A stretch of 64,000 nt of DNA from Candidatus Latescibacterota bacterium (GTDB lineage: Bacteria > Latescibacterota > UBA2968 > GCA-2709665), in NCBI GenBank assembly GCA_965208835.1, contig OZ242358.1:4288001-4352000 (forward strand), given 5' to 3'. Below, piece by piece: positions 1 through 64,000 of the stretch (its first letter is position 1; each line of letters begins with the position of its first letter). Position numbers and translations under genes: made by a program. The notes beneath the pieces were generated by a model that was given only the letters and a program-made list of their open reading frames with translations, was not told where the DNA came from and did no database searches.

Positions 1-1004
1 CCCACGGACTCCCACGTCCACAATTCGGGTCGTCCCATCAGACTCAGGAACAGGCCTGCAATCATCAGCACGAGCCCCGGGATGGCCAGCACGCCGAATC
101 CTGCTACAAAAAACAGGTCTGCGACGACAAGAATCGTCCCGATCAGGAATAGCAGCACTTCGGTCCAGTCGGCGAGTTCCACCAACAGATGGCTGCCGAA
201 AAACAGGCCCAGGCAAACCAGGCCGATCGTGCCGCCGACGCCCCAACCCGGGCTCTGGATTTCGAAGATCAACCCCAGAAAACCGAGCGACATCAGCAGC
301 GACGCCACAATCGGGTGGGTAAGCCAGCGCACCACCTGCTCCGACCAGTTCACCGACAGCCGGGTTACCCGCGCATCGTCCAGTTCGAAATGCGCCAGTA
401 CCGCCCGTAGTTTCTCACCCTCCCCCGTTGCCGTAACCATGTATTCCGCGATCTTATTCGCAACAGCCTCGGTTGTGGTGAGCGTCAGCAGCTTTCCTTT
501 CGGCGCGAGATCCTCCACATCAACGTCTTCGTCGACCATCGCCTCCGCCAGTTCGGGGGGGCGGCCCGTCTTCTCGGCGGTCGCTTTCATCTCGTTGCGA
601 AAATAGGAGATTACCTTCTCGCTGGCCTTCTTGCCCTGCATGTCAACGGCCGTGGCCGCACCGATCGTTCCCCCCTCCACCATGACAATGTGCCGCGTTG
701 CCAGTGAAATCAGGGCGCCCGCCGAGATCGCCCGGGGGTTGATGAAGGCAATGGTCTTCACTTCGCTGTATAGAATCGCGTCCCGGATGACCAGGGCCGC
801 GTCCAGCGCGCCGCCAGGGGTGTCGATTTCGAAAATTACCGCCGACACGTCCTCTGCTTCGGCATCCTCCATCACCCTCGATATAAAGGCGGCGAGCCCG
901 CGTTCAATGGTCCCCTCGATGGGCACGACGTAGACCGGACCATCCGCAAGGCAGGTGGCCGGCAGAAGCAGGAGGAACGCGAGAACCGCAAGTGAAACGC
1001 GCAT
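1..1004 (-). CDS. nfeD: NfeD-family membrane-bound ClpP-class protease (runs off window start)
   Basis: Manual minus-strand translation from ATG 1004: signal peptide MRVSLAVLAFLLLLPATCLA, VYVVPIEGTIERGL, EIDTPGG, AISAGALI, GTIGAA, then TM helices (FEIQSPGWGVGG). Absent from the ORF track because no stop lies in the window. Confidence 0.88.
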   Translation of the reverse strand, partial: MRVSLAVLAFLLLLPATCLADGPVYVVPIEGTIERGLAAFISRVMEDAEAEDVSAVIFEIDTPGGALDAALVIRDAILYSEVKTIAFINPRAISAGALISLATRHIVMVEGGTIGAATAVDMQGKKASEKVISYFRNEMKATAEKTGRPPELAEAMVDEDVDVEDLAPKGKLLTLTTTEAVANKIAEYMVTATGEGEKLRAVLAHFELDDARVTRLSVNWSEQVVRWLTHPIVASLLMSLGFLGLIFEIQSPGWGVGGTIGLVCLGLFFGSHLLVELADWTEVLLFLIGTILVVADLFFVAGFGVLAIPGLVLMIAGLFLSLMGRPELWTWESV

Positions 1005-1056
1005 TACGGAGAACTCTCCCCGCTGTTGTAATTCAGGCGACATGATCCTCAATATC

Positions 1057-1085
1057 AGTGTACCGCATTACAGGATAATTGTCAA
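1057..1085 (-). promoter_or_regulatory. sigma70 promoter for nfeD
   Basis: Minus strand TTGACA-N17-TACACT. Confidence 0.65.
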
Positions 1086-1109
1086 TGGCTTCGAAACGAC
1101 CGGCGGGGG

Positions 1110-1307
1110 TTAGCCCCAATTCAAATAAAACAGCAACAGGGCGTCGTGATAAAACCAACCGAAACGGGGACAAACGTCGTCCGGAAGGACATTTTTTCAG
1201 TTCACGTCCAGCGATCTGGTGTATCCTGGCAATCCGCAGTTTAATCGCCTTTATCAATTTGCACATATTCGAATCAATGTTCTTGAAAACATACAAATCG
1301 AGGTTTG
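1110..1307 (-). mobile_element. MITE-like dispersed repeat, copy 1 (~198 bp, degenerate ends)
   Basis: Reverse complement aligns end to end with 21361-21559 (e.g. CGGATT.CCAGGATACACCAG.TC.CTGGACGTGAAC, TCCTTCCGGACGAC). Confidence 0.7.
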
Positions 1308-1325
1308 CCATTGGCGTATTCCGGC

Positions 1326-1354
1326 TTGACATCAACACCGTATCCTTGTATTTT
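1326..1354 (+). promoter_or_regulatory. sigma70 promoter for tRNA-Met
   Basis: TTGACA-N17-TATTTT, 20 nt upstream of the tRNA. Confidence 0.6.
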
Positions 1355-1374
1355 TTCGACCTGGTAATAAAGGT

Positions 1375-1450
1375 GGCGGCGTAGCTCAGTTGGCAGAGCA
1401 GTGGAATCATAATCCATGGGTCGGGGGTTCAAGTCCCTCCGCCGCTACCA
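1375..1450 (+). tRNA. tRNA-Met (CAT), elongator type
   Basis: 76-nt cloverleaf GGCGGCG...CGCCGCT-A-CCA, D arm TAGCTCAGTTGGCAGAGC, anticodon arm GTGGA-ATCATAA-TCCAT, T loop GGTTCAAGTCC. No C1:A72 mismatch or GGG/CCC anticodon stem, so not initiator; Ile2 not strictly excluded. Confidence 0.93.
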
Positions 1451-1481
1451 AGATACCTGAACAGCGTCGATATGTGACGCA

Positions 1482-1515
1482 AGCTCCCGTGGTCAAATTC
1501 ACGGGGGCTCATTTC
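1482..1515 (+). terminator. hairpin terminator downstream of the tRNA (possibly bidirectional)
   Basis: AGCTCCCGTG-N8-CACGGGGGCT followed by CATTT. Confidence 0.55.
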
Positions 1516-1571
1516 ATTCGGAGCGACTTCCAGGTCTTCCGCGAGAACGCATTGCCGACGTATAGGAAGCT

Positions 1572-1895
1572 CTACTGTTGACTCTTGTTTCGATGTATGT
1601 TTTTCAAGTCCTGGTGGAGATCGTCGAGGTCGTACTGGAAAGGCACCCTGGAGGCGCGCACGTAGTCCATCATTTCCCATAAGGACACGCCCGCCTCGCT
1701 GGCTGCACGCGCAAGGGTAGTTTTTCTTTGGCCGTAAAGACTGGCGTAATGCTCCAGCTTCCATTGATGAATTGCTTTCGACAGCAGCCGGCGGACCGTG
1801 GTTGAACGATCGGCCTGCTCGACGTTTTCGATCAACTCCAACGCGCGGACCAAATCCGACGGAAGCCTTGTGCCCACCATCTGTTCCATCTTCAT
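1572..1895 (-). CDS. UPF0175-family / ribbon-helix-helix antitoxin-like protein
   Basis: N-terminal VGTRLP...DRSTTVRRLL (RHH-like); C-terminal TLARAASEAGVSLWEMMD...VPFQYDLDDL; GGAGG RBS before ATG 1895. Confidence 0.75.
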   Translation of the reverse strand: MKMEQMVGTRLPSDLVRALELIENVEQADRSTTVRRLLSKAIHQWKLEHYASLYGQRKTTLARAASEAGVSLWEMMDYVRASRVPFQYDLDDLHQDLKNIHRNKSQQ

Positions 1896-1930
1896 GCTTC
1901 CACCTCCCTTGCGAGAATCTAAAAAAAGCA

Positions 1931-2992
1931 TCAGCCAGCGTCAACTTCATGCCGGATAAAGGGATGGGAACAGGGATACCCCTCCGTCGCCCACATCGTT
2001 CTTTGGGCCGGGCACAGGATGATCCCGCTGTCCGTATGCAGGCCGGCCTGCCCGTGCTGACAGATGCCCACGGGATCATCGTGCTTCCGGTACATTTGCG
2101 TCAGACCCTTGAAGCTCCTCTCAACGTCTTTCTCCACGTTTCGCAGTAACGAGATCCGCGCGTGGCTGTTGTCCAGGTACGGCGACGCCGGATCGTCCTT
2201 TCCGACCAGTTCCTTCCCAAGACAATGGTTGGTCTCCCACACCGCGGCCCCGGAAACGGAGGGGCGCCTGATGGTTTGTCCCGCCACGTGTTTTTCCAGA
2301 ATCGCCACGTCCCCGGTCGAGTCGCCCATCAACACGCTCATTCCGTGCATGGGGACCTCGAATCGGGCGCACAGCGCCGCGGCATCTTCGACGGTGCGGC
2401 ACTGTTCCGCCAACAATGGCAGGAGAAAGAGCACCGGAACGCCGCCCTGACGGCGTTTACATCCGGTCAGTCCCGTCATGCCGAACCCGAACCCGGCCTC
2501 GTTGACCGCCGCCGACGTCCAGATTGTTCCGACAAAGTGAATCTGGACGGAACGCAGTTTACCGGACGGCGCCGCGTGATGAATCGCATTGGCCCCAAGC
2601 TCCCTCTTCCCGAGATCGTCGGACTTCCCCAGCCATGCACGTCCATCCTCGTCCGCAAATCCGAAAACGGTGCACGCAGGCGTTGTGGACTCGTCCAGGT
2701 CGAAGACGAGATTGAGCTCGAACACGTCGTCAAACGGCAGGCCCGCGCCGATTGCGATCCCCTCGATTTCCCGGATCATGTCGGGAAACAACCCGTCGAT
2801 CTGCTTCGCCCAGAGGTCCACCTTTCGCTTCCGCGCTTCCGGACCCAGCCCCGGGCGCCAACCGCCATGCCCATTGGCAAAGTCCTCCCTGTAGCGATCG
2901 ATCAACCCTGCGATCCGATCCGATGCGGCGCGTCCGTGAGCGATACCGCGCGCCATCGGATCGCCTTCCGTCCGGAGATAAAACACAAGCAC
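1931..2992 (-). CDS. C45-family (AAT-like) Ntn-hydrolase/acyltransferase
   Basis: RGIAHG, EIEGIAIGAGL, autoproteolysis site A|CT, GKSDD, VNEAG, TNH, ICQH. Start set at GTG 2992 because the longer ORF overlaps the upstream gene. Confidence 0.8.
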   Translation of the reverse strand: MLVFYLRTEGDPMARGIAHGRAASDRIAGLIDRYREDFANGHGGWRPGLGPEARKRKVDLWAKQIDGLFPDMIREIEGIAIGAGLPFDDVFELNLVFDLDESTTPACTVFGFADEDGRAWLGKSDDLGKRELGANAIHHAAPSGKLRSVQIHFVGTIWTSAAVNEAGFGFGMTGLTGCKRRQGGVPVLFLLPLLAEQCRTVEDAAALCARFEVPMHGMSVLMGDSTGDVAILEKHVAGQTIRRPSVSGAAVWETNHCLGKELVGKDDPASPYLDNSHARISLLRNVEKDVERSFKGLTQMYRKHDDPVGICQHGQAGLHTDSGIILCPAQRTMWATEGYPCSHPFIRHEVDAG

Positions 2993-3000
2993 CCCGTCGT

Positions 3001-3906
3001 CTAACAGGAAGTCCCCTCGGGCACACGGGATCCCTGTTTCCCCATCGCTTCCGCCATCGCGCGTACGTGTTCCGGGCCGGCGCCGCAACAGGACCCCAGG
3101 TAACGGATATCGGCTTCCATGGCATCCATTGCGAACCGGGCGAACTGCGCCTTCGTGGCCGCGGGCCGGTCCCACCAGGAATGCCAGGCGGAAGGCTGGC
3201 AACACACAGGGATATCTACGGCCCGCCGCATACGGGTTGCGAAATCGAGCATTGCCGCGGGCGGGCAGATACAGTTCAATCCGACCACGTCGGCGCCGGC
3301 ATCCGCCAGCTGTCTGGCGCATTCCGCCGGCGAAATTCCATCGAACGTCTCCGCGTTTCCCGTTCCCTCCATGCTCACCGTAACCACAAGCGGGAGTCCC
3401 GTTCCTTTCGCGACGTCGAGGGCCAAGAGCGCTTCATCCAGCCACGAAAACGTCTCCAGTATCAGGAAATCAACGCCTTCGTCGCATAACCACGGAAGTT
3501 GCTCGTCCAGCCAGGCGCGCGTGCGGTCACGCTTTTCGGCGTCGGAGGGATCGTAGTCCATACAGGTGATCGTCGGGCTGTTCAGGTTGCCCGCAACCAG
3601 GGCATCGTCGCCCGCGACTTCCTTCGCGATCCGGCAGGCCGTGGTATTGATATCCTTCGCACGGTCCTCGAGTCCCGCCGGCTTCAGCATGTTCGACGTC
3701 CCGAAAAACGTGAGTGTCTGCAGCACCTCGGCCCCGGCGTCCTTGAATTCCTGCGTCAGCTTTCGCACCTCTTCGGGGTGGGTCGCCACCACCTGCGGCG
3801 TCATGGCGCCGGTTCTCACGAACCCCCGCATCCGCAGCGCCATCAGGTATCCGCCGTCACCCAATACGAAGCCTTTTTCCAGCCGCTGCAACAGGCTTTC
3901 AGACAT
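3001..3906 (-). CDS. homocysteine S-methyltransferase family protein (BHMT-like)
   Basis: LGDGG, EFKDAGAEV, LILETF, GLNC and GSCCG Zn-binding motifs. Confidence 0.88.
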   Translation of the reverse strand: MSESLLQRLEKGFVLGDGGYLMALRMRGFVRTGAMTPQVVATHPEEVRKLTQEFKDAGAEVLQTLTFFGTSNMLKPAGLEDRAKDINTTACRIAKEVAGDDALVAGNLNSPTITCMDYDPSDAEKRDRTRAWLDEQLPWLCDEGVDFLILETFSWLDEALLALDVAKGTGLPLVVTVSMEGTGNAETFDGISPAECARQLADAGADVVGLNCICPPAAMLDFATRMRRAVDIPVCCQPSAWHSWWDRPAATKAQFARFAMDAMEADIRYLGSCCGAGPEHVRAMAEAMGKQGSRVPEGTSC

Positions 3907-3958
3907 CTGTCAATATGCCTTTCGCCAGTCAAGAGAATCGTTGGTATAATTAAAGTCG

Positions 3959-4083
3959 GTGAGAGGGGAGACGGAAGACGGTAGATGAAGGCCTTGCCCG
4001 ATAGTTTTCTCCTACCTGACTGCGGCCAGAGCTGAAAACTTACATGGCATGCGATCTCTCACCTCTTACGTCTCACGTCTTAC
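3959..4083. repeat. inverted pair of tandem heptamer arrays
   Basis: GTGAGAG GGGAGAC GGAAGAC GGTAGAT (3959-3986) opposite CTCTCAC CTCTTAC GTCTCAC GTCTTAC (4056-4083). Confidence 0.5.
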
Positions 4084-5372
4084 CCGGTGGACGGGCCGGA
4101 TGAGTGGCGTGATTCTCGCCACGCCTCCTCCAACAACGCAACTGCGGCTTCCCGGATCTGCGCCTCGGATTCCATCTCAAGCGGCGCGAACAACACCTCA
4201 CCGTCTCCCTCGATTCGTGCGCGCTCAGTTGGCAGATATCCGACCTCGGGACAAGGGTTGCACAGGAGCAGAACCCTGTCGAACGCGGCGGCCTCACGAA
4301 TGGCGAACGACGTCTCCACGAAGGGCTCGCCGGGAAAGTGGACCAAAGCGCTGTCGCCGAGTACGACCGCATGAAAATCAAACCCGCAGGTTGGCCGATC
4401 CCGGTACGTTTCCGCCAGCCAGTATTCGTATCGCGCGAGTCCCTCTGCGGCGGGCGGATTCGCCTCCCATTCCTTCCGGGCGGCCTCGACTTCGGCCACG
4501 GGTTGCCGATCAATCTGAATCGTGTGCTTGAAGCGTCCCAGTTCCACGTCCGCTTGCGGCGAGAGCCCGTCGTATATCTCCAACGCCGTTCGTGCCAGCG
4601 ACCTGCCGATTCGGCCGCAGGGGTCTTCCGTTTCGCGTACGGGATGTACGTTGCCCAGCGCACCCGGAATGAAAAGCCCGTCGATCCCCCTTTCGGCAAG
4701 CTCCTGGACGACCACGCCCGGGTAGTCCGCCGAGACGTTGCCACGGAGGTCCCACAGAGCCAGCGCATGACATCCGAAATTCGTCAGCGCGATCGGCCGC
4801 CTGCCGTCCCGGTCGAATCGCACGACGCCCACCTGGAGATCCACCGCGTCATAGACAAGATCGTCCGGCGGTCTGGGAAACTCCGTCAGCGAGACCATCC
4901 GCAGATTGCCGTGCTCATCGTGCGCCCGGCGGTTGTATTGCAGACCTTTTTCCGCCAGGCCCGTGCCCACCGCCACCCGCGCCGGCGAAACGTCGGCCCT
5001 GGCCATGCGCACGGCCTCCGCGGCGGCGCGCGCGTAGTGCGCCTCGTTGCCGAATTCCTTCAACGCCTCCGTGGGCTGATTCACGTAGAACTGGAACAGC
5101 GTGGGTCCGGTGCCCATATGGCTTGCGCCCGGGAGGATCCAGGCGGGGTCCACGTCCGTCTCCGCCAGCTCCCCGGCCATCATGTCGAAACAATAATCAT
5201 CGAACAGGAACAGGTCCGCCGCCAGAAACGTCACCTGCCGGTCGCCCTGCCGAACGTGGAGCGCCCGAAAGTAGATGGGATCGTAGATTTCAAACGACTC
5301 GTGCGCCGCGGGCGTAATGTCTGCCTTCCCGAAACCCGCCAGTATCTGTCCATCAGGGTTCGATCCGCTCAT
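4080..5372 (-). CDS. neutral/alkaline ceramidase N-terminal-domain family hydrolase
   Basis: GFGKADITP, YDPIYFRAL, ASHMGTGP, YNRR, NFGCHA, SADYPG, GALGNV, PGEPFVE, GYLPT; GGAGG RBS before ATG 5372. Confidence 0.75.
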   Translation of the reverse strand: MSGSNPDGQILAGFGKADITPAAHESFEIYDPIYFRALHVRQGDRQVTFLAADLFLFDDYCFDMMAGELAETDVDPAWILPGASHMGTGPTLFQFYVNQPTEALKEFGNEAHYARAAAEAVRMARADVSPARVAVGTGLAEKGLQYNRRAHDEHGNLRMVSLTEFPRPPDDLVYDAVDLQVGVVRFDRDGRRPIALTNFGCHALALWDLRGNVSADYPGVVVQELAERGIDGLFIPGALGNVHPVRETEDPCGRIGRSLARTALEIYDGLSPQADVELGRFKHTIQIDRQPVAEVEAARKEWEANPPAAEGLARYEYWLAETYRDRPTCGFDFHAVVLGDSALVHFPGEPFVETSFAIREAAAFDRVLLLCNPCPEVGYLPTERARIEGDGEVLFAPLEMESEAQIREAAVALLEEAWRESRHSSGPSTG

Positions 5373-5463
5373 TAAAAACGACCTCCTGACTGAAACCGCA
5401 GACTCCCCTGCGGTCCGTCCATGTCCGGGCCCTGGTTTCCGGCGGGCAGAACAATGCCGACAT

Positions 5464-5495
5464 TGCATCATAATATCTGCATCATTCACTGTCAA
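5464..5495 (-). promoter_or_regulatory. sigma70 promoter with overlapping direct-repeat operator
   Basis: Minus strand TTGACA-N17-TATGAT; ATGATGCA repeated at 14-bp spacing (5464-5471, 5478-5485). Confidence 0.65.
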
Positions 5496-5654
5496 GTCGC
5501 GATCAGGCGCGCTCGGCGTACCCCCGGTTGTAAAATGCCCGCTGCATGAGATTAATCGCTTGACAACCCGAACCGCCCCGGCCTATATATCACGCGCATG
5601 AGCAGGAACAACAGCGTTGACAGAGGCTGAAGATAACCTGTACCGGGAATTACG

Positions 5655-8600
5655 ATGATGGATTTCTATTTCTCCGTCTTGCCGGCGGGCCTGCTGGCCA
5701 CCGGCATATTCGTGCTGATGATAGCGGGTGCGGTCCGTACGGCCAGTGCCTCCGACAGACGCACATACTATACCGATGCCCGCATGGACGTGGTCCGCCA
5801 TAATCTGGAGCACTATGGCTGGGCCCGGGAGCACAGAGCCGAGATACTGAAAAAAGCGGAGCATTGGGCCCGCTACGGAGATGCGAAGCTGCGGACCCTC
5901 GTTTCACCCCCTCAGGTACCGCGGGGATACCAGGTACACAACGACGGGTGCCCGGTACACGGGGTCAAGGTCCACGAACAGGGGCTATACAGGTGGATAA
6001 TCGACTTTGACCGACCGTATAAAGTGACATGTCCCGTCGGCGGTGAGACGTATCCATCGAACGACTTCGAGGCATTCCTGGCCACGGGCATGCAAGACAG
6101 GTCTCTGCTGACCGGTCCTTACGCCGATGACGGTTGGGGGTGGCATCGTCCGGGAGACCCGGTACCGGCGAACTACTGGTTCGTGGCCTATTACGCACAT
6201 TGGAGCATGATGCGGTTCCTGATGGAAGCGATCGAAGTCCTGGGACAGGCGGCCGTGTTGGCTGACGAAGAAGAGAACGCGAAACGGTTTGCCCACAAGT
6301 GTGCGCTTCTGCTGTGGCAGCTGGCCGAGTATTACCCCGAATACAAATACGAACGACAGTCCAGGGAATCGAAGGAACACAATCCCGAATATACGGGCAA
6401 GTTGTTCAACAGGATCTGGGAGACGCGTCCCCCGCATACCTGCGCGATCGCTTACGACGCGGTACGGCCCTATCTGAATACCGACACCGAACTCCTGAGT
6501 CTCGCGGACAGGAACGGCCCGGAGATCCACGCCACGATCCGGGATCGGCTGCTGTGCGAGGCAGCCAGGTGCATTCTGGACGCGGCGGGTGGGCGCATCA
6601 GAGGCAACTACGGAATGCACCAGAAGGCGCTGCTGACGCTGGCACAGGTGCTGGCGGCTTCCGAAGGCCGTCCTCGCAGCGAGGAGATGGTTCAATACGT
6701 TCTGGCGAATCCGGATCCCGAGATGGCCACGGATATGGGATTACGGGATGCGCTCGAAAACCTGGTCTACCGCGATGGGATGCCGTACGAGTCGCTCGAG
6801 TACAACAAGATCTGGGTACACGACCTGACGGAACTGGCGGCGTTGATGGTGGATTCCGGTGCGAATCTGTTCGAACACCCACGGTACGGGAAACTTGTCT
6901 CCTGGGCGTTTGACGTCTGCATTGCTGGAAAATTCACCCCTTCCACCGGAGATTCGGGCGACATGTTCGCGCAGCGGAGCGCCTGGCAGCCAGCCGTATG
7001 TCAACTCGCGCTGCCGTATGTAGACGACGCCCGCCTCGCCTGGGTCCTGAAAACGCAGCCTGGAGCCCGCCAGGACCTCTTCAGCATGCCCGTTGAGGCG
7101 CAGGTCCCGGCTGGGACGGACGGCACAAAACCGGAGATCGGTCTGAGGTCCTGCCATTTTCCCGCGTATGGCATGGCCAATCTGCAGTGCGGCGACGAAA
7201 CGAACCGGTCGGCCGTCTCGTTCTTTTACGGCGACCACCAGGCCCACCGGCATTTCGACCAGTTGAACATCCTGCTCTTCTCACACGACAACGCGCTGTT
7301 GACCGACATCGGATACCCGGAACAGACGGACGCCTTCAATCACCGGCTCGCGGGTTTTTTCACCAATACGGTGGCGCACAACACGGTTGTGGTCGATGAA
7401 GTGAGGCAGGGTCGCGGGCCTGGACGGCTTCACGGACTGGTTATGGAGGGTTTCGCTCAGGCCGTTGATGCTTCCTGCGACGGGGCTTATGCCGGAAGGG
7501 TCGATGTCTACAGACGGGCAAATGTGCTGGTTGAAGCCGCACGCGGACAGCACTACCTTTTCGACGCGTTTTACGTGGACGGGGGACGGCAGCACGACTA
7601 CATGCTTCATGGCAATCAGGCGGCGTTCGACTGCCGGCCGGGGCTGGGTCCGGTCCGGAAACCGGGCACGCTGGCAGGCGAGGACGTGCCCTACGAGCAG
7701 TTCTACGACGACCCCGGTCTGAAGGGCAAGCGACTGTCAAGCGTGCCATACACGGGTTACCGGGGCAGCGGTTACCAGTTCTTGTACAATGTGCAGAAAG
7801 GAAACTTGACCGGAGAGGCAACCGCTGAATGGCGCCTTACGAAGCCCATTGCAGACCAGCCGGAACGCCCGTGGCGGGGCATCGGACTTCGGGCCCATCT
7901 GATTGGAAGAGACGAGGAGCTGTTCGCGTGCGATGGGCCGGTACAGAAATACAAGTACCTGCCCGAGAGCGTGAAATTCCTTGTGCGCAGGCGTACCGGC
8001 ACCAATCTTTCAAGCGTGTTCGCCACGGTATTCGAACCCTATAGGGAGACAACGTGGATCCGTCGCGCGACACGGATAGAACTGACGCCGGACGGTTTTC
8101 AGGCGGCCGCCGTCAGGGTGGACCTGGAAGACGGGAGCACGCACTATCTGTTCCACGCCCTGGACGCGGACAGGATGTATACGTTGCAGAACGACATCAG
8201 AATAGCTGGACAGCTGGCGATTCTGGCGTTGGACGAAACGGGTCGGCCCGTCCGGGCGATGCTGTTCAACGGCAGGACGCTGGAGACGGACGGTTTGCGG
8301 CTGGAGGGAGAGGGAATGCGCCGCAGCCGGATCGGGTCCGTGGATTACGGGCGCGGGACCATCGAACTCGCCGATGCCGTGATCGAGGACACCCTCCGGG
8401 CCGGACAGGCCATTCCGGTGGTCTCGGATGGATTCTCCGACAGCGTAACGTTGTCGAAAGTGATTGACCGACGGCGATTCTCTATCGGGGATGAAGACGT
8501 GAACGTGGCCGGCGGGCCGGTGCTGGATGTGCGTGCCGACCGCCTTCTCACGAGCGCGTCCAATCCGCACGCGCACGCAGGTATGACCCTGCTGAACAGC

Positions 8601-8804
8601 CTGAGAGAACCGCAGGGACGGCTGGCCGCGAAGGTGGACGGCGGATGGCGGATCGACCGCGAAGGTAGACGACCGATGACGATGGAAGACTTCCCGGTGG
8701 CCGACGGCGACGCCGGACCCAGGTATTCGGTCGCCATGGTCGGCGCCGGCGATTGGCTGGAGGTTCCGGACCTTGTACAATTCCAGGGCGTCGAAGGCGC
8801 GTGA
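5655..8804 (+). CDS. heparinase II/III-family polysaccharide lyase-like protein, probably exported
   Basis: Hydrophobic N-terminus; GNYGMHQ, ESLEYN, GDSG, HRHFDQLNI, DIGYP, TVAHNTVVVD, YRRA, GGRQHDY. Confidence 0.78.
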   Translation: MMDFYFSVLPAGLLATGIFVLMIAGAVRTASASDRRTYYTDARMDVVRHNLEHYGWAREHRAEILKKAEHWARYGDAKLRTLVSPPQVPRGYQVHNDGCPVHGVKVHEQGLYRWIIDFDRPYKVTCPVGGETYPSNDFEAFLATGMQDRSLLTGPYADDGWGWHRPGDPVPANYWFVAYYAHWSMMRFLMEAIEVLGQAAVLADEEENAKRFAHKCALLLWQLAEYYPEYKYERQSRESKEHNPEYTGKLFNRIWETRPPHTCAIAYDAVRPYLNTDTELLSLADRNGPEIHATIRDRLLCEAARCILDAAGGRIRGNYGMHQKALLTLAQVLAASEGRPRSEEMVQYVLANPDPEMATDMGLRDALENLVYRDGMPYESLEYNKIWVHDLTELAALMVDSGANLFEHPRYGKLVSWAFDVCIAGKFTPSTGDSGDMFAQRSAWQPAVCQLALPYVDDARLAWVLKTQPGARQDLFSMPVEAQVPAGTDGTKPEIGLRSCHFPAYGMANLQCGDETNRSAVSFFYGDHQAHRHFDQLNILLFSHDNALLTDIGYPEQTDAFNHRLAGFFTNTVAHNTVVVDEVRQGRGPGRLHGLVMEGFAQAVDASCDGAYAGRVDVYRRANVLVEAARGQHYLFDAFYVDGGRQHDYMLHGNQAAFDCRPGLGPVRKPGTLAGEDVPYEQFYDDPGLKGKRLSSVPYTGYRGSGYQFLYNVQKGNLTGEATAEWRLTKPIADQPERPWRGIGLRAHLIGRDEELFACDGPVQKYKYLPESVKFLVRRRTGTNLSSVFATVFEPYRETTWIRRATRIELTPDGFQAAAVRVDLEDGSTHYLFHALDADRMYTLQNDIRIAGQLAILALDETGRPVRAMLFNGRTLETDGLRLEGEGMRRSRIGSVDYGRGTIELADAVIEDTLRAGQAIPVVSDGFSDSVTLSKVIDRRRFSIGDEDVNVAGGPVLDVRADRLLTSASNPHAHAGMTLLNSLREPQGRLAAKVDGGWRIDREGRRPMTMEDFPVADGDAGPRYSVAMVGAGDWLEVPDLVQFQGVEGA

Positions 8805-8816
8805 ACGGGTTATCCA

Positions 8817-9821
8817 ATGGCGAATAAACAAAAGACCATCGCCGCGCTCAAAGCGGTTCGCGGAAACGGCGTGGCATGGCTATTGAGCCATCTGAATGCG
8901 GACGGGTCCCTGGGAGACCCCACGGAGGGCTTTCACTTCTACAGGGCGCCGTGGACGTTCGCCATTGTCGGCGAAACCGGGGCGGCGGCGGCAGTCTGCA
9001 GCTGGATCCGGCGGGAGATGTTGACCGAACAGGGAAGGATCGAGGGGCCCTGCCGTGTGTTTGACGATGCGTACGCCTATCGGAATGCCACGCTGATCGT
9101 CGGAGCGCATCTCGCGCGGCAGTACGATCTGAGCTACGGGCTGATGCCGGACCTGCTGTCATGGCAGGATCGGACATCCGGAGGATTTCACAACGACCGG
9201 CTGCCCGACGGCGGCATGAGCGACCGCCTGGATATTCCGTACGCGTGCGGGCCCGGACTGGCGTGCCTGGCGACCGGCCGCCTGGATGTCGCGCAATCCG
9301 TTTACCGGTTCCTGCGGCGGATTTACTCGGCTCAGAAGAACTTGCCCGAAACCTTTTACTATGCATGGTCCTGCAGAAAAGGCGGTGTGATTACCGACTA
9401 TTCGAATGACGATGGCTTCTGGCACGTGGTGGAGAACCGTGTGGATCGCCGGCAGCGCTGGACCGTTGGGGGCATTGCGGCCGGATTCCTGTGCCGTCTC
9501 TACCTGGCGGAACCCCGCTCCGAATACCTCGCACTTGCGCGGAGCTATCAGGCCTTCTCGATGGCGGCGTCGGATGCGCAGTTCAAGTATGCCCAGGTCT
9601 GCAAGAGCAGCTGGGGAAGCTCGCTCCTGTATCTGCTGACGGGCGAACGTGCGTACCTGGAATGGTCATGCCGCATGGGCGACTGGTATGTTCAGACGCA
9701 AGAGCCTGAAGGTTGCTGGCACTGGACCGGATACGAGACACAGGGATCGCGCATCGAACTGACGCTGGAATTCGTCATGCACGTGGACACGCTGATAGGC
9801 GGCCTGGCGTCCCGGACGTGA
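8817..9821 (+). CDS. hypothetical protein, probable alpha/alpha-toroid fold
   Basis: Recurring QW-like motifs (WLLSHLNADGS, WQDRTSGGF, YVQTQEPEGCW); operonic position. Confidence 0.55.
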   Translation: MANKQKTIAALKAVRGNGVAWLLSHLNADGSLGDPTEGFHFYRAPWTFAIVGETGAAAAVCSWIRREMLTEQGRIEGPCRVFDDAYAYRNATLIVGAHLARQYDLSYGLMPDLLSWQDRTSGGFHNDRLPDGGMSDRLDIPYACGPGLACLATGRLDVAQSVYRFLRRIYSAQKNLPETFYYAWSCRKGGVITDYSNDDGFWHVVENRVDRRQRWTVGGIAAGFLCRLYLAEPRSEYLALARSYQAFSMAASDAQFKYAQVCKSSWGSSLLYLLTGERAYLEWSCRMGDWYVQTQEPEGCWHWTGYETQGSRIELTLEFVMHVDTLIGGLASRT

Positions 9822-9840
9822 CTTCCAGGGAGGATTCATC

Positions 9841-10854
9841 TTGCGGGTTCTTGCGACGGGGGCGACCGGGCGAATCGGGCAGCATCTGGTGCGCGCGCTG
9901 ACCGATGCCGGGCATGCCGTCAGGGCGCTGGTGGTGCCTCACGATAACCGGGCGGCGGATCTGCCATCGGGCGTGGACGTCGTCTTCGGACGGCTCGAGG
10001 AACCCGCCTCGCTCGGCGCCGCGGTGGACGGTGTGGACGCGGTCTTCCACCTTGCCGGCGCGTTGACGTCTCGAGGCTGCCGCGAGGAAGAATTCGTCCG
10101 GGTCAACGTCCAGGGCACGTTTCATCTGCTGAGAGCAGTCCGCGACCGGGTCCCCGAACTGGCCCACTTTGTCTACGCCAGCAGCGATGCCGTCTATTTG
10201 GAGAAACCGGATGAGGACGCCCGGTACCTTCCGGTGGACGAAGATTATCCCCTGTTGGCGGGCTCGGTCTACGGCGCCAGCAAGATTGCCGGCGAGGAAC
10301 TCTGTCTGAGTTTCAGCCGCGGTTTTGGCATACCTGTAACGGTCCTTCGCTTTGGCGCAACGGCGGATGCCCGGGAACTCGTCAATCCGAACAGCGTGTT
10401 CGCGCGCTGGTTGTTTCTCCGCGCGGCAATCGACCACGTCAGGGCGATAACTGCTGCCAATGGCGCGCAGCTGGAGACGCAATCGACACTTGAAACGCTG
10501 TGCAACGGCGGCGAGCAGCTTGTCGTCTACGCGGATCGCGACGGTAACCCTGAGGTCAGGCAGTGGGCGGACGCCCGTGATATCGCGGCGGGATGTTTGC
10601 GCGTACTGGGGTCAGCGGCGGCGGTGGGAGAGGTATTCAATATGGGAGGACGCGAACCGCATTGCGCGGAGGCGTTCGTTGACTTTCTGGCCGCTCGGTT
10701 GGAATTGCCCCATATAAAGGCCTGCATTCCCACCGCGCGACGGCCCTGGTTTATTGCCAGCGGCAAGGCGGAACGACTGCTGGGCTATGAAGCCCGGTAC
10801 ACGGTGTACGATATGGTCGACGACGCTATTCAGACGCGGGAGACGCCCGTATGA
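9841..10854 (+). CDS. NAD-dependent epimerase/dehydratase (extended SDR)
   Basis: TGATGRIG, VFHLAG, ASSDAVY, YGASK. Confidence 0.9.
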   Translation: MRVLATGATGRIGQHLVRALTDAGHAVRALVVPHDNRAADLPSGVDVVFGRLEEPASLGAAVDGVDAVFHLAGALTSRGCREEEFVRVNVQGTFHLLRAVRDRVPELAHFVYASSDAVYLEKPDEDARYLPVDEDYPLLAGSVYGASKIAGEELCLSFSRGFGIPVTVLRFGATADARELVNPNSVFARWLFLRAAIDHVRAITAANGAQLETQSTLETLCNGGEQLVVYADRDGNPEVRQWADARDIAAGCLRVLGSAAAVGEVFNMGGREPHCAEAFVDFLAARLELPHIKACIPTARRPWFIASGKAERLLGYEARYTVYDMVDDAIQTRETPV

Positions 10855-11618
10855 ACCTTGCGTGCTGTATATGGGCTATCGAGGGCTCCGAAGACCGGGT
10901 CGCGGCGCGTGCGGCCGCGTTGGGGTTCGATTGGATCGACGTAAGGCCGTTCGCGTTTTCTTCGGACGGAGCACGGCGTAAAATCCGGGAGCACGGGCTC
11001 ATGGTTTCCTGTATCGCAGCGTCGTTCGGTATGCCGGAAGACGCCCGGTTGAGCAGTCCCGATCGCGACGCCCGGCTGGGAGCCGCTTCCTATCTCGATC
11101 GGACGCTGGCCTTTGGCGCAGCGCTGGGCGCTTCAGCCGCGTACGTCGTTCCGGATGAAGACCCGTCGTCTCTGGACAGATACGCGGCGGAATTGGAGAA
11201 GCTGGCCGAACGGGGAGACGCAATGGGCGTGCGGGTGTGCGTGGAACACTTCCCGGGTTCCGCACTCCCAACCGCCGCGGGGACGATCGCGTTCCTGCGG
11301 GACGTGGGACATCCCAACCTGTTCCTGCTGCTGGATATCGGCCATGCGCAGATGTCTGACGAAGATCCGGCAGCCGTGGTTTCAGAAGCGGGACCGCTGC
11401 TGGGATATGTCCATCTGGACGACAATGACGGTTCGCGCGACTTGCACCTGGCTCTGACGGACGGCATGCTGACCGAAGCAGCGCTGGTTGATACCGTTTC
11501 CGCCCTTGCCGATATCGGTTACCGCGGGAATCTGAGTCTCGAGTTACATCCGGAATTGCCCGATCCGCTCGATGCCCTCCGGCGAAGCCGGGAGATCGTT
11601 CTGAACGCGATGGGGTGA
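10851..11618 (+). CDS. sugar phosphate isomerase/epimerase (AP endonuclease 2 TIM barrel)
   Basis: CVEH, LDIGH, VHLDDN, DLHL, SLE metal ligands; ATGA overlap with the upstream gene. Confidence 0.85.
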   Translation: MNLACCIWAIEGSEDRVAARAAALGFDWIDVRPFAFSSDGARRKIREHGLMVSCIAASFGMPEDARLSSPDRDARLGAASYLDRTLAFGAALGASAAYVVPDEDPSSLDRYAAELEKLAERGDAMGVRVCVEHFPGSALPTAAGTIAFLRDVGHPNLFLLLDIGHAQMSDEDPAAVVSEAGPLLGYVHLDDNDGSRDLHLALTDGMLTEAALVDTVSALADIGYRGNLSLELHPELPDPLDALRRSREIVLNAMG

Positions 11619-11723
11619 AGGGCGGACATTATCCGAAGTCCGCGGCGGGTCGACAACAGCATGTGGTTCATACCTGCGTGTGGTACGTGCGGGTTTGCCA
11701 TCAATAGAAACGCAGGTATTGAT

Positions 11724-11990
11724 TCAGACCCTGTGTTTGGGAGGGCGAGCCGGAACGCCTGCGAGCATGCCCTGAGCGCTTATGTCTTCATCGATGTCGG
11801 GCCAACGGACTCCTATCCCATCGCCGATAATTTCGTAGTTGGCGCGTTCCTCCGGTGTGGCCTCCGACAGCCGCCACGACCAGACAAGAGGAACACTGAT
11901 TGTGCGACCGTCTACAAAGTCAGCTGTGATGGAGTCGTCAGTAACCCGGACAAGCTGAATTCTCGGTTCTGAACTACCCGCAATGTTCAT
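11724..11990 (-). CDS. DUF2442-family protein (putative antitoxin)
   Basis: DGRTISVPLVWSWRL, ATPEERANYEI, GVRWPDIDEDIS. Confidence 0.85.
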   Translation of the reverse strand: MNIAGSSEPRIQLVRVTDDSITADFVDGRTISVPLVWSWRLSEATPEERANYEIIGDGIGVRWPDIDEDISAQGMLAGVPARPPKHRV

Positions 11991-12210
11991 CCCAGTTCTC
12001 CAGGATCAGAATTACATTCGCGCGGATTGCTCTACGAATTCGGTTGAGTTCATGAGGCGAAAAACCCTGATTCCTGCAAAGACTGATCGGTTCGAGCCAA
12101 AATTTGCAGATCCGTTTTTCCCGCTGAACGTGTACATGTTTCGGTTCATTGTAGTCGAAGCTGAAGAAGAAGAATCGATAGGGACCGGTAATGTCTCTGA
12201 TAGTTGGCAT
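11974..12210 (-). CDS. DUF4160-family protein (putative toxin)
   Basis: MPTI...GPYRFFFFS..NEPKHVHV...KFWLEP...WDEH; overlaps the DUF2442 gene. Confidence 0.85.
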   Translation of the reverse strand: MPTIRDITGPYRFFFFSFDYNEPKHVHVQREKRICKFWLEPISLCRNQGFSPHELNRIRRAIRANVILILENWDEHCG

Positions 12211-12520
12211 TCTTGCAGATATCGACCCAGCAATCCAAAGATTAGCGAAAATCCGCCACAATGGCAACGGTTCAGTGTTGAGTCGGATGTCCATGACCTG
12301 AGACAGCCGGTCAGAATTCGCGTATGTAACCCCGTGAATATATGCCGAATTATTATTGAAATCAATAGAGTTCAAGTTGCCCGATAAGGACCTGCAATAA
12401 GGGAGTCTACCAATATTCAATTGGCGCCATCGAAGGCAGGTGAGTCAAAGCCAATGAACGATCCACTGTCTCTCCGTAGAGGGCAGACGAGTCAATTCAT
12501 CCACGATTGAAGAGGCCAGA

Positions 12521-13627
12521 ATGCGAATAGACAGCGACAGAGTCTACCTGTTTCGAGCCCAGATTGAGGGAAACGAGGCGCCATTCGAGGCATACAGGGA
12601 CCTTGCCCAAGCTGCATTGCGGCTCGTGGACCTCGCGCTGCCGGAAGAAGGAACCGTGCTGCTCAAGCCGAATGCGACTGTACTGTTTCCCGCTGAGAAA
12701 CGCATTGTAACGCACCCGGGATTTCTGGCGGGCATGGCCGACGCGCTCGTGGAAAAAGGCGTCGACGCAGGCAGACTGGTGGTTGCCGACGGACAATCCG
12801 GAGAACAACCGGAAAACGGGAATACGTGGAAGGGGGCGGGGTACACGACGATGGCCGACAGCAGAAAGCTGACGTTAGCCGAATTGAACGACCGCCCCAG
12901 CCGGAATGTGCAGGTGCCCGGCGGGGTAGTTTTCGAAGCCTATCCCATTTATCGGGAGGTGACCGACTGCGGGTTCTTTTTCAATGTACCGCTGGCGAAG
13001 TGCCACAACCTGGGATGTACGACCCTGGCGGTCAAGAACCTGATGGGAATTCTCGCGCGGCCGGAGCGCCATCTTTGTCATATCCAGGATGTAGACAAGC
13101 CGTACGAAAGCGACTTATGGAGGCTGACCGAGAGCGGCCTGAGTCTGTTCGAGGACCGGTTCTACCACAAGTTGTGCGACCTGGTGGCCGCGCTGCGTTC
13201 ACTGGATATTCCGCGGCTCTGCATGGTCGACGGGTTGGTCGGAAGAGACGGTACCGCGTTCAACGAGGGCGAGAATCATCCGTTGGGGTGGACCCTGATC
13301 GGAGAGAACGAGGTCCACGTGGACACGGTTGCGACGTATCTGATGGGCCTTGACCCCGAGACCACACCCTATCTCAGGTTTGCAGCCCTGCGAGGATTGG
13401 GCAGCAACAGGCTGGATGAGATCGAGGTGGTAGATCTGGCGGGCGGCGGGGTGATGGACCCGCAAGCGCTGGCACGGATTCGATCGAAGAAGGTTTTGAT
13501 GCCGATCGCCCGTTACGAGGGCGGTTATTATGATCGGTACCGGGCAGACGGTTCCGTTGTACCCTGGCGGATTGACGATGTGAACGAACAGCGACGCTCG
13601 GACGGATTGGAACCCGTTGAGATGTAG
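12521..13627 (+). CDS. DUF362-domain protein
   Basis: VLLKPN, VTHP, VVADG, NVPLAKCH, TLAVKNLMG, VDG, VD..ATYLMG. Confidence 0.85.
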   Translation: MRIDSDRVYLFRAQIEGNEAPFEAYRDLAQAALRLVDLALPEEGTVLLKPNATVLFPAEKRIVTHPGFLAGMADALVEKGVDAGRLVVADGQSGEQPENGNTWKGAGYTTMADSRKLTLAELNDRPSRNVQVPGGVVFEAYPIYREVTDCGFFFNVPLAKCHNLGCTTLAVKNLMGILARPERHLCHIQDVDKPYESDLWRLTESGLSLFEDRFYHKLCDLVAALRSLDIPRLCMVDGLVGRDGTAFNEGENHPLGWTLIGENEVHVDTVATYLMGLDPETTPYLRFAALRGLGSNRLDEIEVVDLAGGGVMDPQALARIRSKKVLMPIARYEGGYYDRYRADGSVVPWRIDDVNEQRRSDGLEPVEM

Positions 13628-13678
13628 CCCGGGCAAACCCGGTGAAGCCACTGCTTGTCAACCTGACACGAAGGCAAG

Positions 13679-16045
13679 ATGAATCAGGCCTCTGAAGCAC
13701 CCGAATACCGGATGCCACCGGTAGAAATCTCGGCGCTGTTGGACGCGCAAACCACACCGGACTTCAGCATCGACCCCGATGGGCGGTGGATGCTCGTTCT
13801 TTCGAAGCCGAGCCTGCCGCCCATATCGGAACTGGCCCGACCGGAATTGCGTCTGGCGGGAATGCGCATCGACCCCGACGCCAACGGTCCTAGCCGGTCC
13901 GGGTATTACACGGGGCTGACGCTGAAACGGATCTCGGATGGCAGGGAACGCCAGATCAGGGGGCTGCCGAAGGGAGGCCGCATCGGGTTGCCGCGATGGG
14001 CGCCGGACGGGAGCCGTGTCGCCTTTACGGTTCGCGACGGACAGGGAATCAGACTCTGGTGGGCCGGCGTGGACTCAGGTGTTGCGCGGCAGGTGTCGGA
14101 GATCCGTTTGAATGGCATCTTCGGCGCGCCATTCGCCTGGATACCATCCGGACCGGAGCGAGTCCCTTCGCTGATCGTCCGGGCTGTTCCGGAGGAACGG
14201 GGCGAAGTCCCGGAAGCGCCTCGGGTTCCGCAGGGTCCCGAGATCCGGGAAAACACGGGCCAACTGGCGCCGTCACGAACCTGGCAGGACCTGCTGACAG
14301 GGGCGCATGACGAAACGCTCTTCGAATACTATGCAACCTCCCGGCTGGTAGTAATTGCACCGGATGGTAGCGAGCGGTACGTGGGCGCGCCCGGAATCAT
14401 CCGCCGTGCCGAGCCGGCGCCGGGAGGCTGCCACCTGCTGGTGGAAACCCTCCACCAACCATTTTCGTACCTGGTGCCGCACTATCGATTTCCTGTCCGG
14501 ATTGAAGTATGGCATCTGGACGGCCGGCTGATTCGCGAACTGGTCGATGCACCCCTGGCGGAGAACGTACCGATCGCGTTCGATGCCGTACGCGATGGGC
14601 CGCGCTCGTTCCGGTGGCGTAACGACGCGGAGGCGACGGTGTGCTGGGTGGAAGCGCAGGATGGCGGCGACCCGGCAGCAGAGACGGAAATCCGGGATCG
14701 CGTGTACACGCTTTCCGAGCCCTTCGATCGCGCACCGGCGTCGTTGCAGTCTCTCGAGCTCCGTTACGCCGGGGTTACGTGGGGAAACGGCGCGATGGCG
14801 CTGGTGACCGAGCGCTGGTGGAAGACCCGCCGGACGAGGACCTGGCGGTTTGCCCCGGATGCGGATTCCCGCGACCGGGAACTGCTCTTCGACCGGTGCT
14901 GGGAAGACCGGTACGGTGATCCGGGTACGCCGGTGACGACGTCGAATCCCGCAGGGCGGAGGGTGTTGCTGACCGGTGACAGCGGCCGACACCTTTTCCT
15001 GGCGGGCGGCGGGGCATCTCCGGAGGGGGACTTCCCTTTCCTGGACAGGTTCGATCTGAAAACGAAATCGGTGGAACGGACCTGGCAATGCGAACCGCCG
15101 TATTATGAACAACCCGTCAGATTGATGGATGAGGCCGACGGTGTGTTGTTGACGTTGCAGGAAACGGCACAGCGTCCGCCAAACGTGTTTTTGCGGACGC
15201 TGGAGACAGGGAACATCCGGCAACTGACTGAATTTCCCCACCCGGCGCCGCAGCTGTCGAAAGTGCGGAAGGAAATCATCCGGTACGGGCGGGCCGACGG
15301 GACCGGCCTGAACGGCACCTTGTATCTGCCGCCAGAGTATTCAGATGACGACGGTCCGCTGCCCTTGCTGATGTGGGCGTATCCGCGTGAGTACAAAAGC
15401 GCCGGTGCGGCCGCACAGGTGACGGGCTCCCGGTATCGATTCACTCGTGTGACCTGGACGTCCCCGCTGCCCTGGTTGACGCAGGGATACGCGGTCCTGG
15501 ACGGACCTTCCATGCCGATTGTTGAACAGGACGGCGTGGACGCCAACGATTCGTACGTGACCCAGTTGGTATCCAGCGCAGAAGCGGCCGTGGAGGAAGT
15601 CGTGCGCCGGGGTGTTGCGGACCGTGACCGCATTGCGATCGGCGGGCATTCCTACGGCGGGTTTATGGCAGCGAATCTCCTGGCGCACAGCGATCTGTTC
15701 AAGGCGGGAATCGCCCGGAGCGGTGCATACAACCGTACGCTGACGCCGTTTGGTTTTCAGTGTGAAGAGCGTACGCTCTGGCAGGCGCCGGAGGTCTATC
15801 ACGCCATGTCGGCATTCATGCATGCCGACAAGATCAAGGCGCCGCTGTTGTTGATACATGGCCAGGCCGACAACAATTCCGGGACATTTCCCCTGCAGAG
15901 CGAGCGGCTATATAACGCGCTGAAGGGTCACGGCGCGACAACCCGACTGGTGATGCTGCCCCACGAGAGCCACGGATACACGGCCCGTGAGTCGGTCATG
16001 CATGTGTTCTGGGAAATGACGGAATGGCTGGCACGGCACCTCTGA
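13679..16045 (+). CDS. S9 prolyl oligopeptidase family peptidase (glutamyl endopeptidase-like)
   Basis: ELRLAG.RI, WAYPRE, GGHSYG nucleophile, ARSGAYNRTLTPFGFQ, HG..DNNSGT, ESHGY. Confidence 0.92.
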   Translation: MNQASEAPEYRMPPVEISALLDAQTTPDFSIDPDGRWMLVLSKPSLPPISELARPELRLAGMRIDPDANGPSRSGYYTGLTLKRISDGRERQIRGLPKGGRIGLPRWAPDGSRVAFTVRDGQGIRLWWAGVDSGVARQVSEIRLNGIFGAPFAWIPSGPERVPSLIVRAVPEERGEVPEAPRVPQGPEIRENTGQLAPSRTWQDLLTGAHDETLFEYYATSRLVVIAPDGSERYVGAPGIIRRAEPAPGGCHLLVETLHQPFSYLVPHYRFPVRIEVWHLDGRLIRELVDAPLAENVPIAFDAVRDGPRSFRWRNDAEATVCWVEAQDGGDPAAETEIRDRVYTLSEPFDRAPASLQSLELRYAGVTWGNGAMALVTERWWKTRRTRTWRFAPDADSRDRELLFDRCWEDRYGDPGTPVTTSNPAGRRVLLTGDSGRHLFLAGGGASPEGDFPFLDRFDLKTKSVERTWQCEPPYYEQPVRLMDEADGVLLTLQETAQRPPNVFLRTLETGNIRQLTEFPHPAPQLSKVRKEIIRYGRADGTGLNGTLYLPPEYSDDDGPLPLLMWAYPREYKSAGAAAQVTGSRYRFTRVTWTSPLPWLTQGYAVLDGPSMPIVEQDGVDANDSYVTQLVSSAEAAVEEVVRRGVADRDRIAIGGHSYGGFMAANLLAHSDLFKAGIARSGAYNRTLTPFGFQCEERTLWQAPEVYHAMSAFMHADKIKAPLLLIHGQADNNSGTFPLQSERLYNALKGHGATTRLVMLPHESHGYTARESVMHVFWEMTEWLARHL

Positions 16046-16082
16046 GAGACCACTCAGTGAACTCGTTCAAGGGTTGAAGAGA

Positions 16083-17498
16083 ATGACAGACAATGCGCGT
16101 ACGGAGAAGCGATCTTCGGATCCGAGCAGGTCGCCGGTTTTCGGCAAACTCCGGTCGTTGCTGGGCGATCGGGTAAGGACGGACGAGGGCATCCGGGAAG
16201 CCCACGCGGGCGACGCTTCGTATCATAAGCCCAGGTTGCCGGATGCTGTGGTCTTTCCCGCCTGCAATGACGAAGTGTCGAAGATTGTGAGACTCTGTGC
16301 CCGATACCGGACACCGGTCGTGCCGTTTGGTACGGGAACGGCCGTGGAAGGTGGAATCGTCGCTGTACAGGGTGGCGTGTGCATCGATTTGAGCCGTATG
16401 AGCCGTATCTTGAGGGTTGGCAAGGCCGACCTGGACGCAACGGTGGAGGCTGGCGTAACGAGAAAGCAGCTCAACCGGCATCTGGCGGAAGCAGGGACGG
16501 GACTGTACTTTCCGGTCGATCCCGGAGCGGACGCCTCCCTGGGAGGAATGACGGCGACACGGGCGTCGGGCAGTGCGGCGGTGGGATACGGAACGATGAG
16601 GGAAAACGTCCTGGGGCTGACGGTCATACTGGCTGACGGCAGCATCGTTCACGCAGGCGGACGGGCGAGGAAATCGTCCGCCGGTTACGACCTGGCGCAT
16701 TTGTTCGTCGGATCCGAGGGCACACTGGGTGTCATTACCGAGGTGACGCTGAAGCTGGCGAGGGTCCCTGAGGCGGTATCCGCGGCGGTCTGTGCGTTTC
16801 CGGACATTTCTTCGGCGGTAAACGCGGTAATTGAATTGATGTCAACGGGAATAGAAATGACGCGGATCGAGCTTCTCGACGAAGTTCAGATGGGCGCGAT
16901 CAACGCGTATTCAGGCTTCGACTACAAAGTGGCGCCAACGCTTTTTTTTGAGTTCCACGGTTCCGAGTCGTCCGTTGTCGAGCGCGTCGCGGCGGCCGGG
17001 CCGGTCACGGACAGGCACGGCGGCGAGGACTTTCGCAAGGCAACCGGACAGAAAGAACGCGACAGGCTCTGGCAGGCGCGGTATGACGCCTATTACGCGT
17101 CACAGACCATGCGGCCGGGTTCGGTGGGGTACGTGACGGACGTGTGCGTACCGGTTTCAAGACTGGCGGATTGTATCCTGAAGACCAAAGAAGAGCTGAA
17201 GGCGTCGACCCTGATTGCTCCCCTGTTCGGTCACGTCGGCGACGGAAACTTCCACGTCGTTTTCCTGATCGATCCGAATCGCCCCGAAGAGCTTGCCGAA
17301 GCGCGTAAATTCAGCGAACGGATCGTCGAATTCGCCCTGGAAATGGGCGGAACGTGTACAGGTGAACACGGGATCGGTATGGGTAAACTGGCACAACTTG
17401 AGCAGGAACATGGCGAAGGGGTAAGGGTCATGCAGGCGATCAAGAAAGCACTGGATCCGCTCAACATCATGAATCCGGGAAAGGTCGTGAAGATATGA
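16083..17498 (+). CDS. FAD-linked oxidase (D-lactate dehydrogenase / GlcD family)
   Basis: PDAVVFP, FPVDPGADASLGG, GSEGTLG, GHVGDGNFH, GEHGIG, DPLNIMNPGK. Confidence 0.9.
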   Translation: MTDNARTEKRSSDPSRSPVFGKLRSLLGDRVRTDEGIREAHAGDASYHKPRLPDAVVFPACNDEVSKIVRLCARYRTPVVPFGTGTAVEGGIVAVQGGVCIDLSRMSRILRVGKADLDATVEAGVTRKQLNRHLAEAGTGLYFPVDPGADASLGGMTATRASGSAAVGYGTMRENVLGLTVILADGSIVHAGGRARKSSAGYDLAHLFVGSEGTLGVITEVTLKLARVPEAVSAAVCAFPDISSAVNAVIELMSTGIEMTRIELLDEVQMGAINAYSGFDYKVAPTLFFEFHGSESSVVERVAAAGPVTDRHGGEDFRKATGQKERDRLWQARYDAYYASQTMRPGSVGYVTDVCVPVSRLADCILKTKEELKASTLIAPLFGHVGDGNFHVVFLIDPNRPEELAEARKFSERIVEFALEMGGTCTGEHGIGMGKLAQLEQEHGEGVRVMQAIKKALDPLNIMNPGKVVKI

Positions 17499-17529
17499 CT
17501 TCGACAGCATCCGACGGAAAATCGGCGAT

Positions 17530-17607
17530 TTTGAATAATTATTCTTGACTTTCGAATTTTTTTGTGTATTATTCGAATAATTATCAATAAAATGGAATAA
17601 AATTCCA
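17530..17607 (+). promoter_or_regulatory. arg operon promoter with tandem ARG boxes
   Basis: TTGACT (17545)-N16-TATTAT; GAAT half-sites at 17533, 17554, 17575, 17595 (TGAATAATTATTCT, CGAATAATTATCAA, GGAATAAAATTCCA). Confidence 0.8.
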
Positions 17608-18071
17608 TGAGTGGAAAACAGGAACGTCAGCGGCATATTCTCGACGTCATCACATCCCGTGCGGTCGGGACTCAGAGGGCGTTAAGCGAAGCGCTCAGCG
17701 CCGCTGGTATTTCCACCACACAGTCCACGCTCTCGAAGGACCTGAAACAGTTGGGTATCGTCAAGTCGCCGGACGGCTCGGGCGGACTTCGCTATCAGGC
17801 CCCGGCCGACGAATCCGGACAGGATGGCAGTGGTTCGAATCTGCTCGCGAGGGAGTTGAGGGATTTCGTCGTTGAAACGGGCGGGGCGGGGCATACGCTC
17901 GTGTTGAAGACGATGACAGGACACGCGCAGGGTGTGTGCGAAGCCATCGACCGGGCGGGATGGACCGAGGTCGTGGGGACGATCGCAGGAGAAAATACGA
18001 TCTTCATCCTGTGCCAATCCGTGGAAGAACGAAAACTGCTGAAGGAGCGAATTCTTGAGATTTCTCAATGA
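17607..18071 (+). CDS. argR: arginine repressor
   Basis: TQ..L..AL...GI..TQSTLSKDL..LG; VLKT..GHA; VVGTIAGENTI. Confidence 0.93.
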   Translation: MSGKQERQRHILDVITSRAVGTQRALSEALSAAGISTTQSTLSKDLKQLGIVKSPDGSGGLRYQAPADESGQDGSGSNLLARELRDFVVETGGAGHTLVLKTMTGHAQGVCEAIDRAGWTEVVGTIAGENTIFILCQSVEERKLLKERILEISQ

Positions 18072-18227
18072 CGGGGACGAAACAGTCAATCGCATACCGG
18101 GAGACGAGGCAGTCCGGGTTGCGACGTCGTCGAAAGGACCGGGAGTGAAGTACCGGTCGCGGCCTCTGCTGAGCGCCTGGGAACCCCCGACGCGGGAGTG
18201 TAATCCAAAGCCCGCGGGAGGATTCAC

Positions 18228-19175
18228 GTGGCTTTGAGCGTCGGCATCTACGGCGATACCGGGATGGTGGGCCAGGAACTGGAACGGGTACTGGCGCATC
18301 ACGACCGTGCGGAGATCGGCTTCCGGCAGAATTCCAGACGACGGCAGGGCGTCCTGGACCAGTGTGATCTTGTATTCCTGGCCACGAAAGACCCCGAGTC
18401 GATGCAGTTCGCGCCGCAGGCACTGGACGCGGGCGCGAGAGTTATCGATATGAGCGGCGCTTTCCGGTTGCCGAGGCGCCTGTTCGAATCCGGCTACGGG
18501 CTGGACCACCGTGCTCCGGAGCTTCTTGAAGAGGCGGTTTACGGCATGCCCGCGCTGTTTGCCGACCGGATTGCCTGCGCGCGGCTTGTTGGTAATCCGG
18601 GCTGCTATCCAACCAGCGTTATTCTGGCGTTGAAACCGTTGAAGGAAATGGTGCAGGGCGAAGCGACGGTGGTGGCCACTTCGGGAAATTCGGGCGCCCG
18701 CAGAGAGATTGAACAGGAGCCCGACGAGGTCACCTACAGTTTCGGCCGGCGGCACAAACACGTACCGGAGATGGAGTTCTATTCCGGTTTTCGGGTGAAC
18801 TTCACGCCTATCGTTCTGCGCTCCGTATTCGCGGGCATCAATGCCAACATACGAATTGAGCTGGCCGACAGTCTGAAGGCATTACACGCGCACGAGGCCG
18901 GCAGACAGCTGGTCGAGGCGATCGCGTCTGCGTATACAAACGAGGACCTTGTCGTTCCCGTGGAGGATTCGGAGGACAAACAGTGGGGTACGCGCGACGT
19001 CGTCGGCACGCACAAGCTGGCGATCAAGGTGGGCGTGGACGACGGGTTTGCATATATATGTGCAATGGAAGACAACCTGGGCAAGGGCGCGGCCAGCCAG
19101 GCGGTCGAGAATATGAACCTGATGTTCGAGCTGCCCAGACTCTACGGAATTGACGAAGTGTACAGCACGGGCTGA
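18228..19175 (+). CDS. argC: N-acetyl-gamma-glutamyl-phosphate reductase
   Basis: G.TGMVGQEL, IDMSGAFR, YGMP, NPGCY, SG.SGA, H.HVPE, DNLGKGAASQAV. Confidence 0.93.
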   Translation: MALSVGIYGDTGMVGQELERVLAHHDRAEIGFRQNSRRRQGVLDQCDLVFLATKDPESMQFAPQALDAGARVIDMSGAFRLPRRLFESGYGLDHRAPELLEEAVYGMPALFADRIACARLVGNPGCYPTSVILALKPLKEMVQGEATVVATSGNSGARREIEQEPDEVTYSFGRRHKHVPEMEFYSGFRVNFTPIVLRSVFAGINANIRIELADSLKALHAHEAGRQLVEAIASAYTNEDLVVPVEDSEDKQWGTRDVVGTHKLAIKVGVDDGFAYICAMEDNLGKGAASQAVENMNLMFELPRLYGIDEVYSTG

Positions 19176-19228
19176 ACCGTCGGTCAAAATTGACGGAACA
19201 CAGCTGCCTGGTAATACGGGAATTTGCG

Positions 19229-20113
19229 ATGGAGCAATTCATTCAGAAAGCCGCCACGCTGGTGGAGGCGTTTCCCTACATCCGCTCTTTTCGGGACAAG
19301 ATCGTCGTTGTGAAATACGGGGGAAGCACGCAGCCTGACGACGGCGGGTCGGACACGATTCTGGCGGATCTGGTTTTCATGGAAACCGTGGGCATGCGGC
19401 CCGTGGTCGTGCATGGCGGCGGCAGGGAAATCAGCAGACGCCTGCAGGAAGCCGGACTGGAGTCGAAATGGATCAACGGATTGCGCGTGACTGACGCGGA
19501 TTCGATGCAGGTGGTGGAAGACACACTGTTCGGTGTGGTAAACAGAAGGATTGTGGAGGGCATCCGGGCGCTGGACGGATGCGCGCACGGCATGTCCGCA
19601 AAAGAAGCCGGCGTTATGCACGTGCGCAGGCATTTTGCACAGGTGGCGTCCAACGGCACACGGGTGCCGGTGGACATCGGGTTTGTGGGCGACGTACACC
19701 GGGTGGATCCGGAACCGGTTCGAAGCGTGTGCGCGAAGGAAACGATTCCGGTGATCGCCCCAATCGGCCTCGGCCCCGACGGCAGGAGTTACAACGTGAA
19801 CGCGGATACGGCCGCCGGAGAAATCGCGCGAACGCTTCAGGCGGAGAAGCTGGTCTTCCTGACGGACGTAAACGGCATTTTGAGTGACAGCGCCGATCCG
19901 GAATCCCGGATCTCAACATTGCACGTCAATGACGTGGACAGGCTGATCCGGGACGGTACGGCGAAGGGAGGAATGATTCCAAAGCTTCAGGCTTGCGTGC
20001 GTTCGGTGAGAGGGGGCGTTAACAAGACGCACATTATAGATGGACGTGTTCCCCACGCCCTGTTGCTGGAAGTCTTTACGCGTGAGGGGATCGGCACCGA
20101 GATTGTCCAATGA
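19229..20113 (+). CDS. argB: acetylglutamate kinase
   Basis: L.EAFPYI, VVKYGG, VHGGG, GLRVT, NVNAD, GGMIPK, HIIDGR. Confidence 0.95.
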   Translation: MEQFIQKAATLVEAFPYIRSFRDKIVVVKYGGSTQPDDGGSDTILADLVFMETVGMRPVVVHGGGREISRRLQEAGLESKWINGLRVTDADSMQVVEDTLFGVVNRRIVEGIRALDGCAHGMSAKEAGVMHVRRHFAQVASNGTRVPVDIGFVGDVHRVDPEPVRSVCAKETIPVIAPIGLGPDGRSYNVNADTAAGEIARTLQAEKLVFLTDVNGILSDSADPESRISTLHVNDVDRLIRDGTAKGGMIPKLQACVRSVRGGVNKTHIIDGRVPHALLLEVFTREGIGTEIVQ

Positions 20114-20167
20114 AGAAAGACGCGGACCAAGCTGTGTATGTGGAACCCAAAAAACGGGGAGTGGATG

Positions 20168-21364
20168 ATGGACACGAAAGAAATAATCGGACTTGAACAA
20201 AACTACATTCTGCAGACCTACGCGCGGCCCGACTTTGTACTGGAGCGCGGAGACGGCGTGCATCTTTTCGACACCGAAGGGAAACGGTACCTGGATTTTG
20301 TGAGCGGGTTGTCCGTGAATGCACTGGGATACAACAACCCGACCATTGGCGACGCAATCTCGGCGCAGGCGCGTAAACTGATCCACGTCTCGAACCTCTA
20401 CCATACGATTCCCGCGCCCCGGTTGGCGAAAATGCTGTGCGAGCGTTCATTCGCGGATCGTGTTTTTTTCTGCAATAGCGGAACCGAGTCCTGGGAAGCG
20501 GCGTTGAAGTTCGCGCGAAAATGGGGATACACGAATTTCGAGGAACGCGCAAAGTACAAGTTCATTGCGATGAACAACTCGTTTCACGGACGCACCATGG
20601 GGTCGGTTGCCACCACGGGCCAGCCGAAGTACCACAAAGGCTTCGGACCCCTGCTGCCCGGAATCTCGTTCGCGGAATTCAACAATCTCGAGTCGGTAGA
20701 ACGCCTGGTGGATGCGGAGACGGTAGCGGTGATTCTGGAGCCACTCCAGGCCGAGGGCGGTATTAATTCGGGGGAACCGTCGTTTATTGAAGGTCTGCGG
20801 CAGCTGTGCGATGAGATGAAGATGCTGCTGGTGTTCGACGAGATCCAGTCCGGACTCTGCCGGACCGGGGCCCTGTTCTGTTATGAGCACTACGGCGTAA
20901 CACCGGACATCATGACGCTGGCCAAGCCCCTGGCCGGGGGTCTGCCGATTGGCGCAACACTGATGAGCCAGGACGTTGCCGATGCCGTGGAGCCCAGCGA
21001 CCATGCGGCTACGTTCGGGGCGCATCCGGTCAGTTGCTCCGTGGGCATCGAGGTCTTCAGGCAGCTCTCGGATCCGGGATTCATCGCGGCCGTAAGGGCG
21101 AAGGGCGAACTTCTGAATGGCCGGCTGAATGCGCTGATGGAAACGTACCCCGATAAGATCACCGAGGTCCGCGGCAGGGGGTTGATCGCCGGTGCGGTGT
21201 TGGCCGACGTTCCTGCCGCCGACGTGATGGGCGCGTTCCGTGAGCGGGAAATCCTGGTATGTGTGGCCGGTCCGGACGTGGTGCGTTTTCTGCCTCCCCT
21301 GGTGATTGAACAGGAGAATATCGACCAGGTCATGGACGTGTTCGACGAAATTCTGCAGGGTTAA
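20168..21364 (+). CDS. argD: acetylornithine aminotransferase
   Basis: YLDF, NSGTE, SFHGRT, EPLQAEGG, DEIQSG..RTG, AKPLAGG, RFLPPL. Confidence 0.92.
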   Translation: MDTKEIIGLEQNYILQTYARPDFVLERGDGVHLFDTEGKRYLDFVSGLSVNALGYNNPTIGDAISAQARKLIHVSNLYHTIPAPRLAKMLCERSFADRVFFCNSGTESWEAALKFARKWGYTNFEERAKYKFIAMNNSFHGRTMGSVATTGQPKYHKGFGPLLPGISFAEFNNLESVERLVDAETVAVILEPLQAEGGINSGEPSFIEGLRQLCDEMKMLLVFDEIQSGLCRTGALFCYEHYGVTPDIMTLAKPLAGGLPIGATLMSQDVADAVEPSDHAATFGAHPVSCSVGIEVFRQLSDPGFIAAVRAKGELLNGRLNALMETYPDKITEVRGRGLIAGAVLADVPAADVMGAFREREILVCVAGPDVVRFLPPLVIEQENIDQVMDVFDEILQG

Positions 21365-21559
21365 CCTGGATTCGTCATTTTTCGGGGACGTTAATTCGAA
21401 TATGCGCCATTTAACAAAGGCGAATAGAAGGCGGATTACCAGGATACACCAGGTCACTGGACGTGAACGGAAAAAACATCCTTCCGGACGACCATTTCGG
21501 CCCGTTTCGGAAAGTTTCGTCGTGGTGCCGCGTTGCGGCTATTGCGGCAAATAGATTAG
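21361..21559 (+). mobile_element. MITE-like dispersed repeat, copy 2 (~199 bp)
   Basis: Begins TTAACCTGGATTCG, ends GCAAATAGATTAG; homologous to 1110-1307 and 31695-31819; its first TTAA includes the argD stop codon. Confidence 0.72.
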
Positions 21560-21589
21560 CAGGCGGATGACTGAAAAGGAGCGTCTGTA

Positions 21590-22843
21590 ATGAAATTGGC
21601 GGACATTCGGAGCAAGCGGATTGCGCTGGCGGCCTCCGGCGGGCTTGACAGCTGTACGGTTACGCGCTGGCTTGCCGACCATGGGGTGGAGGTGGTGAGC
21701 ATCACCGCGGATATCGGGCAGCCGGACGAGGACGATATCGAGGATATCGGCCGGCGGATGCTGGCCTGCGGGGCCGTGGATTCGGTTATCCTGGACCTGA
21801 AGTCGGACCTGGCAGAGGAGGCAATCACCATGCTCCTGGCCAATGCCGTCTACGAGGGCGGGTACTGGAACACGACCGGTCTTGCCCGACACGTGACCGC
21901 ACAGGGTATCCTTGAAGAGATGCAGGCGCGCGATATCGACGTACTCGCGCACGGAGCCACCGGCCGAGGGAACGACCAGGTGCGATTCCAGCTCGTCGCC
22001 AATATGCTGTCGCCCGCCATCAAGGTGTATGCGCCGTGGCGCGACGACGCATTCCTGGAGCATTTCGGCGGACGCAGGGAGATGATCGCCTATTGCCAGG
22101 CCCGGAACCTGCCCATTACGGCTACGCAGGACAAGCCGTATTCGACGGACGCGAATCTGCTGGGGTTGACGCATGAGGCGGGAAAGCTGGAATACCTCGA
22201 CGTGGCGGCGGATTTCATCGAGCCGGGCATGGGCGTTTTCCCGAAGGACGCGCCGGATCGCCCGGAGACATTCTCCGTAACGCTTGAAGCAGGGCGTCCC
22301 GTACTTGTGAACGGGGAGCATGTGGACGCGGTATCGGCGATCGCAACGGCCAACGACGTTGCCGGGCGTCACGGAGTCGGCATCGGTATCCACACGGTCG
22401 AGAATCGTTTCGTGGGCATCAAATCCCGAGGCGTTTACGAAAGCCCGGGGCTCGCACTGCTGGGCGCATGCTACCAGTACCTGCTGCAGCAGGTACTCGA
22501 CAGGCGGGCACGGCGATTCTACGACTCGCTCTCCTCGGTGCTTGCCGAGCAGATCTACCAGGGGTATTATTTCGACCTGTCTTCACAGATGATTCGAGGC
22601 GCCCTCGCGCCGGTTCGGAAGCTGGCCGAGGGCTCGCTGACGGTTTCGGTATACAAAGGCTCGGTAACGTATCAGTCCTCCGGTGCCGTGGCGCATTCGC
22701 TGTATTCCTCCGAACTGTCCTCGATGGAAGCGATCGGTGATTACGACCATAGGGATTCGGAGGGATTTCTGAATGTGCTGAGTGTCGGCGCGAAGGCGTT
22801 GAATGCGTCGCACCAGGTGGAAGCAGGGCTGACGGAAGACTGA
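21590..22843 (+). CDS. argG: argininosuccinate synthase
   Basis: SGGLDS, HGATGRGNDQVRF, YSTDANL, VENR.VGIKSRGVYE.PG. Confidence 0.95.
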   Translation: MKLADIRSKRIALAASGGLDSCTVTRWLADHGVEVVSITADIGQPDEDDIEDIGRRMLACGAVDSVILDLKSDLAEEAITMLLANAVYEGGYWNTTGLARHVTAQGILEEMQARDIDVLAHGATGRGNDQVRFQLVANMLSPAIKVYAPWRDDAFLEHFGGRREMIAYCQARNLPITATQDKPYSTDANLLGLTHEAGKLEYLDVAADFIEPGMGVFPKDAPDRPETFSVTLEAGRPVLVNGEHVDAVSAIATANDVAGRHGVGIGIHTVENRFVGIKSRGVYESPGLALLGACYQYLLQQVLDRRARRFYDSLSSVLAEQIYQGYYFDLSSQMIRGALAPVRKLAEGSLTVSVYKGSVTYQSSGAVAHSLYSSELSSMEAIGDYDHRDSEGFLNVLSVGAKALNASHQVEAGLTED

Positions 22844-22899
22844 GAACCAGGGATTCAGAATCCTCGTTCCGGGACTCGCCGGCTCTTCAGGATTATTCA

Positions 22900-24306
22900 A
22901 TGGGTGAAGCTGAAAAAAAACCATGGTCGGGCCGCTTCGACAAGGCGTCGGAGAGCGCAATGGAGCAATTCAACGCGTCCATCGGGTTCGACAGGCGGCT
23001 ATACAGGGCGGACATCGCCGGAAGCAGGGCACAGGCCAAAGCCCTGTCGAAAATCGGCGTCCTGACGGCCCGGCAGCTGGACTGCATCCTGAAGGGCCTG
23101 GACCAGGTCGAAGCGGAAATTGCCGACGGCCGCCTTGTCCTGCACAAACGTCTGGAAGACATACACATGGCGGTGGAGGCGCGGCTGACAGAGATCGTGG
23201 GAGAGGTTGGCGGCAAGCTCCATACCGGACGCAGCAGGAACGATCAGGTGGCGCTGGATGAGCGGCTGTATCTGCGGGAGGCGACTCGGATTACCCTTGA
23301 CGGCATCGATCGGTTGCAGACCGTTCTGTTGGATTTCGCCGATCGGCACATCGACGCTCTGATGCCGGGATATACACATCTGCAACAGGCGCAGCCCGTC
23401 CGTCTGTCGCACTATACAATGGCATTGTTCTGGATGCTGGATCGGGACCGGGGACGATTCGCCGCCTGCGCCGACCGGGCGGATGCCATGCCGCTCGGTT
23501 CGGGCGCCTTTTCCGGCAGCGCCTTTCCGATAGACCGCGAATTCCTTGCGTCGGAACTGGGTTTCTCGCGTATAACCCGGAACAGCATCGACGCGGTCAG
23601 CGACCGGGACTATCTCCTCGAGTTTATGTCCGCCGCTGCAATTCTTATTGGACACCTCAGCAGGTTCTGCGAAGACCTGATCGTGTGGTCGTCGTCCGAG
23701 TTTCGGTTTATCGAACTTGACGACGCGTACAGCACCGGTTCGAGCATGATGCCGCAGAAGAAGAACCCGGATTCGCTGGAACTGGTCCGCGGCAAGGCGG
23801 GGCGGGTGTACGGCAATCTGATGGCGCTGTTGACCGTGATGAAGGGATTGCCGCTGACCTACTCGAAGGATCTTCAGGAAGACAAGGAGCCCTTCTTCGA
23901 TACGGTCGATACGGTTCATCAGGTGCTGGAGGTATTCGCAGGCGCGTGGCGGACAATGGCGGTACATACCGATCGGATGCGCGAGGCTCTCGACGGTACC
24001 GTCGTGGCGACGGACCTCGCGGATTATCTTGTGAGAAAGGGACTGCCCTTTCGAGAAACTCACCGGATCGTGGGCCGGCTGGTCCGGACCGCGCTTTCGC
24101 GGGGACGGCGCCTCGACGAGCTGGACCTGCGGACCCTCCACTCGGAGTGCGATCTGTTCGAGGCGGATGTGGCGGAGTCGCTTCGCGTAGAGGCCAGCGT
24201 CAACCGTCGGGAACTTGACGGAGGGACCGGTTACGAGGCCGTTGCGGCGCAGATTCGCAGCGGCAGGCAGATACTGAGCCGGAGAACGCGGAGAGCGGAA
24301 GGGTGA
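22900..24306 (+). CDS. argH: argininosuccinate lyase
   Basis: WSGRF, LHTGRSRNDQ, MPGYTHLQ, GSSMMPQKKNPD, DLQEDK. Confidence 0.97.
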   Translation: MGEAEKKPWSGRFDKASESAMEQFNASIGFDRRLYRADIAGSRAQAKALSKIGVLTARQLDCILKGLDQVEAEIADGRLVLHKRLEDIHMAVEARLTEIVGEVGGKLHTGRSRNDQVALDERLYLREATRITLDGIDRLQTVLLDFADRHIDALMPGYTHLQQAQPVRLSHYTMALFWMLDRDRGRFAACADRADAMPLGSGAFSGSAFPIDREFLASELGFSRITRNSIDAVSDRDYLLEFMSAAAILIGHLSRFCEDLIVWSSSEFRFIELDDAYSTGSSMMPQKKNPDSLELVRGKAGRVYGNLMALLTVMKGLPLTYSKDLQEDKEPFFDTVDTVHQVLEVFAGAWRTMAVHTDRMREALDGTVVATDLADYLVRKGLPFRETHRIVGRLVRTALSRGRRLDELDLRTLHSECDLFEADVAESLRVEASVNRRELDGGTGYEAVAAQIRSGRQILSRRTRRAEG

Positions 24307-24938
24307 AGTCCTTCAGTGAGCGCGACGTGCGGCGGCACTACGACCTTTTGCAACACGGTCCGGAACATGGCCTGACACATCTGAAGGCGATGGATGGAGA
24401 CCACGTCATCGGCATCGGGTTGTTCGATAACGAGGCCGACTTCGTTTCGGAGTGTCTGCGGTACAACGGACTGGGTACGCTGTTCGTGGGTGTGAACCCG
24501 CGGTCGAATCGCCTGATGGAGGACTATGGCGGTTTGCAAAACCGCATGCGCACGCTGTTCATGGACGTGGTTGCGGATGGTGATATCGACTTTGTCACCG
24601 GAATGGCCGTGGGCGATCCGGATCGGCTCGCCCAACCTCCTCGAAAACTCCTGCGCGACGCCTCGGTGCTGGCGGACGGCGAAGTCTTCTTTCCGCTCGA
24701 TAAAGCGATGCCGGTTTCCCGCGAATCCCTGCAGAAAGTCCGGCGGCGGCTGGATATGTGGCTCTACGGCGAGTGCGATTCCGACGGGATCGACCTGATG
24801 CAATTCGTACGGGTTGCGGGAACGGCGGCGCACGACGATGGATGGTTCAGACGACGTACGGTGTTCAGAAAATTCCGTCCCTACATAATGGATGGTATTA
24901 CCGATGAGATCGAGGATCTGAAGGACGAACCCGCATAG
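24303..24938 (+). CDS. hypothetical protein with RepB'/AEP primase-like motif remnants
   Basis: GTGA overlap with the argH stop; LFVGVNPR and FVRVAGT motifs. Confidence 0.6.
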   Translation: MKSFSERDVRRHYDLLQHGPEHGLTHLKAMDGDHVIGIGLFDNEADFVSECLRYNGLGTLFVGVNPRSNRLMEDYGGLQNRMRTLFMDVVADGDIDFVTGMAVGDPDRLAQPPRKLLRDASVLADGEVFFPLDKAMPVSRESLQKVRRRLDMWLYGECDSDGIDLMQFVRVAGTAAHDDGWFRRRTVFRKFRPYIMDGITDEIEDLKDEPA

Positions 24939-25128
24939 CGGCCCCGAAGACGGAACTTTGCGTCCGATGGGGCGTTTACGTGGCAGTGCAACGCACGGGC
25001 CGACCGCGGGCGCGCGGGTCGACGACCCGTTTTTTTCGTTATATCGGCTCCCGCGCTTGACCCACGGAATCGGCCGCCGTACAATTGAAATCGTGCCGGG
25101 AAGTCACCCCACATCCAGGGAGATGGTT

Positions 25129-26184
25129 ATGTTTCGAAAGTCAATCGCTTTGTTATGCGCCAGCTGCGTGCTGTGGACCAGCCTTGTTGGCGCAGGTCAG
25201 ACGTGGGCGGCGGAATCGGGTGCTGAAAATGCGGAAAAGGCAGAAAGTGATGGCGAAGATCGTCCCAAAACCACCCGGACAATCGAAGCCCTGGAGGATG
25301 CAGGCTGGGCCATCGTCGATGTGAGGCAGATCGAGGGCAACCTGGTGGTGCTGAGCCCGCTCGTAGGGCCGGAAATCGATCTGGAAGAGAGCAACCGCTA
25401 CTCCCTGTTCCAGGGGCGCAGCGTCTATAACGAGAGGGTACCCCTGCGGCTGCTCGATATGGCTGTGCCCGGCATTCAGACGGCCTCGTTTCTGAAGAGC
25501 GGAGAACGCGTGATGGTGAGGATCCGGTACCGGTCCGGCCCGAAAATCGCGAACAGGACCGTACCGGTCGGCGATGAGGACGCGTTAAGACGACTGCGGG
25601 AATACGTCGAACACTTCGACGAGGTCCGAAAGGGTGAATACAAGATCGGATTTGAATCCAAGTTGCCTGAAGATGCCGAATACCCCAGGTATACAGACCG
25701 GAAAATCTCCTTCGAAGAGCGCCGTCCGCGGGCCGGAATAACGCGCCGGCTTCGAGGCGGGGTCGTGTTGAAGGACGGTGAGCGGATCGAGGGACAGTTA
25801 TTGCCGGAATACGACGACGGGACCATACTGGTACAATCCGGTCTCGACGCCAGGCGGGTCCCGGTCAATGATATCGACCGGGTCCTGTTCCTTCGCGGGA
25901 GACGTTCGACAAAGCTCGGCACCGCGGTCCGGATGGGCGTCGGGGGCGCCGTATCGGGCGCCTTGGTGGGTGCGTTTGCCGGCTGGCAGTCGAACTCACC
26001 GGTCAAAGACACAGCGATCCTGTTCGGCGCGATATCGGGCGCGATCGGGTTTTTCACGGGACTGTTCCGTTCCAGTGGCGGCCCTGGCAAACGTGAGTTC
26101 GTGCTAGGCCCTGTAGATGACGGTCGTGATCGTAACCCGGACGGTGATGGCGACAGGGAGAAACGTGAGCGCTCAGGCAGGTAG
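25129..26184 (+). CDS. hypothetical exported/membrane protein with C-terminal glycine-zipper hairpin
   Basis: Signal peptide MFRKSIALLCASCVLW...WA; GVGGAVSGALVGAFAG and GAISGAIGFFTG helices. Confidence 0.6.
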   Translation: MFRKSIALLCASCVLWTSLVGAGQTWAAESGAENAEKAESDGEDRPKTTRTIEALEDAGWAIVDVRQIEGNLVVLSPLVGPEIDLEESNRYSLFQGRSVYNERVPLRLLDMAVPGIQTASFLKSGERVMVRIRYRSGPKIANRTVPVGDEDALRRLREYVEHFDEVRKGEYKIGFESKLPEDAEYPRYTDRKISFEERRPRAGITRRLRGGVVLKDGERIEGQLLPEYDDGTILVQSGLDARRVPVNDIDRVLFLRGRRSTKLGTAVRMGVGGAVSGALVGAFAGWQSNSPVKDTAILFGAISGAIGFFTGLFRSSGGPGKREFVLGPVDDGRDRNPDGDGDREKRERSGR

Positions 26185-26290
26185 TCTCACGTCCAATAAG
26201 ACGCCGCCAAGCCCTTCGGTCAATCCGGAGCGATCCGAATGGACGCGACAGCGATACCGTTGCACTGGGCCTCGCTGCGAGGAGGATGAA

Positions 26291-26806
26291 TTGAGAATTC
26301 TGCCGTATCAGAACGCAACACCGGAAATTGACGATTCCGTATTCCTTGCCGACGGAGCGATACTTGTCGGCAAGGTGTATGTCACGTCAGAGGTGAGTAT
26401 CTGGTTCAACGCCGTGTTGCGCGGTGACGAGGAGCCGATCCGGATCGGCAAGGGATCCAATATCCAGGACGGAGCGGTCCTGCATACTGATCCGGGATGT
26501 CCCTGTACCGTGGGCGAGTACGTTACAGTCGGTCACAACGCGATTCTGCACGGGTGTCTTATAGATCGTGGGGCGACTATAGGAATGGGCGCAACGGTGT
26601 TGAATCACGCACGGGTCGGCGAGGAATCTCTCGTCGCGGCGAATGCGCTGGTCCTCGAGGGTATGGAGATCCCGCCCCGGACGCTGGCCGCGGGTGTGCC
26701 GGCCAGGGTAAGGCGGGAGTTGACGGAGGAGGAGATCGCGAATTTCAGGAAGAATACGGATGGGTATGTCAGAAGGAGGGGAGTCTACAAGGGGCGAGAC
26801 CGCTGA
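26291..26806 (+). CDS. gamma-carbonic anhydrase family protein (hexapeptide repeats)
   Basis: SIWFNAVLRGD, SNIQDG.VLH, TVGH.AILHGC, GVPA; GGAGG RBS before TTG 26291. Confidence 0.92.
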   Translation: MRILPYQNATPEIDDSVFLADGAILVGKVYVTSEVSIWFNAVLRGDEEPIRIGKGSNIQDGAVLHTDPGCPCTVGEYVTVGHNAILHGCLIDRGATIGMGATVLNHARVGEESLVAANALVLEGMEIPPRTLAAGVPARVRRELTEEEIANFRKNTDGYVRRRGVYKGRDR

Positions 26807-26912
26807 GTTGAGCATTGAGATTCGCCGAAGGCGGGCCCCTGAGGTTTGGCGCCCGCCATTATTGTGGCACCACCGTTTGTTTTTGGTCGCTGAGGAAGTG
26901 AGTGTGAAGGTG

Positions 26913-26957
26913 CTTGACTCGCAGCCGCAAACTGGCAGCTTGCGGCTGCGAGTCAAG
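26913..26957. repeat. perfect 18-bp inverted repeat (REP-like hairpin)
   Basis: CTTGACTCGCAGCCGCAA-N9-TTGCGGCTGCGAGTCAAG. Confidence 0.8.
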
Positions 26958-26967
26958 GCTGGATACT

Positions 26968-27345
26968 TTGGCACAAGAATCTGACATAACCGAGAGGTTC
27001 GAACGCGGCATCCGCGAATTCAATGCCGGCGACTTCTATACGTCTCACGACACGTGGGAGGACGTCTGGATGGATGTGCGGGGATCCGAAAGACCCTTCT
27101 TTCAAGGTATGATTCAAGTGGCTGTCGGCTTCTATCACCTGACATGTGAGAATTATGCGGGCGCCGAACACCTGTTGACCCGGGGCATCCGAAAACTCAG
27201 GCCGTACAAACCCGGCCACCGGGGAGTCGACACCGAGTACCTCGTTCGCGAAGCGTCAACGGCACTGGCCGAGGTCCTCGACGTGCGCGGGGGAAGACGC
27301 AAGACATACTCTTCGGAAATCGCGCCCAGGATTCGACGCGCATGA
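26968..27345 (+). CDS. DUF309-domain protein
   Basis: GIREFNAGDFYTSHDTWE.VW, FFQGMIQVAVG.YH; start uncertain (TTG 26968 or 26914). Confidence 0.85.
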   Translation: MAQESDITERFERGIREFNAGDFYTSHDTWEDVWMDVRGSERPFFQGMIQVAVGFYHLTCENYAGAEHLLTRGIRKLRPYKPGHRGVDTEYLVREASTALAEVLDVRGGRRKTYSSEIAPRIRRA

Positions 27346-27391
27346 TCTTTCGGATGATGACTTAAACCAAAAAGGGCCTCCTGCCCTCTTT

Positions 27392-29566
27392 CTATTTCTC
27401 TACATGAAAAATGGCCGTACGCATGGCGGACTGTAAACTGTTCAGGTCGGTCACGGATACCCTGACGCGACTGAAGCCGGGTTTGAGGTTCCCGGCGTCC
27501 AGTTCGAAGTAGATTGCCTCGGTAGCGTCAGCGCCTGTCCGGTCGTAGCTCACAACCACCTCCTCTTTTTCGGCTGAAATAATCCTCCGTACCAGCGACG
27601 ATAACGCGCCGAAGACCCCCTTCCCCAGGCGGGCATCCCGCTGAATGGAGTAGGAAACTCGGTATCTGGTTCTTCCAAATGCGTCTGTCCGCAGGTTATA
27701 CAGTTCATAGTAAATGTGTATATTCGTGTCCTGCCGGTAGCTCCGGCTTGGCATCGGTACCGCCCAGAGGTTTTCCTTTCTGAACTTTCCTTCCCGTGTC
27801 GATTCCCGGATGTCCCAGCACATTTGCAGATCGCTGATTGCCAGCGAATCCACATAATCAGGGACGTTCAAGTCCTGCAGGTACACCCCCCATTTGCCTG
27901 AGATCCGGTCCACAAGCTGTACAGCAAGCCGGTAGTCTCCAGGTCAGACGTCAATCCGGATCAGGTCCGGTGCAAAAGTGCCGCGCGCAGCCTGTTCGCC
28001 TTGAGGCGCCGGAAAAACCAGGTCTGTCTGCCGCCGACAGTATACGTCGCCACTCGCGTCCGTTAACGCCGCCACCATCCTGACGTTGGAGAGTTCGCTT
28101 CCTGCCGTCTCTTCGCTCTCCACCAGGTCCAAAGGAATGCCGAAATAGACCTCCACCGCCGCGGCGCCACCGTCGGAGCCGCGGAAACTGGCCGTGTCGT
28201 AGTAGAACTCGAGGTGGTCCATCCCGGGAGGAACGTCGTAGAAATCCGGCATTGTCTGTGTCGCCTTCCGGTAAACCACTGCCGGACTCAGCGACAATAT
28301 CCTTGGGGTCAGGCTAATGTCGTTGCCGGGTACGCCAATCAGAAAGTCCCAATCTCCGTCGAACCATTTATCCTTGAAAATCAGTTGCAGTCCGCCTGCG
28401 ACTTTCGTGTATACCCACTCCTCCTTCTTGGCGGACTTGTCTTTCAGAGTCCATCCTTGCGGCCTCTCCCGATCCGATTTGGTGTCGTAAACGCCGTAGA
28501 TCTGCTGCCCGTGCACGTCGCGTATCCGCTGGACCTCCAGGCTCGGCGGATACGCGTTTACCCTGTCCGAACGCGCACGATATTCAGGCTCTCCATACCG
28601 GATGTAGACCTCTCCTCGCCGGTCCCACGGGAATACTTTCTCCCCGAAAAACGTCCGGGCATGCCACACCCTCCGATAGTGCTCCGCCTCCCGCGCCTTC
28701 CCCGCTGACACCAGCGCCATATCTCTCTTCTTCCAGAAGGACCGCAGCCATTCTTCACGTTCCCTGCCGGATCTGGCCTCGTAGGTCTCGAGTTCCTCCG
28801 GGAAGGTCACCAGCGACAAATCCTCATATAACGCCCTTTCGCTGTCGGGTAATGCATGGAAATAATCCTGGAAAAGCGCAACAGCCTGCTCCGGATCGCC
28901 CAGCGCCGCCCATGCCTGAGCGGCCAGCGGCAGAAGCCGTGAATCCGATGAAGTATCCGTGATGGCGGGTTCAAGCACCTCCAACGCTTCCTGATAATTG
29001 TGTAGTTCGATGTACGTCATGGCGAGACCTTGATACCCCCGTATATCTCCGGGCATGATCTCGAGATAGCGATTGTAGAGGGCAATTCTCTTTTCAGGGA
29101 AGAGGCTGTCCCTGAACCAGTCCCCCAGCATCAGATAGGCCGGCGCATAGGTCGGATGCGCCTCGATCACGTCCTTCAAGGCATGCTCTGCATTCAGGTC
29201 GCCAAGCTGGATGTGCAACCGTGCGATATTCATTCGCGCTTCGAGGTAACCCTCATTAACCCCCAGCGCGCGGCGGAAATACTCGAATGCCTTCCGCTTG
29301 ACCGCCTTCGGGTCGCGTCCGTATGCCAGTCCCATCCCATTGTACGCCGCAGCCGCGGAATCTCCTCTCGCGCCTTGCCGAAATGCCTTCCTGGCATCTT
29401 CGAAATTACCGCGCTCAAGGTAGGCGTACCCCAGACCGACCCAGTCTCGTTCGTTGCGCAGCGCATCCAGCGAGTCCGCGGGACTCGCTGCAACACTTTC
29501 GCAGAAAAATCGAAATACTGGAAGCAGCACGGCCAATACAATAAACAGATTTGGTTTCATTGGCAT
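27392..29566 (-). pseudogene. TPR + GWxTD-domain protein interrupted by an in-frame TGA at 27944-27946
   Basis: ORFs 27944-29566 and 27392-27913 share a frame (...IRIDV*PGDYRLAVQLVDR...); signal peptide, TPRs, FWKKRD, EHYRRV, WDRRGEVYIRYGEP; C-terminal ISDL, YYELYNL. Confidence 0.78.
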
Positions 29567-29855
29567 TCCTTAACCTTCCAGGAAGAGGGCGTCATCCTGA
29601 TCTTCCTTCCCTGTGTCTGGATTCACAAAATAAAATATCCCTTCGTATACTGGCGGGATTTCTGCAGATCGTCCCGCCAACAAATAAGGACACGGATTTG
29701 TCCATTCCGGTTCGGTAAAATGTGCCTATGGAACTGAAGACGCGATCGAGCCTACGCACGCACGACACAGGCTTCATTCTTCAGGAATTGAGATCCCCAT
29801 GCGCTTCCTTCCGCAGTATGCGTCTATCGGAGCGTCCGGTTTCAGATAGTGTTCG

Positions 29856-29884
29856 TTGACATGAACGGGTGGCTCCCGTATATT
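29856..29884 (+). promoter_or_regulatory. sigma70 promoter for the SDR-GNAT pair
   Basis: TTGACA-N17-TATATT. Confidence 0.65.
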
Positions 29885-29971
29885 CGTTTATGGCGGTTAG
29901 CTGTTACCATTTAGCAATGTAGCCGATGGCTAAGTCGCAATTTCGACCCAACCACTCCAGAGGAGAATTCA

Positions 29972-30760
29972 ATGCGGTTAGAGGGTAAAGTCGCCTGGAT
30001 TACGGGCGGCGGCGCGGGCATCGGCAAGGCCGTGGCGATGCGGTTTGCGAAGGAAGGCGCGAAGGTGGTTGTATTGGAACTCGATCGGGACCGCGGGGAG
30101 ACCGTGGTTGAGGCGATCGAACGGGCGGATGGCGACGCAGCGCTCGTCGTGGGCAGTGCGACTGATCCGACGGACGTCAATCGCGCGTGTGATAAAGCCG
30201 TGGAAACATATGGCGGCCTTGATATTCTGGTAAACAACGCCTATTTTTGCCACGGGTCCCACATCCTGGATATCGATCCGGATTTATGGGACCGAAATAT
30301 AGAGGGATGCCTGAAGAGCGCCTACCTCTGCAGCCGCGCGGCACTTCCGCGGATGATCGATCGTGGCGGCGGATCCATTGTAAACATATCGTCCGTCAAC
30401 GCGATCATGTCGTTTGGGGAGAGTGCATACAGCGCAGCGAAGGCAGGTGTCATCTCGCTCACCAAAACCACAGCGGTGGATCACGGACCCGGGGGCGTGC
30501 GCGTGAATGCAATCTGCCCCGGCACCGTCATCACGGAGGGGTGGCAGCACGTCCTTGAGAAGGACCCGGAGATATTCGAACGTATCGCCGAGGTTTATCC
30601 GCTCAAACGCGTGGGCAGACCTGAAGAAATAGCGAATGTAGCGCTCTTTCTTGCCTCGGACGAGGCGTCGTTCGTCACCGGTTCGGTTGTGGTGGCCGAC
30701 GGGGGCGTGACGTCGGGAAATCCCACTTTTCTGGATCATGTTGAAGGTAAACTCTCGTGA
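29972..30760 (+). CDS. classical SDR oxidoreductase
   Basis: TGGGAGIG, NNA, NISS, YSAAK, VNAICPG, DGG. Confidence 0.93.
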   Translation: MRLEGKVAWITGGGAGIGKAVAMRFAKEGAKVVVLELDRDRGETVVEAIERADGDAALVVGSATDPTDVNRACDKAVETYGGLDILVNNAYFCHGSHILDIDPDLWDRNIEGCLKSAYLCSRAALPRMIDRGGGSIVNISSVNAIMSFGESAYSAAKAGVISLTKTTAVDHGPGGVRVNAICPGTVITEGWQHVLEKDPEIFERIAEVYPLKRVGRPEEIANVALFLASDEASFVTGSVVVADGGVTSGNPTFLDHVEGKLS

Positions 30761-31662
30761 ACGCATCGTTTCTGTTGATGGACGGGGCCGTTTCAACTCA
30801 GGATCTCGCGGACCTGATGACGCGATGTGCAGACGGAGCAGGAGACGTAACGCCGCCGACCGGGGAGTTCCTCGAAAATTTGAGAAACGACGGGACTGTG
30901 CTGGCGTTCGACGGACCGACGCTCGCGGGTGTCTGCGCAATGTCGTTTTCGGACGCCGAGCGGGTCGCGACACTGAGTTTCATAGGGGTACATCCCGGCC
31001 GCCGGCGTGCGGGGTTGGGGCGACGCCTGCTGTTGGAAGCGGAAGGGGTTGCCCGCGAAAACGGCATTCAGGCATTACGGACCGGCTCGGCTGTCGACAG
31101 CGACAATGCGGCCGCAACAGGACTCCTGAAACAAGCAGGATGGAAACCCGTGTTCGGCGCGAGCCTGAAAATGTGGCGGGAACTTAACGACCTTCCCGTT
31201 GCAAGGACGCCGGCGGGGTACCGGATCAGGACCTACGAGACCGGCGATGACACGGCATTCGTCCGCATCAAGAATGCGGCGTTCATAAGTGAGAACACAG
31301 GCGGAAGGGCCTGGACGTCGGCTGACTTCGAAAAGGAATATCTGGACTCGCCGTATTTTGATCCGAAGCGCGTCCTGTTTGCGGTCTGCGGCGACGAACC
31401 CGTGGGCACAACCACCGCCTGGACGGCGATGTATCAGGGCAGGGATGTCGGGCTGATTCACTGGGTAGCGGTTGTACCGGAACACCGGAGCAAGGGTCTG
31501 GGTTGGGTGTTGAACGTGCGCGCGCTGCACAAATTGAAAGCGCTTGGGTACGGCGAGGCCATCCTGAACACGAGTGAAAAGCTGGAATCCGCGGTTCGCC
31601 TGTACCGCCGTCTGGGTTTCGAAGTCATCTTACGGCGCGCGGCGTACGAGAAACCGCTTTAG
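30757..31662 (+). CDS. tandem-domain GNAT acetyltransferase (MshD-like architecture)
   Basis: Two acetyl-CoA motifs: VHPGRRRAGLG and VVPEHRSKGLG; A.RLYRRLGF. Confidence 0.85.
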   Translation: MNASFLLMDGAVSTQDLADLMTRCADGAGDVTPPTGEFLENLRNDGTVLAFDGPTLAGVCAMSFSDAERVATLSFIGVHPGRRRAGLGRRLLLEAEGVARENGIQALRTGSAVDSDNAAATGLLKQAGWKPVFGASLKMWRELNDLPVARTPAGYRIRTYETGDDTAFVRIKNAAFISENTGGRAWTSADFEKEYLDSPYFDPKRVLFAVCGDEPVGTTTAWTAMYQGRDVGLIHWVAVVPEHRSKGLGWVLNVRALHKLKALGYGEAILNTSEKLESAVRLYRRLGFEVILRRAAYEKPL

Positions 31663-31694
31663 GGTGACCGCAAGCCGTCCGTCATTGCACAGCG

Positions 31695-31819
31695 TTAACC
31701 ATGATTCGTATGTTTTCGTGGACGTTAACGAAAAAATGTCCTTCCTTACGACCATTTCGGCCCGTATCGAAAAATTCCGTCGCGGTGCCGGGTTGCGATT
31801 TTTGCGGAATTTAGGTTAA
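31695..31819 (+). mobile_element. MITE-like dispersed repeat, copy 3 (internally deleted, 125 bp)
   Basis: TTAACCATGATTCG...CGGAATTTAGGTTAA imperfect inverted ends; core TCCTTCC..ACGACCATTTCGGCCCGT.TCG shared with copy 2. Confidence 0.72.
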
Positions 31820-31857
31820 ATACTGCAGCGTGGAATCGGAAAGTCAGGATTGCAGAT

Positions 31858-32376
31858 ATGAAGCGTTGTCTGGGATTACTTCTGATCATTTGCATGGGCT
31901 GCGGATCGTCGGATCCCGTAGGGGTGGTCGAACCTCCTCCCGGCCCCTCCGAAGAGATGCTGTCGGTCGCCGCGTCGGATTTTAACGCGTACCTCGTCAA
32001 TGTCTTTCGAACCTACCAGACAGTGAACCTGATGAATGCCGAATTCGGTTCCATAACCCAGGGATGGTCGGGGGGCCTGGTTTCGCGGTACTGGACGCGG
32101 CAGTTCATGTCGAATCTGATCTCCCGCCTGGAGACACTGCAGTTACAGGTTCGGGACATCCGGCCGGTCGATCACGAACTGCGGAGGATTCACGACCGGT
32201 ACGAGCAGGGCCTGACCACCTTCCACGAGGCGTTTCTCGCCTTTGTCAACCAGATCGACTTCCCGACGACGGAGGGGATCGAAGGCGTGAACCTGCTCAT
32301 ATTCAGAGGCAACAAACGCATGGATGAATTCCAGTTGATGTTGAGCAATCTTGCAGGACGGCAGATTCAGTTCTAG
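31858..32376 (+). CDS. hypothetical lipoprotein
   Basis: MKRCLGLLLIICMG|C lipobox, Pro-rich linker, helical body. Confidence 0.7.
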   Translation: MKRCLGLLLIICMGCGSSDPVGVVEPPPGPSEEMLSVAASDFNAYLVNVFRTYQTVNLMNAEFGSITQGWSGGLVSRYWTRQFMSNLISRLETLQLQVRDIRPVDHELRRIHDRYEQGLTTFHEAFLAFVNQIDFPTTEGIEGVNLLIFRGNKRMDEFQLMLSNLAGRQIQF

Positions 32377-32644
32377 CACACACGAGACAAACGCAGTAGT
32401 GATGCCCTGCCAGGGATGGGCAGCAGGGCCACCGGACCTCGATACGGACATAAATATAAAAAATATAAATACTTATGTGTAAACACGCAAAGAAGGGTCC
32501 TTAAGGATCCTTCTTTATTTTTGTTCGTTGACGATCCTCGAAACCCTCATATATCTTCCGAAGGGATACCGAAGCGTTTTCGTTTTTTTGAACCCGTACC
32601 CTGCAACATGTGTCTTAGGTTAACGAATGGGTAAATGCCTGATC

Positions 32645-32670
32645 CCGCGGCCTGCAACGCGGCTTTTTTG
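32645..32670 (+). terminator. possible intrinsic terminator/attenuator upstream of the GWxTD gene
   Basis: CCGCG-N8-CGCGG followed by CTTTTTT. Confidence 0.45.
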
Positions 32671-32750
32671 TCAATCAAGTCTTGTATCTTAACGTTCATT
32701 ACAGCCGAGATCCGAAGGGTTCAGTTCGCGGGGCCCAGGGAGAAATTTGA

Positions 32751-34790
32751 ATGATTCGGCTCACGGTATCGATTTGCCTCCTGGCGTTGTGCGCTCCCGC
32801 CGTTGAGGCCGGACGGTCCGATCCTGCGAAGGTAGACTCGCTGCTGAATGCCGCGGCGGATACGCTGCTTGACCGCGACCGTCGCGAAGCCCTGATGAAG
32901 CGTGCGCTCAGACATGACCGGTCCGGCAGAACAATGCACGCGTTGGCGCGGTTTTACATGGCGCAGGGCACGCCGGTTTCCCGCCAGACTGCCGGCCACT
33001 GGCTGCTGCGCGCCGTGATGCGTGAGCGCGAGAACCCTGACTATCGGGCAACCCATGCTGAGCTGTTATGGCGGACGTTGCAGCGTCCAGACTCCTACAG
33101 AAAGGCGCTCCAGGTTCTGGAACTGGATCCGGACCATGTAGCGGGCCTCTTCTGGGCAGGGCGTTTCGCGGTCTGGGCCTGGGAGATGACCTATTTTACG
33201 GACAGGCTCGATGACGACACTGAAGCGGCAATCGGTATGTATTCAATCCGGGGCGGCAAGACACTGACGTTCGTCGAATATCCTGACCTCACAATCGAGA
33301 GTGGAATCGGCTACCTCACCCGCGCCATCAGCCTGGACCCCGTCCACTGGCCTTCTCACCAGTACCTTGGGTTGTCTTACTACGCGGCCGATATGCCCGG
33401 ACCCCTGATCGAGCTCTTCGAGGCCTATCGACAGCGACGTCCCGAGAATTGGAACGCCCACTTTTTCGCGGGCCTGGGCTATCAGATGAAGGGCGACCTG
33501 GAGAGGGCCTATCGTTCCTATTTGGACGGCCTGGACCGGATGTCCGAAACGGCCCGCAGGTTCATGCAGTCGGTCTTCCTGATCCGGAACCCTGTGGAAG
33601 AGAAACGGGCTGAGCCACTCCCGAGCGACGAGGAAATACGCAAGTTCTGGCTGGGAAAGGACCCGATCTACCTGACATCGGTCAACGAACGCCTGCTGGA
33701 ACAGTGCCGGCGCGTGGCCTACGCAAACCTGCGGTTCTCCGATCCCACACTCGGTCGGGAAGGCTGGCAGACCGACAGGGGGCAGATCTACATCCGGTAC
33801 GGCGACCCGAACCTCCGGTACATGGATGGCCCCGGCAGGGGCCGGAAGGAAGTCTGGGACTACGGCCCGTTTACAGTAATATTCGTCCCTACGGTTACCT
33901 GGGACTCCTGGCGGTTCGTAACGGCCAGGCTTGGAAAAAAACGCCTGGAACTCGAACAACTTGTGGACGCGGTACCCGACCTCTATGAACATCCGCTGCA
34001 GTATGATGCCCCAAACCAGACGGCGCAGTTCCGGCATGACGACGGTAATACGCGCATTGAGGTGTATTACGCGCTTCCGGAAGAAAACTTGCGGCATACT
34101 GTGTCGGGGGAAGATGGAAACGCCGGAGTGGACGCCATGCAAGCGCTTTTTCTCTTCGACTCCGATTGGGATACCGTCCGGCACGGTGTCGTAAAGCTGG
34201 AGCGGATGCCGCGGGTCGTCTACGAATCCACGGAAGAGGCATTCCTGCTGGCCGGGGAACGCATGGTCCTTGACCCGGGAATGTATTTTCTTGCCGGTGA
34301 AGTCGAAGACCGGACGACGAAGCGGATAGGTACGGTACGGGAGCAGCTGCGAGTAAGGTCCTTCGGGCCGGACACGCTTGAGATCAGCGACCTGTTGATG
34401 GCGCGGCGCATTCGAAAGCGTGAGGACGTGCCGTACGGACGGGAGCAATTCGCGGTACTCCCGAATCCGCTGCAGGTGTGCCGCACGGAGGGGCAGGCCT
34501 GGTTCTATTTCGAAATCTACAATCTCTCGCGTGACGAATTTGGCGCCACGAACTACCGCATAAGCTATCAGACGCAGTCGCTGCGGGAGGGGGGAGGTGA
34601 CGGCTCCCCGGCCGGCTGGACGACGGCCGTTTCATACACGTACCGGGGCACACGGGATTGGGAGCCGCGCGATCTCCGCGTGGATATGGACGGTGCTTCG
34701 CCGGGGCCGAGGGCGTTTCGAGTTGTGGCGGAGGACCTGCACACCGGTCGACAGGCGATGGCGGAAACACGTTTCCGGGTGAGATGGTAA
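32751..34790 (+). CDS. TPR + GWxTD-domain protein
   Basis: Signal peptide, TPRs, FW..KDP, NERL.E..RRV.YAN..F, GWQTDRG.IYIRYGDP, ISDL, FYFEIYNL. Confidence 0.9.
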   Translation: MIRLTVSICLLALCAPAVEAGRSDPAKVDSLLNAAADTLLDRDRREALMKRALRHDRSGRTMHALARFYMAQGTPVSRQTAGHWLLRAVMRERENPDYRATHAELLWRTLQRPDSYRKALQVLELDPDHVAGLFWAGRFAVWAWEMTYFTDRLDDDTEAAIGMYSIRGGKTLTFVEYPDLTIESGIGYLTRAISLDPVHWPSHQYLGLSYYAADMPGPLIELFEAYRQRRPENWNAHFFAGLGYQMKGDLERAYRSYLDGLDRMSETARRFMQSVFLIRNPVEEKRAEPLPSDEEIRKFWLGKDPIYLTSVNERLLEQCRRVAYANLRFSDPTLGREGWQTDRGQIYIRYGDPNLRYMDGPGRGRKEVWDYGPFTVIFVPTVTWDSWRFVTARLGKKRLELEQLVDAVPDLYEHPLQYDAPNQTAQFRHDDGNTRIEVYYALPEENLRHTVSGEDGNAGVDAMQALFLFDSDWDTVRHGVVKLERMPRVVYESTEEAFLLAGERMVLDPGMYFLAGEVEDRTTKRIGTVREQLRVRSFGPDTLEISDLLMARRIRKREDVPYGREQFAVLPNPLQVCRTEGQAWFYFEIYNLSRDEFGATNYRISYQTQSLREGGGDGSPAGWTTAVSYTYRGTRDWEPRDLRVDMDGASPGPRAFRVVAEDLHTGRQAMAETRFRVRW

Positions 34791-34816
34791 TTTGAAATTC
34801 TTGTACTTCTCTCGCC

Positions 34817-34870
34817 GACCCCTTCGACAACCCTTCGGCGGGCTCAGGACAACGGCTCAGGGAGCGGCTC
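34817..34870. repeat. degenerate CTTCGACA(G/A)GCTCAG-type REP-like repeats
   Basis: CCCTTCGACAA, CCCTTCGGCGGGCTCAGG, GGCTCAGGG; related TTCGACAAGCC doublet at ~57059-57083. Confidence 0.45.
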
Positions 34871-34897
34871 GGGCCGCGTGCCGGGACCACGCATACT

Positions 34898-34932
34898 AAA
34901 GAGGGCCAAAGCATTAGCCTCGGCCCTCTTTT
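34898..34932. terminator. bidirectional intrinsic terminator
   Basis: AAAGAGGGCC...GGCCCTCTTTT between convergent genes. Confidence 0.75.
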
Positions 34933-34970
34933 CCTATTGCGGTGTAATTTGACGTTATTGCCGCGCCGCT

Positions 34971-37373
34971 CTACTCCAGGACGACGATTTCCCCTGGCGG
35001 GATCACCGTTTCACCGCCTTCGTGTGCGACCCGTGCAGGGGCGGCCCCCGTATTCCTCGCCCAGACTGCCCCGGAATCCGCCGCGTTGATTTCCAGCGCG
35101 CCGTCCGTGACCACGTTCAGGATCGCTTCCTGCAGACGGGCTTCGCCCGCCCCGAGGTTTCGCTCGAAGGCGACATTGTCTTCGTCGATTCGGGTAACGC
35201 CTGCGAAAACAGGAATTTCGCTGAGTCTTGAACGATTCGCCCTGAAGGTCAATGCGCCCTCCTTTTCACCAAAGTTCGCCACAGCCAGGTGATTGTCCGC
35301 GAGCAGGCCGATGGCGGACCGTCCCGTTTCCATGGTCACAAAGCCGATTTCGGCCGTTTTTCTGTGGCCGTGGTCCGGGGCGATGAGCGCCGTGAGTTCG
35401 GAAACGGTCCTTCCGTCGGCTACCTGGAACGGTTCGTCCACCCGGCTGAGGGTGAGGTCGTCTGCCACCGCGCGCCAGACCTGATAAAAGTGCCGATTGT
35501 GATAGACGGTCTTACCGGAACCCGCGTAGACGAAGCCCAGGCGGCCGTCGATGTTGACCCATTCCGGATGATCGTAGGTCTTGACGACGTCGCTGTCCGG
35601 ATCCGTGGTGACGTAGCTCCTGTAGCGATCGGAGCCGTCCGGCGTGTGGACGGTCCGGAACCCGTTGCAGTTTCCTTTCAGGGCGTTGAAATCTTCATTG
35701 ACGATGCGCAGGAAGCCCTGGTCGACACTCTGAACGGTAATCGCCTCATTGGCCGTGAGCCGTTCGTACGAGAGGGAGATTCCCGAGGGCAGACCGGCGA
35801 AGAGTACTTCCTGTCGAACCGAGCGCTGTGCGCGGTCCAGGATCATCGCGGCGGCAAAGCCGTCCTGATGTTCGTCCACGCGAACCGAGACCAGGTCGTG
35901 GCTGTCGGGCTTGTCCTCGACAACGATGCTGGCCAGAAACGAACCCGACGCCGGCGCGACGGTATAGAGTCCGTCCTTGTTCAGCGGAAGCGCCATGATG
36001 TCGTTTCGCCATGAGAGCGAGGTCTGACCGGCGCGATGTCTCTGGAAGGCGAATCCGGAATGAGGATAGACCTTGACACCCCTCAGGTTGCGTTCGACGC
36101 GCGACGAGGACGCCGGGTCCGGACCGTCACCGAAGATCCGATGGAAGAAATAGGTGTGGGCGGGATTGTCGATGTTATGTTCTCGAATGATCAACGGATC
36201 CTGGGGCCCATGCACGATCTCGGCGATCTGACGGTCGTGCATTCGGCCGCCGGCGCTCTCGGCGCGCTGTTCCAGGGTCTCGAGCCCCTGGCGCTCGAAA
36301 TACGCCGCCTCCGGGTCGTCCAGGTAATACGCGGCCGTCGCATGGGTGAGCGTGCCCGGGTCAGGCGGGAGATAGGGCCAGTCCATGCCCTGCACGGGAT
36401 GCATCGAGCCCGTCCGGTCTGTCGTTCGTTTGAGCTCGTCGTAAATCTCCCTCCGGTTGAACAGGGCATGGTCCGGTATCTTTGCGCCGAACGTCCCGTA
36501 GATGATGCCGAGCCGGCCGGTGAACATGACAGAACTGCCGGTGTAGCTGGGATGCACCATGCCGTGGTTTTCGGCCATATAATCCGGCAGCGCGGTGAAC
36601 GTCTGGCCGGTGAGTTCCCGTACGGTCCGACCGTCTGAAAACGGCGCGTGGTTTTTCGTGTCCTGCTGGGTTGTGGTTGTGGAAAACATCCAGCGGCGGG
36701 CTGTTTCGGCCCAGGAATCGACGTGCGGCGAGTTGCTCAGGAAACACTCAACCGACGCCAGACCGCACGATGTCCAGCCGTTCTCCTCCATCTGCGTGTT
36801 GGTGTAGACGCCGCTCTTCGGCGCCATGGCCCCGAACCGTCCGGCATAGTCTTCGTGCATGCGGGCGATCATGGTCCACGTCTCGTCGTCCATAATATTT
36901 CCCAGCAGGAGGGCGGTCAGGCCAACGTCGGAGAGATTCGTTCCGCACTGGCTCTCGGGGAAGAAGCCGCGGCCGCGTTCGCCCCATTTGGTGCCCCAGG
37001 TCCTGGGGTTGCCGAGGCTCTTCTCGGGGCGGATACAGTCCGCGGGGCCCGTGTCGTGGGTATAGCAGAGGTAGCGGATCCCCTTCAGCGCGATCTCCCG
37101 AAGCTCCTTTTTGGAGCATCCGGTGCGTTTCGCATCGTATTCAGGGGAATTGGCGAGCACGGCAAAGACAAAAGCCGGTCCGACCGTGTCGCTGCCGTAC
37201 CAGTGGGCCCCGCCGAAAAAGTGACCGCAGTTGGGCCGCTCCGGCCAGTCTTCGAAATAGCTGAGGCCAACCGGCACCCAGTTCTCCAGGATGCGCTTGT
37301 ATCGCCTGCTCAAAGGGGTTTCCCTCGCCGGCACGGAAGACCGGCGACGGTCAGTCACAATATCGGGGCGCAT
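34971..37373 (-). CDS. large hypothetical protein, possibly polysaccharide-lyase-like (helical toroid + beta-sandwich)
   Basis: 800-aa ORF with AGGAG RBS; NT.MEENGW, ENHGMVHPSY, GMDW motifs; beta-rich C-terminal half. Confidence 0.5.
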   Translation of the reverse strand: MRPDIVTDRRRSSVPARETPLSRRYKRILENWVPVGLSYFEDWPERPNCGHFFGGAHWYGSDTVGPAFVFAVLANSPEYDAKRTGCSKKELREIALKGIRYLCYTHDTGPADCIRPEKSLGNPRTWGTKWGERGRGFFPESQCGTNLSDVGLTALLLGNIMDDETWTMIARMHEDYAGRFGAMAPKSGVYTNTQMEENGWTSCGLASVECFLSNSPHVDSWAETARRWMFSTTTTQQDTKNHAPFSDGRTVRELTGQTFTALPDYMAENHGMVHPSYTGSSVMFTGRLGIIYGTFGAKIPDHALFNRREIYDELKRTTDRTGSMHPVQGMDWPYLPPDPGTLTHATAAYYLDDPEAAYFERQGLETLEQRAESAGGRMHDRQIAEIVHGPQDPLIIREHNIDNPAHTYFFHRIFGDGPDPASSSRVERNLRGVKVYPHSGFAFQRHRAGQTSLSWRNDIMALPLNKDGLYTVAPASGSFLASIVVEDKPDSHDLVSVRVDEHQDGFAAAMILDRAQRSVRQEVLFAGLPSGISLSYERLTANEAITVQSVDQGFLRIVNEDFNALKGNCNGFRTVHTPDGSDRYRSYVTTDPDSDVVKTYDHPEWVNIDGRLGFVYAGSGKTVYHNRHFYQVWRAVADDLTLSRVDEPFQVADGRTVSELTALIAPDHGHRKTAEIGFVTMETGRSAIGLLADNHLAVANFGEKEGALTFRANRSRLSEIPVFAGVTRIDEDNVAFERNLGAGEARLQEAILNVVTDGALEINAADSGAVWARNTGAAPARVAHEGGETVIPPGEIVVLE

Positions 37374-37481
37374 GGTGTCTCCTTATTGGTTTTAGCGGCT
37401 AAGAAAGGTGAATTTCAGCGCGGTGTCCTGTTTCCGGCAGCGTTTCCTTCCAGAAGTACCGTTTTCAATCTCCGCTCAGGT

Positions 37482-37895
37482 TCAGCGGCTCCGACCGAAG
37501 ATCTTGTCGAATATGGACCTCCGTGAAAGCCGTTCGACTTCGACCCGCGTGCTGCGGATCTCGGACGAGAGTTCTTCCACAACTCCCAGCCTTTCGGTTA
37601 TACCGTTGAGCTGCTGCTCGACTTTGATGAGCTTTTCGCCGATCAATGCCGGATCGGTAGCCTGCAAAAGCTCAACGGCCCTCCGGAATTCAACGAGGAC
37701 GCTATTTAGCGATTCAACTGCGGCCCCGGCCACCGACGCGAGATCCGAGACGTTCGCATTGGCTTCGCCGAGTCCTGTTCCCGCTCTCGCCAGTGATTGC
37801 TGGAGCTCATCGAATTGTTCCAGCCGACGGACCACTTCCGCGGCGCGTCGTTCCGTTTCACCAAGCCGTTCCTGTAGTTCTTCCAATATATCCAT
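37482..37895 (-). CDS. small coiled-coil protein coupled to the RecQ-nuclease gene
   Basis: ATG directly follows the upstream TAG (GGAGCG TAG ATG); heptad pattern; C-terminal amphipathic RRSIFDKIFGR. Confidence 0.75.
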   Translation of the reverse strand: MDILEELQERLGETERRAAEVVRRLEQFDELQQSLARAGTGLGEANANVSDLASVAGAAVESLNSVLVEFRRAVELLQATDPALIGEKLIKVEQQLNGITERLGVVEELSSEIRSTRVEVERLSRRSIFDKIFGRSR

Positions 37896-40800
37896 CTACG
37901 CTCCCAATGCCTCTGCCAGACCGGGCGTCTCATATTGCCGGACTACTCGATCGGACACGATTTTCAATCGATCGAAAACGTCGCGAATGTTCCACGTCGC
38001 GATTACCGCACTGACGCGAGGATCATCGAGTTCAACCGCCCGCTGAATCGCCTTTTCCGCCACGCATGCGTAGTCCGGCGACGCGTCGACGAAATCGAGC
38101 AGCGCGACGGTAAGCGGCGGGCCTAGATCAACAGCGCGGGTTGAGGCCAAGTCGTACATCTCGTCGATTGAGGCCTCGATATCCGTCCACCCAATCCCGT
38201 ATTTCTCGACGCCGGACCGTATCGCGGCGCTGATGCCCCTAGCGCTCACGGTTCCATCATGATCCATGCACATGGCCTCCGAAAGCGCGCGGGTCATCAG
38301 AAGCCCCGGATGATCGGGATATGTCTCAAGCGCGCGAATGCACAGTCCGCGAAGCTCACCCGCATCCATCATCGACTGCACTTTGGAAACAAGATCCCAC
38401 CAGGCGGCCAACTCGACGTCCTCGTTCAGAAGTAGTCCTTCGATGTGCTCGGCGCCAAAGCCTTCCTGAAGGTAGTCCAGCAGTCGTATGCGAATCTCCG
38501 CGTCGTCCCTCGCCTGCCGGGCAAGGAGCAAGGCCTCGCGGATCATGCCCCGCCGCGAACGTTCGACAAGGTCATAAGTAAACTCGATCAGAATCGTAGC
38601 AAGCGCAAGCGCCGCATCACGCGCCTGCACGGTGTCGATCTTGTTTACCTTGCGAACAAGCGACTTGATCCGTCCCGGCTGCGCGGCGCGAACGAATTCA
38701 AGCAGACTGTCCTTGCATCGATCGAAATCGAACGCGTCTACGTGAAGTACAAACCTGCGGGAACCGAACTCGACTTCATAGTCGTCGATCACGCCAAGTC
38801 TCAGTAGCCGGTAGATTGCCTTCTCAGCTCTGATGCGGTCATCGCCGTCTTCAAAGGGTCGTTCGATGCGTTGCCTGGAAGCGAGATCGCCCAGCGCATT
38901 CAACAGATCAGTCACATCAACGATTTCACGCGCTGCACCGCCGAATGACTGCAGGTGAAACCATAATGCCCGGGTAAGGTCATCCGCCGTTCGGGTACTT
39001 CCACTGATCACCTCGAACTTTTCGCGAAGTACTTCGAGATCGAGTTCGGGATCGATCAACTCTGAGGAGCGACCCGGGTCATATTCCGAAAACACGATTG
39101 TCGCGCGCGCGGTTTTTTGGTCTCGCCCGGCACGGCCAGCTTCCTGATAGAAGCTCTCAAGCGACATTGGCATTCCAAAATGCACAGTATATCGGATATT
39201 CGATTTGTCGATCCCCATTCCGAAAGCCTTGGTCGCGACAAGCACGGGCACTCGATTGGATTTAAAGTCGGCAGCATTTGCACGTTTTCGTGTGTCCCAC
39301 TTGTCGGCGTCCACAGACGAAGGAGGGCTGCCTGAATAGATGGTGACGTCCGCGCCCGTCGCGTGCTGCACCACACTTCGCACATCCTGCACCCCGTAGA
39401 TACGGGCGTTAACCGTTGGAACGAATACAATACCTGATGCGGTATCGGCTCCCGACGACCGAAAGAACTCCGTCCTCGGCAATCCGAATCTTCCAGGCAG
39501 CGCGTTCAGTACGCCGCGCAAGGCCGCTGACGGGTCTTCGACCGGCGAGGTGCGCACGATATCAAAGCGGATTTCAGAACGGTCAAACGAATCCGGACGG
39601 ATCAATGAATCCGAGCGATTCTTGTCGATGCCGAGGTCCAGAAGCATGTCCCGCAGGACGGCGCGCGAGGCAGTTCCTGTAAGCGCAAGGAGCGGTGGCG
39701 GATTGGATTCGCCATCTACCCCGAGCCTTCTCAGATTGTTCGCGAGGTTCAGGTACGCGGGCCTGAAGTCGTGGCCCCATTCCGATACGCAGTGCGCTTC
39801 GTCGATGACGGCCAAATTGACGAGCGTACTCTCCACCAGTGCGCGGAGCGCCGTCCGAAATCGCGGAGACTGCAATCGTTCGGGCGCGTGAAGCACAAAC
39901 AGGTACTCGCCTCGCTCGACCCGACGAAGCAGGCTTGCGCGCTCTTCCCTGCCCGCAAGGTAGCTGGTAACCGAAGCCGCCCTGTCGATTCCGTACGACC
40001 GTAATCCCTCAACCTGGTCTTCTATCAATGCGGTTATCGGGTCGACCACCAGCGTCACACCGGGCATGAGCAGACCGGCGAGCTGGTAGATGATACTCTT
40101 ACCACCGCCAGTCTGGAGCAGCACAACGCTGTCGGTCTGTCGCAGCGCGTTTAAGATCGCCTGTCCCTGCATCGGGCGGAATTCTTTTTTTCGAAATATG
40201 TTGCGAAGGAACATCCTGAGCGGCACGCGAGCCTTTTCGTAGGTCGAGACTACCGCGGCCCGTCTGCGCACATCGAACGACTGCGCGGCAGCGATCAATG
40301 CGGGGACGTACACGGGGCGAACGACGAAATCCAGTTCCTCATGTGGAATGCTGTGATACGGACTGTATGCCGATTCGGCACTTATTCGCAGCGGTTCACC
40401 GTCGGTTCCGGTTTCAGCGGCCTTGACCCACTGACCACCCCCTTCGTGACTCCAGGCTCCGAAGAATCCGTCATCCGTGCGAACGGAACACTTGGTAGGG
40501 ACCGAACAACCGCCATACAGGACGTCGATGCCTGCGAGGAACCGAAGGACGTCCAGCACGCCCGGCACGGCCGGTGTTCCCGCACCTTGGATGTGAATCT
40601 CCCAACTTCCGTCAGGTGTCAGCCAGCCGTATTCCATGGCACGAGCGACCGTAAACTGGACCCTGGCCGCGTTCGCGCAGTCGAGGGCGAGCGACGCGAC
40701 AGCCCGCTCCAAGCCACTTATTTGGTCGAATGCCGTGAGGGCTTCCCGGCAGCGAACACGGATTTTGTCGAGCATATCGCCACGGCCATTGAGTACTTCC

Positions 40801-41777
40801 GTGTTGGTGACGCGCAGGACGTCAATACCGACTGAACCCAATGCTTCATCGCGTGCTTCGTCCACCGCGACCGAGTCATCGTGTTCGGGACCGTCGATCT
40901 CTATGGCGAATGGAGGAGCTCCTGGGTGGCAGAAGAGAAAGTCTACGCGACGGACGCCGTTCCCGTATCCGCCCGAAGACTCAACCAGTCGGTCCAGCGG
41001 GGCCTGCGGGGTAAACCAGTGACCAGCTGTTGACTCAAGCGCCGCAGGCACCCACTGATTGAGAAACCAGCTTTCTGCCTGGCTCTGCAGCAGTGATACG
41101 TCCGACCCGGGATCAAAGTCGAAAGCAGGGTCTAGAATGAAACGGGCTCTTTCGGCGATCCTCGAGAGTACGGTATCAGCCGTGCAACGTAGCGACGAGC
41201 TTGTCCGCGGCACCCATCCAACGTCGGTATCTTCCCTATTGGTAACGTCCTGCCGATCCAAAAAGCCGTGGGCACGTAGCGCCTCCCGTTCAACCTCCAG
41301 AGTCGCCGGAGGCGTTTGGCCACGGCGCAGCAACTTGAGAATCAGGCCGGCGGCAAAGCGGACGTACTCGTCCACATGCCCGCGCTCTCGGCTCCGACGC
41401 GAGAAAAGAACGCATTGACTGAGGGCCCTCGTCAAACGCGCGTCCTGTCCTAGCTGTTCCTTGAGGATTCCCGGGATTGCACCTACCGAAACGTACTCCG
41501 GGATGAAGTTCAGTCGACGTACGCCCTCGATCCAATCGACCGGAAGCAGATCATGTTTCGGCACAGGCGCTCGGCGTGAGGTTGCCGCCGGCTCCGAATT
41601 GTTAGCAAGACGACGCGTCCCCCGGCACCGGGGAAACTTTGTACAACCCCAGAACCGTTCACCCGGATTGCGGCCCTTCTTCGCCGTACGAAGGGCCATT
41701 GGCGCACCACAGGAGGGGCAGCTTGGCGATTGGGGTCGGGAGATCGATTTGTTCATTTCGAGTTCGTTCAACGCCAA
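37896..41777 (-). CDS. Zn-ribbon + DUF559/Vsr-like nuclease + RecQ-family helicase fusion
   Basis: CPSCG..M.LR....G...G.RFWGCTKFPRC; RVDFL..AIEIDGPEH...DEARD..L...GIDVLRV; FRPMQ, TGGGKS, DEAHCVSEWGHDFRPAY, TGTA, ATKAFGMGID, YQEAGRAGRD. Start may be ATG 41756. Confidence 0.88.
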   Translation of the reverse strand: MALNELEMNKSISRPQSPSCPSCGAPMALRTAKKGRNPGERFWGCTKFPRCRGTRRLANNSEPAATSRRAPVPKHDLLPVDWIEGVRRLNFIPEYVSVGAIPGILKEQLGQDARLTRALSQCVLFSRRSRERGHVDEYVRFAAGLILKLLRRGQTPPATLEVEREALRAHGFLDRQDVTNREDTDVGWVPRTSSSLRCTADTVLSRIAERARFILDPAFDFDPGSDVSLLQSQAESWFLNQWVPAALESTAGHWFTPQAPLDRLVESSGGYGNGVRRVDFLFCHPGAPPFAIEIDGPEHDDSVAVDEARDEALGSVGIDVLRVTNTEVLNGRGDMLDKIRVRCREALTAFDQISGLERAVASLALDCANAARVQFTVARAMEYGWLTPDGSWEIHIQGAGTPAVPGVLDVLRFLAGIDVLYGGCSVPTKCSVRTDDGFFGAWSHEGGGQWVKAAETGTDGEPLRISAESAYSPYHSIPHEELDFVVRPVYVPALIAAAQSFDVRRRAAVVSTYEKARVPLRMFLRNIFRKKEFRPMQGQAILNALRQTDSVVLLQTGGGKSIIYQLAGLLMPGVTLVVDPITALIEDQVEGLRSYGIDRAASVTSYLAGREERASLLRRVERGEYLFVLHAPERLQSPRFRTALRALVESTLVNLAVIDEAHCVSEWGHDFRPAYLNLANNLRRLGVDGESNPPPLLALTGTASRAVLRDMLLDLGIDKNRSDSLIRPDSFDRSEIRFDIVRTSPVEDPSAALRGVLNALPGRFGLPRTEFFRSSGADTASGIVFVPTVNARIYGVQDVRSVVQHATGADVTIYSGSPPSSVDADKWDTRKRANAADFKSNRVPVLVATKAFGMGIDKSNIRYTVHFGMPMSLESFYQEAGRAGRDQKTARATIVFSEYDPGRSSELIDPELDLEVLREKFEVISGSTRTADDLTRALWFHLQSFGGAAREIVDVTDLLNALGDLASRQRIERPFEDGDDRIRAEKAIYRLLRLGVIDDYEVEFGSRRFVLHVDAFDFDRCKDSLLEFVRAAQPGRIKSLVRKVNKIDTVQARDAALALATILIEFTYDLVERSRRGMIREALLLARQARDDAEIRIRLLDYLQEGFGAEHIEGLLLNEDVELAAWWDLVSKVQSMMDAGELRGLCIRALETYPDHPGLLMTRALSEAMCMDHDGTVSARGISAAIRSGVEKYGIGWTDIEASIDEMYDLASTRAVDLGPPLTVALLDFVDASPDYACVAEKAIQRAVELDDPRVSAVIATWNIRDVFDRLKIVSDRVVRQYETPGLAEALGA

Positions 41778-41848
41778 TCAATCCCGCGCAGACGAGAACG
41801 GGTTACAACAGAAATGGCTTAGCCATCTACTGGATGGATTTATCGGGC

Positions 41849-41885
41849 ATAATAAATGCCCCTCAGACTTTCTGTCAAGGGGCAT
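41849..41885 (-). promoter_or_regulatory. terminator hairpin with embedded sigma70 promoter, copy A
   Basis: ATGCCCC-TTGACA-GAAAGTCTG-AGGGGCAT-T-TATTAT; 31/35 identical to 45014-45048. Confidence 0.75.
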
Positions 41886-41915
41886 AACACAGGTCGACTT
41901 TAACAGCGCGTCCGT

Positions 41916-41987
41916 CTACTCCACCGCAAACAGTCGGTTGCGCGCGGGGAGGCTGACGATCTTCGAATGGTGGTGGACCCTGAGATC
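41916..41987 (-). repeat. orphan duplicate of the 3' end of gene 45822-46562
   Basis: 72 bp, about 62/72 identical to 45822-45893 with a 32-bp identical core; encodes DLRVHHHSKIVSLPARNRLFAVE* versus DLKIHHYSKIVSLPARNRVFAVE*. Confidence 0.9.
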
Positions 41988-42085
41988 CCTTCTACCGGGA
42001 TCACCGTTTCGAAATTCGGTCCACGAAACGAGCGTATCGAAGCGTTAGTCTTCCTGCCGGATGGACCAGACTAGATCGCAAGAGC

Positions 42086-42114
42086 GGTCAGCAACATATC
42101 ACTCGTTGCTGACC
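42086..42114. terminator. hairpin just downstream of the Abi-like gene
   Basis: GGTCAGCAAC-N9-GTTGCTGACC, perfect 10-bp stem; no long U-tract. Confidence 0.45.
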
Positions 42115-42121
42115 ATGGAAT

Positions 42122-42892
42122 TTACGGACCTTCGAATGTTTCAAAAGCCCTTTTCTTATATAGGTCCAAATGTCTTTCGTCCAGAAGAACGTTGTAATCC
42201 ATGACCTCAAATAGTGAGTATCTCTCGACAAGGCGTTTGAATTTGGCTCCTCTGTCACTCAAGCAATTGTAGAAGACAACCCCTTGTTCATTACTAGACA
42301 AATGACCACGAATAAGATCCGTATAGTGCTTTTTCTCTTCGAAATCCTGCAAGAAAGAGTGTTCGTCAACGAATTTAATGGTATTGTAAAGATGCCGAAA
42401 ATAATGGTCTGCGCCCCGCAGATCGTTTTCCGCAAATTCCCTCCAGATCTCGTTGATGTCCCTGTTGGATTCGCTTTCGTACTTCGTCTTCAATCGACTG
42501 ATGTACGTACCAAAGCACTGACGTCCAGTACGATGAACTGAATCAGCAGTCTGCAATGAATCAACGATAGCAATGTGTGAGCGCAAGAGCTGAAAGAATG
42601 AACTCTCGAAATTTTGTTTCTTTGAGGTTTGGTCTTGCGCCATAAGTTGTTCTCTTTGGAGACCAAGTTCATTCTTCTGAAGGATTATCGCCAAAATTAC
42701 GCCCGCAAAGGCAAAACCGGCAAATAGCGCATTTATGGCACCGAACGTATCTCCGAATTGTCCTCGTTCCTCCAAATCTGGAAAGAGACATGAAATTGCC
42801 AGCGGATAGAGGATCCACAATCCAATGACAATTGCCGAGAAGATTAACATCCAACTCCATATTCGAGGCTTTTTTGCGGTATTTGTCACCAT
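42122..42892 (-). CDS. putative phage abortive infection protein (two TM helices)
   Basis: TM-GQFGDTFGAINALF-TM-LQ..EL..Q...FESSFFQLL, HYFRHLY..IKFVD, YT.LIR..LS..E, FYN. Confidence 0.82.
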   Translation of the reverse strand: MVTNTAKKPRIWSWMLIFSAIVIGLWILYPLAISCLFPDLEERGQFGDTFGAINALFAGFAFAGVILAIILQKNELGLQREQLMAQDQTSKKQNFESSFFQLLRSHIAIVDSLQTADSVHRTGRQCFGTYISRLKTKYESESNRDINEIWREFAENDLRGADHYFRHLYNTIKFVDEHSFLQDFEEKKHYTDLIRGHLSSNEQGVVFYNCLSDRGAKFKRLVERYSLFEVMDYNVLLDERHLDLYKKRAFETFEGP

Positions 42893-42917
42893 TGCCTCCA
42901 GTCAATAGCCATAGAAG

Positions 42918-43583
42918 TCAATACGCGGGGACCCCAGTCCTTTCGCCGATCCATTCGATCACAGTCGCGAATGTCGGACACTGCTTCACGATGTCATGTA
43001 TGTCTGCGTTCCTAAGAATTGCATCGCTATCCCTAATCTCGCTATAGGATCGTTTAAGGTGTTTCCGGAATAATTCCTCGACGATTCTCTTCGGAGGTTT
43101 GTCCTGATTCTGTTTTTCGGGCGGTCGCCGCCATCCGCCGGGACTCTTCGACATCTTGAGTCGGGACTGAAGTTGGTCGGTCGCCGCGAGGAGCAGAACT
43201 TCCATGTCGTGTTTCAGGGCGTTTGCGTGGAATCTAGCGATATGACTTTCGACATCCCTTCGACTCATTCCAGTCTTTTCCAATTCGCCCCGTACCAGCC
43301 GGTCTTGCACATCCTGCAATTCTCCCAAATTCCGATGTCTGTAATTGTCGGAAATGCCGCGGTTCGGATAAAGGTCTGGCAGGCTAACAACAAGATCGCA
43401 CGGATCGTTTACGAGTTTTTCCATCGCTCGTGACCCGATTTTTGTAAGGAATTTGGGCTTGTTATCGAGTTGAATTAGCTGAATGCCCCTGCCGTTTTCT
43501 CGTAGTTCCCGCCTCCATCCACCCCACAACGCCTCCAATGCACCAACGTCAGACCTACCCTCCACAAATACCCAGACTTTCAT
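42918..43583 (-). CDS. DUF4276-family (TOPRIM-like) protein
   Basis: VFVEG..D, PDLY, HDMEVLLLA, PE.QN...PP.R, CP.F; ATGA overlap with the ATPase stop. Confidence 0.78.
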   Translation of the reverse strand: MKVWVFVEGRSDVGALEALWGGWRRELRENGRGIQLIQLDNKPKFLTKIGSRAMEKLVNDPCDLVVSLPDLYPNRGISDNYRHRNLGELQDVQDRLVRGELEKTGMSRRDVESHIARFHANALKHDMEVLLLAATDQLQSRLKMSKSPGGWRRPPEKQNQDKPPKRIVEELFRKHLKRSYSEIRDSDAILRNADIHDIVKQCPTFATVIEWIGERTGVPAY

Positions 43584-44872
43584 GCACCGGCCTCCAGTTC
43601 GCCAGAGCGGTGGAGGTCGCCAAGGGTTTCGCCTGAGACATCTTGAAGCATATTCACGAGCGTCTGCCGGTTCGCTGGACGATGCCAGACGACCTTCGCA
43701 TCGTCCTCATTCCGCGCCATTACGCCAACGGTATCAATATCGAAGCAGTTGAGCAGATCCGGGCTGTGGGTGGTTACCAGCACCTGGTTGCGCGCTGCGG
43801 CGGCCTTAATCATCTCAGCCACAACCGGCAACATACCGGGATGTAGACCCAATTCCGGTTCGTCAATTGCCAAAAATAGCAGGGGCTTCGGATTCAATAG
43901 AGCAGTCGCGAGACATAGGAATCGCAGCATGCCATCCGAAAGATCCCATAGATTCATCGACCTGTACATGCCCTTCTCGCGGACGCCAACGAGCAGTTGC
44001 GGTGGTGTGCCAAACGTAGTGTCGCAATGGATTTCTTCGAAAGCGGGATACGCCGCCCGGAGAAATTCCCGGAGTTCCTCTGCTGATGACCTGTAATCAT
44101 ATCGTGTGAGGATTTCGTGGAGAACAGTACCCAGGTTGTCGCCGTTAGCCGAAAGGGTTGTAACCGGCTTGATCTCGGCGGCCTTAGTGCGAAGTGCCGA
44201 AGATCGTGTGACATCGAACCCTGGATAGAACGCCATATTCGTAAGCAAGTAGCGTACCCAAGAGGGAACGGGAAATTCGTTGAAGAAGCGGATTTGCGAC
44301 AGCAGCAAAGCGGCATCTTGTTGGACAGAATCTTGGGCGCTACCTGCCTGGTTTGGTTCCGCGCCTTCCGACTCACGCACGACTTCAGCTGCGGTTTGGG
44401 TTTCATCGAATGATATCAGACGCCGTTGCTTATTGTCGAATATGTGTCGTCGATAGGGGGTTACTTCGAGGAATTTAAGCGGATTGTTAAATCCCTGTCT
44501 AGGATCTTGTGTTCGGAGTACTTCGTAATGCGGGCGAATCTGACCATGACCATCGACCTTAAGAACAACCTCGTATACCAGTGGTTCGCCCCATTCTAAA
44601 GGAAGAGTAACCGATGTGGATGGATTGAGAAAAGTCATTTTCCACGTAAGTTCATTTTCCGCCTTACCTGAAGTCAGAATGGAAGCCGCCCCGTAGTGCC
44701 ATCCGAAAGCAGTATTGAGAGGCACTTCACTGCATTCGCCTATCAGTTGCAGGCAATCAATAAGCGTGCTCTTGCCGACCCCGTTTGCACCAATGACCAC
44801 CGTGAGCGGCGTGAAGTCCGCCTTGAATTCGTCTAGAAGCCGGTAGCCCCCGATCTCGATTTCAGTAATCAT
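43580..44872 (-). CDS. AAA_21/AAA_15-type ABC ATPase
   Basis: Walker A GANGVGKS, signature LSDG, Walker B IDEPELGLHP, H-loop TTHS. Confidence 0.92.
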   Translation of the reverse strand: MITEIEIGGYRLLDEFKADFTPLTVVIGANGVGKSTLIDCLQLIGECSEVPLNTAFGWHYGAASILTSGKAENELTWKMTFLNPSTSVTLPLEWGEPLVYEVVLKVDGHGQIRPHYEVLRTQDPRQGFNNPLKFLEVTPYRRHIFDNKQRRLISFDETQTAAEVVRESEGAEPNQAGSAQDSVQQDAALLLSQIRFFNEFPVPSWVRYLLTNMAFYPGFDVTRSSALRTKAAEIKPVTTLSANGDNLGTVLHEILTRYDYRSSAEELREFLRAAYPAFEEIHCDTTFGTPPQLLVGVREKGMYRSMNLWDLSDGMLRFLCLATALLNPKPLLFLAIDEPELGLHPGMLPVVAEMIKAAAARNQVLVTTHSPDLLNCFDIDTVGVMARNEDDAKVVWHRPANRQTLVNMLQDVSGETLGDLHRSGELEAGA

Positions 44873-45011
44873 AGGAATAGACCTTTCATCTCAATTCCCG
44901 AAAATCTCTCCGTACTCGGCTCTGTCAGTCGAGTACATGACCCTAGAATTCGGGAACCACGCCCCGGCCGCAATATAGAGTCGAATACGACAGATTCAAG
45001 GACAACTGACT

Positions 45012-45048
45012 ACAATAAACGCCCCTCAGTCTCCCTGTCAAGGGGCAT
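45012..45048 (-). promoter_or_regulatory. terminator hairpin with embedded sigma70 promoter, copy B
   Basis: ATGCCCC-TTGACA-GGGAGACTG-AGGGGCGT-T-TATTGT. Confidence 0.75.
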
Positions 45049-45143
45049 GGTACTGGCGATAATCGTGCCGGCACTGCCTAATTTTCCTCAATTTACCGAA
45101 CCGGATCAACTTACGGATGGTGCGGGCGAATCGGACGCAATGT

Positions 45144-45770
45144 CTACTTCAATCTGACTTTGGGATCGTCCTCATACGCCGAGTCAATCTGGACCAGGCG
45201 CTCCAGAATCCTGCAGAACAACTCGAAGAGATCCTTCAATGCCTCGGCTTCCCTGATCACACCTGCACATTCAAAATACAACTCATCGACGCCATCGGGA
45301 AAATCGGCGCCAAAGATGCCTTCGTCGTCTTTAATCCGGAGATGTACCTTCGGCTGTTTCTGAAACAACTCCCGTATCCTCTCATCGGCCAGCAGAAGCT
45401 TGATCTTTTCCGGACTGTTGCCCTTGATCAGGAACCGGTCGTCAAAAAACCGATCGCCGATAACGATGTCCCGCATACCGAAGAGTCTACCGATCGAACT
45501 CAGGAATCCTTCGAGTGAAACATCGAAGTAGAGACCATCCTTGTTGACGAACGGCGCCCGCATCCGGGTGTACTGCACTGTCATCATCATCGTTCCCGAA
45601 TAGGTTGTCTCCGTACGGGTATCGAGGATGATCCGCCACTCACCGTGTTTGTACGTAACGGCGTTCTCTCCCCAGAAACCCCCGTCGATGAATTCACCCG
45701 CAATATCTGACGCAATCTGCCTCCAGATTTCATCCTTTGACGGGCCGAAGATCGACCTGCGTATGCTCAT
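45144..45770 (-). CDS. DUF3137-like protein
   Basis: FGPSK.EIWRQ, YTRMRAP.VN.DG, GM.DI.IG..FD..F.IK; GGAGG RBS. Confidence 0.7.
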   Translation of the reverse strand: MSIRRSIFGPSKDEIWRQIASDIAGEFIDGGFWGENAVTYKHGEWRIILDTRTETTYSGTMMMTVQYTRMRAPFVNKDGLYFDVSLEGFLSSIGRLFGMRDIVIGDRFFDDRFLIKGNSPEKIKLLLADERIRELFQKQPKVHLRIKDDEGIFGADFPDGVDELYFECAGVIREAEALKDLFELFCRILERLVQIDSAYEDDPKVRLK

Positions 45771-45821
45771 TCTTCCTCCATAGCGGAGATCTTTCAGAAT
45801 GTGGACGTCTGCCGGCGTGCC

Positions 45822-46562
45822 CTACTCCACCGCGAAGACCCGGTTGCGCGCGGGGAGGCTGACGATCTTCGAGTAGTGGTGGATTTTCAGATCGGGATTT
45901 GCGGGATCGACGGCGGTGGGCGCTTCGATCACGAAGTCGGCAAAGTGCGGTGTATTGAACGCCACGAAGGCGAGCGACAGGCAGTCGACAAGCCGTTCAG
46001 GCCGTCTCGAGAGATCCGGAAAGGCGATCGGACCGGTATCGACCTGGTAGCGATCGTCCTCGCGGCGGGTGTTCATCGTCTTCACCGGACACTCGATGAG
46101 GGTGCTGAGTCTGGTATCGTCGTTTCGAACTTCGGTCTGCGAGACCAGCGGCGCGAAGCGGTAGGTTTCCTCGCGGATGGACGCGTTCGAGGGCAATTCA
46201 CGAACGCTCGCGCCTTCCACGAGGTGGAGATCATAACCGCCGAACATCGCTGAGTACGGCCGTGTTTCTCGGTAGTGGTCGTTCAAGCTAACCGGACGCC
46301 GGAAGATGAGACCGTACTTCGCGCTGAAAATCGGCAGGAAGTCGTAGTTGTCCTGCTTGAACAGGTCCTTCCGGTGAAAGGTATTCTCGCTCTTGCAGGA
46401 AGCGGTCTGATAGAACTCCTCGCTGGTCCCCGCGCTTTCGTCCAGGACCCGGGTTCGCGACTCGATCCAGAAGCGCACCTCATTGGCCGAACCTTTCCCG
46501 ATGAGGAATGAACGGCCGTAGTCCAGCGGGATCATATCGATTCCGACAGTCGGAGTCCCCAT
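45822..46562 (-). CDS. conserved hypothetical protein (anchor gene of the defence hotspot)
   Basis: PLDYGRSF, NEVRFWIESR, ASCKSENTF, NYDF.P.F, IECPVKTMN, YQVDTGP; host-like composition. Confidence 0.75.
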   Translation of the reverse strand: MGTPTVGIDMIPLDYGRSFLIGKGSANEVRFWIESRTRVLDESAGTSEEFYQTASCKSENTFHRKDLFKQDNYDFLPIFSAKYGLIFRRPVSLNDHYRETRPYSAMFGGYDLHLVEGASVRELPSNASIREETYRFAPLVSQTEVRNDDTRLSTLIECPVKTMNTRREDDRYQVDTGPIAFPDLSRRPERLVDCLSLAFVAFNTPHFADFVIEAPTAVDPANPDLKIHHYSKIVSLPARNRVFAVE

Positions 46563-46563
46563 G

Positions 46564-47673
46564 TTATCGCCCCGTTACCGATGCCTCCCGTAGACGCCCT
46601 GGGAGCAGGTATCGATACTGCTTGAAGTCGTTGTCAATCTTTGAGCGGCAGCCTGATCGCCTCTCCTGTCCGGAGGAGCGGTAAGCCGCCAGGGCGATCT
46701 CGACCGCTGCCCTGCCGTCTTCCCCGCTGACCGGTGGACGTGTATCATTTACGATGCAGGCGATGAAATCCCTCACCTCGTCGGCAAACGCCTTCTGCCG
46801 CGGGTCCTCAACCGCCGCGTGGTCGTACACGGTCTCCCACTGCGACGCGCCATCGCGGACAACCTTGACCTTGTTGTACGGATCGACCTCCATCAAGCCT
46901 TTTTCTCCGACGAGTTCGGCGGCGCAACTGAAACCCTTCCAGCCAGGTGGTGGAAGCGCTTCGGAGTAGATGAGGTGGGCGCTGCCGCCATTCCGAAAGC
47001 CAATCATCAACATGTTGGAAGTGACGTCTCCGGGAACCTCGGTTCGCAGGGAATAGGACCGCGCGAAGACATATTCCGCCTCGCTTTCGAACCACCAGCG
47101 CAGCCTGTCGATGTTGTGTACGCCCCAACCGATGAGACCGCCCGGCCCATAGAGATCCAGGTCCGTGAACCATGCCCGGCGTGGATCGGGCTTGCGGTAG
47201 CCGGGCGTGGCGAGCGTATCCCTGCACATGAGCAGCCGGCCGATCGCGCCGTCGTCCAGCAGACGCTTGGATATGGCGCCGCCCTCCCAGTACCGGTGGC
47301 TCTGCGCGACCATGAGTTTGCAGCCCGCGCGTTCCGCGGTCCGGATGATGGCGTCACACTTTTCCAGCGTGACTTCCAGTGGTTTTTCCACGAGGACATG
47401 TTTGCCCGCTTCGAGGGCTGCAATGGCGTGATCGGCGTGAAGGGCGTGGGGCGTCGTTACGATAACCGCGTGAATATCGTCTCTCGAAACAAGAGATTCC
47501 AGACTTTCCTCATAATCCAGACCGTACTCGCCGGCGAGGCCGGGGCCGACCTCGGGCAGATCGGCGGGGTCGTTCACCGCAACGGCTTCTCCCAGAGTCA
47601 CGTCCTTGAGGGCGTCGATGTGCGTTCGCCCCATCTTGCCCGCGCCGACGATGCCAACCCGCACCCGTTCCAT
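46564..47673 (-). CDS. Gfo/Idh/MocA-family oxidoreductase (probable frameshift near the C-terminus; canonical stop at 46634)
   Basis: GIVGAG.MG..H, TPH..H, AGKHVLVEKP, GG....GVH.ID, PPVSGEDGR. Confidence 0.9.
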   Translation of the reverse strand: MERVRVGIVGAGKMGRTHIDALKDVTLGEAVAVNDPADLPEVGPGLAGEYGLDYEESLESLVSRDDIHAVIVTTPHALHADHAIAALEAGKHVLVEKPLEVTLEKCDAIIRTAERAGCKLMVAQSHRYWEGGAISKRLLDDGAIGRLLMCRDTLATPGYRKPDPRRAWFTDLDLYGPGGLIGWGVHNIDRLRWWFESEAEYVFARSYSLRTEVPGDVTSNMLMIGFRNGGSAHLIYSEALPPPGWKGFSCAAELVGEKGLMEVDPYNKVKVVRDGASQWETVYDHAAVEDPRQKAFADEVRDFIACIVNDTRPPVSGEDGRAAVEIALAAYRSSGQERRSGCRSKIDNDFKQYRYLLPGRLREASVTGR

Positions 47674-47720
47674 GGGAACCTCTAGAGTGATAGATGATGC
47701 AGACAGGTGGATTTATTTCA

Positions 47721-48617
47721 TCACATCAGGCGTTTGCGCCTGGCCAGATAGTTGAACAGTACCGTATCGAAAGGCATCGCGGTGTCCAGCATGACGTAGT
47801 CGATGAGACTTTCGCGGCACTCGCGGCCGAATCGCCCGGCAAGGGCGTCCATCCGGTCACTGTAATCGGAGGCGATGTGCCAGGGTTCGGTGGTGACGGC
47901 GGAGCCGGTTTCGAGATCCACGAATCGGGTCTCTCGACCGAAATCGAGGTCACGTTCCCTCGGGTCCAGGATGTGGAAGACGATGACTTCGTGCTTTCGA
48001 TGGCGGAAGTGTTTCAGGCCGGAAATCAGCGAACGGGGATCGTCCATCAGATCGGACAGAACCACGATGAGGCCCCGCCGAACGATACGTTCGGCAAGGC
48101 TGTGGAAGGTTGCTGCCAGGTCGGTGTCTTCACCCTCGGGGTTGGTATTCTGCAGCGTTTCGAGCAGGGCGTGAAGATGGGTTCCCGCTGATCTGGGCGG
48201 CAGGTAGGATCGAATGCCCCGATCGAAGGATACCAGGCCGACGGCGTCGCGCTGGCGCAGCATCAGGTACGACAGGGCGGCAGCGGTATACGTGGCGTAC
48301 TGGAACTTGGTGACGGAATTCGAGCCATAGGCCATCGACGCGCTGGCGTCCAGCAGGATGTAGGCCTTGAGATTGGTTTCTTCTTCGTATTGCTTTACGT
48401 AGAGCCTGTCGGTCTTGCCGTAGACCTTCCAGTCGACGTTGCGCGGCGGATCACCGGGTATGTACTGACGATATTCGGAAAACTCGACCGAGAATCCGTG
48501 GTACGGACTCTGGTGCAGCCCCGTAATGAAACCCTCGACCACGAGGCGGGCTACCAGGTCGAGGCCGGACAGGCGGGCGACGACTTCGGGCTGGAGATAG
48601 GTGCGAAAATCGGGCAT
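47721..48617 (-). CDS. DUF58-domain protein
   Basis: G.H.SP..G.SVEFSEYRQY.PGD, VDWK, K.YEEETN, DAS.SM, SDL. Confidence 0.93.
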   Translation of the reverse strand: MPDFRTYLQPEVVARLSGLDLVARLVVEGFITGLHQSPYHGFSVEFSEYRQYIPGDPPRNVDWKVYGKTDRLYVKQYEEETNLKAYILLDASASMAYGSNSVTKFQYATYTAAALSYLMLRQRDAVGLVSFDRGIRSYLPPRSAGTHLHALLETLQNTNPEGEDTDLAATFHSLAERIVRRGLIVVLSDLMDDPRSLISGLKHFRHRKHEVIVFHILDPRERDLDFGRETRFVDLETGSAVTTEPWHIASDYSDRMDALAGRFGRECRESLIDYVMLDTAMPFDTVLFNYLARRKRLM

Positions 48618-48637
48618 CGGCGTTGGGAATTGAGAGT

Positions 48638-49633
48638 TCAGGCGGTGTCTTCCAAAAGACGTTGCACGAGTTCAAGCGGCGTGACCCCCTCCGCCTCGGC
48701 ATTGAAGCTGGTGACGATACGATGGCGAAGCACCGGAACGCCGACAAACTTGACGTCTTCAACCGCGGCGGCGTACCGTCCCTCGAGGATTGCACGGGCC
48801 TTGGCGCCCAGAACGAGGAACTGAGAAGCGCGGGGGCCCGCGCCCCAGTTGACCATGCGTGATACGAAATCCGGCGCTCCGTCGGCTCCGGGCCGGGTCC
48901 TGCGGGTGAGGCCCACGGCATAGTCGATCACATAGTCGGCCACCGGAACCTTTCGGATTAGCTGCTGCAGTTCGACGATTTCCCGCGCGTCGAATACCGG
49001 CTCTATTTCCGCCGCGTAGGCGCTGGTTGTGGTGCGAACGATCTGTTTCTCCTCTTCTTCAGTGGGATAGTCGATCCACAGGTTGAAAATGAACCGGTCG
49101 AGCTGTGCTTCAGGCAGCGGATACGTGCCTTCCTGTTCGATCGGGTTCTGCGTTGCAAGCACAAAAAAGGGTTCTTCCAGGCGAAACGTATCGCCGCCGG
49201 CGGTAACTTCGTGCTCCTGCATGGCCTGCAGCAGGGCAGCCTGGGTTTTTGGCGGCGTACGGTTGACCTCGTCCGCCAGAATGATGTTCGCAAAGAGCGG
49301 ACCCTTTACGAAGCGGAAGGACTTCTGGCCCGTACGCTGGTCTTCTTCCAGCACTTCCGTGCCGGTGATATCCGACGGCATCAGGTCCGGCGTGAACTGG
49401 ATGCGGCTGAAGCTGAGGTTGAGCGCTCTGGCGAGCGTGCTGATGAGAAGCGTTTTCGCGAGTCCGGGAACCCCGACGAGCAGGCAGTGTCCGCCGCACA
49501 GGAGTGCGATGAGCAACTGGTCCACGATCTTGTTCTGACCCACGATAATCTTGCCGATTTCGTCCCTGATACGGGTGTGGGCGGTTTTCAGTCTCTCGAC
49601 GGCTTCGAGGTCGTCTGGGGGTTGTTCGGGCAT
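48638..49633 (-). CDS. moxR: MoxR-family AAA+ ATPase
   Basis: GVPGLAKT, RIQFTPDLMPSD, ADEVNR, ATQNPIEQEGTYPLPEAQLDRF. Confidence 0.95.
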   Translation of the reverse strand: MPEQPPDDLEAVERLKTAHTRIRDEIGKIIVGQNKIVDQLLIALLCGGHCLLVGVPGLAKTLLISTLARALNLSFSRIQFTPDLMPSDITGTEVLEEDQRTGQKSFRFVKGPLFANIILADEVNRTPPKTQAALLQAMQEHEVTAGGDTFRLEEPFFVLATQNPIEQEGTYPLPEAQLDRFIFNLWIDYPTEEEEKQIVRTTTSAYAAEIEPVFDAREIVELQQLIRKVPVADYVIDYAVGLTRRTRPGADGAPDFVSRMVNWGAGPRASQFLVLGAKARAILEGRYAAAVEDVKFVGVPVLRHRIVTSFNAEAEGVTPLELVQRLLEDTA

Positions 49634-49715
49634 GGTCGGACTATCCTTCGCTGGGTGGTCGTAACCGCTTCCGTCGATTCTCCCGGATGCCGGACGTCGG
49701 CCGGGGGGATCGCGA

Positions 49716-51074
49716 TCAGGTCTTGCGTTTCTGTTTTTTGGCTGCCGGGAACAGGATGTTGTTCAGGATGAGACGATATCCGGGCGAGTTTCTGCGCAGC
49801 GCGAGTTGCGTGGGCGGGTCTCCCACGAAGTGGCGATAGTCTTCCGGGTCGTGTCCGGCATAAAAGGTAAACGTGCCCCGGCCGACGTTTCCGTGGATGT
49901 ATTTGACCTGCTCCGTACCGCTGACTTCTCCCATGATGGTGACGGACTTTTTGATTCGACTCTTACGAAACGCCGTGGTCTGACCCAGAAATCCCCGTAC
50001 GACGGGCACGTGGTTCTGGGTGAGCATGGCGGGCACCGGATCGAATTTGGCCGAGAACTCAAACAGCGTGAATGCATCTGCGTCGGGGCCGCGGAACCGC
50101 GCCCCGGTGGCGGGCGAGACGTCGATGTCGGCGTGTTCATATTCCATGGGATCCGTGACCAGAGAAAAGTTTTCGAAGGCGATCGTCCTTGAAAAATCCA
50201 ACCTGGCCTGCGCGTCGGGATGGGGCGGGTCCCCGTCGTACACGGTATCCACGATGTCCACGCCTGCCGCGGCCAGGGCAATGTCGAAGGTGTCCGTGGC
50301 GGAACACATGGCAAATACGAATCCGCCTTCGGAGATGTATTCCAGGATTGCCCGGGCAACGGCGCCTTTTTCCACGGAGACCTTTCTGAAACCGAGGCGC
50401 CTGGCGAGGCTTTCAAACTCGGTCTGCTGACGTCGATACCAGAGTTCATGGCCGTGGCTTCGGTAGAATTTCCCGTACTGACCGGTGAAATCCTCGTGGT
50501 GCAGGTGCAGCCAGTCGTACTCGGAGAGCTTCCCTGCCAAGACCTCCTCGTCCCAGAGAATGTCGTACGGGATTTCGGCGTAGGCCAGGGCCAGTGTGAC
50601 CGCGTCGTCCCAGGGTTGTTTGCTGGGCGGTGAATAGACGGCAATTTTTGGCGCCTTCTCCAGCCGAACGGTATTCATGTTTCCCTGTTCGATCTCCGAA
50701 TAGATTCGAACGGCATCGGCTCCGGCGATGCGCTCGAAATCGACGTCGCGCAGACGCGCCTCCCCGGCCGCCGATTCCAGGTAATCCATCATAAAGGAGC
50801 CGCCGCGGTAGTTGAGCAGCCACTCCACGTCTATGCTTTGCTGCAGCGCCCAGAAAGCCAGCCCGTAAGCCTTGAGATGATTCGCCTGCCCAGGATCCAT
50901 GGGGATGAGCAGTTTGTCGGCGGCCGCATTCGAAGAGGCCCCGAACAGGCACAGACTCACCACCATGGCCCTGAGAAGATGGCCGGGGGTCGCGCGCGGA
51001 GCGCGATCGAGACTCACCGCGCCGCGCAGACGAGCGACGGATATCCTGGAGAATCTGCGATCGTGGACGGTCAC
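49716..51074 (-). CDS. conserved exported FCB-group protein (family often labelled 'asparagine synthetase B')
   Basis: LIPMD..Q.NHLKAYG, WLLNYRGGSF, PWDDAV, WLHLHHEDFTGQYGKF, FAMCSATD, GHDPED, SPGYRLILNN; true start may be ATG near 50966. Confidence 0.8.
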   Translation of the reverse strand: MTVHDRRFSRISVARLRGAVSLDRAPRATPGHLLRAMVVSLCLFGASSNAAADKLLIPMDPGQANHLKAYGLAFWALQQSIDVEWLLNYRGGSFMMDYLESAAGEARLRDVDFERIAGADAVRIYSEIEQGNMNTVRLEKAPKIAVYSPPSKQPWDDAVTLALAYAEIPYDILWDEEVLAGKLSEYDWLHLHHEDFTGQYGKFYRSHGHELWYRRQQTEFESLARRLGFRKVSVEKGAVARAILEYISEGGFVFAMCSATDTFDIALAAAGVDIVDTVYDGDPPHPDAQARLDFSRTIAFENFSLVTDPMEYEHADIDVSPATGARFRGPDADAFTLFEFSAKFDPVPAMLTQNHVPVVRGFLGQTTAFRKSRIKKSVTIMGEVSGTEQVKYIHGNVGRGTFTFYAGHDPEDYRHFVGDPPTQLALRRNSPGYRLILNNILFPAAKKQKRKT

Positions 51075-52901
51075 TTATCCGGGCTCCCTGGGGACGGTTT
51101 CGAGGGTTTTGATTTTCTGTCGAAGCGTTCGAACCTTTTCCCGGGCCTCCGCGGCCTCAAAGCTGTGCGGATATGCTGAAAGAACGGATTCGTACGTTTT
51201 CAACGCGTCCACGTATTGTCCGAGTTTCCGGTCGTAGATCCTGCCCACGGTCACCATTGCCCCGGGGCACAGCGGGCTCCACGGGACGTTTTCAAGCAGT
51301 TGCCGGGACGTTTGAATGGCTTCGTTGTACCTGCCGAGCGTGTCCAGAAGGGCGATCTGACTGGCCAGCGCGCGATCCATAAGCCTCGATTTCGGATGGG
51401 TTTTCGTAAACGTCCGGAACGCGGCCAGGGCCGCGTCTGTTTGCTGCCGGCGAACGAGCCTGGACGCCGCCGCAAATGACCGCAGCACCCCGTCGTCTTC
51501 TTCGTCCGCGTACTCGAGCAGGACCGAGAGCCGCAGCGCGTCGTTGAACGCGAATCGACCTGACGAGCCGGACAGCAGGCTGTCGATGACACCGCGGGCG
51601 GCGTCGATGTCGCCGGACAGGAAATGGCATTCGGCGATACCGAAACGAGCCTGCGAGGCGTCTTCCCTGCCACGTTGTTCACGGACAACGCGGGCGTAAA
51701 CCGACCGGGCTTCCGCAAGCCGGTCCGAGACGATCAATATATCCGCGATCTCGAACAGAGCGTGGTAACGCCAGGAAGTACGCCTCTTCGCTCCGGCGAC
51801 CGAGCGGAACGCGTCCAGCGCGGCAGCGGTATCGCGATAGACCCGGCGGAAGAGTCGACCCAGCCGAAAACCGGCCTCATGGGCGTAGAGCGTACGGGGA
51901 AATCTGTCGACCAGGCTCCGGTAAAGGGACGCGGCCGTGTCGACCTGCGCCAGTCCTTGGCTCGCCCTCCCCAGGCCCAGGAGCGCTTCCGGTTGTCGGG
52001 CGATGGCGTTGGAGCCGGCCAGAACCATGCGATAGGCATCGGCCGCCGTGGCGAACCGGCCGGCCTCGAAGGCGTGACGGGCGAGGCGTAACAGGTGCGT
52101 CACCTGAAGTGGACCGATACGTGGAATCGTCGCACAGACCCGTAGCGCCGGTCCCTCAAGACCTGCCGCCATGGCGTACTCCGTGAACAGGCGCAGGGCA
52201 ATCTCGTCGCCGGGATGCGTTCGGACCTCCTGGCCGAGCGTGGCGAGTATCCGGTCCTGCTGGTCGCCCTCCCGTGCGTAGTGCCTGAAGCGCGTTTCGA
52301 CCTGCCCCACTGATTGGGGCTGTTGGCGAACGAAGACGAGGTACTCGGCGACGGCGTCAGGATATCGCGCGAGCCGTTCGGCGATTTCAGCCATTTCTCC
52401 GGCGAACAGGTGCGGGTTTTTCAGGAGGTCGCGTCCCCGCCTGCAAACAGAAAGCGCCCGTGACGGAAGGTTGTATTTCAGGAAGTTGCGCGCGACACGC
52501 TCAATCGTTCCCGCATCAGCAGCACCTTCGACGATACGGTTCCAGTGTACAATTGCCGCCTTCAAGTTGCCCGTTTCCGACTGGACATCCGCCAGCCGGA
52601 GGCGGACCGTCGTGTCCTGCTGCCTCTTTTGAAGATGGGCCTCCAGGAGACGAACGGCTTCGCTGCGGCGCCCGGTACGGGAGAGAATCGATTCTATGCG
52701 AAGGAGGATGTCCGTGCGGTAAGGATACCTTCTCAGGAGTTTCCGATAGAGACGCAACGCTTCTCTCAAGTCGCCGGAGGCTACCTTTGCGTTGGCCTGT
52801 CTGAGGGTTTCCCGGGCAGTGGCGGCGGACAGATCCACCGGAGCGAACAACAGAAGCGCGGCAAGTACCGGGACGGCATTTGACGGTGTCCAAATCTTCA
52901 T
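51075..52901 (-). CDS. tetratricopeptide-repeat protein, exported
   Basis: Signal peptide and many TPRs with A...Y..L...YP/FP endings. Confidence 0.85.
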   Translation of the reverse strand: MKIWTPSNAVPVLAALLLFAPVDLSAATARETLRQANAKVASGDLREALRLYRKLLRRYPYRTDILLRIESILSRTGRRSEAVRLLEAHLQKRQQDTTVRLRLADVQSETGNLKAAIVHWNRIVEGAADAGTIERVARNFLKYNLPSRALSVCRRGRDLLKNPHLFAGEMAEIAERLARYPDAVAEYLVFVRQQPQSVGQVETRFRHYAREGDQQDRILATLGQEVRTHPGDEIALRLFTEYAMAAGLEGPALRVCATIPRIGPLQVTHLLRLARHAFEAGRFATAADAYRMVLAGSNAIARQPEALLGLGRASQGLAQVDTAASLYRSLVDRFPRTLYAHEAGFRLGRLFRRVYRDTAAALDAFRSVAGAKRRTSWRYHALFEIADILIVSDRLAEARSVYARVVREQRGREDASQARFGIAECHFLSGDIDAARGVIDSLLSGSSGRFAFNDALRLSVLLEYADEEDDGVLRSFAAASRLVRRQQTDAALAAFRTFTKTHPKSRLMDRALASQIALLDTLGRYNEAIQTSRQLLENVPWSPLCPGAMVTVGRIYDRKLGQYVDALKTYESVLSAYPHSFEAAEAREKVRTLRQKIKTLETVPREPG

Positions 52902-55900
52902 CGGGAATCTTCGCGTTTCAGCGCGTCCTCCATTAAAGACTCGAAATAGCTTCGGATGAGTCGATGGTATTCAGCAGCGAAACCCGCATCGAGCGCATCC
53001 CGGAGTCGCCTTCGAAGCGGGTTGTCCGCTTCGCCCAGATTTGGCGGCAACGAGCCCGGACCCTGGTATGCGAGTTCGGAACCTCGCCGTGCGCGCCGAT
53101 CGCTGCTTCGGCCGCGCTCGCGAATCGATCGCTGCGCATCGAGCAGGCGCGAGAGAATTCTGCGCTGTCGTTCAAGCGTCGGTCTTCCTGCGCGCCGGCT
53201 CTTCATCTCCTGGATCACGGCCTCCATCTCGGACGCGATGTGATCCAGATCGCCGAGCAGCGCATGTCGCCGGCTGCCCATCTGCCGGTGAATTTCCCGC
53301 AACGCCTCCTGGATAGCCCTCTGTCGGGCCGCCATCCGGGCGAGGCTCATCTGCAAACCCTGATCTCCGGACGGCTCGCGCCCCGGGTTGAGCGTGGATT
53401 CACTCTGTGCGTTCAGCCCGGATTGTTGGTCTGCCAGTTCCTGCATGCGCTGAAGCATTTCTTCCAGACCCACCGAGGAACCGGAAGCAGCGATGTCCCT
53501 GGCCACCCTGCGAAGCGCCATTGCGGTTTCGTTCAGCGCGCCCATCGCGTCCTTGCCGGAAGCTGCCGCCCGGGAACCGGCCCCGGCCTGGAAATGGCCT
53601 GCGGTCTCACGGACCTTGATGAGCGCCCGACCCAGCGCGGCGCCGGTTTCAGGCGTCACAAAATAGGACCGGCGGGCGGCTTCCATCAAGTGGTTCGCCA
53701 GGCGCGTCGCGCCCGCCAGTATACGGGCCTGAGCGATCGCCAGGGGCGCCGGATCGCTTTCCCTGGAAATTTCTCCGGCCTTGCGCGCGGTCTGTTCCTG
53801 CGCGACCGAGAGTCCCAGCAGGTTGTGCGTCATCTTGTTGAGATGGCGCAACAGCGCTTCTTTCCGGCTGTTGACGAATGCCTGCCTGGCCTCGTGGAGT
53901 TTCTTCGCGAACCCTTCGAGGTCTTCGGCTATCCGGGCGCCGCCGGTTCGAGCCAACCTCTCTGCACCGCCGCGCAGGTTGCGACTGACACCCCGCATGC
54001 GTTCGGGGATGCGCTGCGCTTCAAACCGTTCCGCCAGACCTTCGAGTTCGTTCGCCGCTTCCGGGAATTCACGGATTTCTTCGGCAGTCTCCGCAAGCTC
54101 GTCCTCAAACGAGCCGGTTCGCCTTGCGATCGCATCCTGCTGTCCCGCCACGGACGATGGGACCCGCTCATCACCGAGGTTGTCAACCACGCGGCGCTGC
54201 TCACGGGACAGCGCTTCCAGGGTCTGTGCCAACGCATCCAGCGCCTGTTCCGTGCGCAGTTGCCGCAGCAGGGCAATCGTCCGCTCCAGAGACTCTTGAA
54301 ATCCTTCCTGCTCGCCGCGAAACGCCTTCAGGGCCTCCTCCACGGCTTTGGAATCGACGCGCTGCATTGCGCCGCGAAGTTCTTCCATTGCTTGCTTCAA
54401 CCGTGGCGTTTCGATTTCGGAGAGCAGTCCCTGAATCTGATTCAGTTTTTGAAGGGTTTCGTCCCCCAGAAGTCCGCTCTGTTGGAGCCTGCCGAGCGTT
54501 TCTTCGAGTTTCTCGCTCACTCTTTCAAGCTTTTCCGAGGCGGTGGCCTGGGCATCGATCGCGGTTTCAAGCTCCTTGCCGTGCTGCCATTGCATCTGTC
54601 GTTCCTTCAACAGCCGTTGCGCGATCTCCTCAATTCGTTCCCGCACCGCCTCACCCTCTTCCCGGATGGCAGTCATCCGTTCCAGACCCTCTTCGTGAGC
54701 CTGTTGCGCCTGCCGGTGGATTTCCAGCAGAGACGGAAAGCGGATGGTGAAGGCCGGTGTTTCCGTTATGCCTGGACCGGATACCCTATTGCCGTCATAC
54801 GCGCGCAGCCTGAAGACGACCCGATCGCCCGGCAGCAGGTCCAGGCCGGAGAGATCCCACACATAGGTCCGGGTGAGTTCTCCCGCGCCCGGGTTGTACA
54901 TGGGAAAGGGCAGGACCTCCTCGGTCTCGAAATCGTTCACGCGGTATCGGATTTCGATTCTTGAAACGCCGAAGTCGTCACGGGCTTCCACGAACAGGGG
55001 AACCCGCATATCTTCCCCCAGTTCGGTGTCTTTACCCGGTCGGAGCAGGCGTATTTCAGGCGGATGGTCCTGGAGGGCAACCACGCGGTATTCTACCGGA
55101 TTCGCGTTGGCGATATCGTGCGTATCAAGCAAAGCGATTATATATCGCCGATTCTGTCTGACTGTCAGATTGTATAGAGCGGAACGTCCTTCGATCTGCG
55201 CAGTTGAAGCGATACTGTCGTCGAAGACGATTTCTGCCCCGCTCAACGGAAGGCTGGATTGGACACGAAGTACGGTCGACGTTCCGGCGATCGCTACAAT
55301 GTCACCGCCATCGACGTCACGGACTTCGTCCAGCCCCGTATAAGCCGGATAACGATTGTCGTGGCGAATCTTCGTTACCATTGGCCGGGGCTTCGCGGTG
55401 ACCCTGTAAACAGGGGTTGCCGCGTCGTTCGCGCTAAGACGGTACTGGAACGACCGCGTCACGGCGGGTATCACGTGCGCGATCCTCCCGTTGCGGACCG
55501 AGATTTCAAGGGGCGCCCACGCGTCGTCTTCCCGCAACAGGAGGTGAGCCTGCAGAGGCACGACGCCGGTCACGGTCGCCGTTATCGCAAGGGGTTCTCC
55601 CGCAATGATTTCGGTGCTTCCGGGATGCAGGGAAATAAACGTCTCGGGCGGACGGACGAAGGCCGTTCCCGGCCGGGCAAGCCGGCCGGCGGCCGCGGTA
55701 AGCGATCCTGGCAGAATGGCGAAAGCCACGAGAATGACCAGGCCCAGCGCACCGCAGATGGCGGCCATCCGCAGGGGCTGAGTCCGGGCGACCAGGGGTT
55801 CCAGGTTCAGCTTCGCCAGCGCCTCATCCGCCTGAATCACCGCGGCATCGACCATCGGAGACGAATAATCGGCGTCTTTGTCGGTACCCCCGAGCTGCAA

Positions 55901-56290
55901 TGCGCTGATCAGGCGCTGCTGAAGGCCACCGAACGCGTGTTCGACCTGCAACGCGACGGCTTCCGGGGAGGGCGGAAGGTAGAGAGGGCGAAGACAGTAC
56001 AATACCCCAAGCCCGACCACAACAAGCGCGGCGGATGCCTCGAAAGCCACCTTGACCGTCGGCGAAAGATACAGGACGGTTTCCAGGAGCAGCAGAACGA
56101 CAAAGCAGGACAATGCCGCGCAGAGAGCCAGACCCGCGCCGTACAGGCTGCGGGCGGCAACCTGCCTTTTCCGAAGCGCGTTCAGCCTGCCCAGCAGGTT
56201 CAGGTACGCGTCATTTGGGGATGTTCCGGTCATAGTTGAGGGAAACGCAAGTTCGGAGGCGCGTTTACTCCGCCACCTCCGCACGGTCAA
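52898..56290 (-). CDS. DUF4175-like membrane-anchored coiled-coil protein
   Basis: N-terminal TM helices, YPAYTG, D.PP.I, ARDDFG, long Q/E-rich coiled coil, RILSRLLDAQRS, Y..LI..YF. Confidence 0.8.
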   Translation of the reverse strand: MTVRRWRSKRASELAFPSTMTGTSPNDAYLNLLGRLNALRKRQVAARSLYGAGLALCAALSCFVVLLLLETVLYLSPTVKVAFEASAALVVVGLGVLYCLRPLYLPPSPEAVALQVEHAFGGLQQRLISALQLGGTDKDADYSSPMVDAAVIQADEALAKLNLEPLVARTQPLRMAAICGALGLVILVAFAILPGSLTAAAGRLARPGTAFVRPPETFISLHPGSTEIIAGEPLAITATVTGVVPLQAHLLLREDDAWAPLEISVRNGRIAHVIPAVTRSFQYRLSANDAATPVYRVTAKPRPMVTKIRHDNRYPAYTGLDEVRDVDGGDIVAIAGTSTVLRVQSSLPLSGAEIVFDDSIASTAQIEGRSALYNLTVRQNRRYIIALLDTHDIANANPVEYRVVALQDHPPEIRLLRPGKDTELGEDMRVPLFVEARDDFGVSRIEIRYRVNDFETEEVLPFPMYNPGAGELTRTYVWDLSGLDLLPGDRVVFRLRAYDGNRVSGPGITETPAFTIRFPSLLEIHRQAQQAHEEGLERMTAIREEGEAVRERIEEIAQRLLKERQMQWQHGKELETAIDAQATASEKLERVSEKLEETLGRLQQSGLLGDETLQKLNQIQGLLSEIETPRLKQAMEELRGAMQRVDSKAVEEALKAFRGEQEGFQESLERTIALLRQLRTEQALDALAQTLEALSREQRRVVDNLGDERVPSSVAGQQDAIARRTGSFEDELAETAEEIREFPEAANELEGLAERFEAQRIPERMRGVSRNLRGGAERLARTGGARIAEDLEGFAKKLHEARQAFVNSRKEALLRHLNKMTHNLLGLSVAQEQTARKAGEISRESDPAPLAIAQARILAGATRLANHLMEAARRSYFVTPETGAALGRALIKVRETAGHFQAGAGSRAAASGKDAMGALNETAMALRRVARDIAASGSSVGLEEMLQRMQELADQQSGLNAQSESTLNPGREPSGDQGLQMSLARMAARQRAIQEALREIHRQMGSRRHALLGDLDHIASEMEAVIQEMKSRRAGRPTLERQRRILSRLLDAQRSIRERGRSSDRRARRGSELAYQGPGSLPPNLGEADNPLRRRLRDALDAGFAAEYHRLIRSYFESLMEDALKREDSR

Positions 56291-57006
56291 TGCGTGAGCG
56301 CCCAGACGACGACGTTCGTGCCCATTTTCAGGGCGGCATCCCGCTTCTCGGGCGGATCATTGTGTACGGCGGCATCGTTCCAACCGTCCCCCAGGTCGCA
56401 CTCGTAATTGTAAAACACCACAAGCCGCCCCTCGTGAAAAATGCCAAACGCCTGCGGTCGTTTGCCGTCATGTTCGTGAATTTTGGGCAGGCCGTCCGGA
56501 AACGGGAAGGGGTGTTGAAAGATGCCGAATGAAGGCGGCAATTCAACCAGTTCTTTATCGGGGAAGGTTCTGGTTATTTCACGGCGAAAGGCTTTATCGA
56601 GTCCGTAGTCGTCGTTGGCAAAGAGAAAGCCCCCGTGTTCCAGGTACGTGCGAAGGCGTACGACCTCATCTTCCGTAAATCGAATATTTCCGTGTCCGGT
56701 GAGGTACAGAACGGGATAGGCGAAAAGGTCCTCATCCATGATTTCGACTCTGGCTTCCCGTTCGGCTGTGTGGATCGTCGTTCGACTTCGGATAAAGGCC
56801 AGAAGGTTGGGAATCTCGGTAGGTCCGTTGTACCAGTCTCCGCCGCCGCCGAATTTGAGCCTCGCCATCGTGAATGATGCGGGCGGATCCAGAAGTTGTG
56901 CCGGGCAGCGGGCGGCGCCAACCGTCAGAAGGCAGAACAGAGCGCAGCTCACGCCCTTTCGGGCGTATCGTCCGGCGCCGTCTTTGTGCTTTGCTTCCGT
57001 GTCCAT
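56287..57006 (-). CDS. DUF4159-domain protein
   Basis: ARLK.GGGGDWY, LYLTGHG, GGFL...DDYG, PKIHEHDG, DLGDGW, ALKMG.N. Confidence 0.92.
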   Translation of the reverse strand: MDTEAKHKDGAGRYARKGVSCALFCLLTVGAARCPAQLLDPPASFTMARLKFGGGGDWYNGPTEIPNLLAFIRSRTTIHTAEREARVEIMDEDLFAYPVLYLTGHGNIRFTEDEVVRLRTYLEHGGFLFANDDYGLDKAFRREITRTFPDKELVELPPSFGIFQHPFPFPDGLPKIHEHDGKRPQAFGIFHEGRLVVFYNYECDLGDGWNDAAVHNDPPEKRDAALKMGTNVVVWALTH

Positions 57007-57030
57007 CTCTCCTGAGCACAGCCTCCCGAA

Positions 57031-57531
57031 TCAGTGAAGCCCGGACCGTACGCGGGCACTTCGACAAGCCGTTTCGACAAGCCCAACGCAAGCAAATCGG
57101 CGAGACCGGATGAATGGTGATATATCTATGAGACGGGACGCGATATCGGAAGTTCCGGGATTCCGGTCAATGGGATCCGATCTGAAGCAGCGGTTTCGAC
57201 CGTCCGGTTCAGGCGCGGGGCTCTTTTCGAAGCTGAACGTGCATTCGAACTTCACATCTGCAAGGCATCTCTCGTCGATCGGAAACGCGTTGCACTGGAG
57301 CGGCCGGTTCTCGTAGATGCTGCAGACGGAGAATCCATCGTCCTGTTTGACCAGGAAGGGACACTTGAAAAGGATCTCGCAGCAGTTTCCGCACCGGTTG
57401 CATTCACCCGCAAGCAGCGTTGCCTGCTCGGCAACATAGGACTTCCGAAAGTGAGCCAGGAAGAAGCGGCGAACTTTCCCCGCGGCCTGTCGGGCCCTGT
57501 ACGGCAGCTTCATGTACGTTCTGTGTTCCAT
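57031..57531 (-). CDS. YkgJ-like Cys-cluster (Zn/Fe-chelating) protein; C-terminus possibly frameshifted
   Basis: CNRCGNCC, CPFL, CSIYENRP.QC..FP. Confidence 0.75.
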   Translation of the reverse strand: MEHRTYMKLPYRARQAAGKVRRFFLAHFRKSYVAEQATLLAGECNRCGNCCEILFKCPFLVKQDDGFSVCSIYENRPLQCNAFPIDERCLADVKFECTFSFEKSPAPEPDGRNRCFRSDPIDRNPGTSDIASRLIDISPFIRSRRFACVGLVETACRSARVRSGLH

Positions 57532-57580
57532 ACTGTCGCAGAGTTGAAATCAGGGAACTTCGGTCCTGTCCGCTGATGAT

Positions 57581-59065
57581 TCATTCATCGGCTTCTACAC
57601 CCGCCCGCTTCGGCAGCCGGAAGAGTTGCCGGATCTCCTGCCACTCTCCGGTTTCAAGGAAGTTCCATCCCCACAGGATAAATGGATAAGCCAGCAACAG
57701 AATACACCGGGTGATTATGCCGGACGGACTGGCATCGGGCGCAAATCCGGATACGCCGACAAATACGATACCGCCGGCGATGGCGACCTTCGCGAGCCTG
57801 GCGTACTCGTAGGCGACCGGGTAGAATCGCCGTGTGTGGAGATACAGAAAAACAACCATGACGCCGTATGCGGCCAGCGTACTCCAGGCGGCGCCGTGCA
57901 CGCCCATACGCGGGATGAGCAGGAGGTTGAATCCCACATTGACGACCGCGCCCACGCCCACGACAAGCGGAAGCATGCGTGAACGGCCCTCCGCGTATAC
58001 GCCGGCTGTCAATATAATGTACAGGCCCGATAACAGGAATGCAAGGGTTACAATGGGAATGACACCCTGAGCCGGCAGGTATTCAGCGGCATTGCTTCCG
58101 CAGCCCAGCAGAATGAGATCGCGTGCGAAGGTGGATAGCACCAGGAGCAGCAGGGTTGCTCCCGCCGCGAAGTAGGTTGTCATCCGGGCCACAACGGTAC
58201 GGGCCTCGGCTCTGTCCGGAATGGCCAGGACGCCCGGCGCCCACGCGGAGCGAAAAACACGCGTAAGCATCTGCATGGGGAGGCAGAACCGGAAGAGGAT
58301 CTGAAGGATCCCGACGGGGTCCTTTCCCAGGAAAAACATCAGCAGCAACCGGTCGGAAAGGTTTATCAGAAGCAGCGCCGCAGCCGAGGGAACGAAGGGC
58401 AGACCAAAGCGCAGAAGCTCGCGCAGTATCGATGTCGAATAGACGGGCCGGAGGACTTGGAACCCGATTGGGCAAAGCGCGAGAAAGGCAAAGGCTGAAC
58501 TGACCAGATTGCTCCAGAATATGGCGCGTACTCCGTTACCTTCCCAGACGATCAGGTAAACGGTCAGGCCAAGCTGCAGTGTGTGTTGAACGAACCGCAC
58601 AGACGCGTAGGTTCCCGATCGTTGCCGCACTCTGCACAGCGTAAAGAAGGGCTCGGACAGGGTGTCCAGCAGGAGAATGACAGCGACGACCTGGAAGATG
58701 TCGGCGTAGGATGCGGAATTGAGAAAAACGATGGCAAGGCGCGCCGCAGAATTCCATACCAGGAAAGAAAGCAGGACGCCGACTGCCATTAGTGTCCAGT
58801 ATGCCGTGCTGAACTTGAGGCGTGTGCCTTCGTCGCCGCGCTCGACAGAGAGATGGCGGACGAGCGCATGGTTCAGACCCAGGGCGTACAGGAGAACACT
58901 GAAACTGACAAACGCATACGCGAGGGCCATGTCGCCATTTTCGGATGGCGTCAGCAGGCGAGCGTATACCGGCACCAGAAGGATGCCCGTCGCCTTTCCG
59001 AGCAGGTCGCCCATTCCGTAAACGGCAGTATGTTTTGTGAGCGATTTGACGTATCGGAAGCGCAT
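57581..59065 (-). CDS. oligosaccharide flippase (Wzx/MOP superfamily)
   Basis: L.KH.AVYG, LLVPVYARLLTP, many TM helices, LL.FGLP, DR.LL, N.LLIP..G..GAAW.T. Confidence 0.85.
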   Translation of the reverse strand: MRFRYVKSLTKHTAVYGMGDLLGKATGILLVPVYARLLTPSENGDMALAYAFVSFSVLLYALGLNHALVRHLSVERGDEGTRLKFSTAYWTLMAVGVLLSFLVWNSAARLAIVFLNSASYADIFQVVAVILLLDTLSEPFFTLCRVRQRSGTYASVRFVQHTLQLGLTVYLIVWEGNGVRAIFWSNLVSSAFAFLALCPIGFQVLRPVYSTSILRELLRFGLPFVPSAAALLLINLSDRLLLMFFLGKDPVGILQILFRFCLPMQMLTRVFRSAWAPGVLAIPDRAEARTVVARMTTYFAAGATLLLLVLSTFARDLILLGCGSNAAEYLPAQGVIPIVTLAFLLSGLYIILTAGVYAEGRSRMLPLVVGVGAVVNVGFNLLLIPRMGVHGAAWSTLAAYGVMVVFLYLHTRRFYPVAYEYARLAKVAIAGGIVFVGVSGFAPDASPSGIITRCILLLAYPFILWGWNFLETGEWQEIRQLFRLPKRAGVEADE

Positions 59066-59186
59066 GGATAATTTGCGGCCATCCTTCTTCGTGGGCCCAG
59101 GCAACGCCGGCTCTTTCCGGCATCTCGCGAATGCCTGTGTTATCCGGGCCCCGCCAACGTGGCACGGAGTCGATTGGATGGGAGGT

Positions 59187-61613
59187 CTACAGCATGGAGA
59201 CTGGATCGATGTCCACGTCCAGCGTTACGGCGGCGCGGCGGTTTCGTCCGTATTCCCGCACAGCGCGGCGGGCCAGGACGTTCAGGTGTCTGGAAGAAGG
59301 CGTCTTGAGCACGACCTGCCACCTGAAGCTCTTGCGAATACGGGCAAGCGGCGCCTCCGCGGGACCCATGACGTCAACGTGCGGCAGCGCCATTGCGCGC
59401 AGCGTCTCGGCGCACAGACCCGCGGTACGGGCAACATCATGCTCATGTTTTCCTTTAAAGAGTAACAGGGCCATGCGGCCGAACGGCGGATACAGCACGC
59501 TGCGGCGTCCTTCGAGTTCAAGTTCGGCAAATCTGTGAAAGTCGTGCTGCCGTGCGCACCGTACGGCTTCGCCCTGCGGCAGGTGGGTCTGAATGACGAC
59601 CTCGCCGGGAGCATGTCCGCGTCCGGCCCGGCCGCTCACCTGCGTAAGCAACTGGAACGTGCGTTCTCCTGCTCTGAAGTCCGGGAGATGAATGCCGGTG
59701 TCGGCCGAAATGACGCCCACAAGGGTTACCCCTGGAAAATCCAGGCCTTTGGCCACCATCTGCGTGCCCAGCAGAACGTCCGCATGCCCTTTCCTGAAGG
59801 ATTCGAGGATCCGGTCATGCGCTCCTTTTCTGCGGGTAGTGTCGACGTCCATGCGTAGCAGGCGCATCCCGGAGAATTGTTCTTTGAGGGCTTCTTCCAC
59901 GCGCTGCGTACCCACACCGAGCAGCTTGAGATTGGTTCCCTCACAGGCTCGGCATACGGATGGCGCCGGTGTTTGGAATGCGCAGTAGTGGCACACCATC
60001 CGCCGACCCTGGGCGTGGTATGTAAGCGTGACCCGGCAATTCGGGCATTGTACACTCTCACCGCAATCCGTACACTGCACGAACGGCGCGTAGCCTCTGC
60101 GGTTTTGCAGCAGGATGACGCGTTCCTCTTTTTCAAGACGGTCCTTCAGTTTTTCCCGCAAAATCCCCGAAAACAGCCCGCTCTCTTTCCTCATATCCAC
60201 CAGGGTGACTTCGGGCAGCGGGCGGGAGTCGATCCGTTCCGGCAGTGAGAGCAGATGGGATTTTTCCATATCGACGTTGTGAAAGGACTCGAGCGCTGGC
60301 GTCGCCGAACCCAGAACGATGGGAATATTCTCCATTTTGGCGCGCATCACCGCGACATCCCGCGCGTTGTACCGGGGTGCCGGATCCGACTGTTTGTATG
60401 CGCTGTCGTGTTCCTCGTCCACAACGATCAGGCCCAGGTTGGAAACTGGCGCAAATACTGCGGAACGAGCGCCGATGACAATGGTCCGCCGGCCCTCGCG
60501 GACGTCCCTCCATGCATCGTAGCGCTCGCTTTCCGATAGCGCGCTGTGAATGACGGCGACCCGGTTGCCGAAGTGGGACCTGAAGCGGCGTACTGTTTGC
60601 GGCGTGAGCGAAATCTCCGGTACCAGAATCAGCGCGCCAAGACCGTATCTCAGAACGCGGTCGACAGCCCGGATGTAGACCAGTGTCTTGCCGCTCCCCG
60701 TTACCCCGTGCAGGAGAAAGGAATTGAACCTGGTGGGGTTGAGCGAATCCCCGATTCTCTCCAGGGCTTTCCGTTGATGGACGGTGAGCGTGAGTCGCTC
60801 GGGCTCGGTGGGTTCCACTTCCGCGTATGGATCCCTGCGCACCTCCCGGTGGTAGATACGAACCAGTCGTCGCCCCTCCAGCGCTCTGAGGATGCCGTAT
60901 CCAATCCCCGAGCGGTTCAGTGCCGCGGCAGGCATGACGCCGCCGCTGGCGCGAAGGCGCCTGAGACATTCCGCCTGCCGGGGCGCCCGGCGTTCCAGTG
61001 CAGGGTATTCCACTTCGAACCACCGCGCATCGGGTACCAGTTGAACCATGCGCTCCTGCAGGGGCTTGACACGGGGGTCTTCGATGGTCTGACAGGTTGT
61101 CAGCAAACCCCTTCGAACCAGCGCGTATACGGCACTGCGGACACCGTTCCTGCGCAGTCGCCGCTGCAGTTGGCTGAGGCTGGCCGGTCCGCGCGTCTTC
61201 AGGTGGTCCAGAACCTGCTGTTGAAAGGGGGTAATCGGACCGGGAACAGCGCCGTTGAGGGTGGTAACGGCAATGCGCTGTCCGCTATGTGTATGGATAC
61301 CGGCGGGAAGCGCAGCGGTCAGCACTTCGGACAGCGTACAGACATAGTAGCCCGCCATCCATCGGCAAAGATCGAGGGCGTCTGGTGAGACGACGGCGTA
61401 GGAGTCAAGCAGGATGCCGATCGACTTGACGCTTTCCAGGTCGGTCCGGTCCTGAAAACCAACGACGATGCCGGTCGTCCATCTGGGACCCAGCGGAACG
61501 AGCACCCTGCTTCCTATGTGAATCCGGCGCTTCAGGTCGTCGGGAACCAGATAGGTCATTTCCCGGTCGATTGGTGTGGCGAGGGGGACAATTTGTGCGT
61601 AGTCGAAATCCAT
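59187..61613 (-). CDS. priA: primosomal protein N' (replication restart helicase)
   Basis: GSRV.VP.G, HGVTGSGKT, VPEISLTPQ, DEEH..YKQ, SATP, NRRGY, four CxxC, GTQMVAKGLDFP, GRAGR. Confidence 0.96.
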   Translation of the reverse strand: MDFDYAQIVPLATPIDREMTYLVPDDLKRRIHIGSRVLVPLGPRWTTGIVVGFQDRTDLESVKSIGILLDSYAVVSPDALDLCRWMAGYYVCTLSEVLTAALPAGIHTHSGQRIAVTTLNGAVPGPITPFQQQVLDHLKTRGPASLSQLQRRLRRNGVRSAVYALVRRGLLTTCQTIEDPRVKPLQERMVQLVPDARWFEVEYPALERRAPRQAECLRRLRASGGVMPAAALNRSGIGYGILRALEGRRLVRIYHREVRRDPYAEVEPTEPERLTLTVHQRKALERIGDSLNPTRFNSFLLHGVTGSGKTLVYIRAVDRVLRYGLGALILVPEISLTPQTVRRFRSHFGNRVAVIHSALSESERYDAWRDVREGRRTIVIGARSAVFAPVSNLGLIVVDEEHDSAYKQSDPAPRYNARDVAVMRAKMENIPIVLGSATPALESFHNVDMEKSHLLSLPERIDSRPLPEVTLVDMRKESGLFSGILREKLKDRLEKEERVILLQNRRGYAPFVQCTDCGESVQCPNCRVTLTYHAQGRRMVCHYCAFQTPAPSVCRACEGTNLKLLGVGTQRVEEALKEQFSGMRLLRMDVDTTRRKGAHDRILESFRKGHADVLLGTQMVAKGLDFPGVTLVGVISADTGIHLPDFRAGERTFQLLTQVSGRAGRGHAPGEVVIQTHLPQGEAVRCARQHDFHRFAELELEGRRSVLYPPFGRMALLLFKGKHEHDVARTAGLCAETLRAMALPHVDVMGPAEAPLARIRKSFRWQVVLKTPSSRHLNVLARRAVREYGRNRRAAVTLDVDIDPVSML

Positions 61614-61619
61614 TCCGGA

Positions 61620-62702
61620 TCAACGCACGGGTGGCGGCAACACGGATTCGATCTCTTCAACCCAGACATTGTGTCGGGAAATGAAGAGTCGGCGCTTCAG
61701 ACCGTGTTCTGTAGAGAGGGAAACAGGCTTGTCCTGCAGGAATATGGAGACTGCGGAGGGATCTTCGATTTCCACGCGGAAACCGTTGAGGGCCGTCCAC
61801 TTCCGCTGTGTGCCGGAAAGCAAGCGGTTATCGAAGGTGGATTCGCCGTCGCTAAATACCAGAACGCGGGTGTCCATCAACGCATCAATGCGGAGTACGA
61901 TCTTGTCTTCCCGTATGTCCGAGTACTGCTGCGGAAGCGAATAGGACGACACCACCCGCTCGCTCGGCGACCGATTTACGGCGTTGTTCGGATCACGGGA
62001 CTCAGTACGCGGGAAGTCGGCAGCCGCTTCCTCGATGGGGCTTTCGGGTGCGGCAGGAGGGACCTCGGGAACCGGCGTTGTGGAAGGCTCCGGACCGGAG
62101 TCCGCCGAACGTACCGCGTCTTCCGACTCGGGCGCCTCAGTCGATACGGGCGCTACAGGCGACGAGTCGCGTTGGAGGTACGCAGTATGCGGAGAGTCGG
62201 CAACCGATGCGTGTGAGGGGCTTTCGGGTGCGGCGGGAGGAATCTCGGGGTCCGGCGTTGTGGAATGCTCCGGACCGGAGTCCGCCGCTAGAACCGCGTT
62301 TTCCGACTCGGGTGCCTCAGTCGATACGGGCGCTACAGACGTCGAGTCGCGCCGCAGGAATACCCCGGCAATAACGGCAATTAGCGCCAGGCCGCACAAA
62401 ATCCCCAGAACGCGGCCCATCGGCAGCGATCGTTCGCGCACCCTGCTTGCAACGACCTGAGTGGTCTCCTCAAAGGGCCTGTTTTTTTCGTACTTGGCCA
62501 GCGTCTCCTCGACATCCAGGCCGACTTCCTGTGCGTATTTCTTGACAAACAGCCGAACGTAGACTTCCGGAAGGATGTCGAGGTTGCCGGATTCGATCGC
62601 ACGGAGATACTCGGGGTTGATACGCGTCCGTTCGAACAATTCCTCGAAAGAAATCCCGCTGGACTCACGATGTGCCCGTAACTCTGATGCGAATTCCCGC
62701 AT
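61620..62702 (-). CDS. RodZ-like protein (HTH, TM, Pro-rich linker, DUF4115-like domain)
   Basis: L...RE..GIS.EE....TRI...YL.AIE.G....LP.VY.R.F...YA..VGLD, single TM helix, C-terminal beta domain. Confidence 0.82.
   Translation of the reverse strand: MREFASELRAHRESSGISFEELFERTRINPEYLRAIESGNLDILPEVYVRLFVKKYAQEVGLDVEETLAKYEKNRPFEETTQVVASRVRERSLPMGRVLGILCGLALIAVIAGVFLRRDSTSVAPVSTEAPESENAVLAADSGPEHSTTPDPEIPPAAPESPSHASVADSPHTAYLQRDSSPVAPVSTEAPESEDAVRSADSGPEPSTTPVPEVPPAAPESPIEEAAADFPRTESRDPNNAVNRSPSERVVSSYSLPQQYSDIREDKIVLRIDALMDTRVLVFSDGESTFDNRLLSGTQRKWTALNGFRVEIEDPSAVSIFLQDKPVSLSTEHGLKRRLFISRHNVWVEEIESVLPPPVR
62011..62351 (-). repeat. intragenic tandem duplication, 180-bp (60-aa) period
   Basis: 62037-62171 versus 62217-62351; RDS..VAPVSTEAPESE.AV..ADSGPE.STTP.PE.PPAAPESP occurs twice. 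Confidence 0.9.
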
Positions 62703-62716
62703 TAAAGGCTCCGGAA

Positions 62717-63322
62717 TCAGTCCTTGCAATGCCCGGCGGCATAGATCAACGACGACTCCCCCACCAGGCGTTCGAGGAGTGAGCAGAAGAGTGAAATCGG
62801 CAACCCCACGACGTTGTAGAAACATCCGGAAATGGACTGGACGAACGCGGCCGCCCTGCCCTGAAGCGCATAAGCGCCCGCCTTGTCCATAGGCTCGCCC
62901 GACTGCACATAAAGCTTGATTTCTTCCGGCGTGAGCGTTCTCATAACGACGTCCGTCACGGCCACGTCCCGAAGCGTGCGTCCGCACTCGGAGTCGATCA
63001 ATGTCAGGCCGGTATACACGCGGTGCGTTTTTCCCGAGAGTCTGCTCAGCATTCGAACTGCCTCGTCTTCACCTGCCGGCTTCTCCAGAATGTCGCCGTC
63101 CAGCACGACCACGGTATCCGCGCCAATTACGATTTCGCCGTTGAACCTCGCGGCAACCGCCCGCGCCTTTCGGCCGGAAATCTCGCGCACGTAGTCTGCG
63201 GGTGGAATCGAACTGTCCAGCGCTTCCGAAACATGGCTCGGCACAACGTCGAAGGTTAGGCCGAGCAGGCGCAACAGGTCGGACCGCCTCGGTGACGCCG
63301 AGGCCAGGATGAGTTTTTTCAT
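62717..63322 (-). CDS. maf: Maf-family nucleoside triphosphate pyrophosphatase
   Basis: LILASASPRR, GADTVV, LEKP, LSGKTH, DKAGAY, NVVGLP. Confidence 0.95.
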   Translation of the reverse strand: MKKLILASASPRRSDLLRLLGLTFDVVPSHVSEALDSSIPPADYVREISGRKARAVAARFNGEIVIGADTVVVLDGDILEKPAGEDEAVRMLSRLSGKTHRVYTGLTLIDSECGRTLRDVAVTDVVMRTLTPEEIKLYVQSGEPMDKAGAYALQGRAAAFVQSISGCFYNVVGLPISLFCSLLERLVGESSLIYAAGHCKD

Positions 63323-63369
63323 GGTGGGAAAGGTGCTGCCCGATACGGCGGCGCGGGGACGGCGGCGTG

Positions 63370-63807
63370 CTAGGATTCTACCATCAGGGTAACGGGGCCG
63401 TCGTTGTGAATTTCTACCTGCATATTGGCGCCGAACTGCCCCGTCCGCACGGACACACCCTGGCTTCGCAGCACATCCACGAACTCGTTATAGTACGCCT
63501 CGGCCATCTCTGGCGGTGCGGCACCCGAATAGCCTGGACGACGGCCCTTTCGGGTATCGCCATAGAGCGTGAATTGAGAGACGACCAGAACTTGCCCCCC
63601 GATTTCAGCGAGGGAACGGTTCATCTTGCCCTGCTCGTCTTCAAATATTCGCAGGTGGATGCATTTGCCGGCCACGTACCGAATCTTATCAGGGTTGTCC
63701 CGCCGGCCGACGCCCAGAAGAATCAGCATCCCCCGGCCGATTTCGGCGGTGAGTTCCCCGTTGATGAACACCGCGGAACGGCTGACCCGTTGTACAAGCG
63801 CGCGCAC
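63370..63807 (-). CDS. dtd: D-aminoacyl-tRNA deacylase
   Basis: RALVQRV, LRIFED..GKMN, SQFTL, KGRRP, G.FGA.M.V...NDGPVT. Confidence 0.96.
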   Translation of the reverse strand: MRALVQRVSRSAVFINGELTAEIGRGMLILLGVGRRDNPDKIRYVAGKCIHLRIFEDEQGKMNRSLAEIGGQVLVVSQFTLYGDTRKGRRPGYSGAAPPEMAEAYYNEFVDVLRSQGVSVRTGQFGANMQVEIHNDGPVTLMVES

Positions 63808-64000
63808 CCTGGTTCCTGGAATTCAATGAACGCCACCAAAAGGCGGGTTGCGGTGGAGAAATCCGGTATGAGGCGCAATACAACATACCGATCTGTAATT
63901 TAGCCGATTCGCGAGGGCGAGGCAAGCGAAACAACGGGCTGCGGAACCGGGGGCCGGACGCCGGCATTGAGAGTCCGGAAACCGTCACTTCGCGTCAGTT

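Follow-up and report, generated by a model that had tools for sequence, protein, structure and literature searches.

A RecQ-type helicase–nuclease fusion with a coiled-coil partner, a candidate defence module in Latescibacterota

A protein that joins a zinc ribbon, a nuclease, and a RecQ-type helicase, followed by a small coiled-coil protein, raises the question of what such a pair does for its host. The pair lies in a 64,000-nucleotide stretch of Candidatus Latescibacterota DNA, the whole of which is referred to as the window. A preliminary description suggested that it may be a DNA-sensing nuclease–helicase with a membrane-tethering or regulatory partner, together forming a candidate defence system. 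This interpretation is partly supported by the following analysis, whose features are listed in Table 1.

Table 1. Features of the island in the window
Feature	Position	Strand	Description
Accessory island, 7.75 kb	37387..45140	-	AAA_21, DUF4276, AbiC-like, RecQ fusion, partner
Second copy of promoter/operator motif	45021..45045	-	Upstream of AAA_21
AAA_21 ATPase	43580-44872	-	PADLOC HEC-01 A match
DUF4276	42918-43583	-	PADLOC HEC-01 B match
AbiC/AbiP-like gene (putAbiC/AbiP)	42122-42892	-	PF16872 74.5 bits; PADLOC AbiP 55.5 bits
Promoter-like TTGACA-18-TATTAT	41849-41878 (feature 41849..41882)	-	11/12 consensus positions match
RecQ-family fusion gene	37896-41777	-	ORF of 1293 aa: Zn ribbon, DUF559 nuclease, helicase
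Zn ribbon, topoisomerase-type C4	41601..41723	-	Residues 19-59; Zn_ribbon_Top1 PF01396
Conserved α/β N-domain, unknown fold	41151..41543	-	Residues ~79-209; high-confidence AF2 model
Nuclease, DUF559/Vsr-fold PD-(D/E)xK-type	40731..41114	-	Residues 222-349; PF04480
Second conserved α/β domain, unknown fold	40308..40715	-	Residues ~355-490; AF2 model
RecQ-family SF2 helicase core	39036..40229	-	Residues 517-914; TIGR00614, PDB, motifs
Winged-helix-like subdomain	38733..38939	-	Residues 947-1015; AF2 pLDDT 90.7
C-terminal domain, all-helical, TPR-like	37899..38732	-	Residues 1016-1293; AF2 mostly helical
Coiled-coil partner gene	37482-37895	-	ORF of 137 aa, translationally coupled (TAG/ATG)
RRSIFDKIFGR motif, partner C-terminus	37491..37523	-	Putative amphipathic membrane-targeting helix

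Domains of the fusion protein

The domain architecture read from the sequence earlier is established by profile matches, models, and conservation. The zinc ribbon scores 35.9 bits against PF01396 (Pfam cutoff 32), and its cysteines C20, C23, C45, and C51 are invariant in 12/12 loci. The nuclease motif, described as intact and Vsr/DUF559-like, belongs to a domain with a PF04480 match at residues 290–343 (33.6 bits vs. a cutoff of 20.6). It comprises RRVDFLF (276–282), AIEIDGPEH (291–299), and DEARD (306–310), in which D279, E293, D295, H299, D306, R309, and D310 are invariant in all 22 aligned homologues and in 67/67 of a larger set. By sequence the domain resembles the DUF559 protein NGO0050 (3hrl; E 2.4e-5, 32% identity), and its structural matches are 3hrl (Z 9.5), I-Bth0305I (Z 9.4), and Vsr (1cw0; Z 7.7). 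NGO0050, Vsr, and the I-Bth0305I catalytic domain (3r3p) share its fold and motif, but they are small stand-alone or homing-endonuclease domains, whereas the nuclease here is part of a helicase fusion and has a further conserved domain on either side. With its residues conserved, the DUF559/Vsr-fold active site appears intact and the domain is predicted to be an active nuclease. The structure search by domain, suggested earlier as a check, was informative for the nuclease but not for the two α/β domains. The match lists for residues ~79–209 were filled by the nuclease domain, so that this region has no separate structural match, and an ESM Atlas search with it gave none; residues ~355–490 likewise found no match.

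The helicase core carries motifs 0, I (TGGGKS), II (DEAH), the aromatic loop, III, and VI, whose residues are invariant in homologues, in agreement with the RecQ motifs noted before. Pfam places DEAD at residues 534–706 and Helicase_C at 820–886. The core passes the RecQ-family subfamily model TIGR00614 (229.1, cutoff 219.8) but stays below the RecQ equivalog TIGR01389 (258.5, cutoff 640.2; both NCBIfam), and it matches RecQ, BLM, and RECQ5 structures in PDB at E of about 1e-75 to 1e-67. Thus, it shares with E. coli RecQ (1oyw), BLM, RECQ1, and RECQ5 an SF2 core with all RecQ motifs, including an aromatic-rich loop, HCVSEWGHDFRPAY. Different from these helicases, the fusion protein lacks the Zn-binding cysteine cluster, and no Pfam match to RQC, RecQ_Zn_bind, or HRDC was found in it at E≤0.01, as the preliminary description had stated. 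It also has an extra 515-residue N-terminus with the zinc ribbon and nuclease, a different helical C-terminus, and an accessory, island-borne gene paired with that of a membrane protein. Several winged-helix domains match residues 947–1015 weakly (Z ~6). The long helical C-terminus expected from the sequence is seen in the AF2 model; this domain is conserved throughout the family, and its best Z of 8.3 is not significant for helical repeats. Homologues align to the fusion protein only from residues 4–7 on, where (E/D)MN is conserved; translation therefore probably begins at the ATG at 41756 (Met8) and not at the TTG at 41777.

The coupled partner and its C-terminal end

In the window, the TAG of the fusion gene directly adjoins the ATG of the partner gene, as first reported. 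The partner gene lies directly 3' of the helicase gene in 17/17 family loci, at offsets of −7 to +2 nt (−14 to +2 nt as the widest range given for the pairing). These loci (the window, L105–L114, L011–L013, L115, L211, and L212) stand for about 10 separate lineages. A divergent subfamily (L195–L197), with 38% identity over residues 516–1160 and a DUF2726/DUF559 domain but no zinc ribbon, has a coupled coiled-coil ORF ending in RGIFFSW(K/R) in 3/3 loci. Homologues hence consistently carry the partner, a point marked for checking in the preliminary description, and the gene pair is conserved across phyla. The partner gene has a dN/dS of 0.09–0.23 in 8/8 comparisons and is under purifying selection. 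In genome G012, the helicase gene is split by a frameshift while the adjoining partner gene is intact; this state is tolerated and says little either way.

The partner encoded in the window ends in ERLSRRSIFDKIFGRSR. An RRSIFDKIFGR-type motif, RxSI(F/I)xxIFG, is conserved in the 13 short-form loci, which span two phyla. In the partners of five other loci (L011, L012, L013, L115, and L116), a hydrophobic transmembrane helix occupies its place, with a 19-residue Kyte–Doolittle mean of 2.0–2.7 compared with a peak of at most 1.3 in the short forms. The membrane-targeting C-terminus proposed from one sequence is thus matched by an established membrane anchor in distant orthologues. As the transmembrane helix occurs in five distant loci and the motif is conserved in the others, the idea of a membrane tether is well supported. 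Its pattern and its replacement by transmembrane helices suggest that the motif is a membrane-binding helix. We infer that the short-form partner also resides at the membrane and that the two proteins bind each other physically; the partner probably holds the fusion enzyme at the cell membrane. The partner matches the PADLOC ZorA and JetC models weakly (E 5e-7 to 1e-2), and these matches look like an effect of coiled-coil composition.

The island, its neighbours, and the distribution of the family

The pair is located on an accessory island between the core genes p208 (45144–45770) and p800 (34971–37373). None of five sister genomes checked matches a helicase N-terminal query, and in four of them (G009, G002, G011, and G006) p208 directly adjoins p800 at an otherwise identical site. 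Homology to the empty site of G009 ends at 45141 and restarts at 37386. The G+C content drops to 0.49–0.52 over 42001–46000. Full-length matches to the fusion protein occur in 11/168 genomes of the phylum, including 8/15 of the genus, and in 3/401 genomes of another class. The family is rare, patchy, accessory, and horizontally moving. A search for it on phages, plasmids, and viral contigs found none, which speaks neither for nor against defence.

The Abi-like and AAA_21–DUF4276 neighbours named before were recovered by Pfam and PADLOC matches at 42122–44872. AAA_21–DUF4276 is directly upstream of the helicase gene in all seven genus loci with an upstream flank (L111, whose contig begins inside the helicase gene, is left out), and the AbiC/AbiP-like gene intervenes between DUF4276 and the helicase gene at just two of the seven, namely in the window and at one sister locus. 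The promoter-like element of the pair is embedded in the motif CCCCTTGACAGAAAGTCTGAGGGGC (41858–41882), a near-copy of the AAA_21–DUF4276 promoter motif; with ≤3 mismatches allowed, the 5.18-Mb genome has just these two copies. The earlier claim that the pair has its own promoter accords with this element but not with five sister loci (L106–L110), in which the helicase ORF starts 16–40 nt after the DUF4276 ORF (three loci) or overlaps it (two), so that no separate promoter region is evident. Because the near-copy motif has only these two sites, the pair is probably co-transcribed or co-regulated with AAA_21–DUF4276 in the genus, and since they share one operon or island, it may not act alone there. 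Outside the genus, a search of 12 loci at E≤0.01 found homologues of neither AAA_21 nor DUF4276.

Matches to PADLOC models (DpdF/PsyrT) are confined to the generic helicase core. As neither the whole fusion protein nor the partner is modelled in PADLOC-DB v2, the evidence from context comes from the neighbours alone. No description of the pair was found in the literature either, in line with the earlier remark that the pairing was not recognised as a named system. The neighbours include DruE (1556 bits) and DruK of Druantia at L013, a Cas4-like nuclease 14 nt 3' of the partner gene at L115, and SoFic, a type II R-M system, and AAA+PDDEXK_9 at L195; integrases adjoin L012 and L212. In several lineages, homologues thus lie beside defence or integrase genes, which bears on the residence in defence islands marked for checking earlier, but four of 11 independent contexts (L113, L114, L011, and L211) have only housekeeping or unknown neighbours. 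No competence, conjugation, or repair genes adjoin the family in the loci scanned.

Possible function and comparison with known systems

Judged from this context, the chances are about even that the conserved two-gene accessory module is a new anti-phage or anti-mobile-DNA defence. In such a system, the partner would form a cytoplasmic coiled-coil stalk with its C-terminus inserted in the inner membrane as a tail-anchor helix, or, in the short form, resting on it through the amphipathic RRSIFDKIFGR helix. The nuclease–helicase would be kept close to where foreign DNA enters and off the nucleoid, which would protect the host's own DNA. The zinc ribbon would bind DNA, the RecQ-type core would serve as an ATP-driven 3'–5' translocase or unwindase loading on the invader's free ends or on single-stranded or branched DNA, and the nuclease would then cut the invader DNA.

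An unlikely alternative, overlapping the defence reading, is that the RecQ–nuclease is a DNA-damaging toxin neutralised by the partner through membrane sequestration or direct inhibition; the module would then stabilise the island as a toxin–antitoxin or addiction-like pair, or loss of the partner would trigger abortive infection. It predicts cell death and not direct interception of DNA. The strict two-gene coupling, the location on an island, and the toxin of PsyrTA, a RecQ-like helicase whose PsyrT model matches the core (202 bits), argue for it, as does the reported toxicity of SNIPE, through its own nuclease, without a membrane anchor. However, the PsyrT match is limited to the generic helicase core, and the partner does not resemble PsyrA-type proteins or match any PADLOC partner model; the tolerated G012 frameshift weighs little in either direction. 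It is somewhat less probable that in the genus the real unit has four genes, the OLD/AbiL-like ATPase pair (AAA_21 and DUF4276) working together with the helicase pair (the RecQ fusion and its partner). The position of AAA_21–DUF4276 directly upstream in 7/7 genus loci, the lack of an evident promoter region in L106–L110, and the near-identical promoter motifs unique to two sites of the genome would fit such a unit. Yet the genus loci represent one inherited island and count as a single observation, no such homologues were found in the 12 loci from elsewhere, and PADLOC lists AAA_21 plus DUF4276 on their own as candidate HEC-01. Less probable again is a role outside immunity, as an accessory membrane-sited helicase–nuclease for DNA repair and recombination or for uptake and transfer, processing incoming transforming or conjugative DNA or repairing membrane-attached DNA. 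In favour of it, repair is the classical role of RecQ helicases and Vsr-type nucleases, and at some loci all neighbours are of housekeeping type; against it stand the rare and patchy distribution, an insertion at a site empty in sister genomes, the missing competence, conjugation, or repair genes next to the scanned loci, and the known defence genes that repeatedly adjoin the family.

For the defence reading, a precedent and functional analogy is SNIPE, a nuclease at the membrane that cleaves phage DNA as it is being injected and becomes toxic once released from the membrane, where anchoring prevents self-cleavage (bioRxiv 10.1101/2025.11.03.685801). It is likewise an inner-membrane nuclease placed to attack entering DNA, but a single protein with an N-terminal transmembrane helix, DUF4041, and a GIY-YIG nuclease. 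The module here is non-homologous, with a separate tail-anchored coiled-coil protein as the anchor and a Vsr-fold nuclease joined to a RecQ helicase. Zorya (ZorAB plus ZorD) and Hachiman (HamAB) are also reported to couple a helicase with a nuclease, and Zorya to have a membrane component with a long coiled coil; in contrast, the loci here have no MotAB-like genes, the ZorA matches of the partner are weak, and no HamA or HamB model was matched. PsyrTA, too, consists of two genes and has a RecQ-like helicase at its centre (PsyrT model, 202.4 bits on the fusion core), but the partner here is a membrane-anchored coiled-coil protein and the helicase has a nuclease and a zinc ribbon. PsyrA is a nucleotide-binding-type protein. 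Hhe, reportedly described by Gao et al. in 2020, is said to be a single gene encoding a helicase of another superfamily with a Vsr-like endonuclease and no partner. It shares with the fusion the idea of a single defence-island protein that is both helicase and Vsr/DUF559-like nuclease, but no HheA model is among the 23 PADLOC families that the fusion matches. The best PADLOC match is DpdF of the Dpd 7-deazaguanine modification–restriction system (PDLC02864, 278.8 bits, residues 517–914). The DpdF models cover neither the zinc ribbon nor the nuclease nor any partner, the NCBIfam DpdF score of the fusion is 153.3 vs. a cutoff of 550, and other Dpd proteins are not among the neighbours scanned. 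One DpdF model reaches the C-terminal region in the divergent subfamily.

Domain architecture of the large protein

The Zn-ribbon/nuclease/RecQ protein and its coiled-coil partner, P0002, occupy two open frames (see table), with the ATG of the partner directly abutting the TAG of the helicase. Besides these 1293-aa and 137-aa frames, the preliminary description had proposed a topoisomerase-type C4 Zn ribbon, an intact Vsr/DUF559-like nuclease motif, RecQ helicase motifs, the absence of RQC Zn-cysteines and HRDC, and a long helical C-terminus; all of these were recovered, the last in a predicted model. In an alignment of 22 sequences having 43-88% identity to the window protein, conservation spans the full length. 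The Zn ribbon scores above its Pfam cutoff, and its cysteines (C20, C23, C45, and C51) are invariant in 12/12 loci. Relatives begin to align only at residues 4-7 of the window protein, where (E/D)MN is kept, and hence the true start is probably the ATG at 41756. Many public gene calls (1265-1267 aa) begin at Met27 inside the Zn ribbon, which cuts off the first CxxC and abolishes the PF01396 match. As the upstream CxxC is in frame and conserved in all 11 other loci examined, these starts appear mis-called.

Features and their coordinates (window positions unless a locus, a genome or residues of the large protein are named)
Feature	Position	Strand	Remark
Helicase ORF	37896-41777	minus	open frame, 1293 codons
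Partner ORF	37482-37895	minus	open frame, 137 codons
Zn_ribbon_Top1 (PF01396)	residues 19-59		Pfam, 35.9 bits (cutoff 32)
DUF559 (PF04480)	residues 290-343		Pfam, 33.6 bits (cutoff 20.6)
DEAD	residues 534-706		Pfam
Helicase_C	residues 820-886		Pfam
Island	37387-45140	minus-strand genes	7.75 kb; AAA_21, DUF4276, AbiC/AbiP-like, helicase, partner
p208	45144-45770		core gene flanking the island
p800	34971-37373		core gene flanking the island
25-nt motif CCCCTTGACAGnnAGnCTGAGGGGC, helicase copy	41858-41882	minus	-35 box inside inverted repeat
25-nt motif CCCCTTGACAGnnAGnCTGAGGGGC, AAA_21-DUF4276 copy	45021-45045	minus	-35 box inside inverted repeat
RecQ-like gene, frame ~1771 aa	G000:C1:1334415-1335443		window genome
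RecQ-like gene, 711 aa	G000:C1:2311851-2313986 (L213 1352-3487)		window genome
Split helicase	L110 (G012:C4) 8010-11869	helicase orientation	ORFs of 378 and 927 aa
Helicase fragment and partner	L116 1602-3189		metagenome contig
Partner, 199 aa	L211 (G219) 11928-12527		tandem duplication
Partner-p800 inserts	L105 12625-14513; L106 12925-18034; L110 12677-15632		sister genomes
Druantia-type genes	L013 1025-7557		Dehalococcoidia MAG

A domain was regarded as DUF559/Vsr-like on the basis of its Pfam cutoff, a Vsr-type fold, and the conserved residues D...ExDG..H...D..RD, and the predicted nuclease domain shows all three. Residues R276, D279, E293, D295, G296, H299, D306, R309, and D310 are invariant among the 22 sequences and again among 67. 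The AlphaFold2 model of residues 60-520, built from a 67-row alignment, has a pLDDT of 90.5 and a pTM of 0.91. The nuclease in this model (model residues 163-290, protein residues 222-349) superimposes on the DUF559 protein 3hrl with a Z of 9.5 (94 aligned residues, 32% identity), on the catalytic domain of I-Bth0305I with a Z of 9.4, and on Vsr (1cw0) with a Z of 7.7; 3hrl also matches by sequence (E 2.4e-5). On these residues and this predicted fold, the large protein would have nuclease activity. The nuclease is flanked by two conserved domains, at residues ~79-209 and ~355-490, which are well folded in the model. Neither has a match of its own when searched within the whole N-terminal model by Foldseek and VIA-align, and the latter names only the nuclease domain. 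No usable match to residues 345-520 or 62-228 was found in the ESM Atlas, nor did Foldseek against the PDB find one for the N-terminal and C-terminal models at E<=0.001.

The helicase core is placed by its sequence in the RecQ family at the subfamily level of TIGR00614 (229.1 bits, cutoff 219.8). Motif 0, K560 in TGGGKS (motif I), DEAH (659-662), the RecQ aromatic loop, TGTAS, and QEAGRAGR (motif VI, 878-885) are invariant in all 22 sequences. We rejected bacterial RecQ proper, as the NCBIfam equivalogs lie far below their cutoffs (TIGR01389, 258.5 vs 640.2; PRK11057, 208.3 vs 1015) and Pfam finds no RecQ_Zn_bind, RQC, or HRDC at E<=0.01. In the model of residues 905-1293 (pLDDT 90.7), residues 947-1015 form a winged-helix-like beta-alpha-beta-beta unit, to which assorted winged-helix domains match at a Z of ~6, with no RecQ RQC chain among them. 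Beyond residue 1015 the predicted structure is an all-helical, TPR-like domain, whose best Z of 8.3 is not significant for helical repeats. The window genome holds two further RecQ-like genes. One lies in a frame of ~1771 aa and is matched in 12/14 other genomes of the genus by open frames of 1761-1791 aa. The other encodes a helicase of 711 aa whose C-terminus weakly matches Pribosyltran; lacking RQC and HRDC, it is not a canonical RecQ either, and therefore we make no claim of a housekeeping RecQ elsewhere in the genome.

The coiled-coil partner and its pairing with the helicase

Whether homologues consistently carry the coiled-coil partner had been posed as a check, and it lies directly 3' of the helicase in 17/17 family loci examined (the window, L105-L114, L011-L013, L115, L211, and L212), at start-stop offsets from -7 to +2 nt. 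These loci represent about ten lineages. One genus accounts for 8 loci and is counted once; three more genera belong to its class, and three genomes to another phylum-level class. The rest are a Dehalococcoidia MAG, a proteobacterial MAG, and a metagenome contig. The named loci come from Bryobacterales, Proteobacteria, and Dehalococcoidia, and an 85%-identical partner is attributed by a source to a Gemmatimonadota MAG. The dN/dS of the partner against eight orthologues is 0.09-0.23, which together with its presence in all 17 loci argues against a spurious ORF. With a profile built from 16 partners, 34 proteins are retrieved, none with an informative Pfam family. Kinship to ZorA, JetC, SMC, or Rad50 was rejected, since the model matches are weak and were judged to reflect coiled-coil composition.

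The partners occur in two forms, whose N-terminal ~100 residues align. The long form (L011, L012, L013, L115, and L116; 179-199 aa) has a C-terminal hydrophobic helix (Kyte-Doolittle 19-residue mean 2.0-2.7) followed by 1-5 residues, and is by this prediction a tail-anchored membrane protein. The short form is found in 13 partners from the window's class and two acidobacterial genomes (133-199 aa). It has no TM-like segment (Kyte-Doolittle maximum at most 1.3 among the 11 scored) and closes with the conserved motif (R/Q)(R/Q)(S/T)(I/L/F)(F/I)x(K/Q/R)(I/V)(F/L)G, also given as RxSI(F/I)xxIFG, which we take to resemble the C-terminus of MinD. Replacement of a TM anchor by a short hydrophobic/basic motif is as expected of an amphipathic membrane-targeting helix, so the short form probably binds the membrane through its C-terminus. 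The proposal of a membrane-targeting C-terminus is thus strengthened by the predicted TM helix of the orthologues. The stalk varies in length: the 199-aa partner at L211 carries a tandem duplication of a ~43-residue segment that contains the RLSRQTI motif, and the coiled coil is expanded in the 322-aa partner at L196.

The coupling extends to a divergent subfamily in a sister family (L195-L197), whose large protein, of 1231 aa, carries a DUF2726/DUF559 domain and shares 38% identity over residues 516-1160. No Zn ribbon was found in this protein, and an overlapping coiled-coil ORF, ending in (K/R)RGIFFSW(K/R), lies 3' of the helicase. What was observed is genetic coupling, and physical binding of helicase and partner would be its presumed counterpart. 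A complex prediction of residues 60-520 and 905-1293 with the partner scored 0.00, without controls, and counts as evidence for neither side. At two loci the partner is intact beside a damaged helicase. The helicase gene at L110 is split by a frame change near residue 369 and is a probable recent pseudogene. At L116, the first 284 helicase codons (Zn ribbon to RVDFLF motif) are left, 167 nt before a long-form partner with its TM helix, and the fragment looks like a deletion remnant.

Distribution and genomic neighbourhoods

The N-terminal 460 residues of the helicase were used as the query for its distribution. Within the phylum, 13/168 genomes match at E<=1e-10, 11 with full-length-type and 2 with short partial matches, and 8 of the 11 are among the 15 genomes of the window's genus. 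Another class has matches in 3/401 genomes. Among ~15 billion proteins clustered at 50%, a match at E<=1e-30 is seen in 79 clusters, and the count rises to 212 at E<=1e-10. No relatives were found in plasmids or phages by tblastn with the N-terminal 461 aa, nor in viral contigs by contig search. The generic RecQ motif dominates the genome-contig search, in which 3 of the 80 matches listed also extend over the query's N-terminal part; Zn-ribbon matches dominate the metagenome search, in which 2 of the 80 loci listed (L115 and L116) belong to the family.

In the window, the pair sits in an island between two core genes, p208 and p800. Of the five sister genomes checked that lack a helicase N-terminal match, four have these core genes adjacent, ~85 nt apart, and in the fifth, G013, the flank is rearranged. 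The pair is island-borne and patchily distributed. The AAA_21 ATPase and the DUF4276 protein of the island correspond to the A and B components of the PADLOC candidate HEC-01. The G+C content is 0.49-0.52 over 42001-46000, where the AbiC-like, DUF4276, and AAA_21 genes lie, compared with ~0.60 elsewhere, and is near-genomic (0.58-0.59) in the helicase pair. The 800-aa core protein p800 matches nothing in Pfam, NCBIfam, or PADLOC; two paralogues of it (45-49% identity) occur per genome in the five sisters searched. It was rejected as a third gene of the system, as it is present in all five module-less sister genomes examined and is parted from the pair by variable inserts at some loci. Since the extra genes between the partner and p800 differ among the sisters, the p208-p800 interval behaves as a variable hotspot.

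As to whether homologues lie in defence islands, a further check posed by the preliminary description, defence or mobile genes occur within ~8 kb in 7/11 independent contexts, a raw count without a background rate, and not in the other four. At L013, the pair is immediately preceded by a DruE of Druantia type (1806 aa, 1556 bits) and a DruK-like PD-(D/E)xK nuclease, with a 121-aa ORF between. A Cas4-like PD-(D/E)xK gene follows the partner by 14 nt at L115; a SoFic, a type II R-M pair, and an AAA+PDDEXK_9 gene neighbour the pair at L195; and phage-type integrases do so at L012 and L212. The neighbours at L112 include a radical-SAM/SPASM protein, an HD protein, and a DnaB gene, and those at L113, L114, L011, and L211 are all unknown or housekeeping.

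Proposed role of the pair and its alternatives

Models in PADLOC-DB v2 match over the helicase core alone, DpdF best (up to 279 bits), then PsyrT (202 bits), and DrmA, BrxH, SngC, and DruE more weakly; neither the helicase N-terminus nor the partner is covered. None of HheA, Hna, HamB, and ZorD is among the 23 families matched at E<=0.01, a complete list that excludes the Hhe system. The Dpd system was rejected, as the large protein scores 153.3 against the DpdF equivalog NF041063 (cutoff 550), the PADLOC DpdF models cover the helicase core only, and no Dpd model matched among the 9 neighbouring proteins scanned. PsyrTA was rejected for want of a PsyrA-type partner, P0002 matching coiled-coil models only, at E>=2.7e-3. 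The main texts searched in the full-text literature contain no description of this architecture or pairing, nor DUF559, RecQ, and phage together; candidate-system tables in supplements may still list it. The view that the pair is not a named system therefore stands at the level of the PADLOC models and the main texts searched.

Taking together the architecture, the conserved catalytic residues, the strict pairing, the membrane anchor of orthologous partners, and the patchy, island-borne distribution, we hold with moderate confidence that the pair is an undescribed defence module in which the enzyme is tethered to the inner membrane by its coiled-coil partner. Tethering would keep the enzyme away from the chromosome and near the entry point of foreign DNA; the helicase would engage it at free ends or at single-stranded/branched stretches, for the Vsr-fold nuclease to cut. 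Sensing may be the task of the C-terminal domain and of the two conserved domains that flank the nuclease. The pair would thus be a candidate among nuclease-helicase defence systems, its unusual part being the separate membrane anchor. If it protects against phages, the list of defence systems gains a RecQ-based nuclease-helicase with a separate membrane anchor. The family comes from little-studied phyla of soil and sediment (Gemmatimonadota, Acidobacteriota, and Chloroflexota), in which few systems have been tested.

A bolder and rather doubtful proposal is a new class of spatial immunity. Here a tail-anchored coiled-coil stalk would hold a RecQ motor and a Vsr-fold nuclease on the cytoplasmic face of the inner membrane, so that only membrane-crossing DNA (phage injection, conjugation, or transformation) is destroyed and self is told from non-self by location, not by sequence or modification. 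In lineages with a MinD-like amphipathic helix in place of the TM helix, the binding would be reversible, as a switch releasing or activating the enzyme. The nearest functional precedent for a membrane-held nuclease is SNIPE, whose membrane-anchored GIY-YIG nuclease cleaves phage DNA during injection and is toxic to the cell after removal of the anchor (bioRxiv 10.1101/2025.11.03.685801). SNIPE is not homologous to the helicase or the partner, and the pair, if it protects against phages, would be a second and unrelated case of location-based discrimination. The natural swap of TM and amphipathic helices in the partner is a ready test of how a tether controls a potentially self-toxic nuclease.

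Other roles have to be weighed against the defence module. A toxin-antitoxin-like sequestration module is an alternative that we consider unlikely; a role in DNA repair or DNA uptake is very unlikely. A local four-gene system with AAA_21-DUF4276, which would be compatible with the defence-module reading, draws on the arrangement within the genus. AAA_21-DUF4276 lies directly upstream of the helicase in all 7 genus loci with an upstream flank, and five of them resemble a four-gene operon, with the helicase 16-40 nt past the DUF4276 ORF (three loci) or overlapping it (two loci). Within the genus the two pairs are thus probably co-transcribed or co-regulated. No AAA_21 or DUF4276 homologue was found at the 12 loci outside the genus, which rules these genes out as family-wide obligate partners and leaves helicase and partner as the minimal conserved unit. 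We consider the four-gene system quite unlikely.

An AbiC-like gene separates DUF4276 from the helicase in the window and in one sister locus. The claim that the helicase has its own promoter holds for the window, where a promoter-like TTGACA-18-TATTAT lies 5' of the helicase within the 25-nt motif, but not for the five sister loci, given their operon-like spacing. At up to 3 mismatches, the motif has exactly two copies in the 5.18-Mb genome, one 5' of the helicase operon and one 5' of AAA_21-DUF4276. It could be an operator common to both, or a promoter that was copied upon insertion of the AbiC-like gene.
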